Below are positions 1-64,000 of a stretch of DNA of 64,000 nucleotides, one piece after another. The stretch is from Heterodontus francisci (Eukaryota): assembly GCF_036365525.1 (NCBI RefSeq), contig NC_090414.1:18933846-18997845 (forward strand), given 5' to 3'. Position 1 is the first letter of the stretch, and the number at the start of each line of letters is the position of its first letter. A model generated the notes under the pieces. The model saw only the letters and a list, made by a program, of their open reading frames with translations. It did no database searches and was not told where the DNA came from. A program made the position numbers and the translations under genes.

Positions 1-29
1 GGGTGGGGGAGTGGGGGTGATGAAAGGCG

Positions 30-435
30 CCACAGAAATGCAAGTCTTTCGTTTTTTTCTCAAAGCACTACACAGCCCACGAGGTACGTCTTTGAAGTGT
101 AGTCACTGTTGTAATGTAGGAAACGCGGCAGCTAATTAGCGCACAGCAAGATCCCACAGGCATCTGCTTTTAGTGCTGTTGGTTGAGGAGTGAATACCCC
201 TCCAGTACGCTGGAGGTCGCACACCTGCCTGAGCTTTGAAGTAGTGCCACGGGGCTTTGAGAGGGCAGGCGGGGCCCTCGGTTTGACGTCTCATCCGAAA
301 GGCGGCACCCTCCGACAGCGCAGCACTCCCTCAGCGCTGGCAATGGGAGGGTCGGCCTGGATTTTTTTTTTAGTGCTCGGGTCCCCGGAGTGGGGCTGGA
401 GCCCACAAACTCCTGGCTCAAAGGTGCTGCCACAG
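30..435 (-). mobile_element. Deu-domain SINE (SacSINE1-like)
   Basis: ctgagggagtgctgcgctgtcggagggtgccgcctttcggatgagac core and gtgggatcttgctgtgcgc..ttagctgccgcgtttcctacattac on the minus strand; related copies elsewhere in the window. Confidence 0.7.
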
Positions 436-2667
436 AGCCACCCAGCCGATACTGCACTTACAGTGTTAAACTTGGCCGTGTTATCCCGGGAGCCTGATCG
501 CAGGGGCTTGTTAAAGCAGGGCCACTGACTCTGCCGCTGGGACAAGGAGAGTCAGATTAATCTGAAGCTAGCTCACAGACTTGGAGGCTGAGCAGAACGA
601 GGGGCACAGGGAACGACAAAATATATGGGTTTCTTTTTGTTTTAATTTGAGCTTGCTGCGTGTTCCCCTTTAAAAAAAGGGGGTTACGGCACATTTGTTG
701 ATTTGCTTGCGACCAATGGCAGTTGAACAGAATGAGCTAATAATAAAAACGAGATTTGGGCCTTGTTGCGGCAATCAGTGGCCTTGGTAACCTGGCGACA
801 GTTGCTATGGTGACCACTTCATTTTTTTTTTCTCTCTCTCTGCCCATTGGTCTGTCTGCTCACTGGGTGCCTGGTAACCATGTGACCATCATAATGGGCC
901 AATCATAGACTGGAAGGGCACAGAAGAAGGCCGTTCAGCCCATCGTGCCTGTGCTAGCTCCTAGCGAGAGCTATCCAATTAGTCCCTCTCCCCTGCTCTT
1001 TCCCTGTAGCCCTGCACATTTTTCGCCTGCAAGTACTTATCCGATTTCCCCTTTCAGAGTTATGCATCACGGCAGTAAATACGTAGATTGTAAGTGCGTG
1101 GAACAGATCGGTAAATCCCAACACCATCTTATTCAGCGTGGAACTACGCTCAAAGGGAGAGGCTTAGAGAATCTGTCTGTCCAGTGTTGCGTTACCGACT
1201 GGAGCTCCCTAAAGGGCAGCTGCCCGCCGAGATTACTGAACCCAATCACAAAGCAGTGACAGCACTGAAACAGGCCGTTCGGCCCATCTACTCTATGCTG
1301 GGCTTTATGCTCCACTCGAGCCTCTTCTCACCCCATCCTTCTATTCCTTTCTCCCTCATGTGTTTATCCAGCTTCCCCCTAAATGCCTCGATACTATTCA
1401 CCTCGACCACTCCCTGCGGTAGCGAGTTCCACATTCTCCCCACTCTCTGGGTAAAGGAGTTTCTCCTGAATTCCCAATTGGATTTATTCGTGACTGTCTT
1501 ATATTGATGGCCCCCGTGTTCAGGTCTCGCCTGCAAGTGGAAACATCTTGTCTACGCCCACCCTATTGAACCCATTCATAATCTTAAAGACCTCTATCAG
1601 CTCACCCCTTTTCTAATCTTGCAGTAAATATTTTGTCAGCACGTTATAATCCCTGGGGCGCTCACCAAGGCATTCATAGAAGGAATTTAAAGAATTTCCT
1701 GCGCAAAATATTCTCATAGGAATTTCCCCAGCCCAGACTGCACCTCCCCAAATGGGAATGCTGCAATTATTAACTGGGCCTGTAAATTGGGCCCAGAGAT
1801 ATCATCAACAGCAATCAGCAATGTCACAATGACCAGATAATCTATTTTTTGTGATATTGATTAAGGATAAATATTGGGGCCAGCACCAGGACCAGCACAG
1901 ACCCATTGGGCCAAATGGCCTCCTTCTTTGACTCTATGACACCAGGGAGCAACCGCCCCCGGCTCTTTGTCCAATAGTGGCCATTTGTGCCCAGCTGAGA
2001 GGGGCAGACGGGGCCTCCGTTTAACGTCTCATTCCTGAAAGACGGCACCTCTGACAGTGCGGCACTCCCACAGTACCGGCACCGAGAGTGTCGGCCTGGA
2101 TTTTTGTGCTTGAGTCTCTGGAGTGGGATTCGAACCGAGGAAAGAGTGCTACCCACAGAACCGCAGCTGACGCTTCGGGACGGCTTGCGGGCCAGCTGCC
2201 GACTCCAGCTAGTTTGTACCGCGCAGGTGACCGGGTCCACACGGGCGAGTGATGGAATTAGATTTGCCCAGGCTGGTGGAATGGGCAGACAAGTGGCAGG
2301 GCAGATTGAGAAAGTGGTTAACAAGGAGTACGGGATCCTGGGCTTTATAAATAGAGGCATAGAGTACAGAAGTAAGGAAGTTACGGTGAACCTTTATAAA
2401 ACACTGGTTCAGCCTCAATACTATACGAACATACGAATTAGGAGCAGAAGTAGGCCATTCAGCCCCTTCAGGTCTGCTCTGCCGTTTAATAACATCATGG
2501 CTGTTCTGATTGTGGCCCCAACTCCACTTTCCTGCCTATCCCCCCACACCCCCCCACCCCCCGATTCCCTTTCACCCCTTTGTTAGTCAAGAATTTATCT
2601 ATACCAAAAACCAAATTGAACTGGAGTACTGTGTACAATTCTGGGCACCGGACTTTAGTACAACTGT

Positions 2668-2985
2668 GAAGGTGGCGCAGTGGTTAGCACCGCAGCCTCA
2701 CAGCTCCAGGGACCCGGGTTCGGCTCTGGGTACTGCCTGTGCGGAGTTTGCAAGTTCTCCCTCTGACCGCGTGGGTTTCTGCCGGGTGCTCCGGTTTCCT
2801 CCCACCGCCAAAGACTTGCAGGTTGATAGGTAAATTGGCCGTTGTAAATTGCCCCTCGTGTAGGTAGGTGGTAGGGAAATATGGGATTACTGTAGGGTTA
2901 GTATAAATGGGTGGTTGTTGGTCGGCACAGACTCGGTGGGCCGAAGGACCTGTTTCAGTGCTGTATCTCTAAATAAAATAAAAAA
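2668..2985 (+). mobile_element. tRNA-derived SINE (HE1/V-SINE type) with CR1-like tail
   Basis: Box A (tggcgcagtggttagc), box B (gggttcggctct), core tgtgcggagtttgc, tail gtgggccgaaggacctgtttc..aaataaaat; interrupts a CR1 fragment. Confidence 0.85.
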
Positions 2986-5900
2986 TAAAATTGGAGAGGG
3001 TGCAATAAATGCTGACCTAACCAGTGATGCCCACATCCCACAAACGAATAAAAAAAGAAAAGATTTACAAGGATGGTTCCAGGGTTGAGAGACTTCAGTT
3101 ACGTGGATAGATTGGACAAGCTGGGATCATTCTGTTCGATTTCAGCACAATTCCTGGAAAAGGACCTGAGAGCAAAAATCACTTTCCCCAGGGGTCGGGC
3201 TGTTTCAGACAGGCGCATTTAAACACAATGGAGGTAAGAGGAGGGGAGTGGGGGGGGTGGTGTGCTATCAGGAGGCTCGTGTGGAGCATGAACGCCAGTA
3301 GGGCCGAATGGCCTCTTTCTGTGCAGCATTTACTCTGTAATATCGCTACATAGTGTCAGGTTTTTTTTTAATCCATTCGTGGGGTGCGGGCATCGCTGGC
3401 AAGACCCAGCATTTATTGCCCATCCCTAATTCCCCCTTGAGAAGGTGGTGGTGAGCCACCTTCTTGAACCGCTGCAGTCCGTGTGGGGCAGGTACACCCG
3501 CAGCGCTGTTAGCGAGGGAGTTCCAGGCGTTTGACCCAGCGACGATGAAGGAACGGCCGATATATTTCCAAGTCAGGACATTGTGTGGCTTGGAGGGGGC
3601 GTGCGAGATGGATAGGCTAGGGCTGCTTAGGGTAGTTAGGTAGTATTAGGCCTTTGGGTTAGGAAAGGGTTAAAAGGGCCCAGGCAGCAAGCTAAAAACG
3701 AACACTAGACACACACAGATAAGCAATGCTGACCGTGCCAGATACAAGGTTGTGGCCGCTGATCGGAATTTGGAAGAACACATGCACAGAGGAGTCTGAT
3801 CTCTCGAGAAGCAAAAACAAATGGGAGCCTCTCAGGGGCTTGGGAATGTTAAGTGCTCTCGTTTTGGAGATGTGGTTTACTGCACACGCACACACACACA
3901 CCTACACTGCTAAAGAGGCTGTGAGAAACAAATGGTGAAATAGGTCATCAGATTGACACTTCAGCAATGCGTGCATGGTGCTTGTATGATTAGTTAGTGG
4001 GTTTGAAATGTGTGTATGTGTATGTGTAATTTCACAGTTGTCAGGCCTCTGTCTGTATATGCTCCGTCGATTCTGAACGCTGAAAGATAAAAGACATTTG
4101 TTGTATTTGTCACTACCTCATTTGCCTCAATGTTCGAGTGAGTCATTGCAGACATCAGAGGGGAACTTGCAGCTGGTGGTACCCCCCACCCCGTGCGCCT
4201 GCTTCCCTTTCCCTTCCAGGCGGTAGAGTTCGTGGGTTTGGGAGTGCGTAGAGGTCTCATTCCACCTGAGATTTCTCATTGATCAGATTGACAAGCTAAC
4301 TGAGTTCACAACCTCAGAGATGACCCTGGAACTTTACAGTCTGGTTGCACTCTGGAAATACCTTTAATTGCTGCCACAGATGGAAACCACCCAGGTTCTT
4401 TGAGGCCTTGCAGAGGATTCCCATCGCTCCACCATTGGCGGCCCTGCTTTCAGCTGCATGGGGCCCTAAGCTCTGGAATTCCCTCCCTAAACCTCTTCGC
4501 CTCTCTCTCTCTCTCTCCTCCTATTTATGGGACTGGGTGTTTGGGATTTAGGGGTGTTAGGGATGGCAAACCCACACGTACGGGTTTATCCTGTTGTGCG
4601 ATTGCCTTTTAAGAGTCATGTCCCTTTTAAGATGTTAGTATGCTACTGAGCCAAATACAAGGACATAGTCATGTGACTACATGTCAGTTTCACTCTGCCA
4701 CTGTAACACCAAGAGGAGGGGCAGCGAGGGAGAGATTGCAGTCGGGGGGGTTCTAGTGGGGCGGGGGTTGGGGGGGGAGGTGTGCGCAGTGTGGAGATAG
4801 TAGTCACGGGGGCCCAATTGCAAGGATGGGGCGGTGCAGATAAATTGCGTGGGTGGTGGTTTCACATTGTAACAACATCATCATCTTGAAATGTCCCAAG
4901 GACTTGGCAGGCGTACACGAAGCACATTAGACACTGAGTCACGTGAGGCGCTATTAAAAGGCAAATGACCAAAAGGTAGGGTTTGCGGAGCGTCTTAAAG
5001 GAGGAGGGAGAGAGGCGGAGAGGTTTAAGGAGGGAATTTCAGAGCCAATGCTGGAGCGATGGGAAATGAGGGATGCTGAGAGAGGCCGGAATTGGAGGAG
5101 TGGGGGGGGGGGGGGGGGGATCTCACCGGGTTGTAGGGATGGAGGTGATGGAAGAGAACTGAAATTAAGGGTGTGAATTTTAAAATCGAGGTATTGCTCA
5201 ATCGAGAGCCAGTGTAGGTCAGCGACACAGGGGGTGATAGGTCAGCAGGGCTTGATGTGAGTTTACAACAGGAGCAGCAGAGTTTGAGTTGACCTCAAGT
5301 TTACGGAGGATAGATGGTAACCTTCTTAGGCCTGCAGGAAACACTCATGCTCCTCCTGGCCCACAAGCAGTGCTGTAAAGACACTTACCTCATGGGTCTG
5401 GTCTTCCCCAACTCCTTTTACCTGCTGAGTTTTCTCAGGAAATCTGGCCAACATGGGTTAAAATTAAGAATAGGGGCATGTAGATGCTTGAAAAGGTTTT
5501 ACTGACTCACGCGTCTCCTGAGAGCAGATCAGTTACCCGCAACTGTTAAAGCCAGAAGTAAGCAGGTTTGTGGCTGGTTGGCATTGAGTTTGAAATTTCT
5601 CAAAGTTTTCACTCTCACCTGACCCGAACCCACTCATTTTTGGGGGAGTTAAAATTACTCTCATAGTCTCCAAACACAAACCCATGTCATAGGTTGACCA
5701 GATTTTGTACCTTTGTGCGTGTGAGTGCTGTGAACGAGGAGTAACAGCCAGTTGTTATTAACGGGATGAAGCGCTGGCGATCAGGTGAATAAAACCCACC
5801 ACACTCTCCAGCCTACGCTAAAACGCACTCAATAGGAACATAAGGGATAGGAGCAAAGGTAGGCCATTTGGCCCCTCAAGACTGCTCTGCCATTCAATAA

Positions 5901-6259
5901 GATCAGAGTTGATCTTCTACTCAATTCCACCTTCCTGGCCAATCCCATATCCCTTCATTCCCTTAGTGTCCAGAAATCTATTGCTCATAGGGTGGAGAAA
6001 AAAACCAAAGAAATTTCTCCTCATCTCAGTTCTAAATGGCCGATCTCTTAACCTGTGGCTATGAACCAGCCAAGAGAGACATCCCCTGCCAAGCCCCCTA
6101 AGAGTTTTCTATGTTTGAATGAGATCACCTCTCATTCTTCTAAACTCTAGGGAAAATAGGGCTAGTCTACTCAATATAACAGGCAGCCACACCAGAAATT
6201 CAAGCTGAAACGAATAAGATTTATTTACAGGAAAGGTAATCACATAGAACCTAGGCCGA

Positions 6260-6750
6260 GCTCCCAAGTGTGTTGGCATTAACCAAACAGAGGCGGCTTT
6301 GGTGGATCGGACACGCCCGTAGGATGGAAGACGGTCGCACACCCAAGGACTTTCTGTATGGTGAGGTAGCCGGGACCAGACGATCAGTGGGGCGCCCAAA
6401 GCTCTGCTTCAAGGATGCTTGCAAGCGTGACCTGAAGGCCCTAAATGTCGACTATCGCACCTGGGAGTCGCGAGCTGGCGAAAGAGGGAAATGGCGACAC
6501 ATCCTGTGGACTGGTGCGCACTACCACGGTGACCAGTGGCTACAGCAGCTTGGCAACAGAGGCGCCAACGTCAAAAACAACAACTCGCGGCGCCACTTGG
6601 CAGCTTCACGTGCGGCACTTGCGGCAGAACCTGCCCCTCAAGGACTGGCCTTCACAGCCCATCAGCAGAGGTGCCGCAAGTGAAGACACCCTACCTAAAT
6701 GGATTGTTTGCTGTGGGTCCATCATCTTTTGTAGGATGCCAACCAATCAC
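6260..6750 (+). mobile_element. Older RTE LINE 3' fragment
   Basis: RRLWWIGHARRMEDGRTPKDFLYGE and CGTCGRTCPSRTGLHS. Confidence 0.85.
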
Positions 6751-7164
6751 ACGGAAGCAGACCCAATGACAGCACAATACTGACAATACAATTATTCAGA
6801 GAAACATAAAGCTGGAATCAGTCCTTAAGAGTTTAAGGGGAAGCTTCAGTGAGACTGTGTGTGGAGAAAGACATTGGCACTGATCGGGCTTAGGGGTTTG
6901 ACATCGTAACTCCAATCCTCAGATCCACACTAGCTGCTAGAGAGGTCCCATTACAGGAGTGCAGTCTCACTGCATATTTCCAATCAACTCTCCTCCAGTA
7001 TGGATTTCTCATGGATTCCATTCGTCTGCAAGGATTTTGGAGAGATCAGTCTTTTGTACACTTCCCAAGACAATCTCTGTACATGGGTGAAGCAATATCC
7101 TTTCCTGGCATGGATGACGAGTGTGTATTACAGAAGTTCACTTATGGGACGTGAACATCGTTGG

Positions 7165-8000
7165 CTAGACCCAGCATTTATTACCCATCCCTAATCTCCC
7201 CTTGAGAAGGTGGTGGTGAGCTGCCTTCTTGAACCGCTGCAGTCCGTGTGGGGTAGGTACACCCACAGTGCTGTTAGGGAGGGAGTCCGAGGATTTTGAC
7301 CCAGCGACAGTGAAGGAACGGCCGATATAGTTCCAAGTCAGGATGATGTGTGACTTGGAGGGGAACTTGCAGGTGGTGGTGTTCCCATGCATCTGCTGCC
7401 CTAGTCCTTCGAGGTGGTAGAGGTCGCGGGTTTGGAAGGTGCTGTCGAAGGAGCCTTGGTGCGTTGCTGCAGGGCATCTTGTAGATGGTACACACTGCTG
7501 CCACTGTGCGTCGGTGGTGAAGGGAGTGAATGTTTGTGGATGGGGTGCCAATTAAGCGGGCTGCTTTGGCCTGGATGATGTCGAGCTTCTTGCGTGTTGT
7601 TGGAGATGAACCCATCCAGTAAAGTGGAGAGTATTCCATCACACTCCTGACTTGTGCCTTGTAGATGGTGGACAGGCTTTGGGGAGTCAGGAGGTGAGTT
7701 ACCCGATGAGAATTCCCAGCTCTTTTCCTGCTCTTGTAGCCACAGCATTTATGTGGCTGGTCCAGTTCAGTTTCTGGTCAATGGTAACCCCTAGGATGTT
7801 GACAGTGGGGGATTCAGCGATGGTAATGCCATTGAATGTCAAGGGGAAATGGTTAGATTCTCTCTTGTTGGAGATGGTCATTGGCTGGCATTGGTGTGGC
7901 ACGAAAATTACTTGTCAGTCCAGGCCTGAATGGTGTCCAGTCTTGCTGCATGTGGGCGCGGACTGCTTCAGTATCTGAGGAGTCGCGAATGGAACTGAAA
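7165..8000 (-). mobile_element. Non-LTR LINE fragment (CR1/L2 superfamily, ORF2 C-terminus)
   Basis: ILGVTIDQKLNWTSHI and MEYSPLYW..KKLDIIQAKAARLIG, frameshifted. Confidence 0.8.
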
Positions 8001-8436
8001 ACCATGTTTCCTGTATCAACTGCACTTCTGAACGCTTAAAGATATAGCAAATCTGACACCAATTCATTCGATCTAAAGTCATAAAAAAAAAGATATAACT
8101 CGGTAGTTTGTGGCACATGGCGGAGATTGCTTCTTGCACCTGCAGAATGATAATGTTATTGCAGGTCCCTTTCCATCTGATCAATCTCATCGATTAGCTT
8201 TTCACATGGTTGGTCCAACCAATGTTCGGATACTATTGGTGTACAACGCCCTGCATGTTTAGCTGTGGCAGAAAAGTGGACAGTTAACGAGGCAGCTCCA
8301 ATAACGTTTCTCCACTGCTGCCCAATCAGACCGTGTCAGGTCATTTATATTTACGAGATGGACGGGTTACAGCACAGTTGCTGTTGGCCGGACTCTCTTG
8401 ACACATCTCCCTGAGTCGCCTTTCTTATGGTGGGAG

Positions 8437-9606
8437 TCATGCGGAGTCTTCAGAAGGTCTAGTCCCTGGCAGCTGGCCCATACGTGGCTTGGGAGCTGTG
8501 GCTGGACGGTGCTTAGCAGATGGTCTTGGCCTTGTCATTGCTCCCAGGTCTCCTCTCGGCTGCTCTTCGCCTCCGACAGCCCTTACACCCTCCTGCGGTC
8601 TCCACGGTGCATCGTCATCGCGGCTCCAGCCGCCTACCTCAAAGAGTTGGTAGCCAATCTCCTCACCCCATTGGTTGGCCCAGCGTTTGCTATCTGCAAG
8701 GCTGGGTTGGGGTGAAGGGTCCCAGTTGGCTCCTAGTAGCCCTGGGGACGTCAAGTGGTTCCCAATATCACCTCTCACAGCCTTTCCATCTGAGCCACAC
8801 AGCGAAGTGCTCCCATTGGTCTGGAATGTCTTCACAAAGTCACTCAGCAGCGAATGGTGGTCAAGCTCTTGGCCTCTTACGACACTGGCTGGGACCTTGC
8901 CTGCAAAGATCTTGCTCCAGCTGCCCACTGCCTCGTCCTCCGAGCCTGCAGAACTGCTGACCACCCCGCAGGGGCCACTCAGCAAATAGTGTGACTTTGG
9001 ATCCATGTCTTTCCCGTAACGTGGAGGTTGCTGCCTGTTGGGATTGAATTCTCTTCGCCCTCCCTCGTTCGTCACGCTCAGGGCCGCCGTTAGCTGTTGC
9101 TCCCGGGCAATGGGGCCAAAGGGGTCATCATGACGGGCTGCAAACCTGCCAGCTGAGGGCAGGTGTCCCGCCTCTGGTTCCCCTCCAGCTGCCCGTGACT
9201 CATTTCCTTTCAGCGCCTCAAACCATTCCAGTGGAGGGTTGGCTTTAAGGCAGGGTTTCCATGAAGTGAAAAGCGTGCGCCCGCGAGGAGCTGAAGTTCC
9301 ACTTGTCCTCAATGGCCTGGTTGGTTCCTCCTGGCTGGTGGTGGACCCCTGCTCCTCCGGACGGTAGGACCCATTATCTTCCAGGACGGTGCCCACCTGA
9401 CAGTGCAGTCCTGCCACAGGTACCGCTGCACTCGAAATTGGGCATTCAGAGTGACTGCGGGCTCCAGCATCTGTTTCAGGCCCTTCGTCCATAAAGGAGG
9501 TGGGTGGGGTGAAGATAGTGACATCCAGAAATGACGGGGGATTAACGCTGGTCTCCAGTTCCTCACGTCCATGTTGGGAGACCATCTCCGGCAGCAGAGA
9601 AGGAAT
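8437..9606 (-). CDS. TJAP1/BEGAIN-family gene, terminal coding exon (IPSLLPEMVSQH...SEDSA*)
   Basis: tcag acceptor at 9607, 390 codons to TGA (ORF 8437..9585); the start resembles TJAP1 LPCELQDMVRKH / BEGAIN LPSDFQERVSLH. Confidence 0.75.
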   Translation of the reverse strand: MPSLLPEMVSQHGREELETSVNPPSFLDVTIFTPPTSFMDEGPETDAGARSHSECPISSAAVPVAGLHCQVGTVLEDNGSYRPEEQGSTTSQEEPTRPLRTSGTSAPRGRTLFTSWKPCLKANPPLEWFEALKGNESRAAGGEPEAGHLPSAGRFAARHDDPFGPIAREQQLTAALSVTNEGGRREFNPNRQQPPRYGKDMDPKSHYLLSGPCGVVSSSAGSEDEAVGSWSKIFAGKVPASVVRGQELDHHSLLSDFVKTFQTNGSTSLCGSDGKAVRGDIGNHLTSPGLLGANWDPSPQPSLADSKRWANQWGEEIGYQLFEVGGWSRDDDAPWRPQEGVRAVGGEEQPRGDLGAMTRPRPSAKHRPATAPKPRMGQLPGTRPSEDSA

Positions 9607-10149
9607 CTGATGAGGTGGTTATATGGAAGAAGAAAGACACATAAGAACACAAAGCTAAATATATGGGGGAGTCCAGACCAAGGTCCTGTTAATATCAAAT
9701 AAACACTAATAAATCCAACAGGGAATTCAGGTGAAACTTTTTTGCATAGAGGGTGGGGAGAATGTGGAACTCGCTACCACAGGGAGTGGTTGAGGTGAAT
9801 AGTATCGTTGCATTTAAGGGGAAGAGGGATAAACAGATGAAGAAGGAATATAAGGATCAGGTGAGATAAGGTACGGTATGAGGAGTCCCGTGTAGACCAG
9901 CAATTGCCAAAAGGTGGTTTCGTTGAGTTTTTTTGATTATGAATGATTTTGATACAGATATTAGAGGGAAATTATTGTCTCCAGTTGGTGAGTCATTGAA
10001 GTGTAGGTATCGATTTAAAATTGTCACAGTGAGGAGCTAGGGGAAATTCCTTTACACAGAGGGTTGTTGGAACCTGGGATGCTTTATCACAGGAGGTGGC
10101 ACCTTTTGAAGGAAATGTGGATAAATCAATGAAACAGAGGATGAACCAG

Positions 10150-12355
10150 GCTATGGGGAGAATGTGAGGCAGTGGGATTAATGTGGGATTGATACAGGGC
10201 GATGGGAAGAGAGCGGGGCAGTGGGATTAGTTTGGGATTGATACAAGGCTCTGGGGAGAGAGTGGGGCAGTGGGATTGGTTTGGGATTGATACAGGGCTA
10301 TGGGGAGAGAGTGGGGCAGTGGGATTAGTTTGGGATTGATACAGGGCTCTGGGGAGAGAGTGGGGCAGTGGGATTAGTTTGGGATTGATACAGGGCTATG
10401 TGGAGAGAGCGGGGCAGTGGGATTAGTTTGGGATTGATACAGGGCTATGGGGAGAGAGCGGGGCAGTGGGATTAGTTTGGGATTGATACAGGGCTATGGG
10501 GAGAGAGTGGGGCAGTGGGATTAGTTTGGGATTGATACAAGGCTATGGGGAGAGAGTGGGGCAGTGGGATTAGTTTGGGATTGATACACGGCTATGGGGA
10601 GAGAGTGGGGCAGTGGGATTAGTTTGGGATTGATACACGGCTATGGGGAGAGAGTGGGGCAGTGGGATTAGTTTGGGATTGATACACGGCTATGGGGAGA
10701 GAGTGGGGCAGTGGGATTAGTTTGGGGATTGATACAGGGCTATGGGGAGAGCGCGGGGCAGTGGGATTAGTTTGGGGATTGATACAGGGCTATGGGGAGA
10801 GAGCGGGGCAGTGGGATTAGTTTGGGATTGATACACGGCTCTGGGGAGAGAGTGGGGCAGTGGGATTAGTTTGGGATTGATACAGGGCTCTGGGGAGAGA
10901 GTGGGACAGTGGGATTAGTTTGGGATTGATACAGGGCTCTGGGGAGAGAGCGGGGCAGTGGGATTAGTTTGGGATTGATACACGGCTATGGGGAGAGAGT
11001 GGGGCAGTGGGATTAGTTTGGGGTTGATAGAGGGCTATGGGGAGAGAGTGGGGCAGTGGGATTAGTTTGGGGTTGATAGAGGGCTATGGGGAGAGAGTGG
11101 GGCAGTGGGATTAGTTTGGGATTGATACACGGCTATGGGGAGAGAGTGGGGCAGTGGGATTAGTTTGGGGATTGATACAGGGCTATGGGGAGAGAGCGGG
11201 GCAGTGGGATTAGTTTGGGATTGATACAGGGCTATGGGGAGAGCGCGGGGCAGTGGGATTAGTTTGGGGTTGATACACGGCTATGGAGAGAGAGTGGGGC
11301 AGTGGGATTAGTTTGGGATTGATACAGGGCTCTGGGGAGAGAGTGGGGCAGTGGGATTAGTTTGGGATTGATACAGGGCTCTGGGGAGAGAGCGGGGCAG
11401 TGGGATTAGTTTGGGATTGATAGAGGGCTATGGGGAGAGAGTGGGGCAGTGGGATTAGTTTGGGGTTGATAGAGGGCTATGGGGAGAGAGTGGGGCAGTG
11501 GGATTAGTTTGGGGTTGATACAGGGCTATGGGGAGAGAGCGGGGCAGTGGGATTAGTTTGGGATTGATACAGGGCTATGGGGAGAGAGTGGGGCAGTGGG
11601 ATTAGTTTGGGATTGATACAGGGCTCTGGGGAGAGAGCGGGGCAGTGGGATTAGTTTGGGATTGATAGAGGGCTATGGGGAGAGAGTGGGGCAGTGGGAT
11701 TAGTTTGGGGTTGATAGAGGGCTATGGGGAGAGAGTGGGGCAGTGGGATTAGTTTGGGGTTGATAGAGGGCTATGGGGAGAGAGTGGGGCAGTGGGATTA
11801 GTTTGGGGTTGATACAGGGCTATGGGGAGAGAGCGGGGCAGTGGGATTACTTTGGGATTGATACAGGGCTCTGGGGAGAGAGCGGGGCAGTGGGATTAGT
11901 TTGGGATTGATAGAGGGCTATGGGGAGAGAGTGGGGCAGTGGGATTAGTTTGGGGTTGATAGAGGGCTATGGGGAGAGAGTGGGGCAGTGGGATTAGTTT
12001 GGGGTTGATAGAGGGCTATGGGGAGAGAGCGGGGCAGTGGGATTAGTTTGGGATTGATACAGGGCTATGGGGAGAGAGCGGGGCAGTGGGATTAGTTTGG
12101 GATTGATACAGGGCTGTGGGGAGAGAGCGGGGCAGTGGGATTAGTTTGGGATTGATACAGGGCTGTGGGGAGAGAGCGGGGCAGTGGGATTAGTTTGGGA
12201 TTGATACAGGGCTGTGGGGAGAGAGCGGGGCAGTGGGATTAGTTTGGGATTGATACAGGGCTGTGGGGAGAGAGCGGGGCAGTGGGATTAGTTTGGGATT
12301 GATACAGGGCTGTGGGGAGAGAGTGGGGCAGTGGGATTAATTTGGGATTGATACA
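10150..12355 (+). repeat. 49-bp G-rich minisatellite (GGGATTGATACAGGGCTATGGGGAGAGAGTGGGGCAGTGGGATTAGTTT), about 45 copies
   Basis: Period 49 measured directly (agggct at 12061 and 12110). Confidence 0.97.
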
Positions 12356-12413
12356 TATTTATTTTCCCTCAAGCATCAATAATCTCTTTATTTGGTTTAA
12401 CAAGGGGACTTAC

Positions 12414-12521
12414 ATTAATATTTTCCAGGGCGCAGCTGGTCCTCTGGGCACTAGTCAGCCTGTTGATCAGCTCGGATATCTGCTGCTTTAGGCTTTTTCT
12501 CTCTGTTTCCATGTTTTGAGA
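12414..12521 (-). CDS. TJAP1/BEGAIN-family gene exon (SQNMETERKSLKQQISELINRLTSAQRTSCALENIN)
   Basis: tttcag acceptor, gtaagt donor, 108 bp, phase 0/0; resembles TJAP1 KKAEMDRKTLDWEIVELTNKLLDAKNTINKLEELN. Confidence 0.85.
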
Positions 12522-13129
12522 CTGAAATGGTGACAAATTCATATTAAACAGGGCCTGGTATAAATGGTTAGTGAATCACAGTGGCAAATGCATGGCTGGT
12601 GACAGTGTTAAATGCTTCTTAATTGTTGGACATTTCATCAGTTTTATTTCCCAACCCAAAACTTGTAGGAATGTAACAGGTGTAGGCCATTCAGCCCCTC
12701 GAGCCTGCTCTGCCATCCTATTAGCTCATGGCCGATTTGTAATGACTCGGTTTTAAAATTCTTATCCTTGTTTTCATATCTCTTCATGGCCTCGCCCCCC
12801 TCTGTAGCCTCCTCAAGCCCCACAACCGTCCGAGATCTCTGCGCTCCTCCAATTCCGGCCTCTTGCGCATCCCCTATTTTGATCGCTCCACCATTGGCGG
12901 CCGTGCCTTCAGCTGCCTGGAGGCCCTCAGCTCTGGAATTCCCTCCCTAAACCCCTCCGCCTCTCTCTCTCTTCCTTTAAGATGCTCCTTACAACCGACC
13001 TCTTTGACCAAACTTTTGGTCACAGATCTTAAAATCTCCCCACGTGGTTCAGTGTCCAATTTTGTTTGATAACGCTCCTGTGACGCGCCTTGGGACGTTT
13101 TCCCATGTGAAAGATGCTATATAAATGCA

Positions 13130-13440
13130 AGCTGAGTGACTTGCTAGGCCATTTCAGACGGCGGTTAAGAGTCAACCACATCGCTGTGGGCTGGATCCAC
13201 ATGTAGGCCAGACCGGGTAAGGACGGCAGATTTCCTTCCCTAAAGGGCATTAGAGAATCAGATGGGTTTTTACGACAATTGACGATAGTTTCATGGCACC
13301 ATCACTGAGACTAGCTTTTAATTCCAGATTTTAAAAAAATTAATTGAATTTAAATTCTATGCTGGTGGGATTTGAACCCATGTCCCCAGCCTGAGCCTCT
13401 AGATTACTAGCCCAATGACATTACCACTACGCCACCGTCT
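13130..13440 (-). mobile_element. tRNA-derived SINE, adjacent to an L2-type tail at 12740-13130
   Basis: Minus-strand gtggcgtagtggtaatgtc..ctagtaatc..gggttcaaatcc head; similar copies at about 19980-20295 (+) and 26530-26905 (-). Confidence 0.7.
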
Positions 13441-13522
13441 CCCCTTCTAACACTCTCGTCATCACCCTTTGTTGCACACTCCTCCCATGCGTGAGAAACT
13501 AGCAAGAGCATCAGTGACTCAC

Positions 13523-13589
13523 GATCGTGTCGAGTTTTTCCTCCATAAACTCATTGACTTGCTGTGTACTGGAAAAATTCTCCTGTAGC
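13523..13589 (-). CDS. TJAP1/BEGAIN-family gene exon (LQENFSSTQQVNEFMEEKLDTI)
   Basis: cccacag acceptor, gtgagt donor, 67 bp; resembles TJAP1 LQNSYTASQRTNQELEDKLHTL. Confidence 0.85.
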
Positions 13590-13629
13590 CTGTGGGATGA
13601 AGCACAATGTATATGTCAGATAGTTCACC

Positions 13630-14470
13630 GATAGACCACACCTAGAGTTACTGTGAGCAGTTCAGGACATCCCACCTTAGGAAGGATGCATTGGCTTTGG
13701 GGTGAGGGGCGGGGAAATTCACCAGAATGATACCGGGGCTGAAAGGGTTAAATTACGAGGACGGGTTGTACAGACTGGGCTTGTATTCCCTCGAGTGCAG
13801 AAGATTAAGGGGTGATTTAATCGAGGGGTTTAAGATGATTAAAGGATTCGATCGGGTCGATAGAGAGAAACTATTTCCTCTGGTGGGTGGGGGGGGAGTC
13901 CCGAACAACGGGGCAGAACCTTAAACGTAGAGCCAGGGCCGTTCAGGGGTGATGTCAGGAAGCACTTCTTCACACAAAGGGGAGTGAAAATCGGGAACTC
14001 TCTCCCCCCAAAAAAGCTGTCGAGACTGGGGAGGGGGTGTCAATTGGAAATTTCAAAACTGAGATTGATTGATTTTTGCTGGGTGAGGGGATTAAGGCTC
14101 ACAGAACCAAGGTGGGTCGATGGAGTTAACATACAGATTGGCCGTGATCTAACTGAATGGAGCAGACTTGAGGGGCTGAATGGCCTCCTCCTGTTCCTAT
14201 ATTCCTGTAAAGAGACCCAAAGCCTATCCCCTAGTGAGTGAGTTATGATGAAAGGCTGGAGGACGTTTCCCCAGAGAGTGGGCAGAATGTGGAACTCGCT
14301 CCCACTGGGAGTGGTTGAGGTGAATAGTATCGATGCATTTAAGGGGAAGCTGGATAAACACATGAGGGAGAAAGGAATAGAGGGATATGTTGATGGGGGG
14401 AGATGAAGAGGGGGTGGGAGGAGGCACATGTGGAACTTAAACACCAGCACGGAGCGGATGGGCCGAATGA
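13630..14470 (+). mobile_element. CR1 3' fragments
   Basis: MIPGLKGLNYEDGLYRLGLYSLECRRLRGDLIE and CR1 tails. Confidence 0.85.
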
Positions 14471-16470
14471 ACAAAGAACAGTACAGCATAGGAACAGGCC
14501 ATTCGGCCCTCCAAGCCTGCGCCGATCTTGATGCCTGCCTAAACTAAAACCTTCTGCACTTCCGGGGCCCGTATCCCTCTATTCCCATCCTATTCATGTA
14601 TTTGTCAAGGTGCCTCTTAAACGTTGCTATCGTATCTGCTTCCACCACCTCCCCCGGCAGCAAGTTCCAGGCACTCACCACCCTCTGTGTAAAGAACTTG
14701 CCTCGCACATCCCCTCTAAACTTTGCCACTCTCACCTTAAACCTATGTCCCCTAGTAACTGACTCTTCCACCCTGGGAAAAAGCTTCTGACTATCCACTC
14801 TGTCCATGCCGCTTATAACTTTGTAAATCATGTCGCCCCTCCCCCTCTGTCGTTCCAGTGAAAACAATACGAGTTTATCTAACCTCTCCTCATAGCTAAT
14901 GCCCTCCAGACCAGGCAACATGCTGGTAAACCTCTTCTGTACCCTCTCCAAAGCCTCCACGTCCTTCCGGTAATGTGGCGACCAGAATTGCACACAATAT
15001 TCTAAGTGCGGCCTAACTAAGGTTCTGTACAGCTGCAACATGACTTGCCAATTTTTATACTCTATGCCCCAACCGATGAAGGCAAGCATGCCGTATGCCT
15101 TCTTGACTACCTTATCTACCTGTGTTGCCACTTTCAGTGACCTGTGGACCTGTACGCCCAGATTTCTCTGCCTGTCAATACTCCTAAGGGTTCTGCCATT
15201 TACTGTATACCTCCCACCTGCATTAGACCTTCCAAAATGCATTACCTCATATTTGTCCAGATTAAACTCCATCTGCCATTTCTCCACCCAAGTCTCCAAA
15301 TGACCTATATCCTGCTGTATCCTCTGACAATCCTCATCACTATCCGCAACTCCACCAACCTTTTTGTCGTCTGCAAACTTACTAATCAGACCAGCTACAT
15401 TTTCCTCCAAATCATTTATATATACTACAAACAGAAAAGGTCCCAGTACTGATCCCTGAGGAACAACACTAGTCACAGCCCTCCATTCAGAAAAGCACCC
15501 TTCCACTGCTACCCTCTGTCTTCTGTATCCATCTTGCCAGCTCACCTCTGATCCCGTGTGACTTCACCTTTTGTACCAGTCTGCCATGAGGGACCTTGTC
15601 AAAGGTTTTACTGAAGTCCATATAGATAACATCCACTGCCCTTCCTTCATCAATCATCTTCGTCACTTCCTCAAAAAACTCAATCAAATTAGTGAGACAC
15701 GACCTCCCCTTCACAAAACCGTGCTGCCTGTCGCTAATAGGTTCATTTGTTTTCAAATGGGAGTAAATCCTGTCCCGAAGAATCCTCTCTAATAATTTCC
15801 CTACCACTGACGTAAGGCTCACTGGCCTATAATTTCCTGGATTATCCTTGCTACCCTTCTTAAACAAAGGAACAACATTGGCTATTCTCCAGTCCTCTGG
15901 GACCTCACCTGTAGCCAATGAGGATGCAAAGATTTCTGTCAAGGCCCCAGCAATTTCTTCCCTTGCCTCCCTCAGTATTCTGGGGTAGATCCCATCAGGC
16001 CCTGGGGACCTATCTACCTTAATGCTTTGCAAGACGCCCAACACCTCCTCCTTTTTGATAACGACATGACCCAGACTATCTACACTCCCTTCCCTAGACT
16101 CATCATCCACCAAGTCCTTCTCTTTGGTGAATACTGATGCAAAGTACTCATTTAGTACCTCGCCCATTTCCTCTGGCTCCCCACATAGATTCCCTCCTCT
16201 GTCCTTGAGAGGGCCAACCCTTCCCCTGGCTACCCTCTTGTTCTTTATTTAGGTATAAAAAGCCTTGGGATTCTCCTTAATCCTGTTTGCCAATGACTTT
16301 TCATGACCCCTTTTAGCCCTCCTGACTCTTTGCTTAAGTTCCTTCCTACGTTCTTGATATTCCTCAAGGGCTTCGTCTGTTCCCTGCCTTCTAGCCCTTA
16401 CGAATGCTTCCTTTTTCTTTTTGACTAGGCTCACAATATCCCTCGTTATCCAAGTTTCCCGAAACTTGAA
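14470..16470 (-). mobile_element. 5'-truncated CR1 LINE (ORF2 reverse transcriptase, disrupted)
   Basis: ORFs 15487..16167 (NYRPVSLTS, QHGF, YMDFSKTFDKVPH) and 14544..15545 (VPQGSVLGP, KFADD); frameshift near 15520; CCGAATG on both sides. Confidence 0.95.
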
Positions 16471-17089
16471 TGGCCATTCCCGAATGGCCTATATCTGTGA
16501 TGTAAATACATTGTAAATTGGAACTTTCTAGTTTAGAAGAAGGTGATGAAGTTGTAAATGGTTATACTTGGGAAATTACTTTAAAAAAATGATGAGAGTG
16601 GGTTAGTCACATCCTGGCTGAGTCTGCCTCAGTGCAGGGAATTATCCAGAATTGCACAACACAGAACAGGCCATTCGGCCCATCTGCTCCATGCTGGTGT
16701 TTCTGATCCACACGAGCCTCCTCCCACCCCACTCTCCATCTCACCCCATCAACATCTATTCCTTTCTCCCTCATGTGTTTATCCAGCTTCCCCTTAAATG
16801 CATTGATACTATTCACCCTGTGGTAGCGAGTTCCACATTCTCCCCACTCTCCGGGTAAGGAAGTTTCTCCTGAATTTCCGATTGGATTTATTAGTGGCGG
16901 TCTTTATTGATGGCCCCCTCGTTCCGGTCTCGCCTTCTCCACGTCTACCCGATCGAACCCTTTCATAACCCTAAAGACCTCTATCAGGTCGTCTCTCAGT
17001 TCAGTCTTTCCTGATAATTGTACCCTCTTGGTTCTCTGGTGCATTCAGTGACCAGTCACATCAGGTCTGGCGAGCGGCAGGAGATTCAT

Positions 17090-18560
17090 TACAAAAGAGT
17101 GGCCAACAGTGAGGATGATATGAACCACCTGCAACAGGACATAGATAGGCTAGCAGAATGGGCAGAACATTGGCAGGTGGAATTTAATACAGACAAGTGT
17201 GGGAGAAGTTTGCTGAGCTTTTGCTTCTATAACTGTTATTTGAGTAAGTAGATTAATATAATCCTAGTGAATACGTATACATTAATTCTTTCATATATGA
17301 GTTGAAAGTATAGCTACATATTGGTACAAAATGGAGTATTTGATCCGAGGCATTGTGGGACAGATTAGTTAGTTCACAGTTGGAGCTTGGTACAGCATGG
17401 CACAGATACCAAAAGGGGGCCCCACTTATCAGTGTAACTGCAGACTGCGCGAAACCCTCAGGAATGCAGGCCCAATTAAAAGTGACAGTTGGAAGACTCC
17501 AGGATAATTGATAGGGCCTGAGCTCATCAATTGGTGATCAGGGGCTTGCATTGGCTGATCACGTTGCCACATGATGCCTAATGAGTAATCTAATTGGTAC
17601 TATGTGTAATGTATGTAATCAATAACCGTTCTGATTGGATTGTGTCCAGCCGGGAATGGGCTGAGTAACTGTATATCCGTTGTGGATTTCCTTTGTTCTG
17701 TGGAGTGGCACTGGACCGCTTTTAGGTAAGGTGTGCCCCCCCATGATATCATGAATAAAGTGTTTATTCTCAAAGTCTGCGTCCGGAGAATTTGTTGAAT
17801 AATTGGGCATAATCTGGATTTTTCTCCAACAACAAGCGTGTGCTGATGCATTTTGGCAGAAGGGATAGGGAGAGGCAATATCAACTCAATGGCACAGTTC
17901 TAAAGAGTGTGCAGGAACAGAGGGACCTGGGAGTGCATGTGCATCGATCTTTGAAGGTGGCAGGACATATTGAGAGAGTGGTTAATGAAGCAGATGGGAT
18001 CTTGGGCTCCATAAATAGAGGTATTGAGTACAAAAGCAGGGAGGTTATGCTGAACCTTTATAAAGCTCTGGTTAGTTCTGGTCACTACACTACAGGAAGG
18101 ATGTGAGGGTCCTTGAGAGGGTGCAGAGGAGATTTACCAGAATGGTTCCAGGAATGAGGGATTTTACTTACAAGGTTAGGTTGGAAAAACTCGGGTTGTT
18201 CTCCTTAGAGCAAAGGAGATTGAGGGGAGATTTGGGTACATAGTTATGACGGGCTTGGATAAGATAGACAATGTTTCCTTTAACTACATGGATTAGGGGA
18301 CACAGGTTGAAAGATTTGGGCAAGAGATGCAGGGGGGGAATGTGAGGTAGGACTTTTTTTACACAGTGGGTGGTAATGACCTGGAACTCGCTGCCTACGA
18401 GGGCGGTGGAAGTGGAGACAATGAATGATTTCAAAAGGAAATTGGATGGGTACTTGAAACAAATAAACATTCAGAGCTACGGGGATCGAGTGAATAACTC
18501 AGTGGAGAGCTGGCTGGGACCCGATGGGCTGAATGGCCTCCTTCTGCGCCATAAATGACT
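17090..18560 (+). mobile_element. CR1 LINE fragment interrupted by a probable solo LTR
   Basis: LQQDIDRLAEWAEHWQVEFNTDK continues after 17836 as MHFGRR...LYKALV. Confidence 0.88.
17198..17831 (+). mobile_element. Probable solo LTR (634 bp)
   Basis: TG...CA ends (TGTGGGAGAA / TTCTCCAACA, 9 of 10 inverted), 5-bp TSD ACAAG (17193-17197, 17832-17836), AATAAA near 17755. Confidence 0.75.
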
Positions 18561-18707
18561 TCATGACTCATAAAACTGGATCCATTTATCTCCTGCACTG
18601 CCTGTACCAGCTGAGAGTGATTCCACTGTGGATAATGGGTGGGAGTATTTATGTAAGACACAAGTGCCTTCAGGGACAAATCTGGCTCGCTTTGGTATGT
18701 CACTTAC

Positions 18708-18869
18708 CTCCAGAACTTCTCCCTCAGGTGCCCCAGGTCCGCCCGCGCCCGCTGTAGCTCACTCTCCAGGCACCCGAGGCTGGCTTTGAAGTCCGAGTCC
18801 ATTTTCGCCATTCTGTAGGTGGCACGCGCCAGGCATCTCTGCAGATCCTCGTTCTCCTCCTGTAAAAAC
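18708..18869 (-). CDS. TJAP1/BEGAIN-family gene, coiled-coil exon (FLQEENEDLQRCLARATYRMAKMDSDFKASLGCLESELQRARADLGHLREKFWR)
   Basis: AG/GT bounded, 162 bp, phases match neighbours; resembles the TJAP1/BEGAIN coiled coil (EENEELRRRLASAT...CLELEL...KF). Confidence 0.88.
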
Positions 18870-19786
18870 CTTGACGGACAAGGCAGGCCGATGTTAGCAT
18901 ACGTCTCACTCTAACAGCTGCCAGCCATCTGCTTATGGGGTTGGGGCATGTAGTGGGCGGTGGGGGCCGGGGGGGGGTGGGGGGGGTGGGAGGTCAATGC
19001 GGAAATTACATCCGTTCCTTTTCCCGTGTCAATTTACACCTAAATTTCCTGCCACTTTCATTGGCGTAAACGATCAGGCCGCAAGGCAAGTGTGAACCTC
19101 ACGCAGCACATTCCCTCTTTAACCCCGAAAATTAAAGTCAAGGTCATCCCAGCATCATTCACACGCATGAAACATAGCGTGCAATCGTGGAAGAATTTTG
19201 GCTCTTAATGTGATCCAAATTAATGCCACAGGATTACCGTCAAAAGGTACGAAAAATACAAGGGCAGGTGTCTGTGAGGATTGATAAATTAAAAAGATAG
19301 TCACTAATAAATCCAATCGGGAATTCAGGAGAAACTTCTTTCCCCAGAGAGTGGGGAGAATGTGGGACTCGCTCCCACTGGGAGCGGTCGAGGTGAATAG
19401 TATCGATGTATTTAAGGGGAAGCTGGATAAACACATGAGGGAGAGAGGAATAGAAGGGGATGTTGATGGGATGAGATGAAGAGGGGGTGGGAGGAGGCTC
19501 GTAAACACCAGCACGGAGCAGTTGGGCCGAATGGCCTGTCTCTGTACTGCAGACTCAATGTAATTCCGAGTAATGAATATGATCCCCGATAGAGAGTGGA
19601 GAAGGTCAGTCAATGTGCTTTTATGCAGAAAGGATTGGGATTATAATGAGAATGCAGGTACGGAAGAGTTGAAATTAATGTGACAGCCTGTTAATGGCTT
19701 TTCCCTGTTCCTAGAACTTTCATTTCAAGTCTAAAAGTATGTGGTGGTTACAGAGGCTAAGGGGCTTAAAGAGAGCAAACACTTAC

Positions 19787-19815
19787 TTTAGGTGATGAGT
19801 GTCTGTCAGCAGCTC
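19787..19815 (-). CDS. TJAP1/BEGAIN-family gene, 29-bp exon (ELLTDTHHLK)
   Basis: ctctctttag acceptor and gtaagt donor; with the next exon reads ELLTDTHHLKFLQEENEDL, resembling TJAP1 EPLTDAERMKLLQEENEEL as recalled. Confidence 0.8.
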
Positions 19816-21407
19816 CTAAAGAGAGACAGAAGAACTGATTATTGTCTACATCTTGCCAACCTTTGAACCTTTATGGTAATGAACTTATTCCACTGATTAA
19901 ACCTCTGCTAACTCAAGCCTTTTTTTTTTGGATTGAAAGTAAACGTCAGTCTTTTAGAGCTTGGGAGGTGGGAGGAAGTGCTGTAGTGGTAATGTCACTA
20001 GACTGGTAGCCCAGGCTAATGTTCTGGGGACATGCGTTCGAATCCCACCACAGCAGACCGTGAAGTTTGAATTCAATTCATAAATCTGGAATTTAAAAAG
20101 CTAGTCTAGTGGTGACCATGAAACCATTCCCTTTAGGGAAGGAAATCTGCTGTCCTTACCCGGTCTGACCTACATGTGACTCCAGACCCACAGCAATGCG
20201 GTTGACTCTTACATGCCCTCTGAAATGGCCACTCAGTTGATGGGCAATAAATACTAACCTAGCCAGTGATGCCCACATCCCATGAACAAATGAAAAAAAA
20301 AGTACACTTGGAAGGTAGGAAATGCGACAGTCAATTTGCGCACAGCAAGATCCCACATACAGCAGTGTGATAATGACCGGGAAATTTTTTTAAAAAGTGA
20401 TGTTAGTTGCGGGATAAATACTGGCCAGGGCACGAGGGAGAATTTACCTGCTCTTCTACTCTCACCCCTCCCTATCTCTGTAACTTCCTCCAGTCCTACA
20501 CCCTCCAGGATCTCTGCACTCCTCTAATTCTGGCCTCTTGAACACCCCCCCCATTTTAATCAATCCACCAATGGTGGCCGCGCCTTCAGTTGCCTGGACC
20601 CCAAGCACTAGAATACCCTCCCTACACCTCTCCGCCTCGCCTTCCTCCTTTAAGATGCTCCTTAAAACCTACCTCTTTGACCGAGCTTTCGGTCATCTCT
20701 CCTAGTATTTTCATTTGTGACTCGGTGTCATACTTTGTTCTCTAATGCTTCTGTAAAGTGCCTTGGGATGTTTTGTTACATTAAAGGTGCTCTATAAATA
20801 TAAGTTGTTATCAAAAAGCACCGGGGGGGGGGGGGTGCGGGGGGGGTCTTATATGCCTACCTGAGAAGGCAGATGGGCCTCAGTTTAATGCCTCATCTGA
20901 ACGACCGCACCGCCAACAGTGCAGCACTCCCTCAGTACTGGCACTGGGAGTGTCCGCCTGGATTTTGTGCTCAGGCCTCCGGAGCAGGCCTCAAACGTAC
21001 AACCTTCAAACTCAGAGGCAAAAGGGTTACCCACTGAGGCAGGTACATACATCTCCCTCCACACTGCTATGCACCCCTGTCCAAGCAAATACATCTCGGA
21101 AATGGGTTGGGGGGGGGGGGGGGGTGCAGACGAACCAGGGTACCCATTGCCTGACCGCTCTCCACTCACTCGGTGCTGGATATCTGATTGTCCTCCTGCC
21201 CACACTACCCATGACGAATGCCTGTTTGCACGAGGTGCAGCAAGGACCCAAGCAACTATAATTGGGTCTTGAGCAGCGCAGGCCATTGCAGAACCTTTCA
21301 ACAACTTGATATTTGCAAAAACCAAAGTACTTAATTGGCTGCAAAGCACTTTGGGGCGTCCTGAGATCATGAAAGGTGCTATATAAATGCAAGTCTTTTC
21401 TTTTTAC

Positions 21408-22907
21408 CTTGGCTCCGCAGCCGTTGGTGCCACCCCCGTCTCTGCCCGTGGCCTGGCGCTGACCCTCCGTGGCCCAGGTCTCCTCAGGGCTAGAGCTGGA
21501 GTCGGTGTATTTGCAAGCGATGGGCATTCCCAGCTGCGCACTGCGAGCTGGGCACTTCTCAAGGCTGGAGGCCGAATCCGTGAGCCTGCTACCGCCTTCC
21601 TTGTAATGGTAACTGGCAGGCGGGGCGCTCTGTTGGGGCAGCGCTGGATCCTGCTCAAGGGGCAAAGTGATGCCTGCGGGCGCGCTGGTACTCGGTTTGG
21701 AGCGGCACCTGGCAGCTGACGGGTTCAGCCTCGTCCGGGCTGGGCTCTGCTCGGAGCTCCTATTGCCACCCATGTCCCTCCAGCCTTCGTCTTTTGGTTG
21801 GTGTTCGGAGCTACGTTGCTGGCTTGCAATTGAGTCTGTGACCCTATGATTTCCGGGCTGCCTGCTGGATGGCGAGCAGACATCAGGGCTGATGCTTTGT
21901 CTGCCACTTTCTCTCCTGTCTGCCCCATGTCGCACTGGTATCTCCTCTTGCCAGGCGTTGTTGTCCTGTAGAGTACCAGCCTTGATATTATGATTCTTGT
22001 TGGTGTTCCCGTCCCCTCTCACTCCCCGTCCTGATCCCAGACCCTGTGGTTTCACGCTTAAGAAATTGAGATTCGCCGGGCTTAATACTTGCATTGTGAT
22101 TTCGTCCAGGAACTCAGAAAACTTCACTTTCTGCTTCGTGAGCCTCTCTTTGGCCGCCGTTTGCTCCATGTTGGTCCTCTGGTTGTCTTTATGCTTCCTT
22201 GCATTGCTCGAGGCCCCGAGAGCAGCTAGCCCCTTTGCAGTGGGGTCAGGAGCTGTGCTGGGGCCATGGAGGAGCTTTAATGCAATGACTTCCATAGACT
22301 TCGCCCTCTGTAGGTTGTCAGTTCTCAACCCGTTCTTTATGGTCCCTCGCTTGGGCTTGTGAGCCGAACAATCAAGCCGTCGGGGGGTTGGGATTTCTGC
22401 ACTTTGGTTCAACCCGCCCGGTTTGTATAATGTAACACCTTCAAGGCCCTTCGCCTCCTCCTGGAATAATCTGTCTTCACTCTTGCTTCTGAGCTTCGAA
22501 TAGGCTAGACGATCCGAGCCCATATTGCTCTCTCGAAATGTCCGCACATCCACGCATGACTGAGAGTGTTCCCTTGTGCCCAGTTGTGTCTGGACTGTGA
22601 AGGAGTCCTCCTCAACGCTGCCTTCCGAAGACAAGGATGTAGAAGAAAGCGAAGAATACAAGAGCGTGTAATTCCTCCCTTCCATCCCGCCCTGCCCCCT
22701 CAGGTCCACCTTGTTGCTTGCCCGACCTCTCTCCGATCTCCGCTGACGAACTGGGCTGAAAAATCTCTCCATCACTTTTCGCTGACCAGCTGGTACCTCC
22801 ATCCCATCGGGACTGTCCCCAGCGGAGTGGCGATTGCTCTCTTGCCTGTTATAAAACTCTCCCTCAATCACATCCCAAATGGATCCCTCTAAGGCAGCCC
22901 ATCGCAT
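21408..22907 (-). CDS. TJAP1/BEGAIN-family gene, first coding exon (500 codons, mostly low-complexity)
   Basis: Lies within the long ORF 21027..23045. Acceptor-like tttcag at 22931, ATG (MRWAALEGSIWDVIE) at 22907, phase-0 donor AAG|gtaaaa at 21408 joining in frame to the 29-bp exon. The start codon is inferred. Confidence 0.7.
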
Positions 22908-24429
22908 TAGACTATATATATATAGTGCTCCTGAAATGACACAGAATAACCCTTCCTCTCTCTTTGTCTCTCCGCAGGTAAAGCCAACAGGCGATTTCAG
23001 ATCATTAAAGTGACAATGGATTTGTACAGTGGAACCAGTTGCCAATACATATCACTGTGAAATAAGCGTCCAGTCATGCGTGGGATTTCAACAATTCAGA
23101 ATTACTGACTATGACTGAGACTAGGTAGTTTAACCAGGCAAATGTGTAGTATACGAACATCATTAAGCAATTTCCTCTACTGGCCTTGACAGCCATTGTG
23201 TGACCAGCCCTTGCTATTTCAACCATAAATCCTGGGATGGGGAAGCATGGCTGGTAACCTTCGAAGGGGCTCTTCCAGCAACTGGTCTAACCCGTGTCCA
23301 AACGTCTCCAAAATGAGCGAAAATCCTTTCGGCCATCTTCTCTTTGGCAAGCAAGTCATGGCGACCAAGCGGCTCGATCGTTTAACTCATCTTTGAAAGT
23401 TTATTTTTGCCATCGGTTTCGATTGCTAAACTAAAGGTTAAAAAGTAGGATGATGAGGTCTTGAGACCTATAAAGCACTAATAAACAGCTGCACAACACC
23501 TGAACCACCTTAAAGTGGTTGTTTTTGACAATTAGCAAATCTCCTGTGTCACTGCTCATCGTAAGTCATTGCACTTTTTTTTTAAAAACAGCAATTTACA
23601 TTTATAGAGCACCATTAACAGGAGAGTTCATCGAATGGAATTTAACGCCCAGCCACTTGACGAGATATTGGAGCAGATGACCAAAAGCTTAGGCAAAGAA
23701 ATAGGTTTTAGGCATTGGGAAGAAGGAGAGGGAGAGGTTTAGGGAGGGTCTTCCAGGGCTTAGGCCCCCAGGCAGCTGAAGGCTCGGCTGCCAATGGTGG
23801 AGTGATGAAAATCGGGGGATGTGCAAGAGGCCGGAATTAGAGGAGAGCAGAGATCTCGGAGGGTTGTAGGGCTGGAGGAGGAGGTTACAGAGATAGGGAG
23901 GGGACGAGGCCATGGCGAGATTTGAAAACAAGGATGAGAATTATTAGACTGAGGTTAAGCTACTGCCAACAGAATTAATGATGGCAGTTGGAAATGCAGA
24001 GAAGAAGGGCCTGGGAAGTTAGATCGGGTTTGCTGGTGAGGAATTGGGGGCTTTGGAGGTAGAGGGGTGGGTAGAGAATCAGGGAACCAGAGACGGGAAG
24101 GTGAACCAGACGGGAACCAGAGATGTGCCATCAGGTTTTGAATTGGGAACACAAGGTAAAATTATTTTTGAAGATCCCATCAGCAGATCAGAACTAAACT
24201 GTGTCAGGAGCGAAGCAATCTGTTGGGACTGGCTTGCTATCCTTTGCGCATCCTAGTGCTTGAGGGAAATTGGAGGAAGGCAGCAGAAGAGATCGGAACT
24301 GGGTCTACACAAGTTATGGAAAGGGTAAATATGTGAGGAGAAATGGGTTGATGTTACAAATCCGTCCTTCCTCAGGCATCTACTCATTTTCCCTGGTGTC
24401 AGTCGCTCCCTTAAGCATTTTTTGAGTCA

Positions 24430-25150
24430 TCTTTCTTTTGGGCCTCCTTATCTCGAGAGACAATGGATACGCGCCTGGAGGTGGTCAGTGGTTTGTGAAG
24501 CAGCGCCTGGAGTGGCTATAAAGGCCAATTCTGGAGTGACAGGCTCTTCCACAGGTGCTGCAGAGAAATTTGTTTGTTGGGGCTGTTGCACAGTTGGCTC
24601 TCCCCTTGCGCCTCTGTCTTTTTTCCTGCCAACTACTAAGTCTCTTCGACTCGCCACAATTTAGCCCTGTCTTTATGGCTGCCCGCCAGCTCTGGCGAAT
24701 GCTGGCAACTGACTCCCACGACTTGTGATCAATGTCACACGATTTCATGTCGCGTTTGCAGACGTCTTTATAACGGAGACATGGACGGCCGGTGGGTCTG
24801 ATACCAGTGGCGAGCTCGCTGTACAATGTGTCTTTGGGGATCCTGCCATCTTCCATGCGGCTCACATGGCCAAGCCATCTCAAGCGCCGCTGACTCAGTA
24901 GTGTGTATAAGCTGGGGATGTTGGCCGCTTCAAGGACTTCTGTGTTGGAGATATAGTCCTGCCACCTGATGCCAAGTATTCTCCGAAGGCAGCGAAGATG
25001 GAATGAATTGAGACGTCGCTCTTGGCTGGCATACGTTGTCCAGGCCTCGCTGCCGTAGAGCAAGGTACTGAGGACACAGGCCTGATACACTCGGACTTTT
25101 GTGTTCCGTGTCAGTGCGCCATTTTCCCACACTCTCTTGGCCAGTCTGAG
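24430..25150 (-). mobile_element. 5'-truncated RTE-clade LINE with open ORF end and 3' UTR
   Basis: VYQACVLSTLLYGSEAW, RRLRWLGHVSRMEDGRIPK, C-terminal CSTCGRACHSRIGLYSH; ends in an aaagaaaga tail. Confidence 0.93.
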
Positions 25151-25159
25151 TACACCAGC

Positions 25160-25890
25160 ATAACAGCACAGAAGGGGGCCATTTGGCCCAATGAGTCCAT
25201 GCCAGCTCTCTGTACAGCTATCCAATCGGTCCCATTCCCCTGCTGTATGCCCATAGCCCTGCAAGTCTATTTCCCTCAACTGCCCATCCAATTTGCATTT
25301 GAAATCATTCATTGTCTCCATTTTCACCACCCTCATGGGCAGCGAGTTGCAGGTCATTACCACCCGCTGCGTAAAGAGTTCTTCCTCACATCCCCCCGGC
25401 ATCTCTTGCCCAAAACCTTCAACCTGCGTCCCCTAGTCCTTGTACCATCAGCTAATGGGAACAGCGGTTTTTTTTTGTCTACCTTATCAAAATATGTCAT
25501 AATCCAGTACACCTCTATCAAATCTCCCCTCAGTCTCCTTTGCTCCAAGGAGAACAACCCCAGCTTCTCCAACCTAACTTTGTAGTTAAAACCCCTCATC
25601 CTTGGAACCATTCGGGCAAATCTCCTCTGCACCCTCTCAAGGACCCTCACATCCTTCCTAAAGTGTGGTGACCAGAACTGGACACAATACACCAGTTGGG
25701 GCCTAACCAGAGTTTTATAAAGGTTCAGCATAACCTCCTTGCTTTTGTACTCAATGCCGCTATTTATGAAGCCCAAAATCCCATATGCTTTACTGACTAC
25801 TCTCCTAATGTGTCCTGCTTCCTTTAAAGATCCCTCTGTCCCTATACACTCTTTAGAACTGTACCTTTTAGTCTATATTGCATCTCCCTA
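25160..25890 (-). mobile_element. CR1 LINE 3' fragment
   Basis: ORF 25357..25776 is CR1 ORF2 C-terminal sequence. Confidence 0.9.
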
Positions 25891-27914
25891 TCCCTTTTGC
25901 CTGTATTTTTACATACCCATTTTTGTTTTTCCCTCCCCTTCCTCCTCCACTTTCTCCCTCCCTCTGTCCTGTTTTATAAACTGTTAAATCTCTAACTTCA
26001 TTCAGTTCTGATGAAAGGTCACCAACCTGAAATGTTTCTCTCTCTCCACAGATGCTGCCTGTCCTTCTGAGTGTTTACCTGCACGTTTTGTTTTTATTTC
26101 AGACTTCCAGCATCTGCGGTGTGCCTCCGATTCGGCTAGCAAGACCCGGGACTGTTAACGATACAACTCCCTTGTGAAGTGGGCTAGATTCCCATGCAAG
26201 AAATTGCAAGGATATGGGGAAAGAGCTGGAGAGGGGGGGGGGGGGGGGGGGTGGGGGCGGGGAGGGGGTGGGGGCGGGGAGGAGTGGGACTAACTAGATT
26301 GCTCTTCAAAAGAGCTGGCACAGGCTCGATGGGCCGAATGGCCTCTTCTGTGCCGTACTATTCTGTGATTCTAAGCACTCTCACTCCTTTGTCTCACTAA
26401 AGGCAGAGTGAGTTAACATGAGACATAGTGTTGTTGACATGGTTCACAAGCTGCTTTATTCCAGGGTAACTCAGATTCAGGACACCAAGTGTGATGAAAT
26501 ACACTTGTCTTTTTTCATGCATTCATAAGGTGCGGGCAGTGCATTTATTGCCCATCCCTAATTGCCCTTGGTGATGAGCTGCCTTCTTGTTTACAACTAA
26601 GTGGTCATTTCAGAGGGTAGTTAAGAGTCAACCACATTGCTGTGGGCCTAGAGTCACATGTAGGCCAGACCAAGTAAGGAGGGCAGATTTCCTTCCCTTA
26701 AAGGGCATGAGTGAACTCGACGGGTTTTTCCGACAATCCGGTAGTTTCATGGTCACCGTTACTGATAACCAGTTTTTAATTCCAGATTTATTTAATGAAT
26801 TGAATTTAAATATCGCAGCTGCCGAGGTGTCATTTGAACTAATTTCTCTGGATCATTAGCCTGAGCCTCTGGGCTACTAGTCTAGTAACATAATGACTAT
26901 GCCACGGTACAATCAGAAGTTCCTTTCCTCGTAGCGTTCCAAAAATAACAATGGACACACACATGCTCGCTTACTTTGGTGGACTTCACTCTGCCGGTAG
27001 TGAGAAGAGTCTCACAGCAGCTTTTGCCCATTTTTACAGTTTTCTCCTGTCCCCTGCCCTTTTTTTTTTGCAGCATCACTGACTTCTGGTGCATGACTGG
27101 AGTTTTAAAAATGCCCCCTCTCTCTAAAGACCAGTAGAGATCAACATTGACAATACTCAGGTGCGAGGTATTTTCTGAGTGACCCAGACCCTGCTGACAA
27201 ATGGGTCAATGTTTAAGACTGATGGGTGCAAGCTTGAGACTGACCTAACTTCTAAGACCATTAGTATTGTACCCTGGCTATAAAAGTGAGAGACCATTCA
27301 CTATTTAAGTCTGATAACGGAAAATATTCTCCTGGAGAAGACGGAGGAAAATGGCTTAATTGCTCAAATCCCTCTATAGCCTCGTTCCCCCCCAACCCCC
27401 CCCCCCTTCCCTATCTCTGTAACCTCTTCCAGCCCTACAACCCTCTGAGATCTCTGGGCTCCTCTAATTCTGGCCTCTTGGGCATCCCTGATTTTGATCG
27501 CTCCACCACTGACGGCCGTGCCTTCAGCTGCCTGGGGGCCCTAAGCTCTGGAATTCCCTCCCTAAACCTCTCCGCCTGTCTCTCCTCCTCTCAGACACTC
27601 CTTAAAACCGACCTCTTTGACCAAGCTTTTGGGCATTTGTTCAAATATCTCAAATGGCTTGATCACGAATTCTGTTCGATTACACGAGCATCCGAAGCAC
27701 CTTGGAATGTTTGTTATGTTATATAAATACAGGTGGTTCTTGTTCCAAAGTTGATTTTGAACACTTATGAGACATCAGAACATGAGGAGCATCTCTGATT
27801 GGTCACAGAAAGAAGTGTAGGAATGCTGGAGTGAGTGTTTGGCCTTAACTCCTTCCCTCAAACAACGCTTGTAACTTCACACAGCAATTCTATTGTTTGA
27901 ATACAGTACAAAAA

Positions 27915-28045
27915 TGGGGGAATTGCGGGAGGGTACCAGTAAATGGGGGAACATGGGGCAGAGCACCAGTAAAGGGGATAAATCGGGGAGGAAGGCACCA
28001 GTAAATGGGGGAATTGAGAGAGGGCACCAGTAAATTGAGGGAGGA
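27915..28045 (+). repeat. Minisatellite GGAGGGCACCAGTAAATGGGGGAATT, left part
   Basis: Several units of about 29-32 bp. Confidence 0.75.
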
Positions 28046-28049
28046 TTTG

Positions 28050-29700
28050 AGGGAGAGAAGAGTGGGTCGAAGACTAGTATTTTAAACTTAAATAAGGGCA
28101 ATTACGAGGGCATGAAAGCAGAGCTAGTTAAAGTGAACTGGAAAATTAGATTAAGGGTTAGGTTAATAGAGATGCAGTGGCAGACATTTAAGGGGATATT
28201 TCAGAATACTCAGAAAATACACATTCCAAAGAGAAAGAAAAATCCTAAGGGGAGGACCCACCTTCCATAGTTAACTAAATAAGTTAAAGATAGTAGCAAA
28301 TTTTTAAGAAGCATATAATTGTTAGCTTAGCTTAACATCTGTTGCAGGGAAAATGTTAGAAGCTATTATTAAAACGTGATAGCAGGACACTTTGAAAAAT
28401 TCAAGGTAATCAGGCAGAGTTTATGGTTTTGTGAAAGGGAAATCATGTCCAACCAATTTATTGGAGTTCTTTGAAGAAATAACACTTGCTGTGGATAAAG
28501 GGGAACCAGTAGATGTACTGTACTTAGATTTTTAGAAGGCATTTGATAGGTGCCACATCAAAGGTTATTGCAGAAAATAAAAGCTCATGGTGCAGGGGGT
28601 AGCATTTTGGCATTGAGAGAAGATTGGCTAGTTAACAGGAAACAGAGAATAGGCATAAATGGGTCATTTTCTGATTGGTAAGATGTAACGAGTGGTGTGC
28701 CACAGGGATCAGTGCTGGGGCGTCAACTTTTTACAATTTATATAAATGACTTGGTTGAAGGGACTGACGGTATGGTTGCTAAATTTGCTGATGACACAAA
28801 GGTAGGTAGGAAAGTAAGTTGTGAAGGGGACATAAGGAGGCTACAAAGGGAATTTTAAAATGTTAAGTGAGTGGGCAAAGATCTGGCAAAAGGAATATAA
28901 TGTGGGAAAATGTGCAATTGTCCATTTTGGCAGGAAGAATAAAAAAGAAACATATTATCTAAATGGTGAGAGATTGCAGAGCTCTGAGATGCAGAGGGAT
29001 CTGGGTGTCCTAGTGCATGAATCGCAAAAGGTTAGAATGCAGGTACAGCATTTAATTAGGAAAGCTAATAGAATGTTATCATTTATTGCGAGGGGAATTG
29101 AATACAAAAGTAGGGAGGTTATGCTTCAGTTATACAGGGCATTGGTGAGACCACATCTGGAGTACTGTGTACAGTATTGGTCTCCTTATTTAAGGAAGGA
29201 TGTAAATGCGTTGGAAGCAGTTCAGAGAAGGTTTACTATACTAATACCTAGAATGGGTGGGCTGTCTTATGAGGAAAGATTGGACAGGCTAGGCTTGTAT
29301 CCGTTGGAATTTAGAAGAGTAAGAGATGACTTGATTGAAACATATAAGATTCTGAGGGGTCTTGACAGGGTGGATGTGGAAAGGATGTTTCCACTTGTGG
29401 GAGAATCTAGAACTAGGGGTCACTGTTTAAAAATAAGGGGTCATCCATTTAAAACAGAAATGAGGAGAAATTTTTTTTCCTGAGGATCGTGAGTCTTGGG
29501 AATTCTCTTCCTCAAAAGGCGGTGGAAGCAGAGTCTGAATATTTTTAAGGCACAGGTAGACAGATTCTTGATAAGCAAGGAGGTAAAAGGTTATCGAGGG
29601 TAGGCGAGAATGTGGAGTTGACATTACAATCAGATCAGCCATGGCAGAGTAGGCTCGATGGGCTGAGTGGCCTACTCCTGTTCCTAATTCATATGTTCGT
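28050..29700 (+). mobile_element. CR1 LINE, degraded ORF2 plus 3' tail
   Basis: GVPQGSVLG and FADD coding sequence, ORF 28860..29483, CR1 3' tail. Confidence 0.93.
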
Positions 29701-29704
29701 ATGT

Positions 29705-30095
29705 AGGGTACCAGTAAATGGGGGAATTGGGGAGGGCACCAGTAAGTGGGGAAATTGTGGGAGGGCACCAGTAAATGGGGAAATTGTGGGAGGGCACCAG
29801 TAAATGGGGAAATTGAGGGAGGGCACCAGTAAGTGGGTTATTGGAGGAGGGCACCAGTAAATGGGGAAATTGAGGGAGGGCACCAGTAAGTGGGGAGCAT
29901 GAGGGAGGGCACCAATAAATGGGGGAATTGAGGGAGGGAACTAGTAAATGGGGGAATTGAGGAGGGCACCAGTAAGTGGGGAGCTTGAGGGAGGGAACTA
30001 GTAAATGGGGGAATTGAGGGAGGGAACTAGTGAATGGGGGAATTGAGGGAGGGCATTAGTAAAGGGGAGCTTGAGGGAGGGAACCAGTAAATGTG
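29705..30095 (+). repeat. Minisatellite GGAGGGCACCAGTAAATGGGGGAATT, right part
   Basis: About 13 units of 28-30 bp. Confidence 0.88.
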
Positions 30096-31669
30096 GTAGC
30101 GAGTTCCACATTCTCCCCACTCTCTGGGTAAAGAAGTGACTGCTGAATTCCTGATTGGATTTCTTAGTGACTGTCCTATATTAATGGCCCGGAGTTTTGT
30201 CCTGGAGATAGAGGCAAGGAAGGTAAAAGTGTTCAGCCAGAGTCACACCACTACCCAGTACCCACCTGTACACATAGGGCGAGGTCAAGGAAAGGCACTG
30301 TGGTTGAATAGCCTGTTGGCTATGTCACTGTTAAATTCCCGCAAGAACAGTGGCTACATGGCCAAGGCAGCAGACGTCCACTGATGCCAACAAGACTGTA
30401 ACGTCAGCAAGGGTCAGTGGCTGGGACTTCTGACCTCTGCACTTGCCAGGTCCCGAAATCCCAAACAGCACAGCGTGCGAGCGGAAAAAAAAAAATCATA
30501 AGCCGGGGAGCGCAGGAGTGAAAAATGGTCTTCCTATGCCTTCAGAACGGGGAGGGAATGGGCCAAATCAAAGCGCAAAAGGCCGTGTAGGAGGGGACAG
30601 TCACTGTGAGTTCTCTCAGGATTCTCCTGATCAGCTGTGCTATCAGCGGAAGATTGGTGGCTTACGTGTTTGATCTGGGATTTACGCCGACGCTATGGTG
30701 GCTGATTGGGAGAACCCACCTCCCTAGGAAATTTCAATTGACAGATTTGACTCCCAAGTACTTCACAACGATGGCAATGGCTTAATGGTTAAATTCCATT
30801 CTGTGGCCAAAAGTTTTCAGTGATAACAAAAAGCGAATCATTGACTAATTGCCCACTGGCGACTGGATATTTGTGTTCTTCTAGGCACTGCATCGATTTT
30901 GATATATTCAGCCACTGTGAAATAAAACAGAGAGTGATTTATTGATCTCCCTGTCCCCATTAAGTCAAGACTTAGCGGCATCTGCCAAGCTCTACTGAAG
31001 CGAGCAAATTGAACTGACTGATGGAATCAGAACTTGGCGAATGACAGGGAGAAATTACATGTTGGCTGTTGGTCGGATTGCGTCTCCGGTGACCTTCCCT
31101 CACTAGCAGGAGGGTTGGTAACTAGAGTTTAAGATAATTGATAGAACCATGTTTTTGTGTGAACTTATTCTCATTGTAAATTGCTACACCCACATTTCCG
31201 AGTTTCGCCTATGTAAGCAGACAATCATCCCATAAATTGCTCAAAATGCCTTCTGCATTTAGCTCCCATTTTACTTCTCAGTAACTGCATGTTTCTAATG
31301 TCCAAAATTAGGGTTTTAAACAAAGCACTTATTACCTATTGCACAACAACCTGATTAAAGCACATCCATTGAATTGCAAGGTGCCATTAATTCCTTCATT
31401 TAAGTTTGCACCTACAGGCCTCAGGCTTTCCTATAAAGCCTGCAACTGGATTTGCTATTTTTGCCCAGAGCCATGACGTTGAACTGAATTTGGATTTAGC
31501 AGTCTACAAATGTCCAGGGAACCTAATCCATCAGTGCCAATCGGCTATCGGAGGGATTATTTTGCTTTAGCTTATAGTGCTTGCAGCTCAGTACCTGTTT
31601 TTCAGACAAATTCCAACAATTTTATTGAGGCAATATTTATGTTTTTTTTGTTAGAGCTTCTGTGGGTTT

Positions 31670-32870
31670 GTGTGGGGACGGTAGCAACATGGATACGAAA
31701 TTGGCTGAGTGACAGGAAACAAAGAGAAGGGGTTAATGGATGTTTTTCAGGCTGGAGGAAGGTTTGTAGTGGATTTCCCCAGGGGTCAGTGTTGGGACCC
31801 TTGCTTTTACAGATATATGTTAATGACTGGACCTTGGTGTACAGGGTACAATTTCAAAGTTTGCAGATGGTACTAAAGTTAGAAGCATTGTGAACTGTGA
31901 GGAGGACAGTGTAGAACTTCAAAAGGACATAGACAAGTTGGTGGAATGGGCAGACAGGTGGCAGATGGTGTTCAGTGCAGAGAAATATGAAGTGATTCAT
32001 TTTGGTAGGAAGAACATGGAGAGACAATATAGAATAAAGGGTACAATTCTAAAGGGGGTGCAGGATCAGAGGGACCTGGGTTTATATGTGCATAAGTCAT
32101 TGAAGGTGGTAGGACAGGTTGAGGGGGCAGTTAATAAAGTATACAGTATCCTGGGCCTTATTAATAGGGGCATAGAGTACAAGAGCAAGGAAGTTATGTT
32201 AAACTTGTATAAGACACTAGTTCGGCCTCAGCTGGAGTATTGTGTCCAATTCTGGGCACCGCACTTGAGGAAAGACGTGAGGGCGTTGGAGAGAGTACAG
32301 AAAAGATTCACGAGAATGGTTCCAGGGATGAGGAAATTCAGTTATGAAGATAGATTGGAGAAGTTAGGACTGTTTTCCTTGGAGAAAAGAAGGCCGAGAG
32401 GTGATTTGATAGAGGAATTCAAAATCAGGAGGGGGTTGGACAGAGTAGATAGAGAGACACTGTTCCTACTCGTGAAAGGATCGAGAATGAGAGGGCACAT
32501 ATTTAAAGTATTTGGTAAGAGAAGCATAAGTGACATGAGGAAAAACTTTTTCACACAGCGTGTGGTTAAGGTCTGGAATGTGCTGCCCAAGAACATAGTG
32601 GAGGCAGGTTCAATTGAAGCATTCAAAAGGGAATTAGACTGTTATATGAAAAGAATGTGCAGGGTTACGGGGAGAAATCTTACAATTGCTTAAGAGAAGC
32701 AAAAAGACAATCTGTTCCAGTAAACAATCAATCCATATAAGAAACTTTACACTCACTTTCTCAGAATTGTGTACTGTTTTGCATAATGGAACGGAGGGAA
32801 TTGCTCTTTGAGAGCCAGTGTGGACACGATGGGCCGAATGGCCTCCTTCTGCACTGTTACGGTTGTGATA
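31670..32870 (+). mobile_element. CR1 LINE 3' portion
   Basis: ORFs 31510..31893 (PQGSVLGP) and 31890..32693 (LYKTLVRPQLEYCVQFW, FFTQRVV). Confidence 0.93.
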
Positions 32871-33109
32871 CTGTGTACATCTGTGTGAGAAATAATTGAC
32901 AGTGTACTAACAACAAAGCTATTAAAGTCATGTTTTATTAACTTCATAATCTCGGGAACTCACAATTCCGAAGTCTGTTTCATTTTAATGAAAGGAAAAT
33001 GAAGAGCTGGACATTTTTGATCTCCTGGGACCCTCTCTCTTTGAGCAACACTCCTCACTGGGAGCAGCGGGTCAGGGGGCTACCTGTCTTATAACACAGG
33101 TGCCAGCTG

Positions 33110-33495
33110 GGTGGCACACTTGCCTCTGCGGTGGAAGGTCGCAGGTTCAAGTCACACTCCAGAGACTTCAGCACAAAATCTCGGATGGTCTCGTGCAGTA
33201 CTGAGGGAGTGCTGCACTATCAGAGGTGCGAAGGTCAGGTGGACCAAATAAGATCCCAAATCTTGAACAGTAGGGGAGTTCTCCTCAGTGCCCTGGTCAA
33301 TATTTATCCCGTGACCAACATCGCTAAAATGATTATCTGGTCGTTATCTCATTGCTGACCATGGGATCGTGCTGCGTGCAAACTGGCGACCGCATTTCCT
33401 ACAATAGTGACTACACTAAAGTGGATAATTGACTGCAAAGTGCTGTGGCATGCCGCGGTCACGCAAGGCCCTATATAAATACAAATCTTTCTTCT
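33110..33495 (+). mobile_element. Deu-domain SINE
   Basis: ggttcaagtc box B, then gtactgagggagtgctgcact core and ctatataaat tail. Confidence 0.7.
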
Positions 33496-36400
33496 CAATT
33501 ATATGAAATGAGCATGGAGCACTTGGTCTCCCATTTGTACTTTCTTGGGACAGGAGCGTTGGACCATGTAATACACAATTTATTACTCTGCTAATGTGGA
33601 ACTGTGCACAGGAACCTGTCCCTTTAAGACATAAAAGCTCTAATTTCCATAGCCAGAGGTAAATGAAAACAAACTGTTAAGACCGATCATGTAATCGCTC
33701 AGAGGCTAATTAATGGGGGGAATTTCTTTGTAGATGGGCTGTAGGTTGTAAATCCCTGCCATCTTTTTTGCAGGAGGAAAGCAGAAAGAAATAACCATTT
33801 TATTTTATTTTGCTTTGAAACGTACAATGCAAACATTTGCTTGTGCGTCACCCATTGCTATTTGAAGGACAGCAGAGTCCTCTGAATGTGCTGACCAATA
33901 TTCCTCCTTTAATCAGCACACAAAAAAAGGGTGTTATGGGCAAAATTAATTCATTATTGTGTTAATCAGCAATGCATAATCAGTTCTGGAATATGCTGGT
34001 TTTACACCTCGTCCCCAGGAGCATTTAGTTAAATTATGTTGAGAAGCATTGGTCCTGCATTTACCAGAGCTACATACATATTCCTCTGCAATGGGTCTCA
34101 CGATCTTACTATTTGCATTAAATGTAATACCTTCGCTCACTTCAGAATATCCAAAAATGCTTCACATAATGAATTATCTCGGGAGGGCAGTAGCTTCAGT
34201 AATACAAGTCAACTGTACACAGCCCCATCCCCGAAGGAAGCAGGAGAACTAGTGAGCCGCCAGTGTTTATTTTTGGATGTAACAGTGGGATCAGTGGCTT
34301 GCTGCTTGTGCAGTTCGGGATGCTCCAACATTGCCCAAAGAAAGAGGCAGCTGGTAGACATCCTTCCGAGTGCCTTTTCTGGCTGCAGAACCATCTTTGC
34401 GTCGAAGGTCTCTCCGTGACTATGTTCCGCTCCATTGTCCGCAATTCTTTGTCCAGCCCCATCGTCGGAGCTGACCACAACTGAGTGCTGGTCGCAAACC
34501 TGGCCTGTGCCTTTGAGGCCATTGCTCCAACTAGTCAAATTGTGGCTATTTATGCCCCACATACAATTTGCGTTTGGATTGTTCAATTACAGATTGCAGT
34601 TGTGGTAGTAGATAAGAGCAGTGCAATGGCCAAGGCTCCACGAGCACACAGTGAAGTACTTATAGGGAGCACAGCGCGTTTACAATCTCCTTTCTGTTGC
34701 AACGTCCTGCTTTCCTGGCCTCTTGCAGGATAGCGACCTTTACATCTAACTCCAATAATTCCCACTCAAAGTGGGCAGGGGAGATAGGCTCATTACTCTG
34801 TTGGGCCAGTGGCACTCGCTGCTCCCAACCCGCATCTTAAAAAACAATTCATGCTGGAAGATGGAGTAATTGCTCACAGATCAGTGCTGACTATTCCCTA
34901 CAGGGGAGCAAAGTCCCAACACCACTTTTAGCAGCTCCCAAAAGGCCAGGTGCTTGCCCAGCCGAGATTAAAAAGATCTGTTCGACCAATGCGACACGAT
35001 TTTTGTGTGGTACAGGTGATTCTGGGAAAAATAAACAGCTCTTCAACGCATTTGTTTGCTCGCGCTCCACACAAAGGCACCTGCGCAAGCACAACACGTT
35101 AATTTGATCTGTGTCCCAAAACAGCCGCAACATTAAAAACACTAAGCCTTTTACTGCAATTTATTAGCTGCTTAATCAACATATACACTAATAGATTAAA
35201 TGTAACCAGTGCTATCAGTAGGACCTACTGGGGTGCAGCTCACAGCTGGCCTGGAGTGGGACTGCGATGTTCAAATGCAAACTGAGCCTGCCCCTTTTAA
35301 GACCATTGCTGCAGTTAGACCAATCTAAGTTAGTGTAGCTATTTATACCCCATTGACATTTCAGGCTCCAGGACAGTAAGCTTTCTCCTTCAAAATAAAA
35401 GTCACATCTGTAACAATGTGATGTCTGGCGTGTGTTGCTATTTATATAACTATCAACAGATGAGAACACACACACTTGAGACAATGCGGTATTAAAATGT
35501 CCCCACATACTTCCCAGGACTAGATTGTTAAAATTACACACATTGTTGCATCAAACTAGTGCCAAGCTTGGACGTTTTATTTAATAGACAGAGGTTTATT
35601 TCAAATACAAAATGTAAGTAAAAAAAAATTCACCAGCCAAGGTTCATACTGGATTTGATTTATAACGAATCAGTAAATTGGCACACAGCGCACATATCTC
35701 GATCATTTGTTTGAGAAAGGGGAGCCTTAGATCCAGATGTCGCACGTCCCACTTTTGAGTTGATGGCAAGACATCTCTTGTGATAGTAATTTGCCCACAG
35801 AAAATCACACCTGCCACCAGCGACAGAGCCATAACCACCAGCATTTTATACCAGTGAGTTTCTCCCCATTCTGGAATACACTCGGATTGGAAGGACAAGA
35901 TTGATATTAATGCTGCTGGCTGGGGTTTCAAAGTTCAATTAACATGAGCATTTCTGACACTTCCCCGAAATCCCTAATGAGAACATACTGGCTCCTTTGA
36001 ACACGCAGCCATGTTGCTCCACAGGAGACAGGATGCATAGTAAACATGATAGCTTAATGTACTCAAACGATGCTGAATACTGTGGTCCTGCCAGCCGAGT
36101 TCTACCAATAAACCGATTTCTGCCACGCTACACAACAGCCTAATGCCCCCAATGACATTTTATCGACCCCGCACCCCTCAGGAGCTGCTGCTGGTTCACA
36201 CCGCCATTGTGGGGGAGGGGGGGGGCAGTTAGGTCCATTTCTCAGCATCAATCCCTGCTGGAAAGAGAGTGTGAACGAGAACAGGATCAGGCTGGGGAAT
36301 GCAGGCTGCCTGCACGCGTGCAGAGGTGCTGGGTATTGTCAGTGGTGAGGGGTAATGGTGGAGGGACTGTATCCTCCTTAGCAAATGTCAGCACTACCCG

Positions 36401-37359
36401 GGGTGGGGTGGGAGTCATACACCACAGGTCAATCAGCAATAAAGGGGAAAGAAAGGTTTACGTTTCATTCTTCAGCAGAGGCAATAATCTTTCTGTCCAC
36501 TTCAGATTGCCCCACGACACATTTGCTGCTTTGACGACAGATTAACATTTTAAAAACAATGTTTTTTAAACAATTCGTGACATTTACTAATTTTCTCTAT
36601 CCTACCATCTCAAAGCAGCGCTATCAAAAAGAAAAACAAAAGCTACAAAAATGCTGGTAATCTACAAAAAGAAACAGACAGCGTCAGAAAGAAGCGACAG
36701 GTTAACGGTTCTGGAGTAGACCCTTCACCCCTGCTGCCCCCCGCGAAACATTGACCCCCTCTCTCCTTACAAGATTCTGCATCCAGCTGTGCATTTGTAG
36801 TTTTTGTGCTGAGGGATTATGATGGTTGTGTGGGGGGGGGGGTGGTTTTATGACAATAACCGTTTGGCCCAAGCTCCCTGCTGGTTCAGAGGAGGACCTT
36901 GCTTTGCTCGCAGTGATCAGTCAAACCGCAAATACCCCAACAAGACAAAAAAGTAAGCGTTCTAGCACATAATACTCAGAGCTCAGCACAAAGGCTCAAT
37001 TATGGCTCTATCAATCTGTAACAGGGGTTGTCAAATGGTGGAAAGCAGCAGTCAGCAGTGAGTGGTGATTTTGTACACTGCTTAGCAATGTGTTTATGAA
37101 TGGCAATATTCCAAGGAGACATCAATACAACCAGCACCCCCTCCGCAAAGAAATCACCACGGGATATAGTCCCTGGATTGAGTCTCCTCCAGTCCTCTAC
37201 ATTCCTACAACTACAGGGTAAAATAAAAAAGAGTTCTATATTTCTCCGATGGTTGGATCGCCATGCATGAGGCTCACGCTGCCATGAAATCCTCTAGCTT
37301 TTTTTTAAAAAAACTAATCAGTTGTCCCAAAAGAGACAGTGGTTCCCGTTGATTCCATG

Positions 37360-37440
37360 TCATTCGACGAGCAAATCAAAGCGCTCTGCGTCTTCAAAAC
37401 TTGCATTCATCTGAGCAGCCCACTTGTCCAGTGCTGACTT
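37360..37440 (-). CDS. CDCA5: Sororin last exon (KSALDKWAAQMNASFEDAERFDLLVE*)
   Basis: Hallmark C-terminal sororin domain (human KTELDEWAAAMNAEFEAAEQFDLLVE); ttttacag acceptor, TGA stop. Confidence 0.96.
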   Translation of the reverse strand, partial: KSALDKWAAQMNASFEDAERFDLLVE

Positions 37441-38599
37441 CTGTAAAACAGGGGGGTGAATCACATCAGGCAGAGAGCTGGTAAACATCAAGCAGAGCCT
37501 TTAGCTGCCCTCTTTGTGACTCAACGCACGTACCTGGGTGCTCAATTTTGAGCTATGTGTCACAATCCTGACCAGCAGGATGTTGAGCAGGTCTGGACAA
37601 CAAAACAGGCACATCTTGTTCCTAACTGCAAGGACGACACGCACTACTCAGCATTAACTTGTCCCAGTTCAGGACATCTTAAACTAGCTGTTACCATTAC
37701 TGTTCATCCGAAAAAAAAAGATACTTAAAAACATAGAACAGAAAGAGGTGAGGATCAGCACTGTGGATTGTACTTCAGTAAAGTATAACAGTAAAATTAC
37801 TGTATGATGCTTGGATTGTGCAAGGTGGGAATAGTGGTCAGAGTAATGTGAGGTGGACGGATTAACATCACAAATGTGTCATATCACACATTCAAGGTGA
37901 ATTCTACCCCCCTCCTTAATTAGATCCCCTTTAAAAATATGACTTTGGGTCAGTGCAAAATTATAGCACGCTTATGAAATGATATAAAATGTACAAGGGC
38001 GGAGACGGAAGCACGTGCTCAGGAGTAAACAGAGAGTCTTCTCATTGCCCAAGACATGTTCTAACTGTGGAATTCTCAAAAACTGAAATCACTGCAGTTG
38101 TACAGCAGGAATCTGACAGTGAAATGCCACAGACAGGACACGACATCAGGACTTAGGAAAACATTAAAGCCACCCTTCTATTTTGAGACCTGCTGAGAGT
38201 TTGGCCAGATTTGTGACTTGGGTGGTAAAGTTTGGATGCGAATTCTACTTACAGGGATGGCAATGTGTGCAATAAACCTGTGGCACTTTTGTACTGTAGC
38301 AGTATAGCCAACAGATGTAGGAGCATTCCCCTGTCAGCTGCACTGCATGGCATCAATGTAACTGACCCCACACCCCCTCCTATACTTGAGAACTGACAGC
38401 ATTGGGGACCACTGTATGTATGGGTCTATGGATGGGTGACAGTTTCAGGAAATGAAGTGCGAAACGCTGATTCTCCCTCCCACTGATGCAGTAACTGGGA
38501 TCCCACACACTGCAGGAGCCCCAGCCCAACTGGCTTTAGAATATAAAGTGAATGGGAAAGAGCAGCTAATAAGGGCAGCCTCCCCAGAAAAGACCCGCA

Positions 38600-39005
38600 T
38601 ATTTTCAGCACCTTTCACAACCTCAGGACACTCCAAAGAGCCTTTCAGCCAATGAAGTGCTTTTGAAGTGCAATCACTGCTGTAATGTCGGAAATGGGGC
38701 AGCCAATTTGGGCACAGCAAGATCCCACAACGTGATAATGACCCGATAGTCTGCATTTTTCAGCGATGTTGATGGAGGGATAAATATCGGCCAGAACACC
38801 AGGGAGAACTCCCTTACTCTTCTTCGATATAGTGCCACGGGGTCTTTTACATCACCCGAAAGATGGCACCTCTGACAGTGCAGCACTCCTTCAGTACTGG
38901 CACTGAGCGTAAACCTAGATTATGGAGCTCAAGTCTCTGGAGTGGGGCTCGAGCTAATGAACTTCTGACGAGACAGAGGGGGAGATACACCCACTGAGTC
39001 ATGGC
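38600..39005 (-). mobile_element. Deu-domain SINE
   Basis: Same core as 30-435, preceded by a tRNA-like head. Confidence 0.7.
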
Positions 39006-39070
39006 TGACAGCAGCCTTGGAGGAACAGAAGGAAGCAGTAAGATGACTAATGGGTGTGGTTCAGTCTTAC

Positions 39071-39628
39071 CTCGATCTGGGGGAATTTCCGTTTCTTCTT
39101 CTTCTCCTTGGCGATGGTAACGCCAGGGATATTAACATCCCGGGTGGCGAGGGAGGCAGTCGTGCGGGTGGCCTGTGCCCGCAACTCTGCGCACTTCTCC
39201 TTGGAGGTCAAAGGTTTCACTGGCGAGATGCTCAACAGGGCCTCACTAGCCAAGAGTCTCTCAAAGCCAAAGAAGGACCTGCGCGCTGGCACTGGTTGGT
39301 TTGGTGTGGACGTGTCAGAGGCATCACTCGACGAGCACGGTGATTCCCCGTAGCTGCACCCGGCTGTGCTCGGGCTCCTGTTCAAGGCATGGATTCCAAA
39401 GGGGCTCAGGCGGCTGTACGAACGCCGTACCTTCTGGGACATTGCTGTGCTTCTGTCCACCGGTAGGGTGGGCACCGTGTCCGGGGAGTCGCCAGTCTCC
39501 TTCGGAGAAGGGGTCACGGTGGTAGATGTCGAGGGAAAGGTGGAGCCCCAACCCGCCTCAGCACCGAGCACGCTCCCTACCTGAACCGAGCCTTCGCAAA
39601 TATTTTCTTTCATGGTCTTGGGGGAAAT
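39071..39628 (-). CDS. CDCA5: Sororin exon 5 (KEN box, MSQKVRRSYSRL, FGF motif, basic patch)
   Basis: ISPKTMKEN, MSQKVRRSYSRL, SFFGFERL, IPGV..KEKKKKRK; ttacag acceptor and GAG|gtaaga donor. Confidence 0.95.
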
Positions 39629-41021
39629 CTGTAAAACAGAAAAGAGTTTCACATCAACTGAATTACATCCTATAGTATTCAAGTGGCTTTCACTTGCACA
39701 ACAATCGTGTAAAACTCTTGATATTTAGGAACAGGAGGTGGGGGCCATTCAGCCCCTCCAGACTGTTCCACCATTCAGTTAGATTTTGCCCAATCCTCAC
39801 CTCAGCCCAACTTTGTCCCATATCACTCAATAGCCGTACCCAACAAAAATGTATCAATCTCAGTCTCGACAGCTCCAGCCGTTTCCATAGCATCCACCGC
39901 CTTTTTGCAGGGGCCGGCAGTGGGGGGGGGGGGGGTGCGGTGCTTGGGGCCAGGGGGAGGTGAATAAGTTAATTCTGATTTCACTCCTGAACAGCCTGGC
40001 TCGAATTTTTAAGGTTTTGCCCCCTAGTTCGAGATTGCCCCACACCAGAGGAAGTAGTTTCTCTGTGCCGACCGTACCAAATCCCTTTATCATTTTAAAG
40101 ACCTCAATTGTATCACTCTTCAATTGATTAGGTCTGATACAGACAAAATTAATTCCTGCATTGCTATTAATTTTAATTATATACACAGGTCATATATTTT
40201 ACATACCAGTTAGCCTATTAAGGGAGAACTGCACAACATACGCTACAAATATTAATTTGCATCACCTGAATCTAGCTCCTTGCAAACATGAATTGGACAA
40301 TCTGCTGCGCAGTGATTTGCTCCTGTTTAAATACTGGCTTTCTTGACTGAATCTGAAATCCTAAGGCAGCAACTCACAGCACACACTCCGTGTTGAAATC
40401 ATGGCACAAGTCAACAGTCTCAGTTATATCCACTGTCTAACGGCACTTGACAAAGTACAAGCCAGTAGACCATAGGATAACACAGCACAGAAGGCAGCCA
40501 TTCGGCCCATCGAGTCTGTGCTGGCTCTTTCAAAGAGCAATCCAGTTAGTCCCACACCCCCGCAAATTTTTTTCTCCTTCAGATATTTATCCAATTCCCT
40601 TTTGCAGGCTACTATTGAATCTGTCTCCACTGCCCTATCAGACAGCACATTCCAAATCCTAACCACTCATGTTAAAAAATATTTATGTCGCCTCTGGTTC
40701 TTCCATCAATCACCTTAAATCTGTGCCCTTTGATTATTGACACTTCAAACCTCCACATTTTCCCTTCAACCTCTCTGACAGATCTCAAGCAGCGGGCGAA
40801 ATGGACGACCTGCTCCCGATGCCAGTCAGTTGCGATGAGAAAAACTCATGCCTCATAATAATCCCTCATAAGAATCAACTCCAAATGTTGGTTTTATTTG
40901 AATAACGTTCTGAATACTTTGCTAAAGCACTCTCCGGGCTGGCTAGTCAGCCTGGTTGTCAAGCAATCTTTAGGTCAGTCTCAGAGGATCTCCTCAGAAG
41001 TGAGTCAGTATGTATACTTAC

Positions 41022-41063
41022 TCGAGGGCTGCGCCTTGGTGCTGCAATGATAGATTTGGAAAG
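41022..41063 (-). CDS. CDCA5: Sororin exon 4 (LSKSIIAAPRRSPR)
   Basis: tatccag acceptor, gtaagt donor; conserved PRRSPR motif preceding the KEN box. Confidence 0.88.
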
Positions 41064-41394
41064 CTGGATAAGGCAACGAGGGAGAAATTAGGTTAGTGTC
41101 AAGTCGAGGCATTATTTCAATAAACCTATTGAAAAAAACAACAGCAGGCCATTCAGGCAGTCACCCCTCCCCTACAAAAACCCTACACTGTCCACTCCAA
41201 AAGGCAACGGGCAGCCTTCTGATATTTTGCCCGAATGCTCATCACTACTGTGAGTTGGGCAGTACTTTGTTTAAGGCTCCCGGACAGGTTTGGGCATTGC
41301 CCCCCAGTCTTTGCTCAACTTCTCTTAACTCCAAATCCTCCAAGAATTTCCTCTTGCTCCTTACAGTGTGGAAATCCAACACTGACTGCAATGT

Positions 41395-42270
41395 CATAAG
41401 AGCGAAATACCGTGGATGCTGGAACTCTGAAATGAGGCCAGAAAGTGCTGGAAATACTCAGCAGGTCTGGCAGCATCTGCGTACAGAGAAACAGAGTTAA
41501 TGTTTCAGGTCTGTGACCCTTCATCAGAACTGGAAAAAGTTAGAAATGTAACAGTCTTTGAGCAAATGAAAGGCAGGGGGGTGGGGGGGGCGGGGGGGAA
41601 GAAAAAGACATTAAATGACAGATGTCATGGAACAGAATGCAAACGTAGCACTAAACTGGTTGTAGTGAAAGACGAAGCATGAGTCCAGAAAGAGCGCTAA
41701 CAGCAAAGTAATGAACAGCTCCGTACGAAAGCAAGATCATGAAAGAGTTTAAGACTAGCACAGGGTGAAAAAATAAACATAAAAATGGGCTCACGGTTTT
41801 AAATTATTGAATTCAATATTGAGCCCAGAAGGCTGTAGAGTACCTAATTGGAAGATGGAGTGCTGTTTCTCGAGCTCGCGTTGAGCTTCATTGGAACACT
41901 GTGGCAGGCCAAGGACAGAAATGTGGGCGTAAGAGCAGGGTGGTGAATTAAAATGACAAGCAACCTGAAGCTCGGGGTCATGCCTGCAGACTGAGTGGAG
42001 GTGTTCGGCAAAGCGATCACCCAGTCTGCGTTTGGTCTCCCCAATGTCGAGGAGACCGCATAGAGAGCGATGAATACAGTACACTAAATTGAAAGAAGTA
42101 CAAGTAAATCGCTGCTTCGCCTGGGAGGGAGGGTTGGGGCCTTGGATGGTGAGGGGAGAGGAGGTAAAAGGACAGGTATTACATTTCCTCTGATGGAATG
42201 GGAAGATGCAATGGGAAGGGGACGAGGTGTCAGGGTGATAGAGGACTGGACTAGGGTGTTGTGGAGGGAC
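41395..42270 (-). mobile_element. Penelope-like element fragment (GIY-YIG endonuclease C-terminus plus terminal region)
   Basis: ORF 41791..42084 YCIHRSLCGLLDIGETKRRLGDRFAEH...HFN...GTLQPSGLNIEF; hammerhead-type motif at 41495-41531. Confidence 0.88.
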
Positions 42271-42489
42271 TCTACCTCATTTATTCATCCCCAGGTCTCA
42301 AATCTGTGGAAGTTCTCCCCCTCCCTCCTACAATCTTCAGGTTTTTAAAACCCAAGACTGACATTGTCTAATCACTGCTTCCTGATCAACCTCTGCTGCC
42401 CTCAGACTCTGTACTCTTCAAGACTCAGTGGCGTTCTGCACGTGTCTTTCTCTGCTGTTTCTCAATGATTTCACCAAACATTCTTTGAG

Positions 42490-43090
42490 GAGAAAAAAAA
42501 AAGCATATGGGTTACTTGTGTTTATAAATAGACATAGAATATCAAGCAAAAAGACCACACTAGAACTTTATAAATCAGCTGGAGTATTGCGGACAATTCC
42601 ATGTATCGCACTTCAGGAAAAATATAGAGGCCTCGGAAAGGGAATAGAGGAGGTTTACTAGGATATTTCCAGCAATGAGGGACTTCAGTTATGAGCAGAG
42701 ATCTGAAAAGTCAGGACAGTTCTCCTTCGAAGAGAAGAAGAGGTGACCAAAAAGGTTTTGATAGAGAGAAAATCTATTCCCTCGGGGAGTGGGTCAGTAA
42801 CTGGAGGCCAGAGATTTAAAATAATTGGCAAACGATCTAGAGGGGAGATGAGGAGAAATATTTTCACTCAGAATTGTCGGGATCCGGAACGCTCGACTTG
42901 AAAAGATGGCAGAAGCTGATTCGATAATTAATTTAAAGAAAAAAAGAGTTCGATGGGTCCTTCAGGATGAGGAACTTACAGGGGTACAAATAAAGTGGGG
43001 CACTGGGGCGGGGGAAGGTGTGGTATGGGACAAAGCATGACTGCTGTTTTAAAGGGCTAGCACAGACACGATGGCAGAATAGCCACACAA
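42490..43090 (+). mobile_element. Degraded CR1 3' fragment
   Basis: Recognisable CR1 ORF2 C-terminal nucleotide motifs and tail. Confidence 0.7.
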
Positions 43091-43346
43091 GTTTTTGACT
43101 GTTCAAAATAGCTCCATAACTGCACTCTTCACTCGCTTGTCTGCCGTTTCGTTCTGCTGAGAGGAAAGGCTGAACTAGTCTCTCACAAACTGAGGTCCGA
43201 GTCCTACTTTTCGGTTCGGTCGAGGCTCGCCTGAAACCCGCTTTGGTTAAACAGTGAAGGGGGTCAGAGGGAAAAAAAAAATCACATTAGTTCTGAGGCA
43301 GCTGCTCGCTCGCCTCCCAACAGGAATTGGAACATTCGCCACTTAC

Positions 43347-43403
43347 CACGTTTTTCTGGGGTTCGATCTTTTTTAAAACAATTGAACGTTTGGCAACAGG
43401 AAC
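43347..43403 (-). CDS. CDCA5: Sororin exon 3 (VPVAKRSIVLKKIEPQKNV)
   Basis: AG/GT bounded, 57 bp; matches the sororin RKPIVLKRI motif. Confidence 0.85.
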
Positions 43404-43886
43404 CTGTTGAACAATAAAGAACCTGGGTCAGCAGCCAGAGTGCAAGATGAAAGGCTCAGGAAGCCTGTCCCTTTTCACAGACTAAAAGCCAGCCATATCC
43501 CTCAGTCATGTCACACTCCGCAAACACATCCAACACACAAACTGTCTGCTCCATCAGCCTGCCCCAGTCACTTGTTCCACAAGTGTTACCCTTTGGAAAA
43601 AATATTCAGCCTGATCTCCCTTATTGTAAAGATTTTTGACTTATGCACTCTGATATCAACTATTTACCACAGTGAACAAGGTGCCTGGAGCAGTTTTGTT
43701 AATTCTCTTCCTATCGAAACTTTAGTTCAATCATCTCTAAAGTCTCCACTTTCTAAGAAAAAACCCAACTTCAATAACTTAAATTCCGTGTCATCTTCAA
43801 CCCTCGCCTCTGGAGCTCTTTGCAATATTCTTATAATTAGGCAGATGTAACCCAGGAATCACTCCACAAATCACTCCAGTACTCAC

Positions 43887-43951
43887 CGAGCTTTCCTTAT
43901 TCCCTGTCGCTGACAATCGATCAGATTTCCTCCTTGTTGGTGGACATAAAT
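43887..43951 (-). CDS. CDCA5: Sororin exon 2 (DLCPPTRRKSDRLSATGNKESS)
   Basis: tctttag acceptor, gtgagt donor, phase 1 to 0; RRKSDR basic motif like the sororin N-terminus. Confidence 0.75.
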
Positions 43952-44489
43952 CTAAAGAAAAAGAAGAGTTAAAGTAATGATTCTAGCCTCTTGTTGCCTA
44001 AGGAAACAGAATATGCCTCCAGATGACTGGTGTTGTGGGTCAGGTATATTTATACAGGATGGTCCCATTGGCTATAATGGGTTTTCCACACAGCTTATGC
44101 ATTCTGCTCATCCACTTTTACACCACACTTCAGCTCAGTTCCTGATCTAAACGTCATCACTCAATTGTCAGAGAGTCAGTGCTCACTCGAATTGTAAAAA
44201 AGCCAAGCTGCACAGCTGCAAATTTGCACTTCCAAGATTAGGGGGACAGGTCTGTCACTGTATAACACTGGGGAACCCCCTCTCCCACACGCCCCCACCA
44301 TTCAACCCCCCCACCCCCCCGCCTGCATCCTCTTCACACTCCCACCCTCCTCCCCTCCCCTCCCCCCCATCTCCCTCTCCTACTTCACCCCCCAACTTCT
44401 CCTCCTCCCTCTCCATCCCCAACCTCCCCCCACTCCTTCACCACCAACCTCCACCCCCTCCAGGCAGTGGCCAGGGGGGGGAGGGGCAG

Positions 44490-46470
44490 GGGAGCGAGTG
44501 TACCAATATTTACAGGCGGGGGTAGGGGAGCGAGTGTACGAGTGTACCAATGTTCACAGGGGGAGGGGAGCGAGTGTACCAATGTTAACAGGCAAGGGAG
44601 GGGAGCAAGTGTACCAATGTTTGCAGGGGAGGGGAGGGAGTTTACCAATGTTTGCAGGGGAGGGGAGCGAGGGTACCAATGTTCACAGGGGAGGGGAGCG
44701 AGTGTACCAATGTTCACAGGCAGGGGAGGGGAGCGAATGTACCAATGTTTGCAGGGGAGGGAGTTTACCAATGTTAACAAGCGGAGGGGAGCGAGTGTAC
44801 CAACATTTACAGGCAGTGGGGAGGCAGTGTACTCATGTTTACAGGTGGGGAGGTGGGGGTGGGAAGGAAGGGGAGGGAGTGTACCAATGTTTACAGGCAG
44901 GTGTGGGGAGGGAGTGTACCAATGTTTACAGGCGGTGGCGGAGGGGAGGGAGTGTACCAATGTTAACAAGCGGAGGGGAGCGAGTGTACCAACATTTACA
45001 GGCAGTGGGGAGGCAGTGTACTCATGTTTACAGGTGGGGAGGTGGGGGTGGGAAGGAAGGGGAGGGAGTGTACCAATGTTTACAGGCAGGTGTGGGGAGG
45101 GAGTGTACCAATGTTTACAGGCGGCGGCGGAGGGGAGGGAGTGTACCAATGTTAACAAGCGGAGGGGAGCGAGTGTACCAACATTTACAGGCAGTGGGGA
45201 GGCAGTGTACTCATGTTTACAGGTGGGGAGGTGGGGGTGGGAAGGAAGGAAGGGGAGGGAGTGTACCAATGTTTACAGGCGGTGGCAGAGGGGAGGGAGT
45301 GTACCAATGTTTACAGGTTGGGGGGGGAAGGGAGGGAGTGTACCAACATTTACAGGTGGAGAAGGGGTGGGAGGGAGTGTAATGTTTACAGGTGGCAGGG
45401 GGAGGAGAAGGGGAGGGAGTGTACCAATCTATGCAGGGGGGCGAGGGGAGGGAGTGTACCAATGTTTGTGGGGGGGGCGAGGGGAGGGAGTGAGGGAGTG
45501 TACCAATGTTTGCGGGGGGGGGAAGGGGAGGGAGTGAGGGAGTGTACCAATGTTTGCGGGGGGTGAGGGGAGGGAGTGTACCAATGTTTGCGGGAGGGGG
45601 TGCGAGGGGAGGGTGTGTACCAATGTTTGCGGGGGAGGGAGTGTACGAATGTTTGCGGGGGAGGGAGGAGAGGGAGTGTACCAATGTTTGCGGGGGGTGA
45701 GGGGAGGGAGTGTACCAATGTTTGTGGGAGGGAGGTGCGAGGGGAGGGAGTGTACCAATGTTTGCGGGGGGTGAGGGGAGGGAGTGTACCAATGTTTGCG
45801 GGGGGTGAGGGGAGGGAGTGTACCAATGTTTGCGGGGGGTGAGGGGAGGGAGTGTACCAATGTTTGCGGGGGGTGAGGGGAGGGAGTGTACCAATGTTTG
45901 CGGGGGGTGAGGGGAGGGAGTGTACCAATGTTTGCGGGGGGTGAGGGGAGGGAGTGTACCAATGTTTGCGGGAGGGGGTGCGAGGGGAGGGTGTGTACTA
46001 TTGTTTGCGGGGGGTGAGGGGAGGGAGTGTACGAATGTTTGCGGGGGGGGTGCGAGGGGAGGGAGTGTACCAATGTTTGCGGGAGGGTGCGAGGGGAGGG
46101 AGTGTACCAATGTTTGCGGGAGGGTGCGAGGGGAGGGAGTGTACCAATGTTTGCGGGGGGGGGGTGCGAGGGGAGGGAGTGTACCAATGTTTGCGGGAGG
46201 GAGTGTACCAATGTTTGCGGGGGGTGAGTGTACCAATGTTTGCGGGAGGGTGCGAGGGGAGGGAGTGTACCAATGTTTGCGGGGGGGGGGGGTGCGAGGG
46301 GAGGGAGTGTACCAATGTTTGCGGGGGGGGGGTGCGAGGGGAGGGAGTGTACCAATGTTTACGGGCGGGGGGAGAGGAGGGAGTGTACCAATGTTTACGG
46401 GCGGGGGGAGGGGAGGGAGTGTACCAACGTTCGCGGGGGGAGGGGAGCGAGTGTACCAATGTTTACAGGG
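44490..46470 (+). repeat. G-rich minisatellite with GAGTGTACCAATGTTT core (units of roughly 25-45 bp) in CDCA5 intron 1
   Basis: Repeated core motif; 189-bp higher-order triplication (atgttaacaag at 44771, 44960, 45149). Confidence 0.93.
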
Positions 46471-46587
46471 GGTGCAGTGCATGGAGATTGACAGTGGGGC
46501 GGGGGAGATACACAAGCAGCGGGATTGAGCTCGGATGGTCGCAAGTGGATGCAGAGTCCCAGTGGAATGCACTCCCTCCTCACTCAC

Positions 46588-46639
46588 CTTGAGCCCGGGT
46601 CGGGCCCTGACTCCCTCCGCCCGCCTCCTGCTCCTCCAT
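46588..46639 (-). CDS. CDCA5: Sororin exon 1 (MEEQEAGGGSQGPTRAQ)
   Basis: ATG just downstream of the CHR/CCAAT promoter; phase-1 donor AAG|gtgagt. Confidence 0.75.
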
Positions 46640-46679
46640 CTCTCCGCCAGCTGCCGATGGCCACCACCGCGCGCGTACC

Positions 46680-47080
46680 AACAGCAACCGCCTTCAAAAA
46701 AAAATCCGCCGCCACGGCCTCGGATTGGACAAGTGCGAGCGCCTCAATCCTGATTGGATCCCCTTCACCTATGCCCGCCGCCTCGGATTGGACAAGTGCG
46801 AGCGCTTCAATCCTCATTGGCCCTCCCTTCACCCAGGCGCGCCGGCTCTGGTTGGCCGTTTATAAACCAACGGTGGCCGATTGGCTCGTGCTCCACGTTT
46901 CCGCCCCTCACGCTTCCGATTAGCCGTACCTGGAACAGCCCTCGATGCCGATTGGATGGAAGGGCATCAGAATTCCGATTGGGTCAGGGTCAGCGCTCGA
47001 TGTTGATTGGTCAAACCGCTTGTTAATGACGCATTCCGGTTGGTTGGTTGGGAGGCATTGCCCTGCCCATTGGCTGGCGT
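46680..47080 (-). promoter_or_regulatory. CDCA5 promoter: CHR element plus about 9 CCAAT (NF-Y) boxes in a CpG-rich region
   Basis: TTTGAA on the minus strand at 46693-46698; ATTGG on plus at about 46724, 46753, 46787, 46816, 46880, 46951, 46978, 47006, 47069. Confidence 0.8.
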
Positions 47081-47199
47081 GCTGGCCCGACCCCGCACCA
47101 CCCCCCCACCCAACCACGTTATTTAAAGGGCCAGGCGCCCCTTCTTTCCCGCTTTAGACTCAGATAGGGTAAGGGGTAGAGTATGATGGAGAATACCTG

Positions 47200-47877
47200 A
47201 TCTTTCCTGCACGCCCGAAGTCTCGCCCCTTCCGCACAGTGCCCCTGCGGTGGCTGTGGTGGGGAAGAGACGGTTGCCCACCTGCTTCTGGAATGTGTCT
47301 TTGCAAAGCAGGTGTGGAAAGAGATGCAGTGGTTTTTGTCGAGGTTCATCCCAAGCAGCTCTGTAACACAGGAGTCTGTTACCAGGGACGCACACCAAGA
47401 TAAACATCAACTGCTGCTGGAGGACTATCAATTCGGTGAAAGACGCCCTTTGGTCTGCCCGAAACTTGCTGGTTTTCCAGCGCAAAGAGTTGTCCACGAC
47501 CGAATGTTGCAGACTGGCACATTCCAAGGTCCAGGACTACGTGCTGAGGGACGCACTAAAGCTCGGGGCAGCCGCAGCAAAGGCTCAATGGGGAAAGACC
47601 ACAGTGTAAGGTCCCCCCACCAAGCTGAACCGAGGGGCTGGATCTATGGGAAACCCCTCGAACTGTATTGGGAAAAATTTCATTTGCTGTAAAATGTAAA
47701 AATGGAATTGGCATGACAAATGTGAAATGGAAGGGTTGTGAGACAACTCATGATTGTAATGAAGCAAACGGACCTCCTTTGCACTGTTTGTATTTTTTGA
47801 CTTGGTGCTGTTTGAAACTGGTAATGTAATTTTTACAGATTTTTATGAATAAAGAATATTTTGGAATTTAAAAAAAA
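47200..47877 (+). mobile_element. 5'-truncated L1/Tx1-type LINE 3' end
   Basis: Zinc-knuckle-type ETVAHLLLECVFAKQVW coding sequence, AATAAA plus A-tail, 17-bp TSD atgatg(g/a)agaatacctg at 47183 and 47878. Confidence 0.82.
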
Positions 47878-47899
47878 ATGATGAAGAATACCTGCCTTG

Positions 47900-48390
47900 T
47901 ATCTGGTGTTGGTCTTTTCACCTAAGAAAGAATATATATGCCTGGACGGGTGGAATGCAACTGACCTATGAGTAGAGATTGAGTAGTCTGGGCCAGCTTC
48001 CCTGGAGTTTAGTCAAATGAGAGGTGATCTCATCTAAAAGAATTAGAGAGGTTGAGGGGCTGTTTTCCCCAGTTGGAGAGTCTGAACTAGATGGTTATAG
48101 TCTTAGGATAAGGGGTCGGCCATTTAGGGCTGAGGTGAGAAATGCCTTCACTCAGAGGGTTGTGAATGTTTGGAATTCCCTACCTCAGAGGGCTGCGGAT
48201 GCTCAGTCATTGAGCATATTCAAGATGGAGAGCAATAGATTTTTTGGGGGGGGGGGGCCTTAAGGAAATCAAGGGATTGGATGGGAAAGTGGAGTTGAAG
48301 TCAAAGATCTGCCATGATCTTAATGAATGGCGGAGCAGGCTTGAGGGAACCCCCATAACCTACTCCTACTCCTGTGTCTTGCGTTCAGGT
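47900..48390 (+). mobile_element. Degraded CR1 3' fragment
   Basis: AFTQRVVNVWNSLPQRA in ORF 48024..48263. Confidence 0.75.
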
Positions 48391-49994
48391 GGATGTTAAA
48401 GATCCCACAGTGCTGCAAGAAGCAACATAGGAATTTCTCCAGGTGTCCTAGCTAACACTTTTCTCTCAGCAAACACCAGGAAACACAGAATCAGAGGGCG
48501 CTTGTCCTCACTGCTGATTGTGGGATCTTGCTGTACTCGGATTGGGCAACTGCATTTGCCTGCACAATAAGTGACAGCACTTCAAAAGTGATAGATCACT
48601 TGTGAAGTGGTCTGGGTTATCAAGGATGTGAACCAGCTGCTTTATGAATTCCAATTCTTTCCTTCCTGCCATCAGTAAATCAAATATGAGGAATCATATG
48701 CCCTATCCCTGTAGAGTGGGGAAAAAGGGAGCAATACAATCTGAAATCGCGATATATTAATGCTTCCAGTTTCATCAAAACCAAGGTATGCTGCAGTGTC
48801 CTACATTTTCTGCCCGTACATCTCTCTCTTGTATGTCCCTCATTCATATTTCTCCTTTCTTCTCTGTTTCTGTCTCTCTGTCTGCTTTCTTTTTAATTTT
48901 TCTCTGCCTCTTTTCCTCTCGCTGTCAAAAAGCCTTGACCTCAAACAGTATTTCTCTACAGCTGTCCATCTGAATGCAGGTGATCCTGAAATCTCTGCTA
49001 TAGATCAAGGAACTTGCTTTGGCCTGATTTAACGTTCAGCATTTTCTCTCAGTTTACAACTCCTTTACTACAGTGCAATGTGGTCGAAATGATGATGATT
49101 ATCAGAGAGTGTTACACCCTGATGAAATACAAATATGAAACTTTGATTCCTCTTTGCAGATGCAGAGAGAGTAGCTTGTTTGGACTCATGATGACCAGAG
49201 TTGATAACAGGTCATTGACCTGAAACATTAACTGTCCGTTTTCCTCTCTCTCCACATATGATGTTTGAACTGATGGAGTGTTTCCTGTATTTTCTGGTTT
49301 TATTCCAGATTTTATTCCTAAAATTATATGCATGATGTGGGCGACTCTGGCAAAACCAGCATTTATTGCCCAACTCTAGTTGCCCTGAGATGGTCATGGG
49401 GCTTCTCCTTGAACTACTGAAGTCCGTACAGTGAAGGTGCTCCGATAGTGCTATTAGGTCACGGGTTCAAGGTCATTGCTCAGCAATGATGAAGGAACAG
49501 CCATTTATATTTATAAGGCACCTGTAATGTCATAAAATATCCCAAGGTGTGTAATAAAGTGAAACTTGACACAGAGCCACATAAGGAGCAATTAGGACAG
49601 GTGACCAAAAGTTTGATTAAAGAGCAAGGTTTTAAGGAGCTTCTTGAAGGAGGAAAGCCAGATGGCGGTGTAAGGAGGGTAGTCCAGAGCTTGGGGCCTA
49701 GGCAACTGAAGGCACGGCTGCCAATGGTGGAGCGATTAAAATTGGGGATGCCCAGAATTGGAGCAGCGCAGAGATCTCGGAGGGATGCCGGGCTGGAGGA
49801 AGTTACAGTGAGGCCATGGATGGGTTTTCAAAGCAAGGATGAGAATATTAATAAAGGAATGAACAACCCTGACATTGCTGCCATTGTCCACCTGAATGGG
49901 AGAGAAGGTTTTATTGGTTTGGAGTGTCACAGTGAGGATTTGCTGCAGCCTGGGTTGAGGGGAGGAGAGTAGGAACCATTGTTTGGGGCTCCTT

Positions 49995-50144
49995 GTTCTG
50001 CCGGAAGCACGGAGGCGGACGGGCCGGTGACGTCATCAATCCGCGCCGGGACCCGGAAGAGACGTGGCAACGGCCGAGTGATCGGAAGAGGCGGCGGAGG
50101 CAGAGTGGGTGAGGCCTTGGAGCTCCAGTCTTCGGCCGGCGGCC
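49995..50144 (+). promoter_or_regulatory. ZFPL1 CpG-rich promoter with ETS (CCGGAAG) and CRE (TGACGTCA) motifs
   Basis: ccggaag at 50001 and 50053, tgacgtca at 50028-50035, immediately upstream of the ATG. Confidence 0.7.
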
Positions 50145-50246
50145 ATGGGTCTGTGTAAATGCCCCAAGCGCCGGGTGACCACCCTCTTTTGCTATGAACA
50201 CCGAGTCAATGTGTGTGAGCACTGCCTCATCTCCCGGCACTACAAG
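50145..50246 (+). CDS. ZFPL1: Zinc finger protein-like 1, first coding exon ([34 protein letters not shown])
   Basis: Kozak gccATGg, diagnostic ZFPL1 N-terminal zinc domain, donor AAG|gtagga; divergent from CDCA5 as in human. Confidence 0.95.
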
Positions 50247-53200
50247 GTAGGAGAGCCCGGGGCCTGTGGCAGGCTCGACAGGGCAGTACACTGGGAATAT
50301 ACTATAAATAATCAATGCACTGAGAGACTGGGTTATATACACTGTATAAATAATCAATACACAGAGAGACTGGGTTATATACACTGTATAAATAATCAAT
50401 ACACGGAGAGACTGGGTTATATACACTGTATAAATAATCAATACACAGAGAGACTGGGTTATATACACTGTATAAATAATCAATACACAGAGAGACTGGG
50501 TTATATACACTGTATAAATAATCAATACACTGAGAGACTGGGTTATATACACTGTATAAATAATCAATACACGGAGAGACTGGGTTATATACACTGTATA
50601 AATAATCAATACACAGAGAGACTGGGTTATATACACTGTATAAATAATCAATACACTGAGAGACTGGGTTATATACACTGTATAAATAATCAATACACAG
50701 AGAGACTGGGTTATATACACTGTATAAATAATCAATACACGGAGAGACTGGGTTATATACACTGTATAAATAATCAATACACGGAGAGACTGGGTTATAT
50801 ACACTGTATAAATAATCAATACACGGAGAGACTGGGTTATATACACTGTATAAATAATCAATACACAGAGAGACTGGGTTATATACACTGTATAAATAAT
50901 CAATACACAGAGAGACTGGGTTATATACACTGTATAAATAATCAATACACGGAGAGACTGGGTTATATACACTGTATAAATAATCAATACACGGAGAGAC
51001 TGGGTTATATACACTGTATAAATAATCAATACACGGAGAGACTGGGTTATATACACTGTATAAATAATCAATACACGGAGAGACTGGGTTATATACACTG
51101 TATAAATAATCAATACACGGAGAGACTGGGTTATATACACTGTATAAATAATCAATACACAGAGAGACTGGGTTATATACACTGTATAAATAATCAATAC
51201 ACAGAGAGACTGGGTTATATACACTGTATAAATAATCAATACACAGAGACTGGGTTATATACACTGTATAAATAATCAATACACAGAGAGACTGGGTTAT
51301 ATACACTGTATAAATAATCAATACACAGAGAGACTGGGTTATATACACTGTATAAATAATCAATACACTGAGAGACTGGGTTATATACACTGTATAAATA
51401 ATCAATACACTGAGAGACTGGGTTATATACACTGTATAAATAATCAATACACAGAGAGACTGGGTTATATACACTGTATAAATAATCAATACACAGAGAG
51501 ACTGGGTTATATACACTGTATAAATAATCAATACACTGAGACTGGGTTATATACACTGTATAAATAATCAATACACAGAGAGACTGGGTTATATACACTG
51601 TATAAATAATCAATACACAGAGAGACTGGGTTATATACACTATAAATAATCAATACACAGAGAGACTGGGTTATATACACTGAATAAATAATCAATACAC
51701 TGAGAGACTGGGTTATATACACTGTATAAATAATCAATACACTGAGAGACTGGGTTATTTACACTGTATAAATAATCAATACACTGAGAGACTGGGTTAT
51801 ATACACTGTATAAATAATCAATACACAGAGAGACTGGGTTATATACACTGTATAAATAATCAATACACAGAGACTGGGTTATATACAGTGTATAAATAAT
51901 CAATACACAGAGAGACTGGGTTATATACACTATAAATAATCAATACATAGAGAGACTGGGTTATATACACTGTATAAATAATCAATACACAGAGAGACTG
52001 GGTTATATACACTGTATAAATAATCAGTACACTGAGAGACTGGGTTAGAAACACTATAAAAAATCAGTGCACTGAGAGACTGGGTTATATACACTGTATA
52101 AATAATCAATACACTGAGAGACTGGGTTATATACACTGTATAAATAATCAATACACTGAGAGACTGGGTTATATACACTGTATAAATAATCAATACACAG
52201 AGAGACTGGGTTATATACACTGTATAAATAATCAATACACAGAGAGACTGGGTTATATACACTGTATAAATAATCAATACACAGAGAGACTGGGTTATAT
52301 ACACTGTATAAATAATCAATACACTGAGAGACTGGGTTATATACACTGTATAAATAATCAATACACTGAGACTGGGTTATATACACTGTATAAATAATCA
52401 ATACACAGAGAGACTGGGTTATATCCACTGTATAAATAATCAATACACAGAGAGACTGGGTGATATACACTGAATAAATAATCAATACACTGAGAGACTG
52501 GGTTATATACACTGTATAAATAATCAATACACTGAGAGACTGGGTTATATACACTGTATAAATAATCAATACACTGAGACTGGGTTATATACACTGTATC
52601 AATAATCAATACACTGAGAGACTGGGTTATATACACTGTATAAATAATTAATACACAGAGAGACTGGGTTATATACACTGTATAAATAATCAATACACAG
52701 AGACTGGGTTATATACACTGTATAAATAATCAATACACTGAGACTGGGTTATATTCACTGTATAAATAATCAATACACAGAGAGACTGGGTTATATACAC
52801 TGTATCAATAATCAATACACTGAGACTGGGTTATATACACTGTATAAATAATCAATACACTGAGAGACTGGGTTATATACACTGTATAAATAATCAATAC
52901 ACGGAGAGACTGGGTTATATACACTGTATAAATAATCAATACACTGAGAGACTGGGTTATATACACTGTATAAATAATCAATACACGGAGAGACTGGGTT
53001 ATATACACTGTATCAATAATCAATACACTGAGACTGGGTTATATACACTGTATAAATAATCAATACACTGAGAGACTGGGTTATATACACTGTATAAATA
53101 ATCAATACACAGAGACTGGGTTATATACACTGTATAAATAATCAATACACTGAGACTGGGTTATATTCACTGTATAAATAATCAATACACTGAGAGACTG

Positions 53201-54183
53201 GGTTATATACACTGTATAAATAATCAATACACGGAGAGACTGGGTTATATACACTGTATAAATAATCAATACACAGAGAGACTGGGTTATATACACTGTA
53301 TAAATAATCAATACACTGAGACTGGGTTATATACACTGTCTAAATAATCAATACACAGAGAGACTGGGTTATATACACTGTATAAATAATCAATACACTG
53401 AGAGACTGGGTTATATACACTGTATCAATAATCAATACACTGAGAGACTGGGTTATATACACTGTATCAATAATCAATACACTGAGAGACTGGGTTATAT
53501 ACACTGTATAAATAATCAATACACAGAGAGACTGGGTTATATACACTGTATAAATAATCAATACACTGAGACTGGGTTATATACACTGTATAAATAATCA
53601 ATACACAGAGAGACTGGGTTATATACACTGTATAAATAATCAATACACAGAGAGACTGGGTTATATACACTGTATAAATAATCAATACACAGAGAGACTG
53701 GGTTATATACACTGAATAAATAATCAATACACTGAGAGACTGGGTTATATACACTGTATAAATAATCAATACACTGAGAGACTGGGTTATATACACTGTA
53801 TAAATAATCAATACACAGAGAGACTGGGTTATATACACTGTATAAATAATCAATACACTGAGACTGGGTTATATACACTGTATAAATAATCAATACACAG
53901 AGAGACTGGGTTATATACACTGTATAAATAATCAATACACAGAGAGACTGGGTTATATACACTGTATAAATAATCAATACACAGAGAGACTGGGTTATAT
54001 ACACTGTATAAATAATCAATACACAGAGAGACTGGGTTATATACAGTGTATAAATAATCAATACACAGAGAGACTGGGTTATACACACTATAAATAATCA
54101 ATACACAGAGAGACTGGGTTATATACACTATAAATAATCAATACACAGAGAGACTGGGTTATATACACTGTATAAATAATCAA

Positions 54184-54323
54184 ATTTCTCTGCAGCACCT
54201 GTGGAAGAGCCTGTCACTCCAGAATTGGCCTTCATAGCCACTCCAGGCGCTGCTTCACAAACCACTGACCACCTCCAGGCGCGTATCCATTGTCTCTCGA
54301 GATAAGGAGGCCCAAAAGAAAGA
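54184..54323 (+). mobile_element. 140-bp RTE LINE 3' end inside the array, copy 1
   Basis: Reverse complement of about 24430-24569 with one substitution; flanked by ATAAATAATCAA duplication. Confidence 0.92.
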
Positions 54324-56513
54324 ATAAATAATCAATACACAGAGAGACTGGGTTATATACACTGTATAAATAATCAATACATAGAGAGACTGGGTTATAT
54401 ACACTGTATAAATAATCAATACACTGAGAGACTGGGTTATATACACTGTATAAATAATCAATACACAGAGAGACTGGGTTATATACACTGTATAAATAAT
54501 CATTACACTGAGAGACTGGGTTATATACACTGTATAAATAATCAATACACTGAGAGACTGGGTTATATACACTGAATAAATAATCAATACACTGAGAGAC
54601 TGAATTATATACACTGTATAAATCATCAATACACTGAGAGACTGGGTTATATACACTGTATAAATAATCAATACACAGAGAGACTGGGTTATATTCACTG
54701 TATAAATAATCAATACACAGAGAGACTGGGTTATATACACTGTATAAATAATCATTACACTGAGAGACTGGGTTATATACACTGTATAAATAATCAATAC
54801 ACTGAGAGACTGGGTTATATACACTGAATAAATAATCAATACACTGAGAGACTGGGTTATATTCACTGTATAAATAATCAATACACAGAGAGACTGGGTT
54901 ATATACACTGTATAAATAATCAATACACAGAGAGACTGGGTTATATACACTGAATAAATAATCAATACACTGAGAGACTGGGTTATATACACTGAATAAA
55001 TAATCAATACACTGAGAGACTGGGTTATATACACTGAATAAATAATCAATACACAGAGAGACTGGGTTATATACACTGAATAAATAATCAATACACAGAG
55101 AGACTGGGTTATATACACTGAATAAATAATCAATACACTGAGAGACTGGGTTATATACACTGTATAAATAATCAATACACAGAGAGACTGGGTTATATAC
55201 ACTGAATAAATAATCAATACACAGAGAGACTGGGTTATATACACTGAATCAATAATCAATACACAGAGAGACTGGGTTATATACACTGTATAAATAATCA
55301 ATACACTGAGAGACTGGGTTACATACACTGAATAAATAATCAATACACAGAGAGACTGGGTTATATGCACTGTATAAATAATCAATACACAGAGAGACTG
55401 GGTTATATACACTGTATAAATAATCAATACACAGAGAGACTGGGTTATATGCACTGTATAAATAATCATTACACTGAGAGACTGGGTTATATACACTGTA
55501 TAAATAATCAATACACAGAGAGACTGGGTTATATACACTGTATAAATAATCAATACACAGAGAGACTGGGTTATATACACTGTATAAATAATCAATACAC
55601 AGAGAGACTGGGTAATATACACTGTATAAATAATCAATACACTGAGAGACTGGGTTATATACACTGCATAAATAATCAATACACAGAGAGACTGGGTTAT
55701 ATACACTGTATAAATCATCAATACACGGAGAGACTGGGTTATATACACTGAATAAATAATCAATACGCTGAGAGACTGGGTTATATACACTATAAATAAT
55801 CAATACACAGAGAGACTGGGTTATATACACTGTATAAATAATCAATACACAGAGAGACTGGGTTATATACACTGTATAAATCATCAATACACGGAGAGAC
55901 TGGGTTATATACACTGAATAAATAATCAATACACGGAGAGACTGGGTTATATACACTGTATAAATCATCAATACACGGAGAGACTGGGTTATATACACTG
56001 TATAAATAATCAATACACGGAGAGACTGGGTTATATACACTGAATAAATAATCAATACACGGAGAGACTGGGTTATATACACTGTATAAATCATCAATAC
56101 ACGGAGAGACTGGGTTATATACACTGTATAAATAATCAATACACGGAGAGACTGGGTTATATACACTGTATAAATAATCAATACACTGAGAGACTGGGTT
56201 ATATACACTGTATAAATCATCAATACACGGAGAGACTGGGTTATATACACTGTATAAATAATCAATACACGGAGAGACTGGGTTATATACACTGTATAAA
56301 TAATCAATACACTGAGACTGGGTTATATACACTGTATAAATAATCAATACACAGAGAGACTGGGTTATATACACTGAATAAATAATCAATACACTGAGAG
56401 ACTGGGTTATATACACTTCATAAATAATCAATACACTGAGACTGGGTTATATACACTGTATAAATAATCAATACACAGAGAGACTGGGTTATATACACTG
56501 TATAAATAATCAA

Positions 56514-56653
56514 ATTTCTCTGCAGCACCTGTGGAAGAGCCTGTCACTCCAGAATTGGCCTTCATAGCCACTCCAGGCGCTGCTTCACAAACCACTGACC
56601 ACCTCCAGGCGCGTATCCATTGTCTCTCGAGATAAGGAGGCCCAAAAGAAAGA
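56514..56653 (+). mobile_element. RTE 3'-end insert, copy 2
   Basis: Same sequence and junctions as copy 1. Confidence 0.92.
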
Positions 56654-57867
56654 ATAAATAATCAATACACAGAGAGACTGGGTTATATACACTGAATAAA
56701 TAATCAATACACAGAGAGACTGGGTTATATACACTGTATAAATAATCAATACACTGAGACTGGGTTATATACACTGTATAAATAATCAATACACAGAGAG
56801 ACTGGGTTATATACACTGTATAAATAATCAATACACTGAGAGACTGGGTTATATACACTGCATAAATAATCAATACACTGAGACTGGGTTATATACACTG
56901 AATAAATAATCAATACACAGAGAGACTGGGTTATATACACTATAAATCATCAATACACGGAGAGACTGGGTTATATACACTGAATAAATAATCAATACAC
57001 TGAGAGACTGGGTTATATACACTATAAATAATCAATACACAGAGAGACTGGGTTATATACACTGTATAAATAATCAATACACAGAGAGACTGGGTTATAT
57101 ACACTGTATAAATCATCAATACACGGAGAGACTGGGTTATATACACTGAATAAATAATCAATACACTGAGAGACTGGGTTATATACACTATAAATAATCA
57201 ATACACAGAGAGACTGGGTTATATACACTGTATAAATCATCAATACACGGAGAGACTGGGTTATATACACTGAATAAATAATCAATACACTGAGAGACTG
57301 GGTTATATACACTATAAATAATCAATACACAGAGAGACTGGGTTATATACACTGTATAAATAATCAATACACAGAGAGACTGGGTTATATACACTGTATA
57401 AATAATCAATACACAGAGAGACTGGGTTATATACACTGTATAAATAATCAATACACAGAGAGACTGGGTTATCTACACTGTATAAATAATCAATACACTG
57501 AGAGACTGGGTTATATACACTGTATAAATAATCAATACACTGAGAGACTGGGTTATATACACTGCATAAATAATCAATACACTGAGACTGGGTTATATAC
57601 ACTGTATAAATAATCAATACACGGAGAGACTGGGTTATATACACTGTATAAATAATCAATACACGGAGAGCCTGGGTTATATACACTGTATAAATAATCA
57701 ATACACTGAGAGACTGGGTTATATACACTGCATAAATAATCAATACACTGAGACTGGGTTATATACACTGTATAAATAATCAATACACAGAGAGACTGGG
57801 TTATATACACTGAATAAATAATCAATACACAGAGAGACTGGGTTATATACACTGTATAAATAATCAA

Positions 57868-58007
57868 ATTTCTCTGCAGCACCTGTGGAAGAGCCTGTCA
57901 CTCCAGAATTGGCCTTCATAGCCACTCCAGGCGCTGCTTCACAAACCACTGACCACCTCCAGGCGCGTATCCATTGTCTCTCGAGATAAGGAGGCCCAAA
58001 AGAAAGA
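57868..58007 (+). mobile_element. RTE 3'-end insert, copy 3
   Basis: Same sequence and junctions as copy 1. Confidence 0.92.
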
Positions 58008-58601
58008 ATAAATAATCAATACACAGAGAGACTGGGTTATATACACTGTATAAATAATCAATACACAGAGAGACTGGGTTATATACACTGTATAAATAAT
58101 CAATACACAGAGAGACTGGGTTATATACACTGTATAAATAATCAATACACAGAGAGACTGGGTTATATACACTGTATAAATAATCAATACACTGAGAGAC
58201 TGGGTTATATACACTGCATAAATAATCAATACACTGAGACTGGGTTATATACACTGTATAAATAATCAATACACGGAGAGACTGGGTTATATACACTGTA
58301 TAAATAATCAATACACGGAGAGACTGGGTTATATACACTGTATAAATAATCAATACACTGAGACTGGGTTATATACACTGTATAAATAATCAATACACAG
58401 AGAGACTGGGTTATATACACTGAATAAATAATCAATACACTGAGAGACTGGGTTATATACACTGCATAAATAATCAATACACTGAGACTGGGTTATATGC
58501 ACTGTATAAATAATCAATACACAGAGAGACTGGGTTATATACACTGAATAAATAATCAATACACAGAGAGACTGGGTTATATACACTGTATAAATAATCA
58601 A

Positions 58602-58741
58602 ATTTCTCTGCAGCACCTGTGGAAGAGCCTGTCACTCCAGAATTGGCCTTCATAGCCACTCCAGGCGCTGCTTCACAAACCACTGACCACCTCCAGGCGC
58701 GTATCCATTGTCTCTCGAGATAAGGAGGCCCAAAAGAAAGA
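58602..58741 (+). mobile_element. RTE 3'-end insert, copy 4
   Basis: Same sequence and junctions as copy 1. Confidence 0.92.
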
Positions 58742-61437
58742 ATAAATAATCAATACACAGAGAGACTGGGTTATATACACTGTATAAATAATCAATACAT
58801 AGAGAGACTGGGTTATATACACTGAATAAATAATCAATACACTGAGAGACTGGGTTATATACACTGTATAAATAATCAATACACAGAGAGACTGGGTTAT
58901 ATACACTGTATAAATAATCATTACACTGAGAGACTGGGTTATATACACTGTATAAATAATCAATACACTGAGAGACTGGGTTATATACACTGAATAAATA
59001 ATCAATACACTGAGAGACTGGGTTATATACACTGAATAAATAATCAATACACAGAGAGACTGGGTTATACACACTGAATAAATAATCAATACACAGAGAG
59101 ACTGGGTTATATACACTGAATAAATAATCAATACACTGAGAGACTGGGTTATATACACTGAATAAATAATCAATACACTGAGAGACTGGGTTATATACAC
59201 TGAATAAATAATCAATACACTGAGAGACTGGGTTATATAAACTGAATAAATAATCAATACACTGAGAGACTGGGTTATATACACTGAATAAATAATCAAT
59301 ACACTGAGAGACTGGGTTATATACACTGATTAAATAATCAATACACAGAGAGACTGGGTTATATACACTGAATAAATAATCAATACACAGAGAGACTGGG
59401 TTATATACACTGAATAAATAATCAATACACTGAGAGACTGGGTTATATACACTGTATAAATAATCAATACACAGAGAGACTGGGTTATATACACTGAATA
59501 AATAATCAATACACAGAGAGACTGGGTTATATACACTGAATAAATAATCAATACACAGAGAGACTGGGTTATATACACTGTATAAATAATCAATACACTG
59601 AGAGACTGGGTTACATACACTGAATAAATAATCAATACACAGAGAGACTGGGTTATATGCACTGTATAAATAATCAATACACAGAGAGACTGGGTTATAT
59701 ACACTGTATAAATAATCAATACACAGAGAGACTGGGTTATATGCACTGTATAAATAATCATTACACTGAGAGACAGGGTTATATACACTGTATAAATAAT
59801 CAATACACAGAGAGACTGGGTTATATACACTGTATAAATAATCAATACACAGAGAGACTGGGTTATATACACTGCATAAATAATCAATACACAGAGAGAC
59901 TGGGTTATATACACTGAATAAATAATCAATACACGGAGAGACTGGGTTATATACACTGAATAAATAATCAATACACGGAGAGACTGGGTTATATACACTG
60001 TATAAATAATCAATACACAGAGAGACTGGGTTATATACACTGTATAAATAATCAATACACAGAGACTGGGTTATATACACTGTATAAATAATCAATACAC
60101 GGAGAGACTGGGTTATATACACTGAAAAAATAATCAATACACGGAGAGACTGGGTTATATACACTGAATAAATAATCAATACACTGAGAGACTGGGTTAT
60201 ATACACTGAATAAATAATCAATACACAGAGAGACTGGGTTATATACACTGTATAAATAATCATTACACTGAGAGACTGGGTTATATACACTGTATAAATA
60301 ATCATTACACTGAGAGACTGGGTTATATACACTGTATAAATAATCAATACACTGAGAGACTGGGTTCTATACACTGTATAAATAATCAATACACTGAGAG
60401 ACTGGGTTCTATACACTGTATAAATAATCAATACACTGAGAGACTGGGTTATATACACTGTATAAATAATCAATACACAGAGAGACTGGGTTATATACAC
60501 TGTATAAATAATCATTACACTGAGAGACTGGGTTGTATACACTGTATAAATAATCATTACACAGAGAGACTGGGTTATATACACTGTATAAATAATCAAT
60601 ACACAGAGAGACTGGGTTATATACACTGTATAAATAATCAATACACTGAGAGACTGGGTTATATACACTGTATAAATAATCATTACACTGAGAGACTGGG
60701 TTATATACACTGTATAAATAATCAATACACTGAGAGACTGGGTTATATACACTGTATAAATAATCAATACACAGAGAGACTGGGTTATATACACTGTATA
60801 AATAATCAATACACAGAGAGACTGGGTTATATACACTGTATAAATAATCAATACACTGAGAGACTGGGTTATATACACTGTATAAATAATCAATACACTG
60901 AGAGACTGGGTTATATACACTGAATAAATAATCAATACACAGAGAGACTGGGTTATATACACTGAATAAATAATCAATACACAGAGAGACTGGGTTATAT
61001 ACACTGAATAAATAATCAATACACAGAGAGACTGGGTTATATACACTGAATAAATAATCAATACACAGAGAGACTGGGTTATATACACTGAATAAATAAT
61101 CAATACACAGAGAGACTGGGTTATATACACTGAATAAATAATCAATACACAGAGAGACTGGGTTATATACACTGAATAAATAATCAATACACAGAGAGAC
61201 TGGGTTATATACACTGAATAAATAATCAATACACAGAGAGACTGGGTTATATACACTGAATAAATAATCAATACACAGAGAGACTGGGTTATATACACTG
61301 AATAAATAATCAATACACTGAGAGACTGGGATATATACACTGCATAAATAATCAATACACTGAGACTGGGTTATATACACTGAATAAATAATCAATACAC
61401 AGAGAGACTGGGTTATATACACTGTATAAATAATCAA

Positions 61438-61577
61438 ATTTCTCTGCAGCACCTGTGGAAGAGCCTGTCACTCCAGAATTGGCCTTCATAGCCACTCCAG
61501 GCGCTGCTTCACAAACCACTGACCACCTCCAGGCGCGTATCCATTGTCTCTCGAGATAAGGAGGCCCAAAAGAAAGA
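61438..61577 (+). mobile_element. RTE 3'-end insert, copy 5
   Basis: Same sequence and junctions as copy 1. Confidence 0.92.
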
Positions 61578-63255
61578 ATAAATAATCAATACACAGAGAG
61601 ACTGGGTTATATACACTGTATAAATAATCAATACATAGAGAGACTGGGTTATATACACTGTATAAATAATCAATACACAGAGAGACTGGGTTATATACAC
61701 TGTATAAATAATCATTACACTGAGAGACTGGGTTATATACACTGTATAAATAATCAATACACTGAGAGACTGGGTTATATACACTGAATAAATAATCAAT
61801 ACACTGAGAGACTGGGTTATATACACTGTATAAATAATCAATACACAGAGAGACTGGGTTATATACACTATAAATAATCAATACACAGAGAGACTGGGTT
61901 ATATACACTGAATAAATAATCAATACACTGAGAGACTGGGTTATATACACTGAATAAATAATCAATACACTGAGAGACTGGGTTATATACACTGAATAAA
62001 TAATCAATACACAGAGAGACTGGGTTATATACACTGAATAAATAATCAATACACAGAGAGACTGGGTTATATACACTGAATAAATAATCAATACACTGAG
62101 AGACTGGGTTATATACACTGTATAAATAATCAATACACAGAGAGACTGGGTTATATACACTGAATAAATAATCAATACACAGAGAGACTGGGTTATATAC
62201 ACTGAATAAATAATCAATACACAGAGAGACTGGGTTATATACACTGTATAAATAATCAATACACTGAGAGACTGGGTTATATACACTGCATAAATAATCA
62301 ATACACTGAGACTGGGTTATATACACTGAATAAATAATCAATACACAGAGAGACTGGGTTATATACACTGTATAAATCATCAATACACGGAGAGACTGGG
62401 TTATATACACTGAATAAATAATCAATACACTGAGAGACTGGGTTATATACACTATAAATAATCAATACACAGAGAGACTGGGTTATATACACTGTATAAA
62501 TAATCAATACACAGAGAGACTGGGTTATATACACTGTATAAATCATCAATACACGGAGAGACTGGGTTATATACACTGAATAAATAATCAATACACTGAG
62601 AGACTGGGTTATATACACTATAAATAATCAATACACAGAGAGACTGGGTTATATACACTGTATAAATCATCAATACACGGAGAGACTGGGTTATATACAC
62701 TGAATAAATAATCAATACACTGAGAGACTGGGTTATATACACTATAAATAATCAATACACAGAGAGACTGGGTTATATACACTGTATAAATAATCAATAC
62801 ACAGAGAGACTGGGTTATATACACTGTATAAATAATCAATACACAGAGAGACTGGGTTATATACACTGTATAAATAATCAATACACTGAGAGACTGGGTT
62901 ATATACACTGTATAAATAATCAATACACTGAGAGACTGGGTTATATACACTGCATAAATAATCAATACACTGAGACTGGGTTATATACACTGTATAAATA
63001 ATCAATACACGGAGAGACTGGGTTATATACACTGTATAAATAATCAATACACGGAGAGACTGGGTTATATACACTGTATAAATAATCAATACACTGAGAG
63101 ACTGGGTTATATACACTGCATAAATAATCAATACACTGAGACTGGGTTATATACACTGTATAAATAATCAATACACAGAGAGACTGGGTTATATACACTG
63201 AATAAATAATCAATACACAGAGAGACTGGGTTATATACACTGTATAAATAATCAA

Positions 63256-63395
63256 ATTTCTCTGCAGCACCTGTGGAAGAGCCTGTCACTCCAGAATTGG
63301 CCTTCATAGCCACTCCAGGCGCTGCTTCACAAACCACTGACCACCTCCAGGCGCGTATCCATTGTCTCTCGAGATAAGGAGGCCCAAAAGAAAGA
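63256..63395 (+). mobile_element. RTE 3'-end insert, copy 6 (a 7th copy begins at 63990)
   Basis: Same sequence and junctions as copy 1. Confidence 0.92.
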
Positions 63396-64000
63396 ATAAA
63401 TAATCAATACACAGAGAGACTGGGTTATATACACTGTATAAATAATCAATACACAGAGAGACTGGGTTATATACACTGTATAAATAATCAATACACAGAG
63501 AGACTGGGTTATATACACTGTATAAATAATCAATACACAGAGAGACTGGGTTATATACACTGTATAAATAATCAATACACTGAGAGACTGGGTTATATAC
63601 ACTGCATAAATAATCAATACACTGAGACTGGGTTATATACACTGTATAAATAATCAATACACGGAGAGACTGGGTTATATACACTGTATAAATAATCAAT
63701 ACACGGAGAGACTGGGTTATATACACTGTATAAATAATCAATACACTGAGACTGGGTTATATACACTGTATAAATAATCAATACACAGAGAGACTGGGTT
63801 ATATACACTGAATAAATAATCAATACACTGAGAGACTGGGTTATATACACTGCATAAATAATCAATACACTGAGACTGGGTTATATGCACTGTATAAATA
63901 ATCAATACACAGAGAGACTGGGTTATATACACTGAATAAATAATCAATACACAGAGAGACTGGGTTATATACACTGTATAAATAATCAAATTTCTCTGCA

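Follow-up and report, generated by a model that had tools for sequence, protein, structure and literature searches.

In the shark Heterodontus francisci, a LINE fragment appears to have inserted once into a 42-bp minisatellite within the ZFPL1 gene, after which recombination within the array spread the insert with no onward retrotransposition; we assign this reading a probability of about 0.88. The evidence comes from one assembly window, a 64,000-nucleotide stretch of contig NC_090414.1. The first-pass annotation had proposed a single target-primed insertion copied by array turnover, and this proposal was supported more strongly than it had been argued, as the strings of monomer variants flanking the inserts were found to be duplicated themselves.

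Host gene and array

Comparison of the exon at 50145-50246 with H. francisci ZFPL1 revealed 34/34 matching codons (100% identity), and the match stopped at the residue where the homolog runs into its next exon. The exon query in the Atlas returned only B-box leads, all below 0.8, and the identity was taken instead from the ZFPL1 protein match. The exon thus belongs to ZFPL1 and has a GT donor at its end, which places the array and its inserts in sense in the following intron, with the array starting 56 bp inside it. The next ZFPL1 exon is located beyond the window, and the intron was covered up to 64000.

The array was parsed into 299 satellite-only units (254 of 42 bp and 45 of 40 bp) and six insert-bearing units. 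Matches to the monomer motif began at 50324, with none earlier in the window among the first 200 of 306 matches in coordinate order. As evident from the variant spectrum, the 5' domain is distinct: three monomer variant classes were absent from the first 92 units and occurred 11-13 times after the first insert, and none of the six comparisons between this domain and the insert-bearing segments exceeded the shuffles (10-79 of 100 shuffles scored as high). TRF identified at least five tandem arrays within the 64-kb window.

Table 1. Coordinates of the features in the window.
Feature	Positions	Strand	Basis or remark
ZFPL1 first coding exon, 34 codons, B-box-like	50145..50246	+	GT donor at 50247
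42-bp minisatellite array, at least 13.7 kb	50303..64000	+	TRF and monomer parse; continues at window end
Insert-free 5' domain, 92 units, own variant spectrum	50303..54171	+	Variant classes, alignment against shuffles
5'-truncated LINE sibling: 220 open codons, stop, 3' UTR, tail	24430..25147	-	
Copy 1: left duplication 54172-54183, insert 54184-54323, right duplication 54324-54335	54172..54335	+	
Copy 2, 140-bp insert	56514..56653	+	
Copy 3, 140-bp insert	57868..58007	+	
Copy 4, 140-bp insert	58602..58741	+	
Copy 5, 140-bp insert	61438..61577	+	
Copy 6, 140-bp insert	63256..63395	+	
Copy 7, first 11 bases only, window edge	63990..64000	+	
1.8-kb block: copy 3 and start of copy 4	56802..58612	+	Near-identical to 62230-64000
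Second 1.8-kb block: copy 6 and start of copy 7	62230..64000	+	

Structure of the inserts and their junctions

The seven insert starts reported earlier (Table 1) were all exact and lay in a common register. All six complete inserts were identical across 140 bp, with the same 5' end, tail length and register. The same 12-bp string was found at 7/7 left and 6/6 right junctions, which confirmed that each complete copy is flanked by a duplication of 12 bp, and the insert-bearing unit measured 194 bp (42 + 140 + 12) in each case. Alignment of the inserts and junctions thus revealed one truncation point and one duplication, with no differing copies in the window. In copy 1, the insert consisted of 85 nt of the ORF end, including the stop at 54266-54268, followed by 55 nt of 3' UTR and tail.

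A blastn search within the window matched the insert to 24569-24430 on the minus strand at 139/140 positions (E 1e-68), in agreement with the earlier assignment to the 3' end of the LINE at 24430; the sole difference was C/T at insert position 50. The codons described earlier as a zinc knuckle differ from one in spacing: the translated C-terminal motif is C-x2-C-x12-H-x3-C, which has C2H2-type spacing, whereas the spacing of a knuckle is C-x2-C-x4-H-x4-C. Atlas look-alikes carry zf-C2H2. An 11-base match at 31986 (minus) was considered to be due to chance, as blastn did not extend it.

The inserts carry the hallmarks of a target-primed reverse transcription product, namely an intact 3' end with a tail, a 5' end truncated inside the ORF, a 12-bp duplication at 6/6 complete copies and 3-bp homology at the 5' junction. 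From this anatomy, we infer the enzymology of the insertion. At the left junction, the duplicated string matches the LINE in its last 3 bases and, imperfectly, in 7 of its last 9, and its first A could belong to the tail; the junction positions are therefore uncertain by a few bases.

The LINE family and the copy at 24430

At E 0.001, the homology search with the LINE ORF returned 1791 proteins, of which many carry PF00078, and the first Atlas match was "Endonuclease-reverse transcriptase family" (0.98, with a recognition value just below threshold). No match in the protein or Atlas searches was labelled RTE, and PDB sequences yielded 0 matches at E 1. We take the LINE to be probably of RTE type, on the basis of motif resemblance, the endonuclease-reverse transcriptase homology, the UTR and tail and the duplication traits. 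In particular, the insert has a 55-nt 3' UTR with an A-rich, microsatellite-like tail, and its 12-bp duplication starts with A and follows a T (T|A). Duplications of animal RTE LINEs measure 7-15 bp, mostly 10-12, in PMC6007223, and T|A at RTE insertion sites is described in PMC13295347. RTE targets have also been reported to carry a run of T some 10 nt upstream of the nick; at the single site available here, the upstream sequence is T-rich, with T at -8, -10, -12 and -13, but contains no TTT.

The protein encoded by the 24430 copy showed 87-88% amino acid identity to three H. francisci proteins and 58-67% to the other 117 listed. No clear target duplication was seen around this copy. It was rejected as the donor of the insert, as it is itself truncated and has lost most of the ORF; the window holds no full-length copy of the family.

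The C variant shared by the inserts had been offered as a mark of single origin. The difference from the 24430 copy exists, but it is weak evidence for a single origin and was rejected as proof: among the 111 relatives having the motif (120 read), 22 carry His, the residue encoded by the C variant, at that position, so the variant may be the state of the source lineage. Both H. francisci proteins that reach this position (2/2) carry Tyr, like the 24430 copy.

Duplication of the array flanking the inserts

When the array was written as a string of monomer types, the longest exact repeat was 18 units, versus at most 6 in 200 shuffles. Under a scoring scheme devised for this analysis, 11/15 pairs of segments between inserts scored higher than every one of 100 shuffles, the best with 82.7 vs 22.7 and 55.4 vs 20.4; three of the 15 pairs were not above the shuffles and one was marginal (1 of 100 shuffles). 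A monomer variant present in 3 copies was confined to the monomer directly following inserts 1, 4 and 5 (uncorrected p 4.5e-6, for a variant chosen from 11 rare types), and three variants with 2 copies each followed inserts 1 and 4 in the same order, at offsets of 4292, 4292 and 4208. The large indels between blocks were 42, 84 and 294 bp, that is, whole monomers. Additionally, the segment after copy 5 resembles those following copies 1 and 4 at its start and the one following copy 2 at its end; it is a recombinant, joined at a shared monomer type. Site, ends and duplication are thus identical in all copies and the array flanks are co-duplicated, as expected for amplification. The inserts lie in five distinct upstream and five distinct downstream contexts. 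At the singleton rate of the flanks, 1.5 changes would be expected in 840 bp of insert, with P(0) = 0.23, and the identity of the six inserts therefore needs no selection.

The shared flanking variant strings are left unexplained by repeated insertions that converged on one junction, whether because each monomer offers the same nick site and short 5' homology or because a non-autonomous 140-bp element with a fixed 5' end prefers the repeat. Such convergence is scarcely credible here. The 5' junction does lie at a LINE/monomer homology (3-bp perfect, 7-of-9 imperfect) common to all monomers, and the C variant could stem from the source lineage, with His in 22/111 relatives. However, all six host monomers belong to a single type that accounts for 24% of units (a chance of 8e-4 once the first is given), and the first 92 units contain no insert. 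The insert begins inside the ORF, and the sibling at 24430 sits in an unrelated target and reaches 580 bp further 5'.

Assembly or haplotype duplication, in which reads of a shorter array or two alleles were mis-joined and the insert count inflated, is very unlikely as an explanation of the whole pattern. It draws on the two 1.8-kb blocks, 56802-58612 and 62230-64000, which differ by 1 substitution, one 2-bp indel and one 42-bp indel, on a 941-bp exact repeat (57672/63060) that reaches the window end, and on the singleton monomer types, 25 across 12,468 bp, which could include read errors. In contrast, the segments after copies 1 and 4 are 13 substitutions and monomer-sized indels apart, and the five upstream and five downstream contexts exceed what two one-insert haplotypes could supply. 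An artefact is therefore unable to explain all copies; for copies 6-7 in particular, we regard it as improbable though not negligible. The region 62230-64000 may have arisen by the latest duplication in the array, or it may duplicate the copies 3-4 region through assembly or haplotype error, and the copy number would fall if the block were artefactual.

Mosaic arrangement and proposed mechanism

The inserts had been described as part of a composite higher-order unit, a description that applies only loosely. The start-to-start spacings are 2330, 1354, 734, 2836, 1818 and 734 bp, or 51, 28, 13, 63, 39 and 13 monomers, and only one inter-insert segment is repeated exactly. As this irregular spacing (13-63 monomers) has no constant period, the arrangement is a mosaic and not a fixed higher-order unit; one stretch looks as if a block with an insert had been lost or gained. 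In 54184-64000, 8.7% of the sequence is insert. A monomer variant bearing AATAAA was found in 3/92 units before the first insert and in 66/207 after it; an origin of this variant from the tail junction was not supported, as it was already present before the first insert.

A single insertion followed by array turnover would have proceeded as follows. An RTE-type shark LINE would have entered one 42-bp monomer in a single event of target-primed reverse transcription; only 140 nt would have been kept, with the 5' end joined at the short LINE/monomer homology and a duplication of about 12 bp left behind. The insert would then have acted as an oversized variant monomer. From the duplicated flanking variant strings and the monomer-multiple indels, we infer that out-of-register exchange between monomers copied and reordered blocks of kilobase size, and that the insert and its duplication were carried along. 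This exchange may have been unequal sister-chromatid or homologue crossover, conversion or template switching, which leave indistinguishable traces here, and its outcome would be the irregular mosaic of at least seven insert copies. Most likely, the insert-bearing array is neutral intronic DNA that is spliced out, without onward retrotransposition.

Proposed mobilisation in trans

The first-pass annotation further suggested that satellite-plus-tail RNA from the ZFPL1 intron might be mobilised in trans like a nascent SINE. Under this addition to the preferred reading, the LINE would reverse-transcribe such RNA and seed composite copies. The 3' UTR and tail, which stringent LINEs are believed to recognise, are complete in the insert; it lies in sense within the intron, and the LINE family appears young, with 220 open codons and 139/140 identity. 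Some RTE partners share just about 100 3' bases with their LINE, according to PMC3747384. We nevertheless consider such mobilisation highly improbable, as the window offered no support for it: pol III boxes, a 5'-UTR part, a folding signal above shuffles and a 3' end at the tail were all absent. The LINE-derived 3' tail of a SINE was present, but A-box and B-box patterns had 0 matches on either strand in 50303-64000, and Rfam returned 0 families in 46000-58800. Many animal RTE-dependent SINEs combine a promoter head, a 5'-UTR-derived part and a tail (PMC5786205 and PMC4844689), and the insert has neither a promoter head nor an RTE 5'-UTR-derived part.

The tails are internal, and 74 AATAAA occur in the array, starting at 51683, which lies 2.5 kb ahead of copy 1; an RNA ending at a tail would therefore not result from cleavage. 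Tail folding was no better than that of shuffles (z 0.19 and -0.09); the insert and its 3' UTR gave a predicted hairpin whose stability did not exceed that of shuffles in 4/4 sequences (z -0.49 to 0.19), a result that speaks neither for nor strongly against LINE recognition. In a weak protein-level proxy, translation across monomer and insert, 0/52 candidates were composite at E 0.01, a search that also found no satellite-only protein and hence has little power. No dispersed insert copy with its own target duplication was found in the rest of the 64-kb window. The reasoning behind the trans proposal would make every sense intronic LINE tail a candidate. It is similarly doubtful in the extreme that the array-amplified tail serves as a substrate for an active LINE, with intron RNAs ending at or near the tail carrying 42-bp monomers to new loci. 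If true, this would be a promoter-less, minisatellite-headed retroposon at birth and a possible route for the spread of intronic minisatellites in shark genomes.

Comparison with known systems

The process itself is already known from publications on other arrays, for both LINEs and LTR elements, and the shark case is a further example. A preprint (bioRxiv 10.64898/2026.09.17.752431) describes single transposon integrations copied by recombination in satellites: Gypsy in Anoplius nigerrimus, 11 LINE copies in Porphyrio hochstetteri and retroviruses in Cervus elaphus. Those cases, which include a vertebrate LINE, likewise show several same-strand copies in a tandem array whose duplications or flanks are identical, and they were interpreted as a single insertion that was then copied. 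However, they concern centromeric satellites of 190-349 bp and elements described as intact, whereas a 140-bp tail lies in a 42-bp intronic minisatellite here.

In the Drosophila R1 array, fw, circe and accord2 insertions average 18, 6 and 6 copies; these expanded with the array, and unequal exchange and a possible higher-order organisation were proposed (McGurk and Barbash, PMC5932611). The unit of the R1 array is a retrotransposon itself, the array spans 0.5-1.3 Mb and its order was inferred from short reads, whereas the shark order was read directly. The G5 Jockey clusters and Rsp-Doc5 of Drosophila Rsp are also LINE copies duplicated with adjacent satellite variants (Khost et al., PMC5411766); that locus is pericentromeric, with inversions and TEs at the array ends, while the shark copies are all direct and spread through the visible distal domain.

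Bov-tA, AfroSINE and ManaSINE similarly possess a 3' UTR and tail from an RTE LINE. As described in PMC5786205 and PMC4844689, they are units of transcription and retrotransposition that have a head, frequently along with a 5'-UTR part, and that are dispersed, each with new duplications, in contrast to the shark insert, which lacks these features as tested. Simple tandem repeats are abundant in gene-dense regions of small shark chromosomes (PMC10620051); the text consulted gives genome-wide trends, without mention of this repeat or of inserts in it. A 19-base monomer stretch, in both orientations, had no match in the papers searched, and no description of this locus was found among them.

Dispersed monomer-plus-tail copies with new duplications, if found, would indicate that a retroposon can arise with no pol III head; such copies are not in evidence here. 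With this locus, a pattern described for arrays in centromeres and heterochromatin is extended to the intron of a gene. The insert naturally marks turnover in this large minisatellite: it records one event, dated by order, and insert copies and monomer variants together let the history of duplication and deletion be read directly. Comparison of alleles would provide exchange rates, along with tract sizes, for a shark.

Organization of the ZFPL1 intron array

Protein comparison revealed that the 34 codons at 50145-50246 were identical to Heterodontus francisci ZFPL1, and this exon was also 97% identical to the ZFPL1 proteins of three other sharks; a GT donor was found at 50247, directly 3' of the exon. 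The 42-bp tandem array downstream was considered intronic because this donor is present and the ZFPL1 homolog extends beyond the exon end; the next exon lies outside the window. Of the 305 units into which the array was parsed, 254 measured 42 bp and 45 measured 40 bp; the remaining six, of 194 bp, were each composed of one monomer, a 140-bp insert and a 12-bp duplication.

The 42-bp unit corresponds to 14 codons with one open frame per strand, and the ZFPL1 exon continues in frame into the array. On sequence grounds, this frame is predicted to mislead gene annotation or, should the intron be retained, to encode a repeat peptide. Within the intron, the sense strand of 50303-64000 contained 217 TATAAA and 74 AATAAA hexamers, so that ZFPL1 may be subject to cryptic initiation or to polyadenylation in the intron. 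Monomer variant spectra were unlike between the insert-free (50303-54171) and insert-bearing (54336-64000) domains: an AATAAA-bearing variant occupied 3 of 92 versus 66 of 207 units, and three variant classes occurred in the insert-bearing domain but not in the insert-free domain. These differences suggest that the distal, insert-bearing domain expanded separately. Short chromosomes are described as repeat-rich in sharks (PMC10620051).

A Sororin/CDCA5-like gene is divergent from ZFPL1 (39050-39724 and ~46582-46640, minus strand; Pfam Sororin_middle, E 1.6e-11), with a likely first exon near 46640-46580 that has an ATG and a GT donor. A G-rich minisatellite with a ~34 bp unit (44337-46472) lies just within its presumed first intron; in each of the two divergent genes, the first exon is thus followed at short distance by a large minisatellite. 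The two long open frames listed in the table are probably large exons of unnamed genes.

Features of the window
Feature	Position	Strand	Remark
42-bp tandem array	50303, past window end		
Inserts, starts of copies 1-7	54184, 56514, 57868, 58602, 61438, 63256, 63990		copy 7, 11-bp stub at window end
Open frame through array	50082-51275	+	ZFPL1 exon in frame to 51275
Open frame through array	49911-51254	-	
Minisatellite	10149-12355		49 bp x 45 copies
Minisatellite, two places	27912-28035, 29705-30093		29-bp unit
3' fragment of another LINE type	47201-47880	+	between two promoters; Pfam zf-RVT, E 5e-6
Long open frame, 674 codons	21027-23051	-	no Pfam match
Long open frame, 393 codons	8437-9618	-	no Pfam match

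The insert and its LINE

All seven inserts of the first-pass annotation were found at its coordinates, and the six complete copies were identical over 140 bp. Its assignment to a LINE 3' end was also confirmed, as 139 of 140 bases matched a LINE fragment at 24430-24569 (minus strand); the insert comprises the final 85 nt of the ORF and a further 55 nt made up of the 3' UTR and tail. The label "zinc knuckle" was incorrect: the insert encodes C-x2-C-x12-H-x3-C, and zf-C2H2 is carried by the Atlas look-alikes. The LINE copy at 24430 is 5'-truncated too (220 codons) and was therefore rejected as the donor; it is a sibling. The closest relatives of the LINE fragment were three Heterodontus francisci proteins (87-88% identity). 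The name RTE was found on none of its protein matches or Atlas look-alikes, and the clade label is putative.

The sibling fragment adjoins the 3' end of another RT-encoding fragment (24430-25872, minus strand; ORF 25357-25872), which we take to be CR1-like by resemblance, and no clear target duplication was found at the sibling's junction. At 6601-6670 (plus strand), what remains of the 3' coding end of a related LINE is older and diverged (78% over 49 bp, E 1e-5).

The intact 3' end, the 5' end within the ORF and the 12-bp duplication indicate that the LINE would have inserted a single time through target-primed reverse transcription. The duplication starts with A and is preceded by T. RTE duplications are reported to be 7-15 bp, mostly 10-12, and in animals often have A first (PMC6007223), and RTE targets are described as a T/A boundary with a T run ~10 nt upstream (PMC13295347); the T run was present only in part at this site. 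Homology between monomer and LINE at the 5' junction (3 bases exact, 7/9 loose) would account for the truncation point.

Probable copying of the insert by the array

In a second step, array recombination very probably copied the insert along with flanking monomers. When the array was recoded as a string of monomer types for repeat and alignment tests, the longest exact repeat was 18 units, insert included, compared with at most 6 in shuffles (n=200); as DNA, it spans 941 bp at 57672 and 63060, to the window end. Using our own scoring scheme and 100 shuffles, 11 of the 15 pairs of inter-insert segments scored above all shuffles, one was equalled by 1/100 and three gave no signal; the insert-free first 92 units matched none of the six segments. 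A three-copy monomer variant was found only immediately after inserts 1, 4 and 5 (p 4.5e-6, or ~5e-5 once 11 rare types are allowed for), three two-copy variants were conserved in order after inserts 1 and 4, and the large indels between related blocks were 42, 84 and 294 bp. The segment after copy 5 resembled those after copies 1 and 4 at its start and that after copy 2 at its end, a hybrid that marks out-of-register exchange in which an insert-bearing stretch was removed or added. The copying route is crossover or conversion, which are indistinguishable from one sequence.

The core of the earlier account, one insertion followed by array copying, is thus borne out, and the duplicated flanking monomer strings are stronger evidence than that originally offered. 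Junction identity stands as part of that evidence; the shared C (insert position 50, T in the 24430 fragment) is weak proof because it encodes His, which was present there in 22 of the 111 relatives with the motif located (120 read). Both Heterodontus francisci proteins covering the position have Tyr. The perfect identity of the inserts requires no selection, since 1.5 changes were expected at the singleton rate of the flanks and P(0) = 0.23.

Because 56802-58612 and 62230-64000 differed by one substitution, one 2-bp indel and one 42-bp indel, copies 6-7 may be copies 3-4 duplicated at the haplotype or assembly level. The entire multi-insert pattern cannot be an artefact: insert contexts were distinct (five upstream and five downstream), and 13 substitutions separated the segment after copy 1 from that after copy 4.

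Successive inserts were separated by 51, 28, 13, 63, 39 and 13 monomers, with a loose long-medium-short rhythm at offsets of 4.3-5.4 kb, and made up 8.7% of 54184-64000. Spacings were irregular and no fixed period was found in the array within the window, at odds with the proposed higher-order unit. The insert-bearing array is a mosaic from recent block duplications.

Proposed mobilization in trans

It was also proposed that satellite-plus-tail RNA might be mobilized in trans by the LINE as a nascent retroposon, which, if true, would be of much greater interest than amplification alone; we consider this very improbable. The insert retains a complete 3' UTR, which stringent LINEs are thought to recognize, and some RTE partners share just ~100 3' bases (PMC3747384); however, it lacks the 5'-UTR part that many animal RTE-dependent SINEs have (PMC5786205, PMC4844689). 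Consensus pol III box patterns were absent from the array, an Rfam search of 46000-58800 gave no match, and folding of the tail was not unusual. Additionally, the tails are internal, with no means of ending RNA there; the first AATAAA of the array lies 2.5 kb upstream of copy 1, and six sit at tail junctions, where cleavage would fall downstream, in the satellite. Across the window's first 50 kb, neither the monomer nor the monomer-insert composite was found, and a protein-level search for composite copies, a weak proxy, gave no match.

Comparison with known systems

Single insertions copied by host recombination, told by identical duplications, are described in centromeric satellites for a Gypsy element, deer retroviruses and a bird LINE present in 11 copies (bioRxiv 10.64898/2026.09.17.752431). 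Such copying is likewise described in Drosophila, for insertions in the R1 array (PMC5932611) and for G5 elements in Rsp (PMC5411766), and TE-satellite composites in general have been reviewed (PMC12628747). No paper on the 42-bp repeat or this locus was found in the literature covered, mostly from outside subscription journals. The shark case is real and cleanly resolved, and the core reading of the first-pass annotation is correct. The process is already known; the shark case differs from these copied insertions in its setting, a short tail in a minisatellite within a gene intron, and therein lies its novelty.
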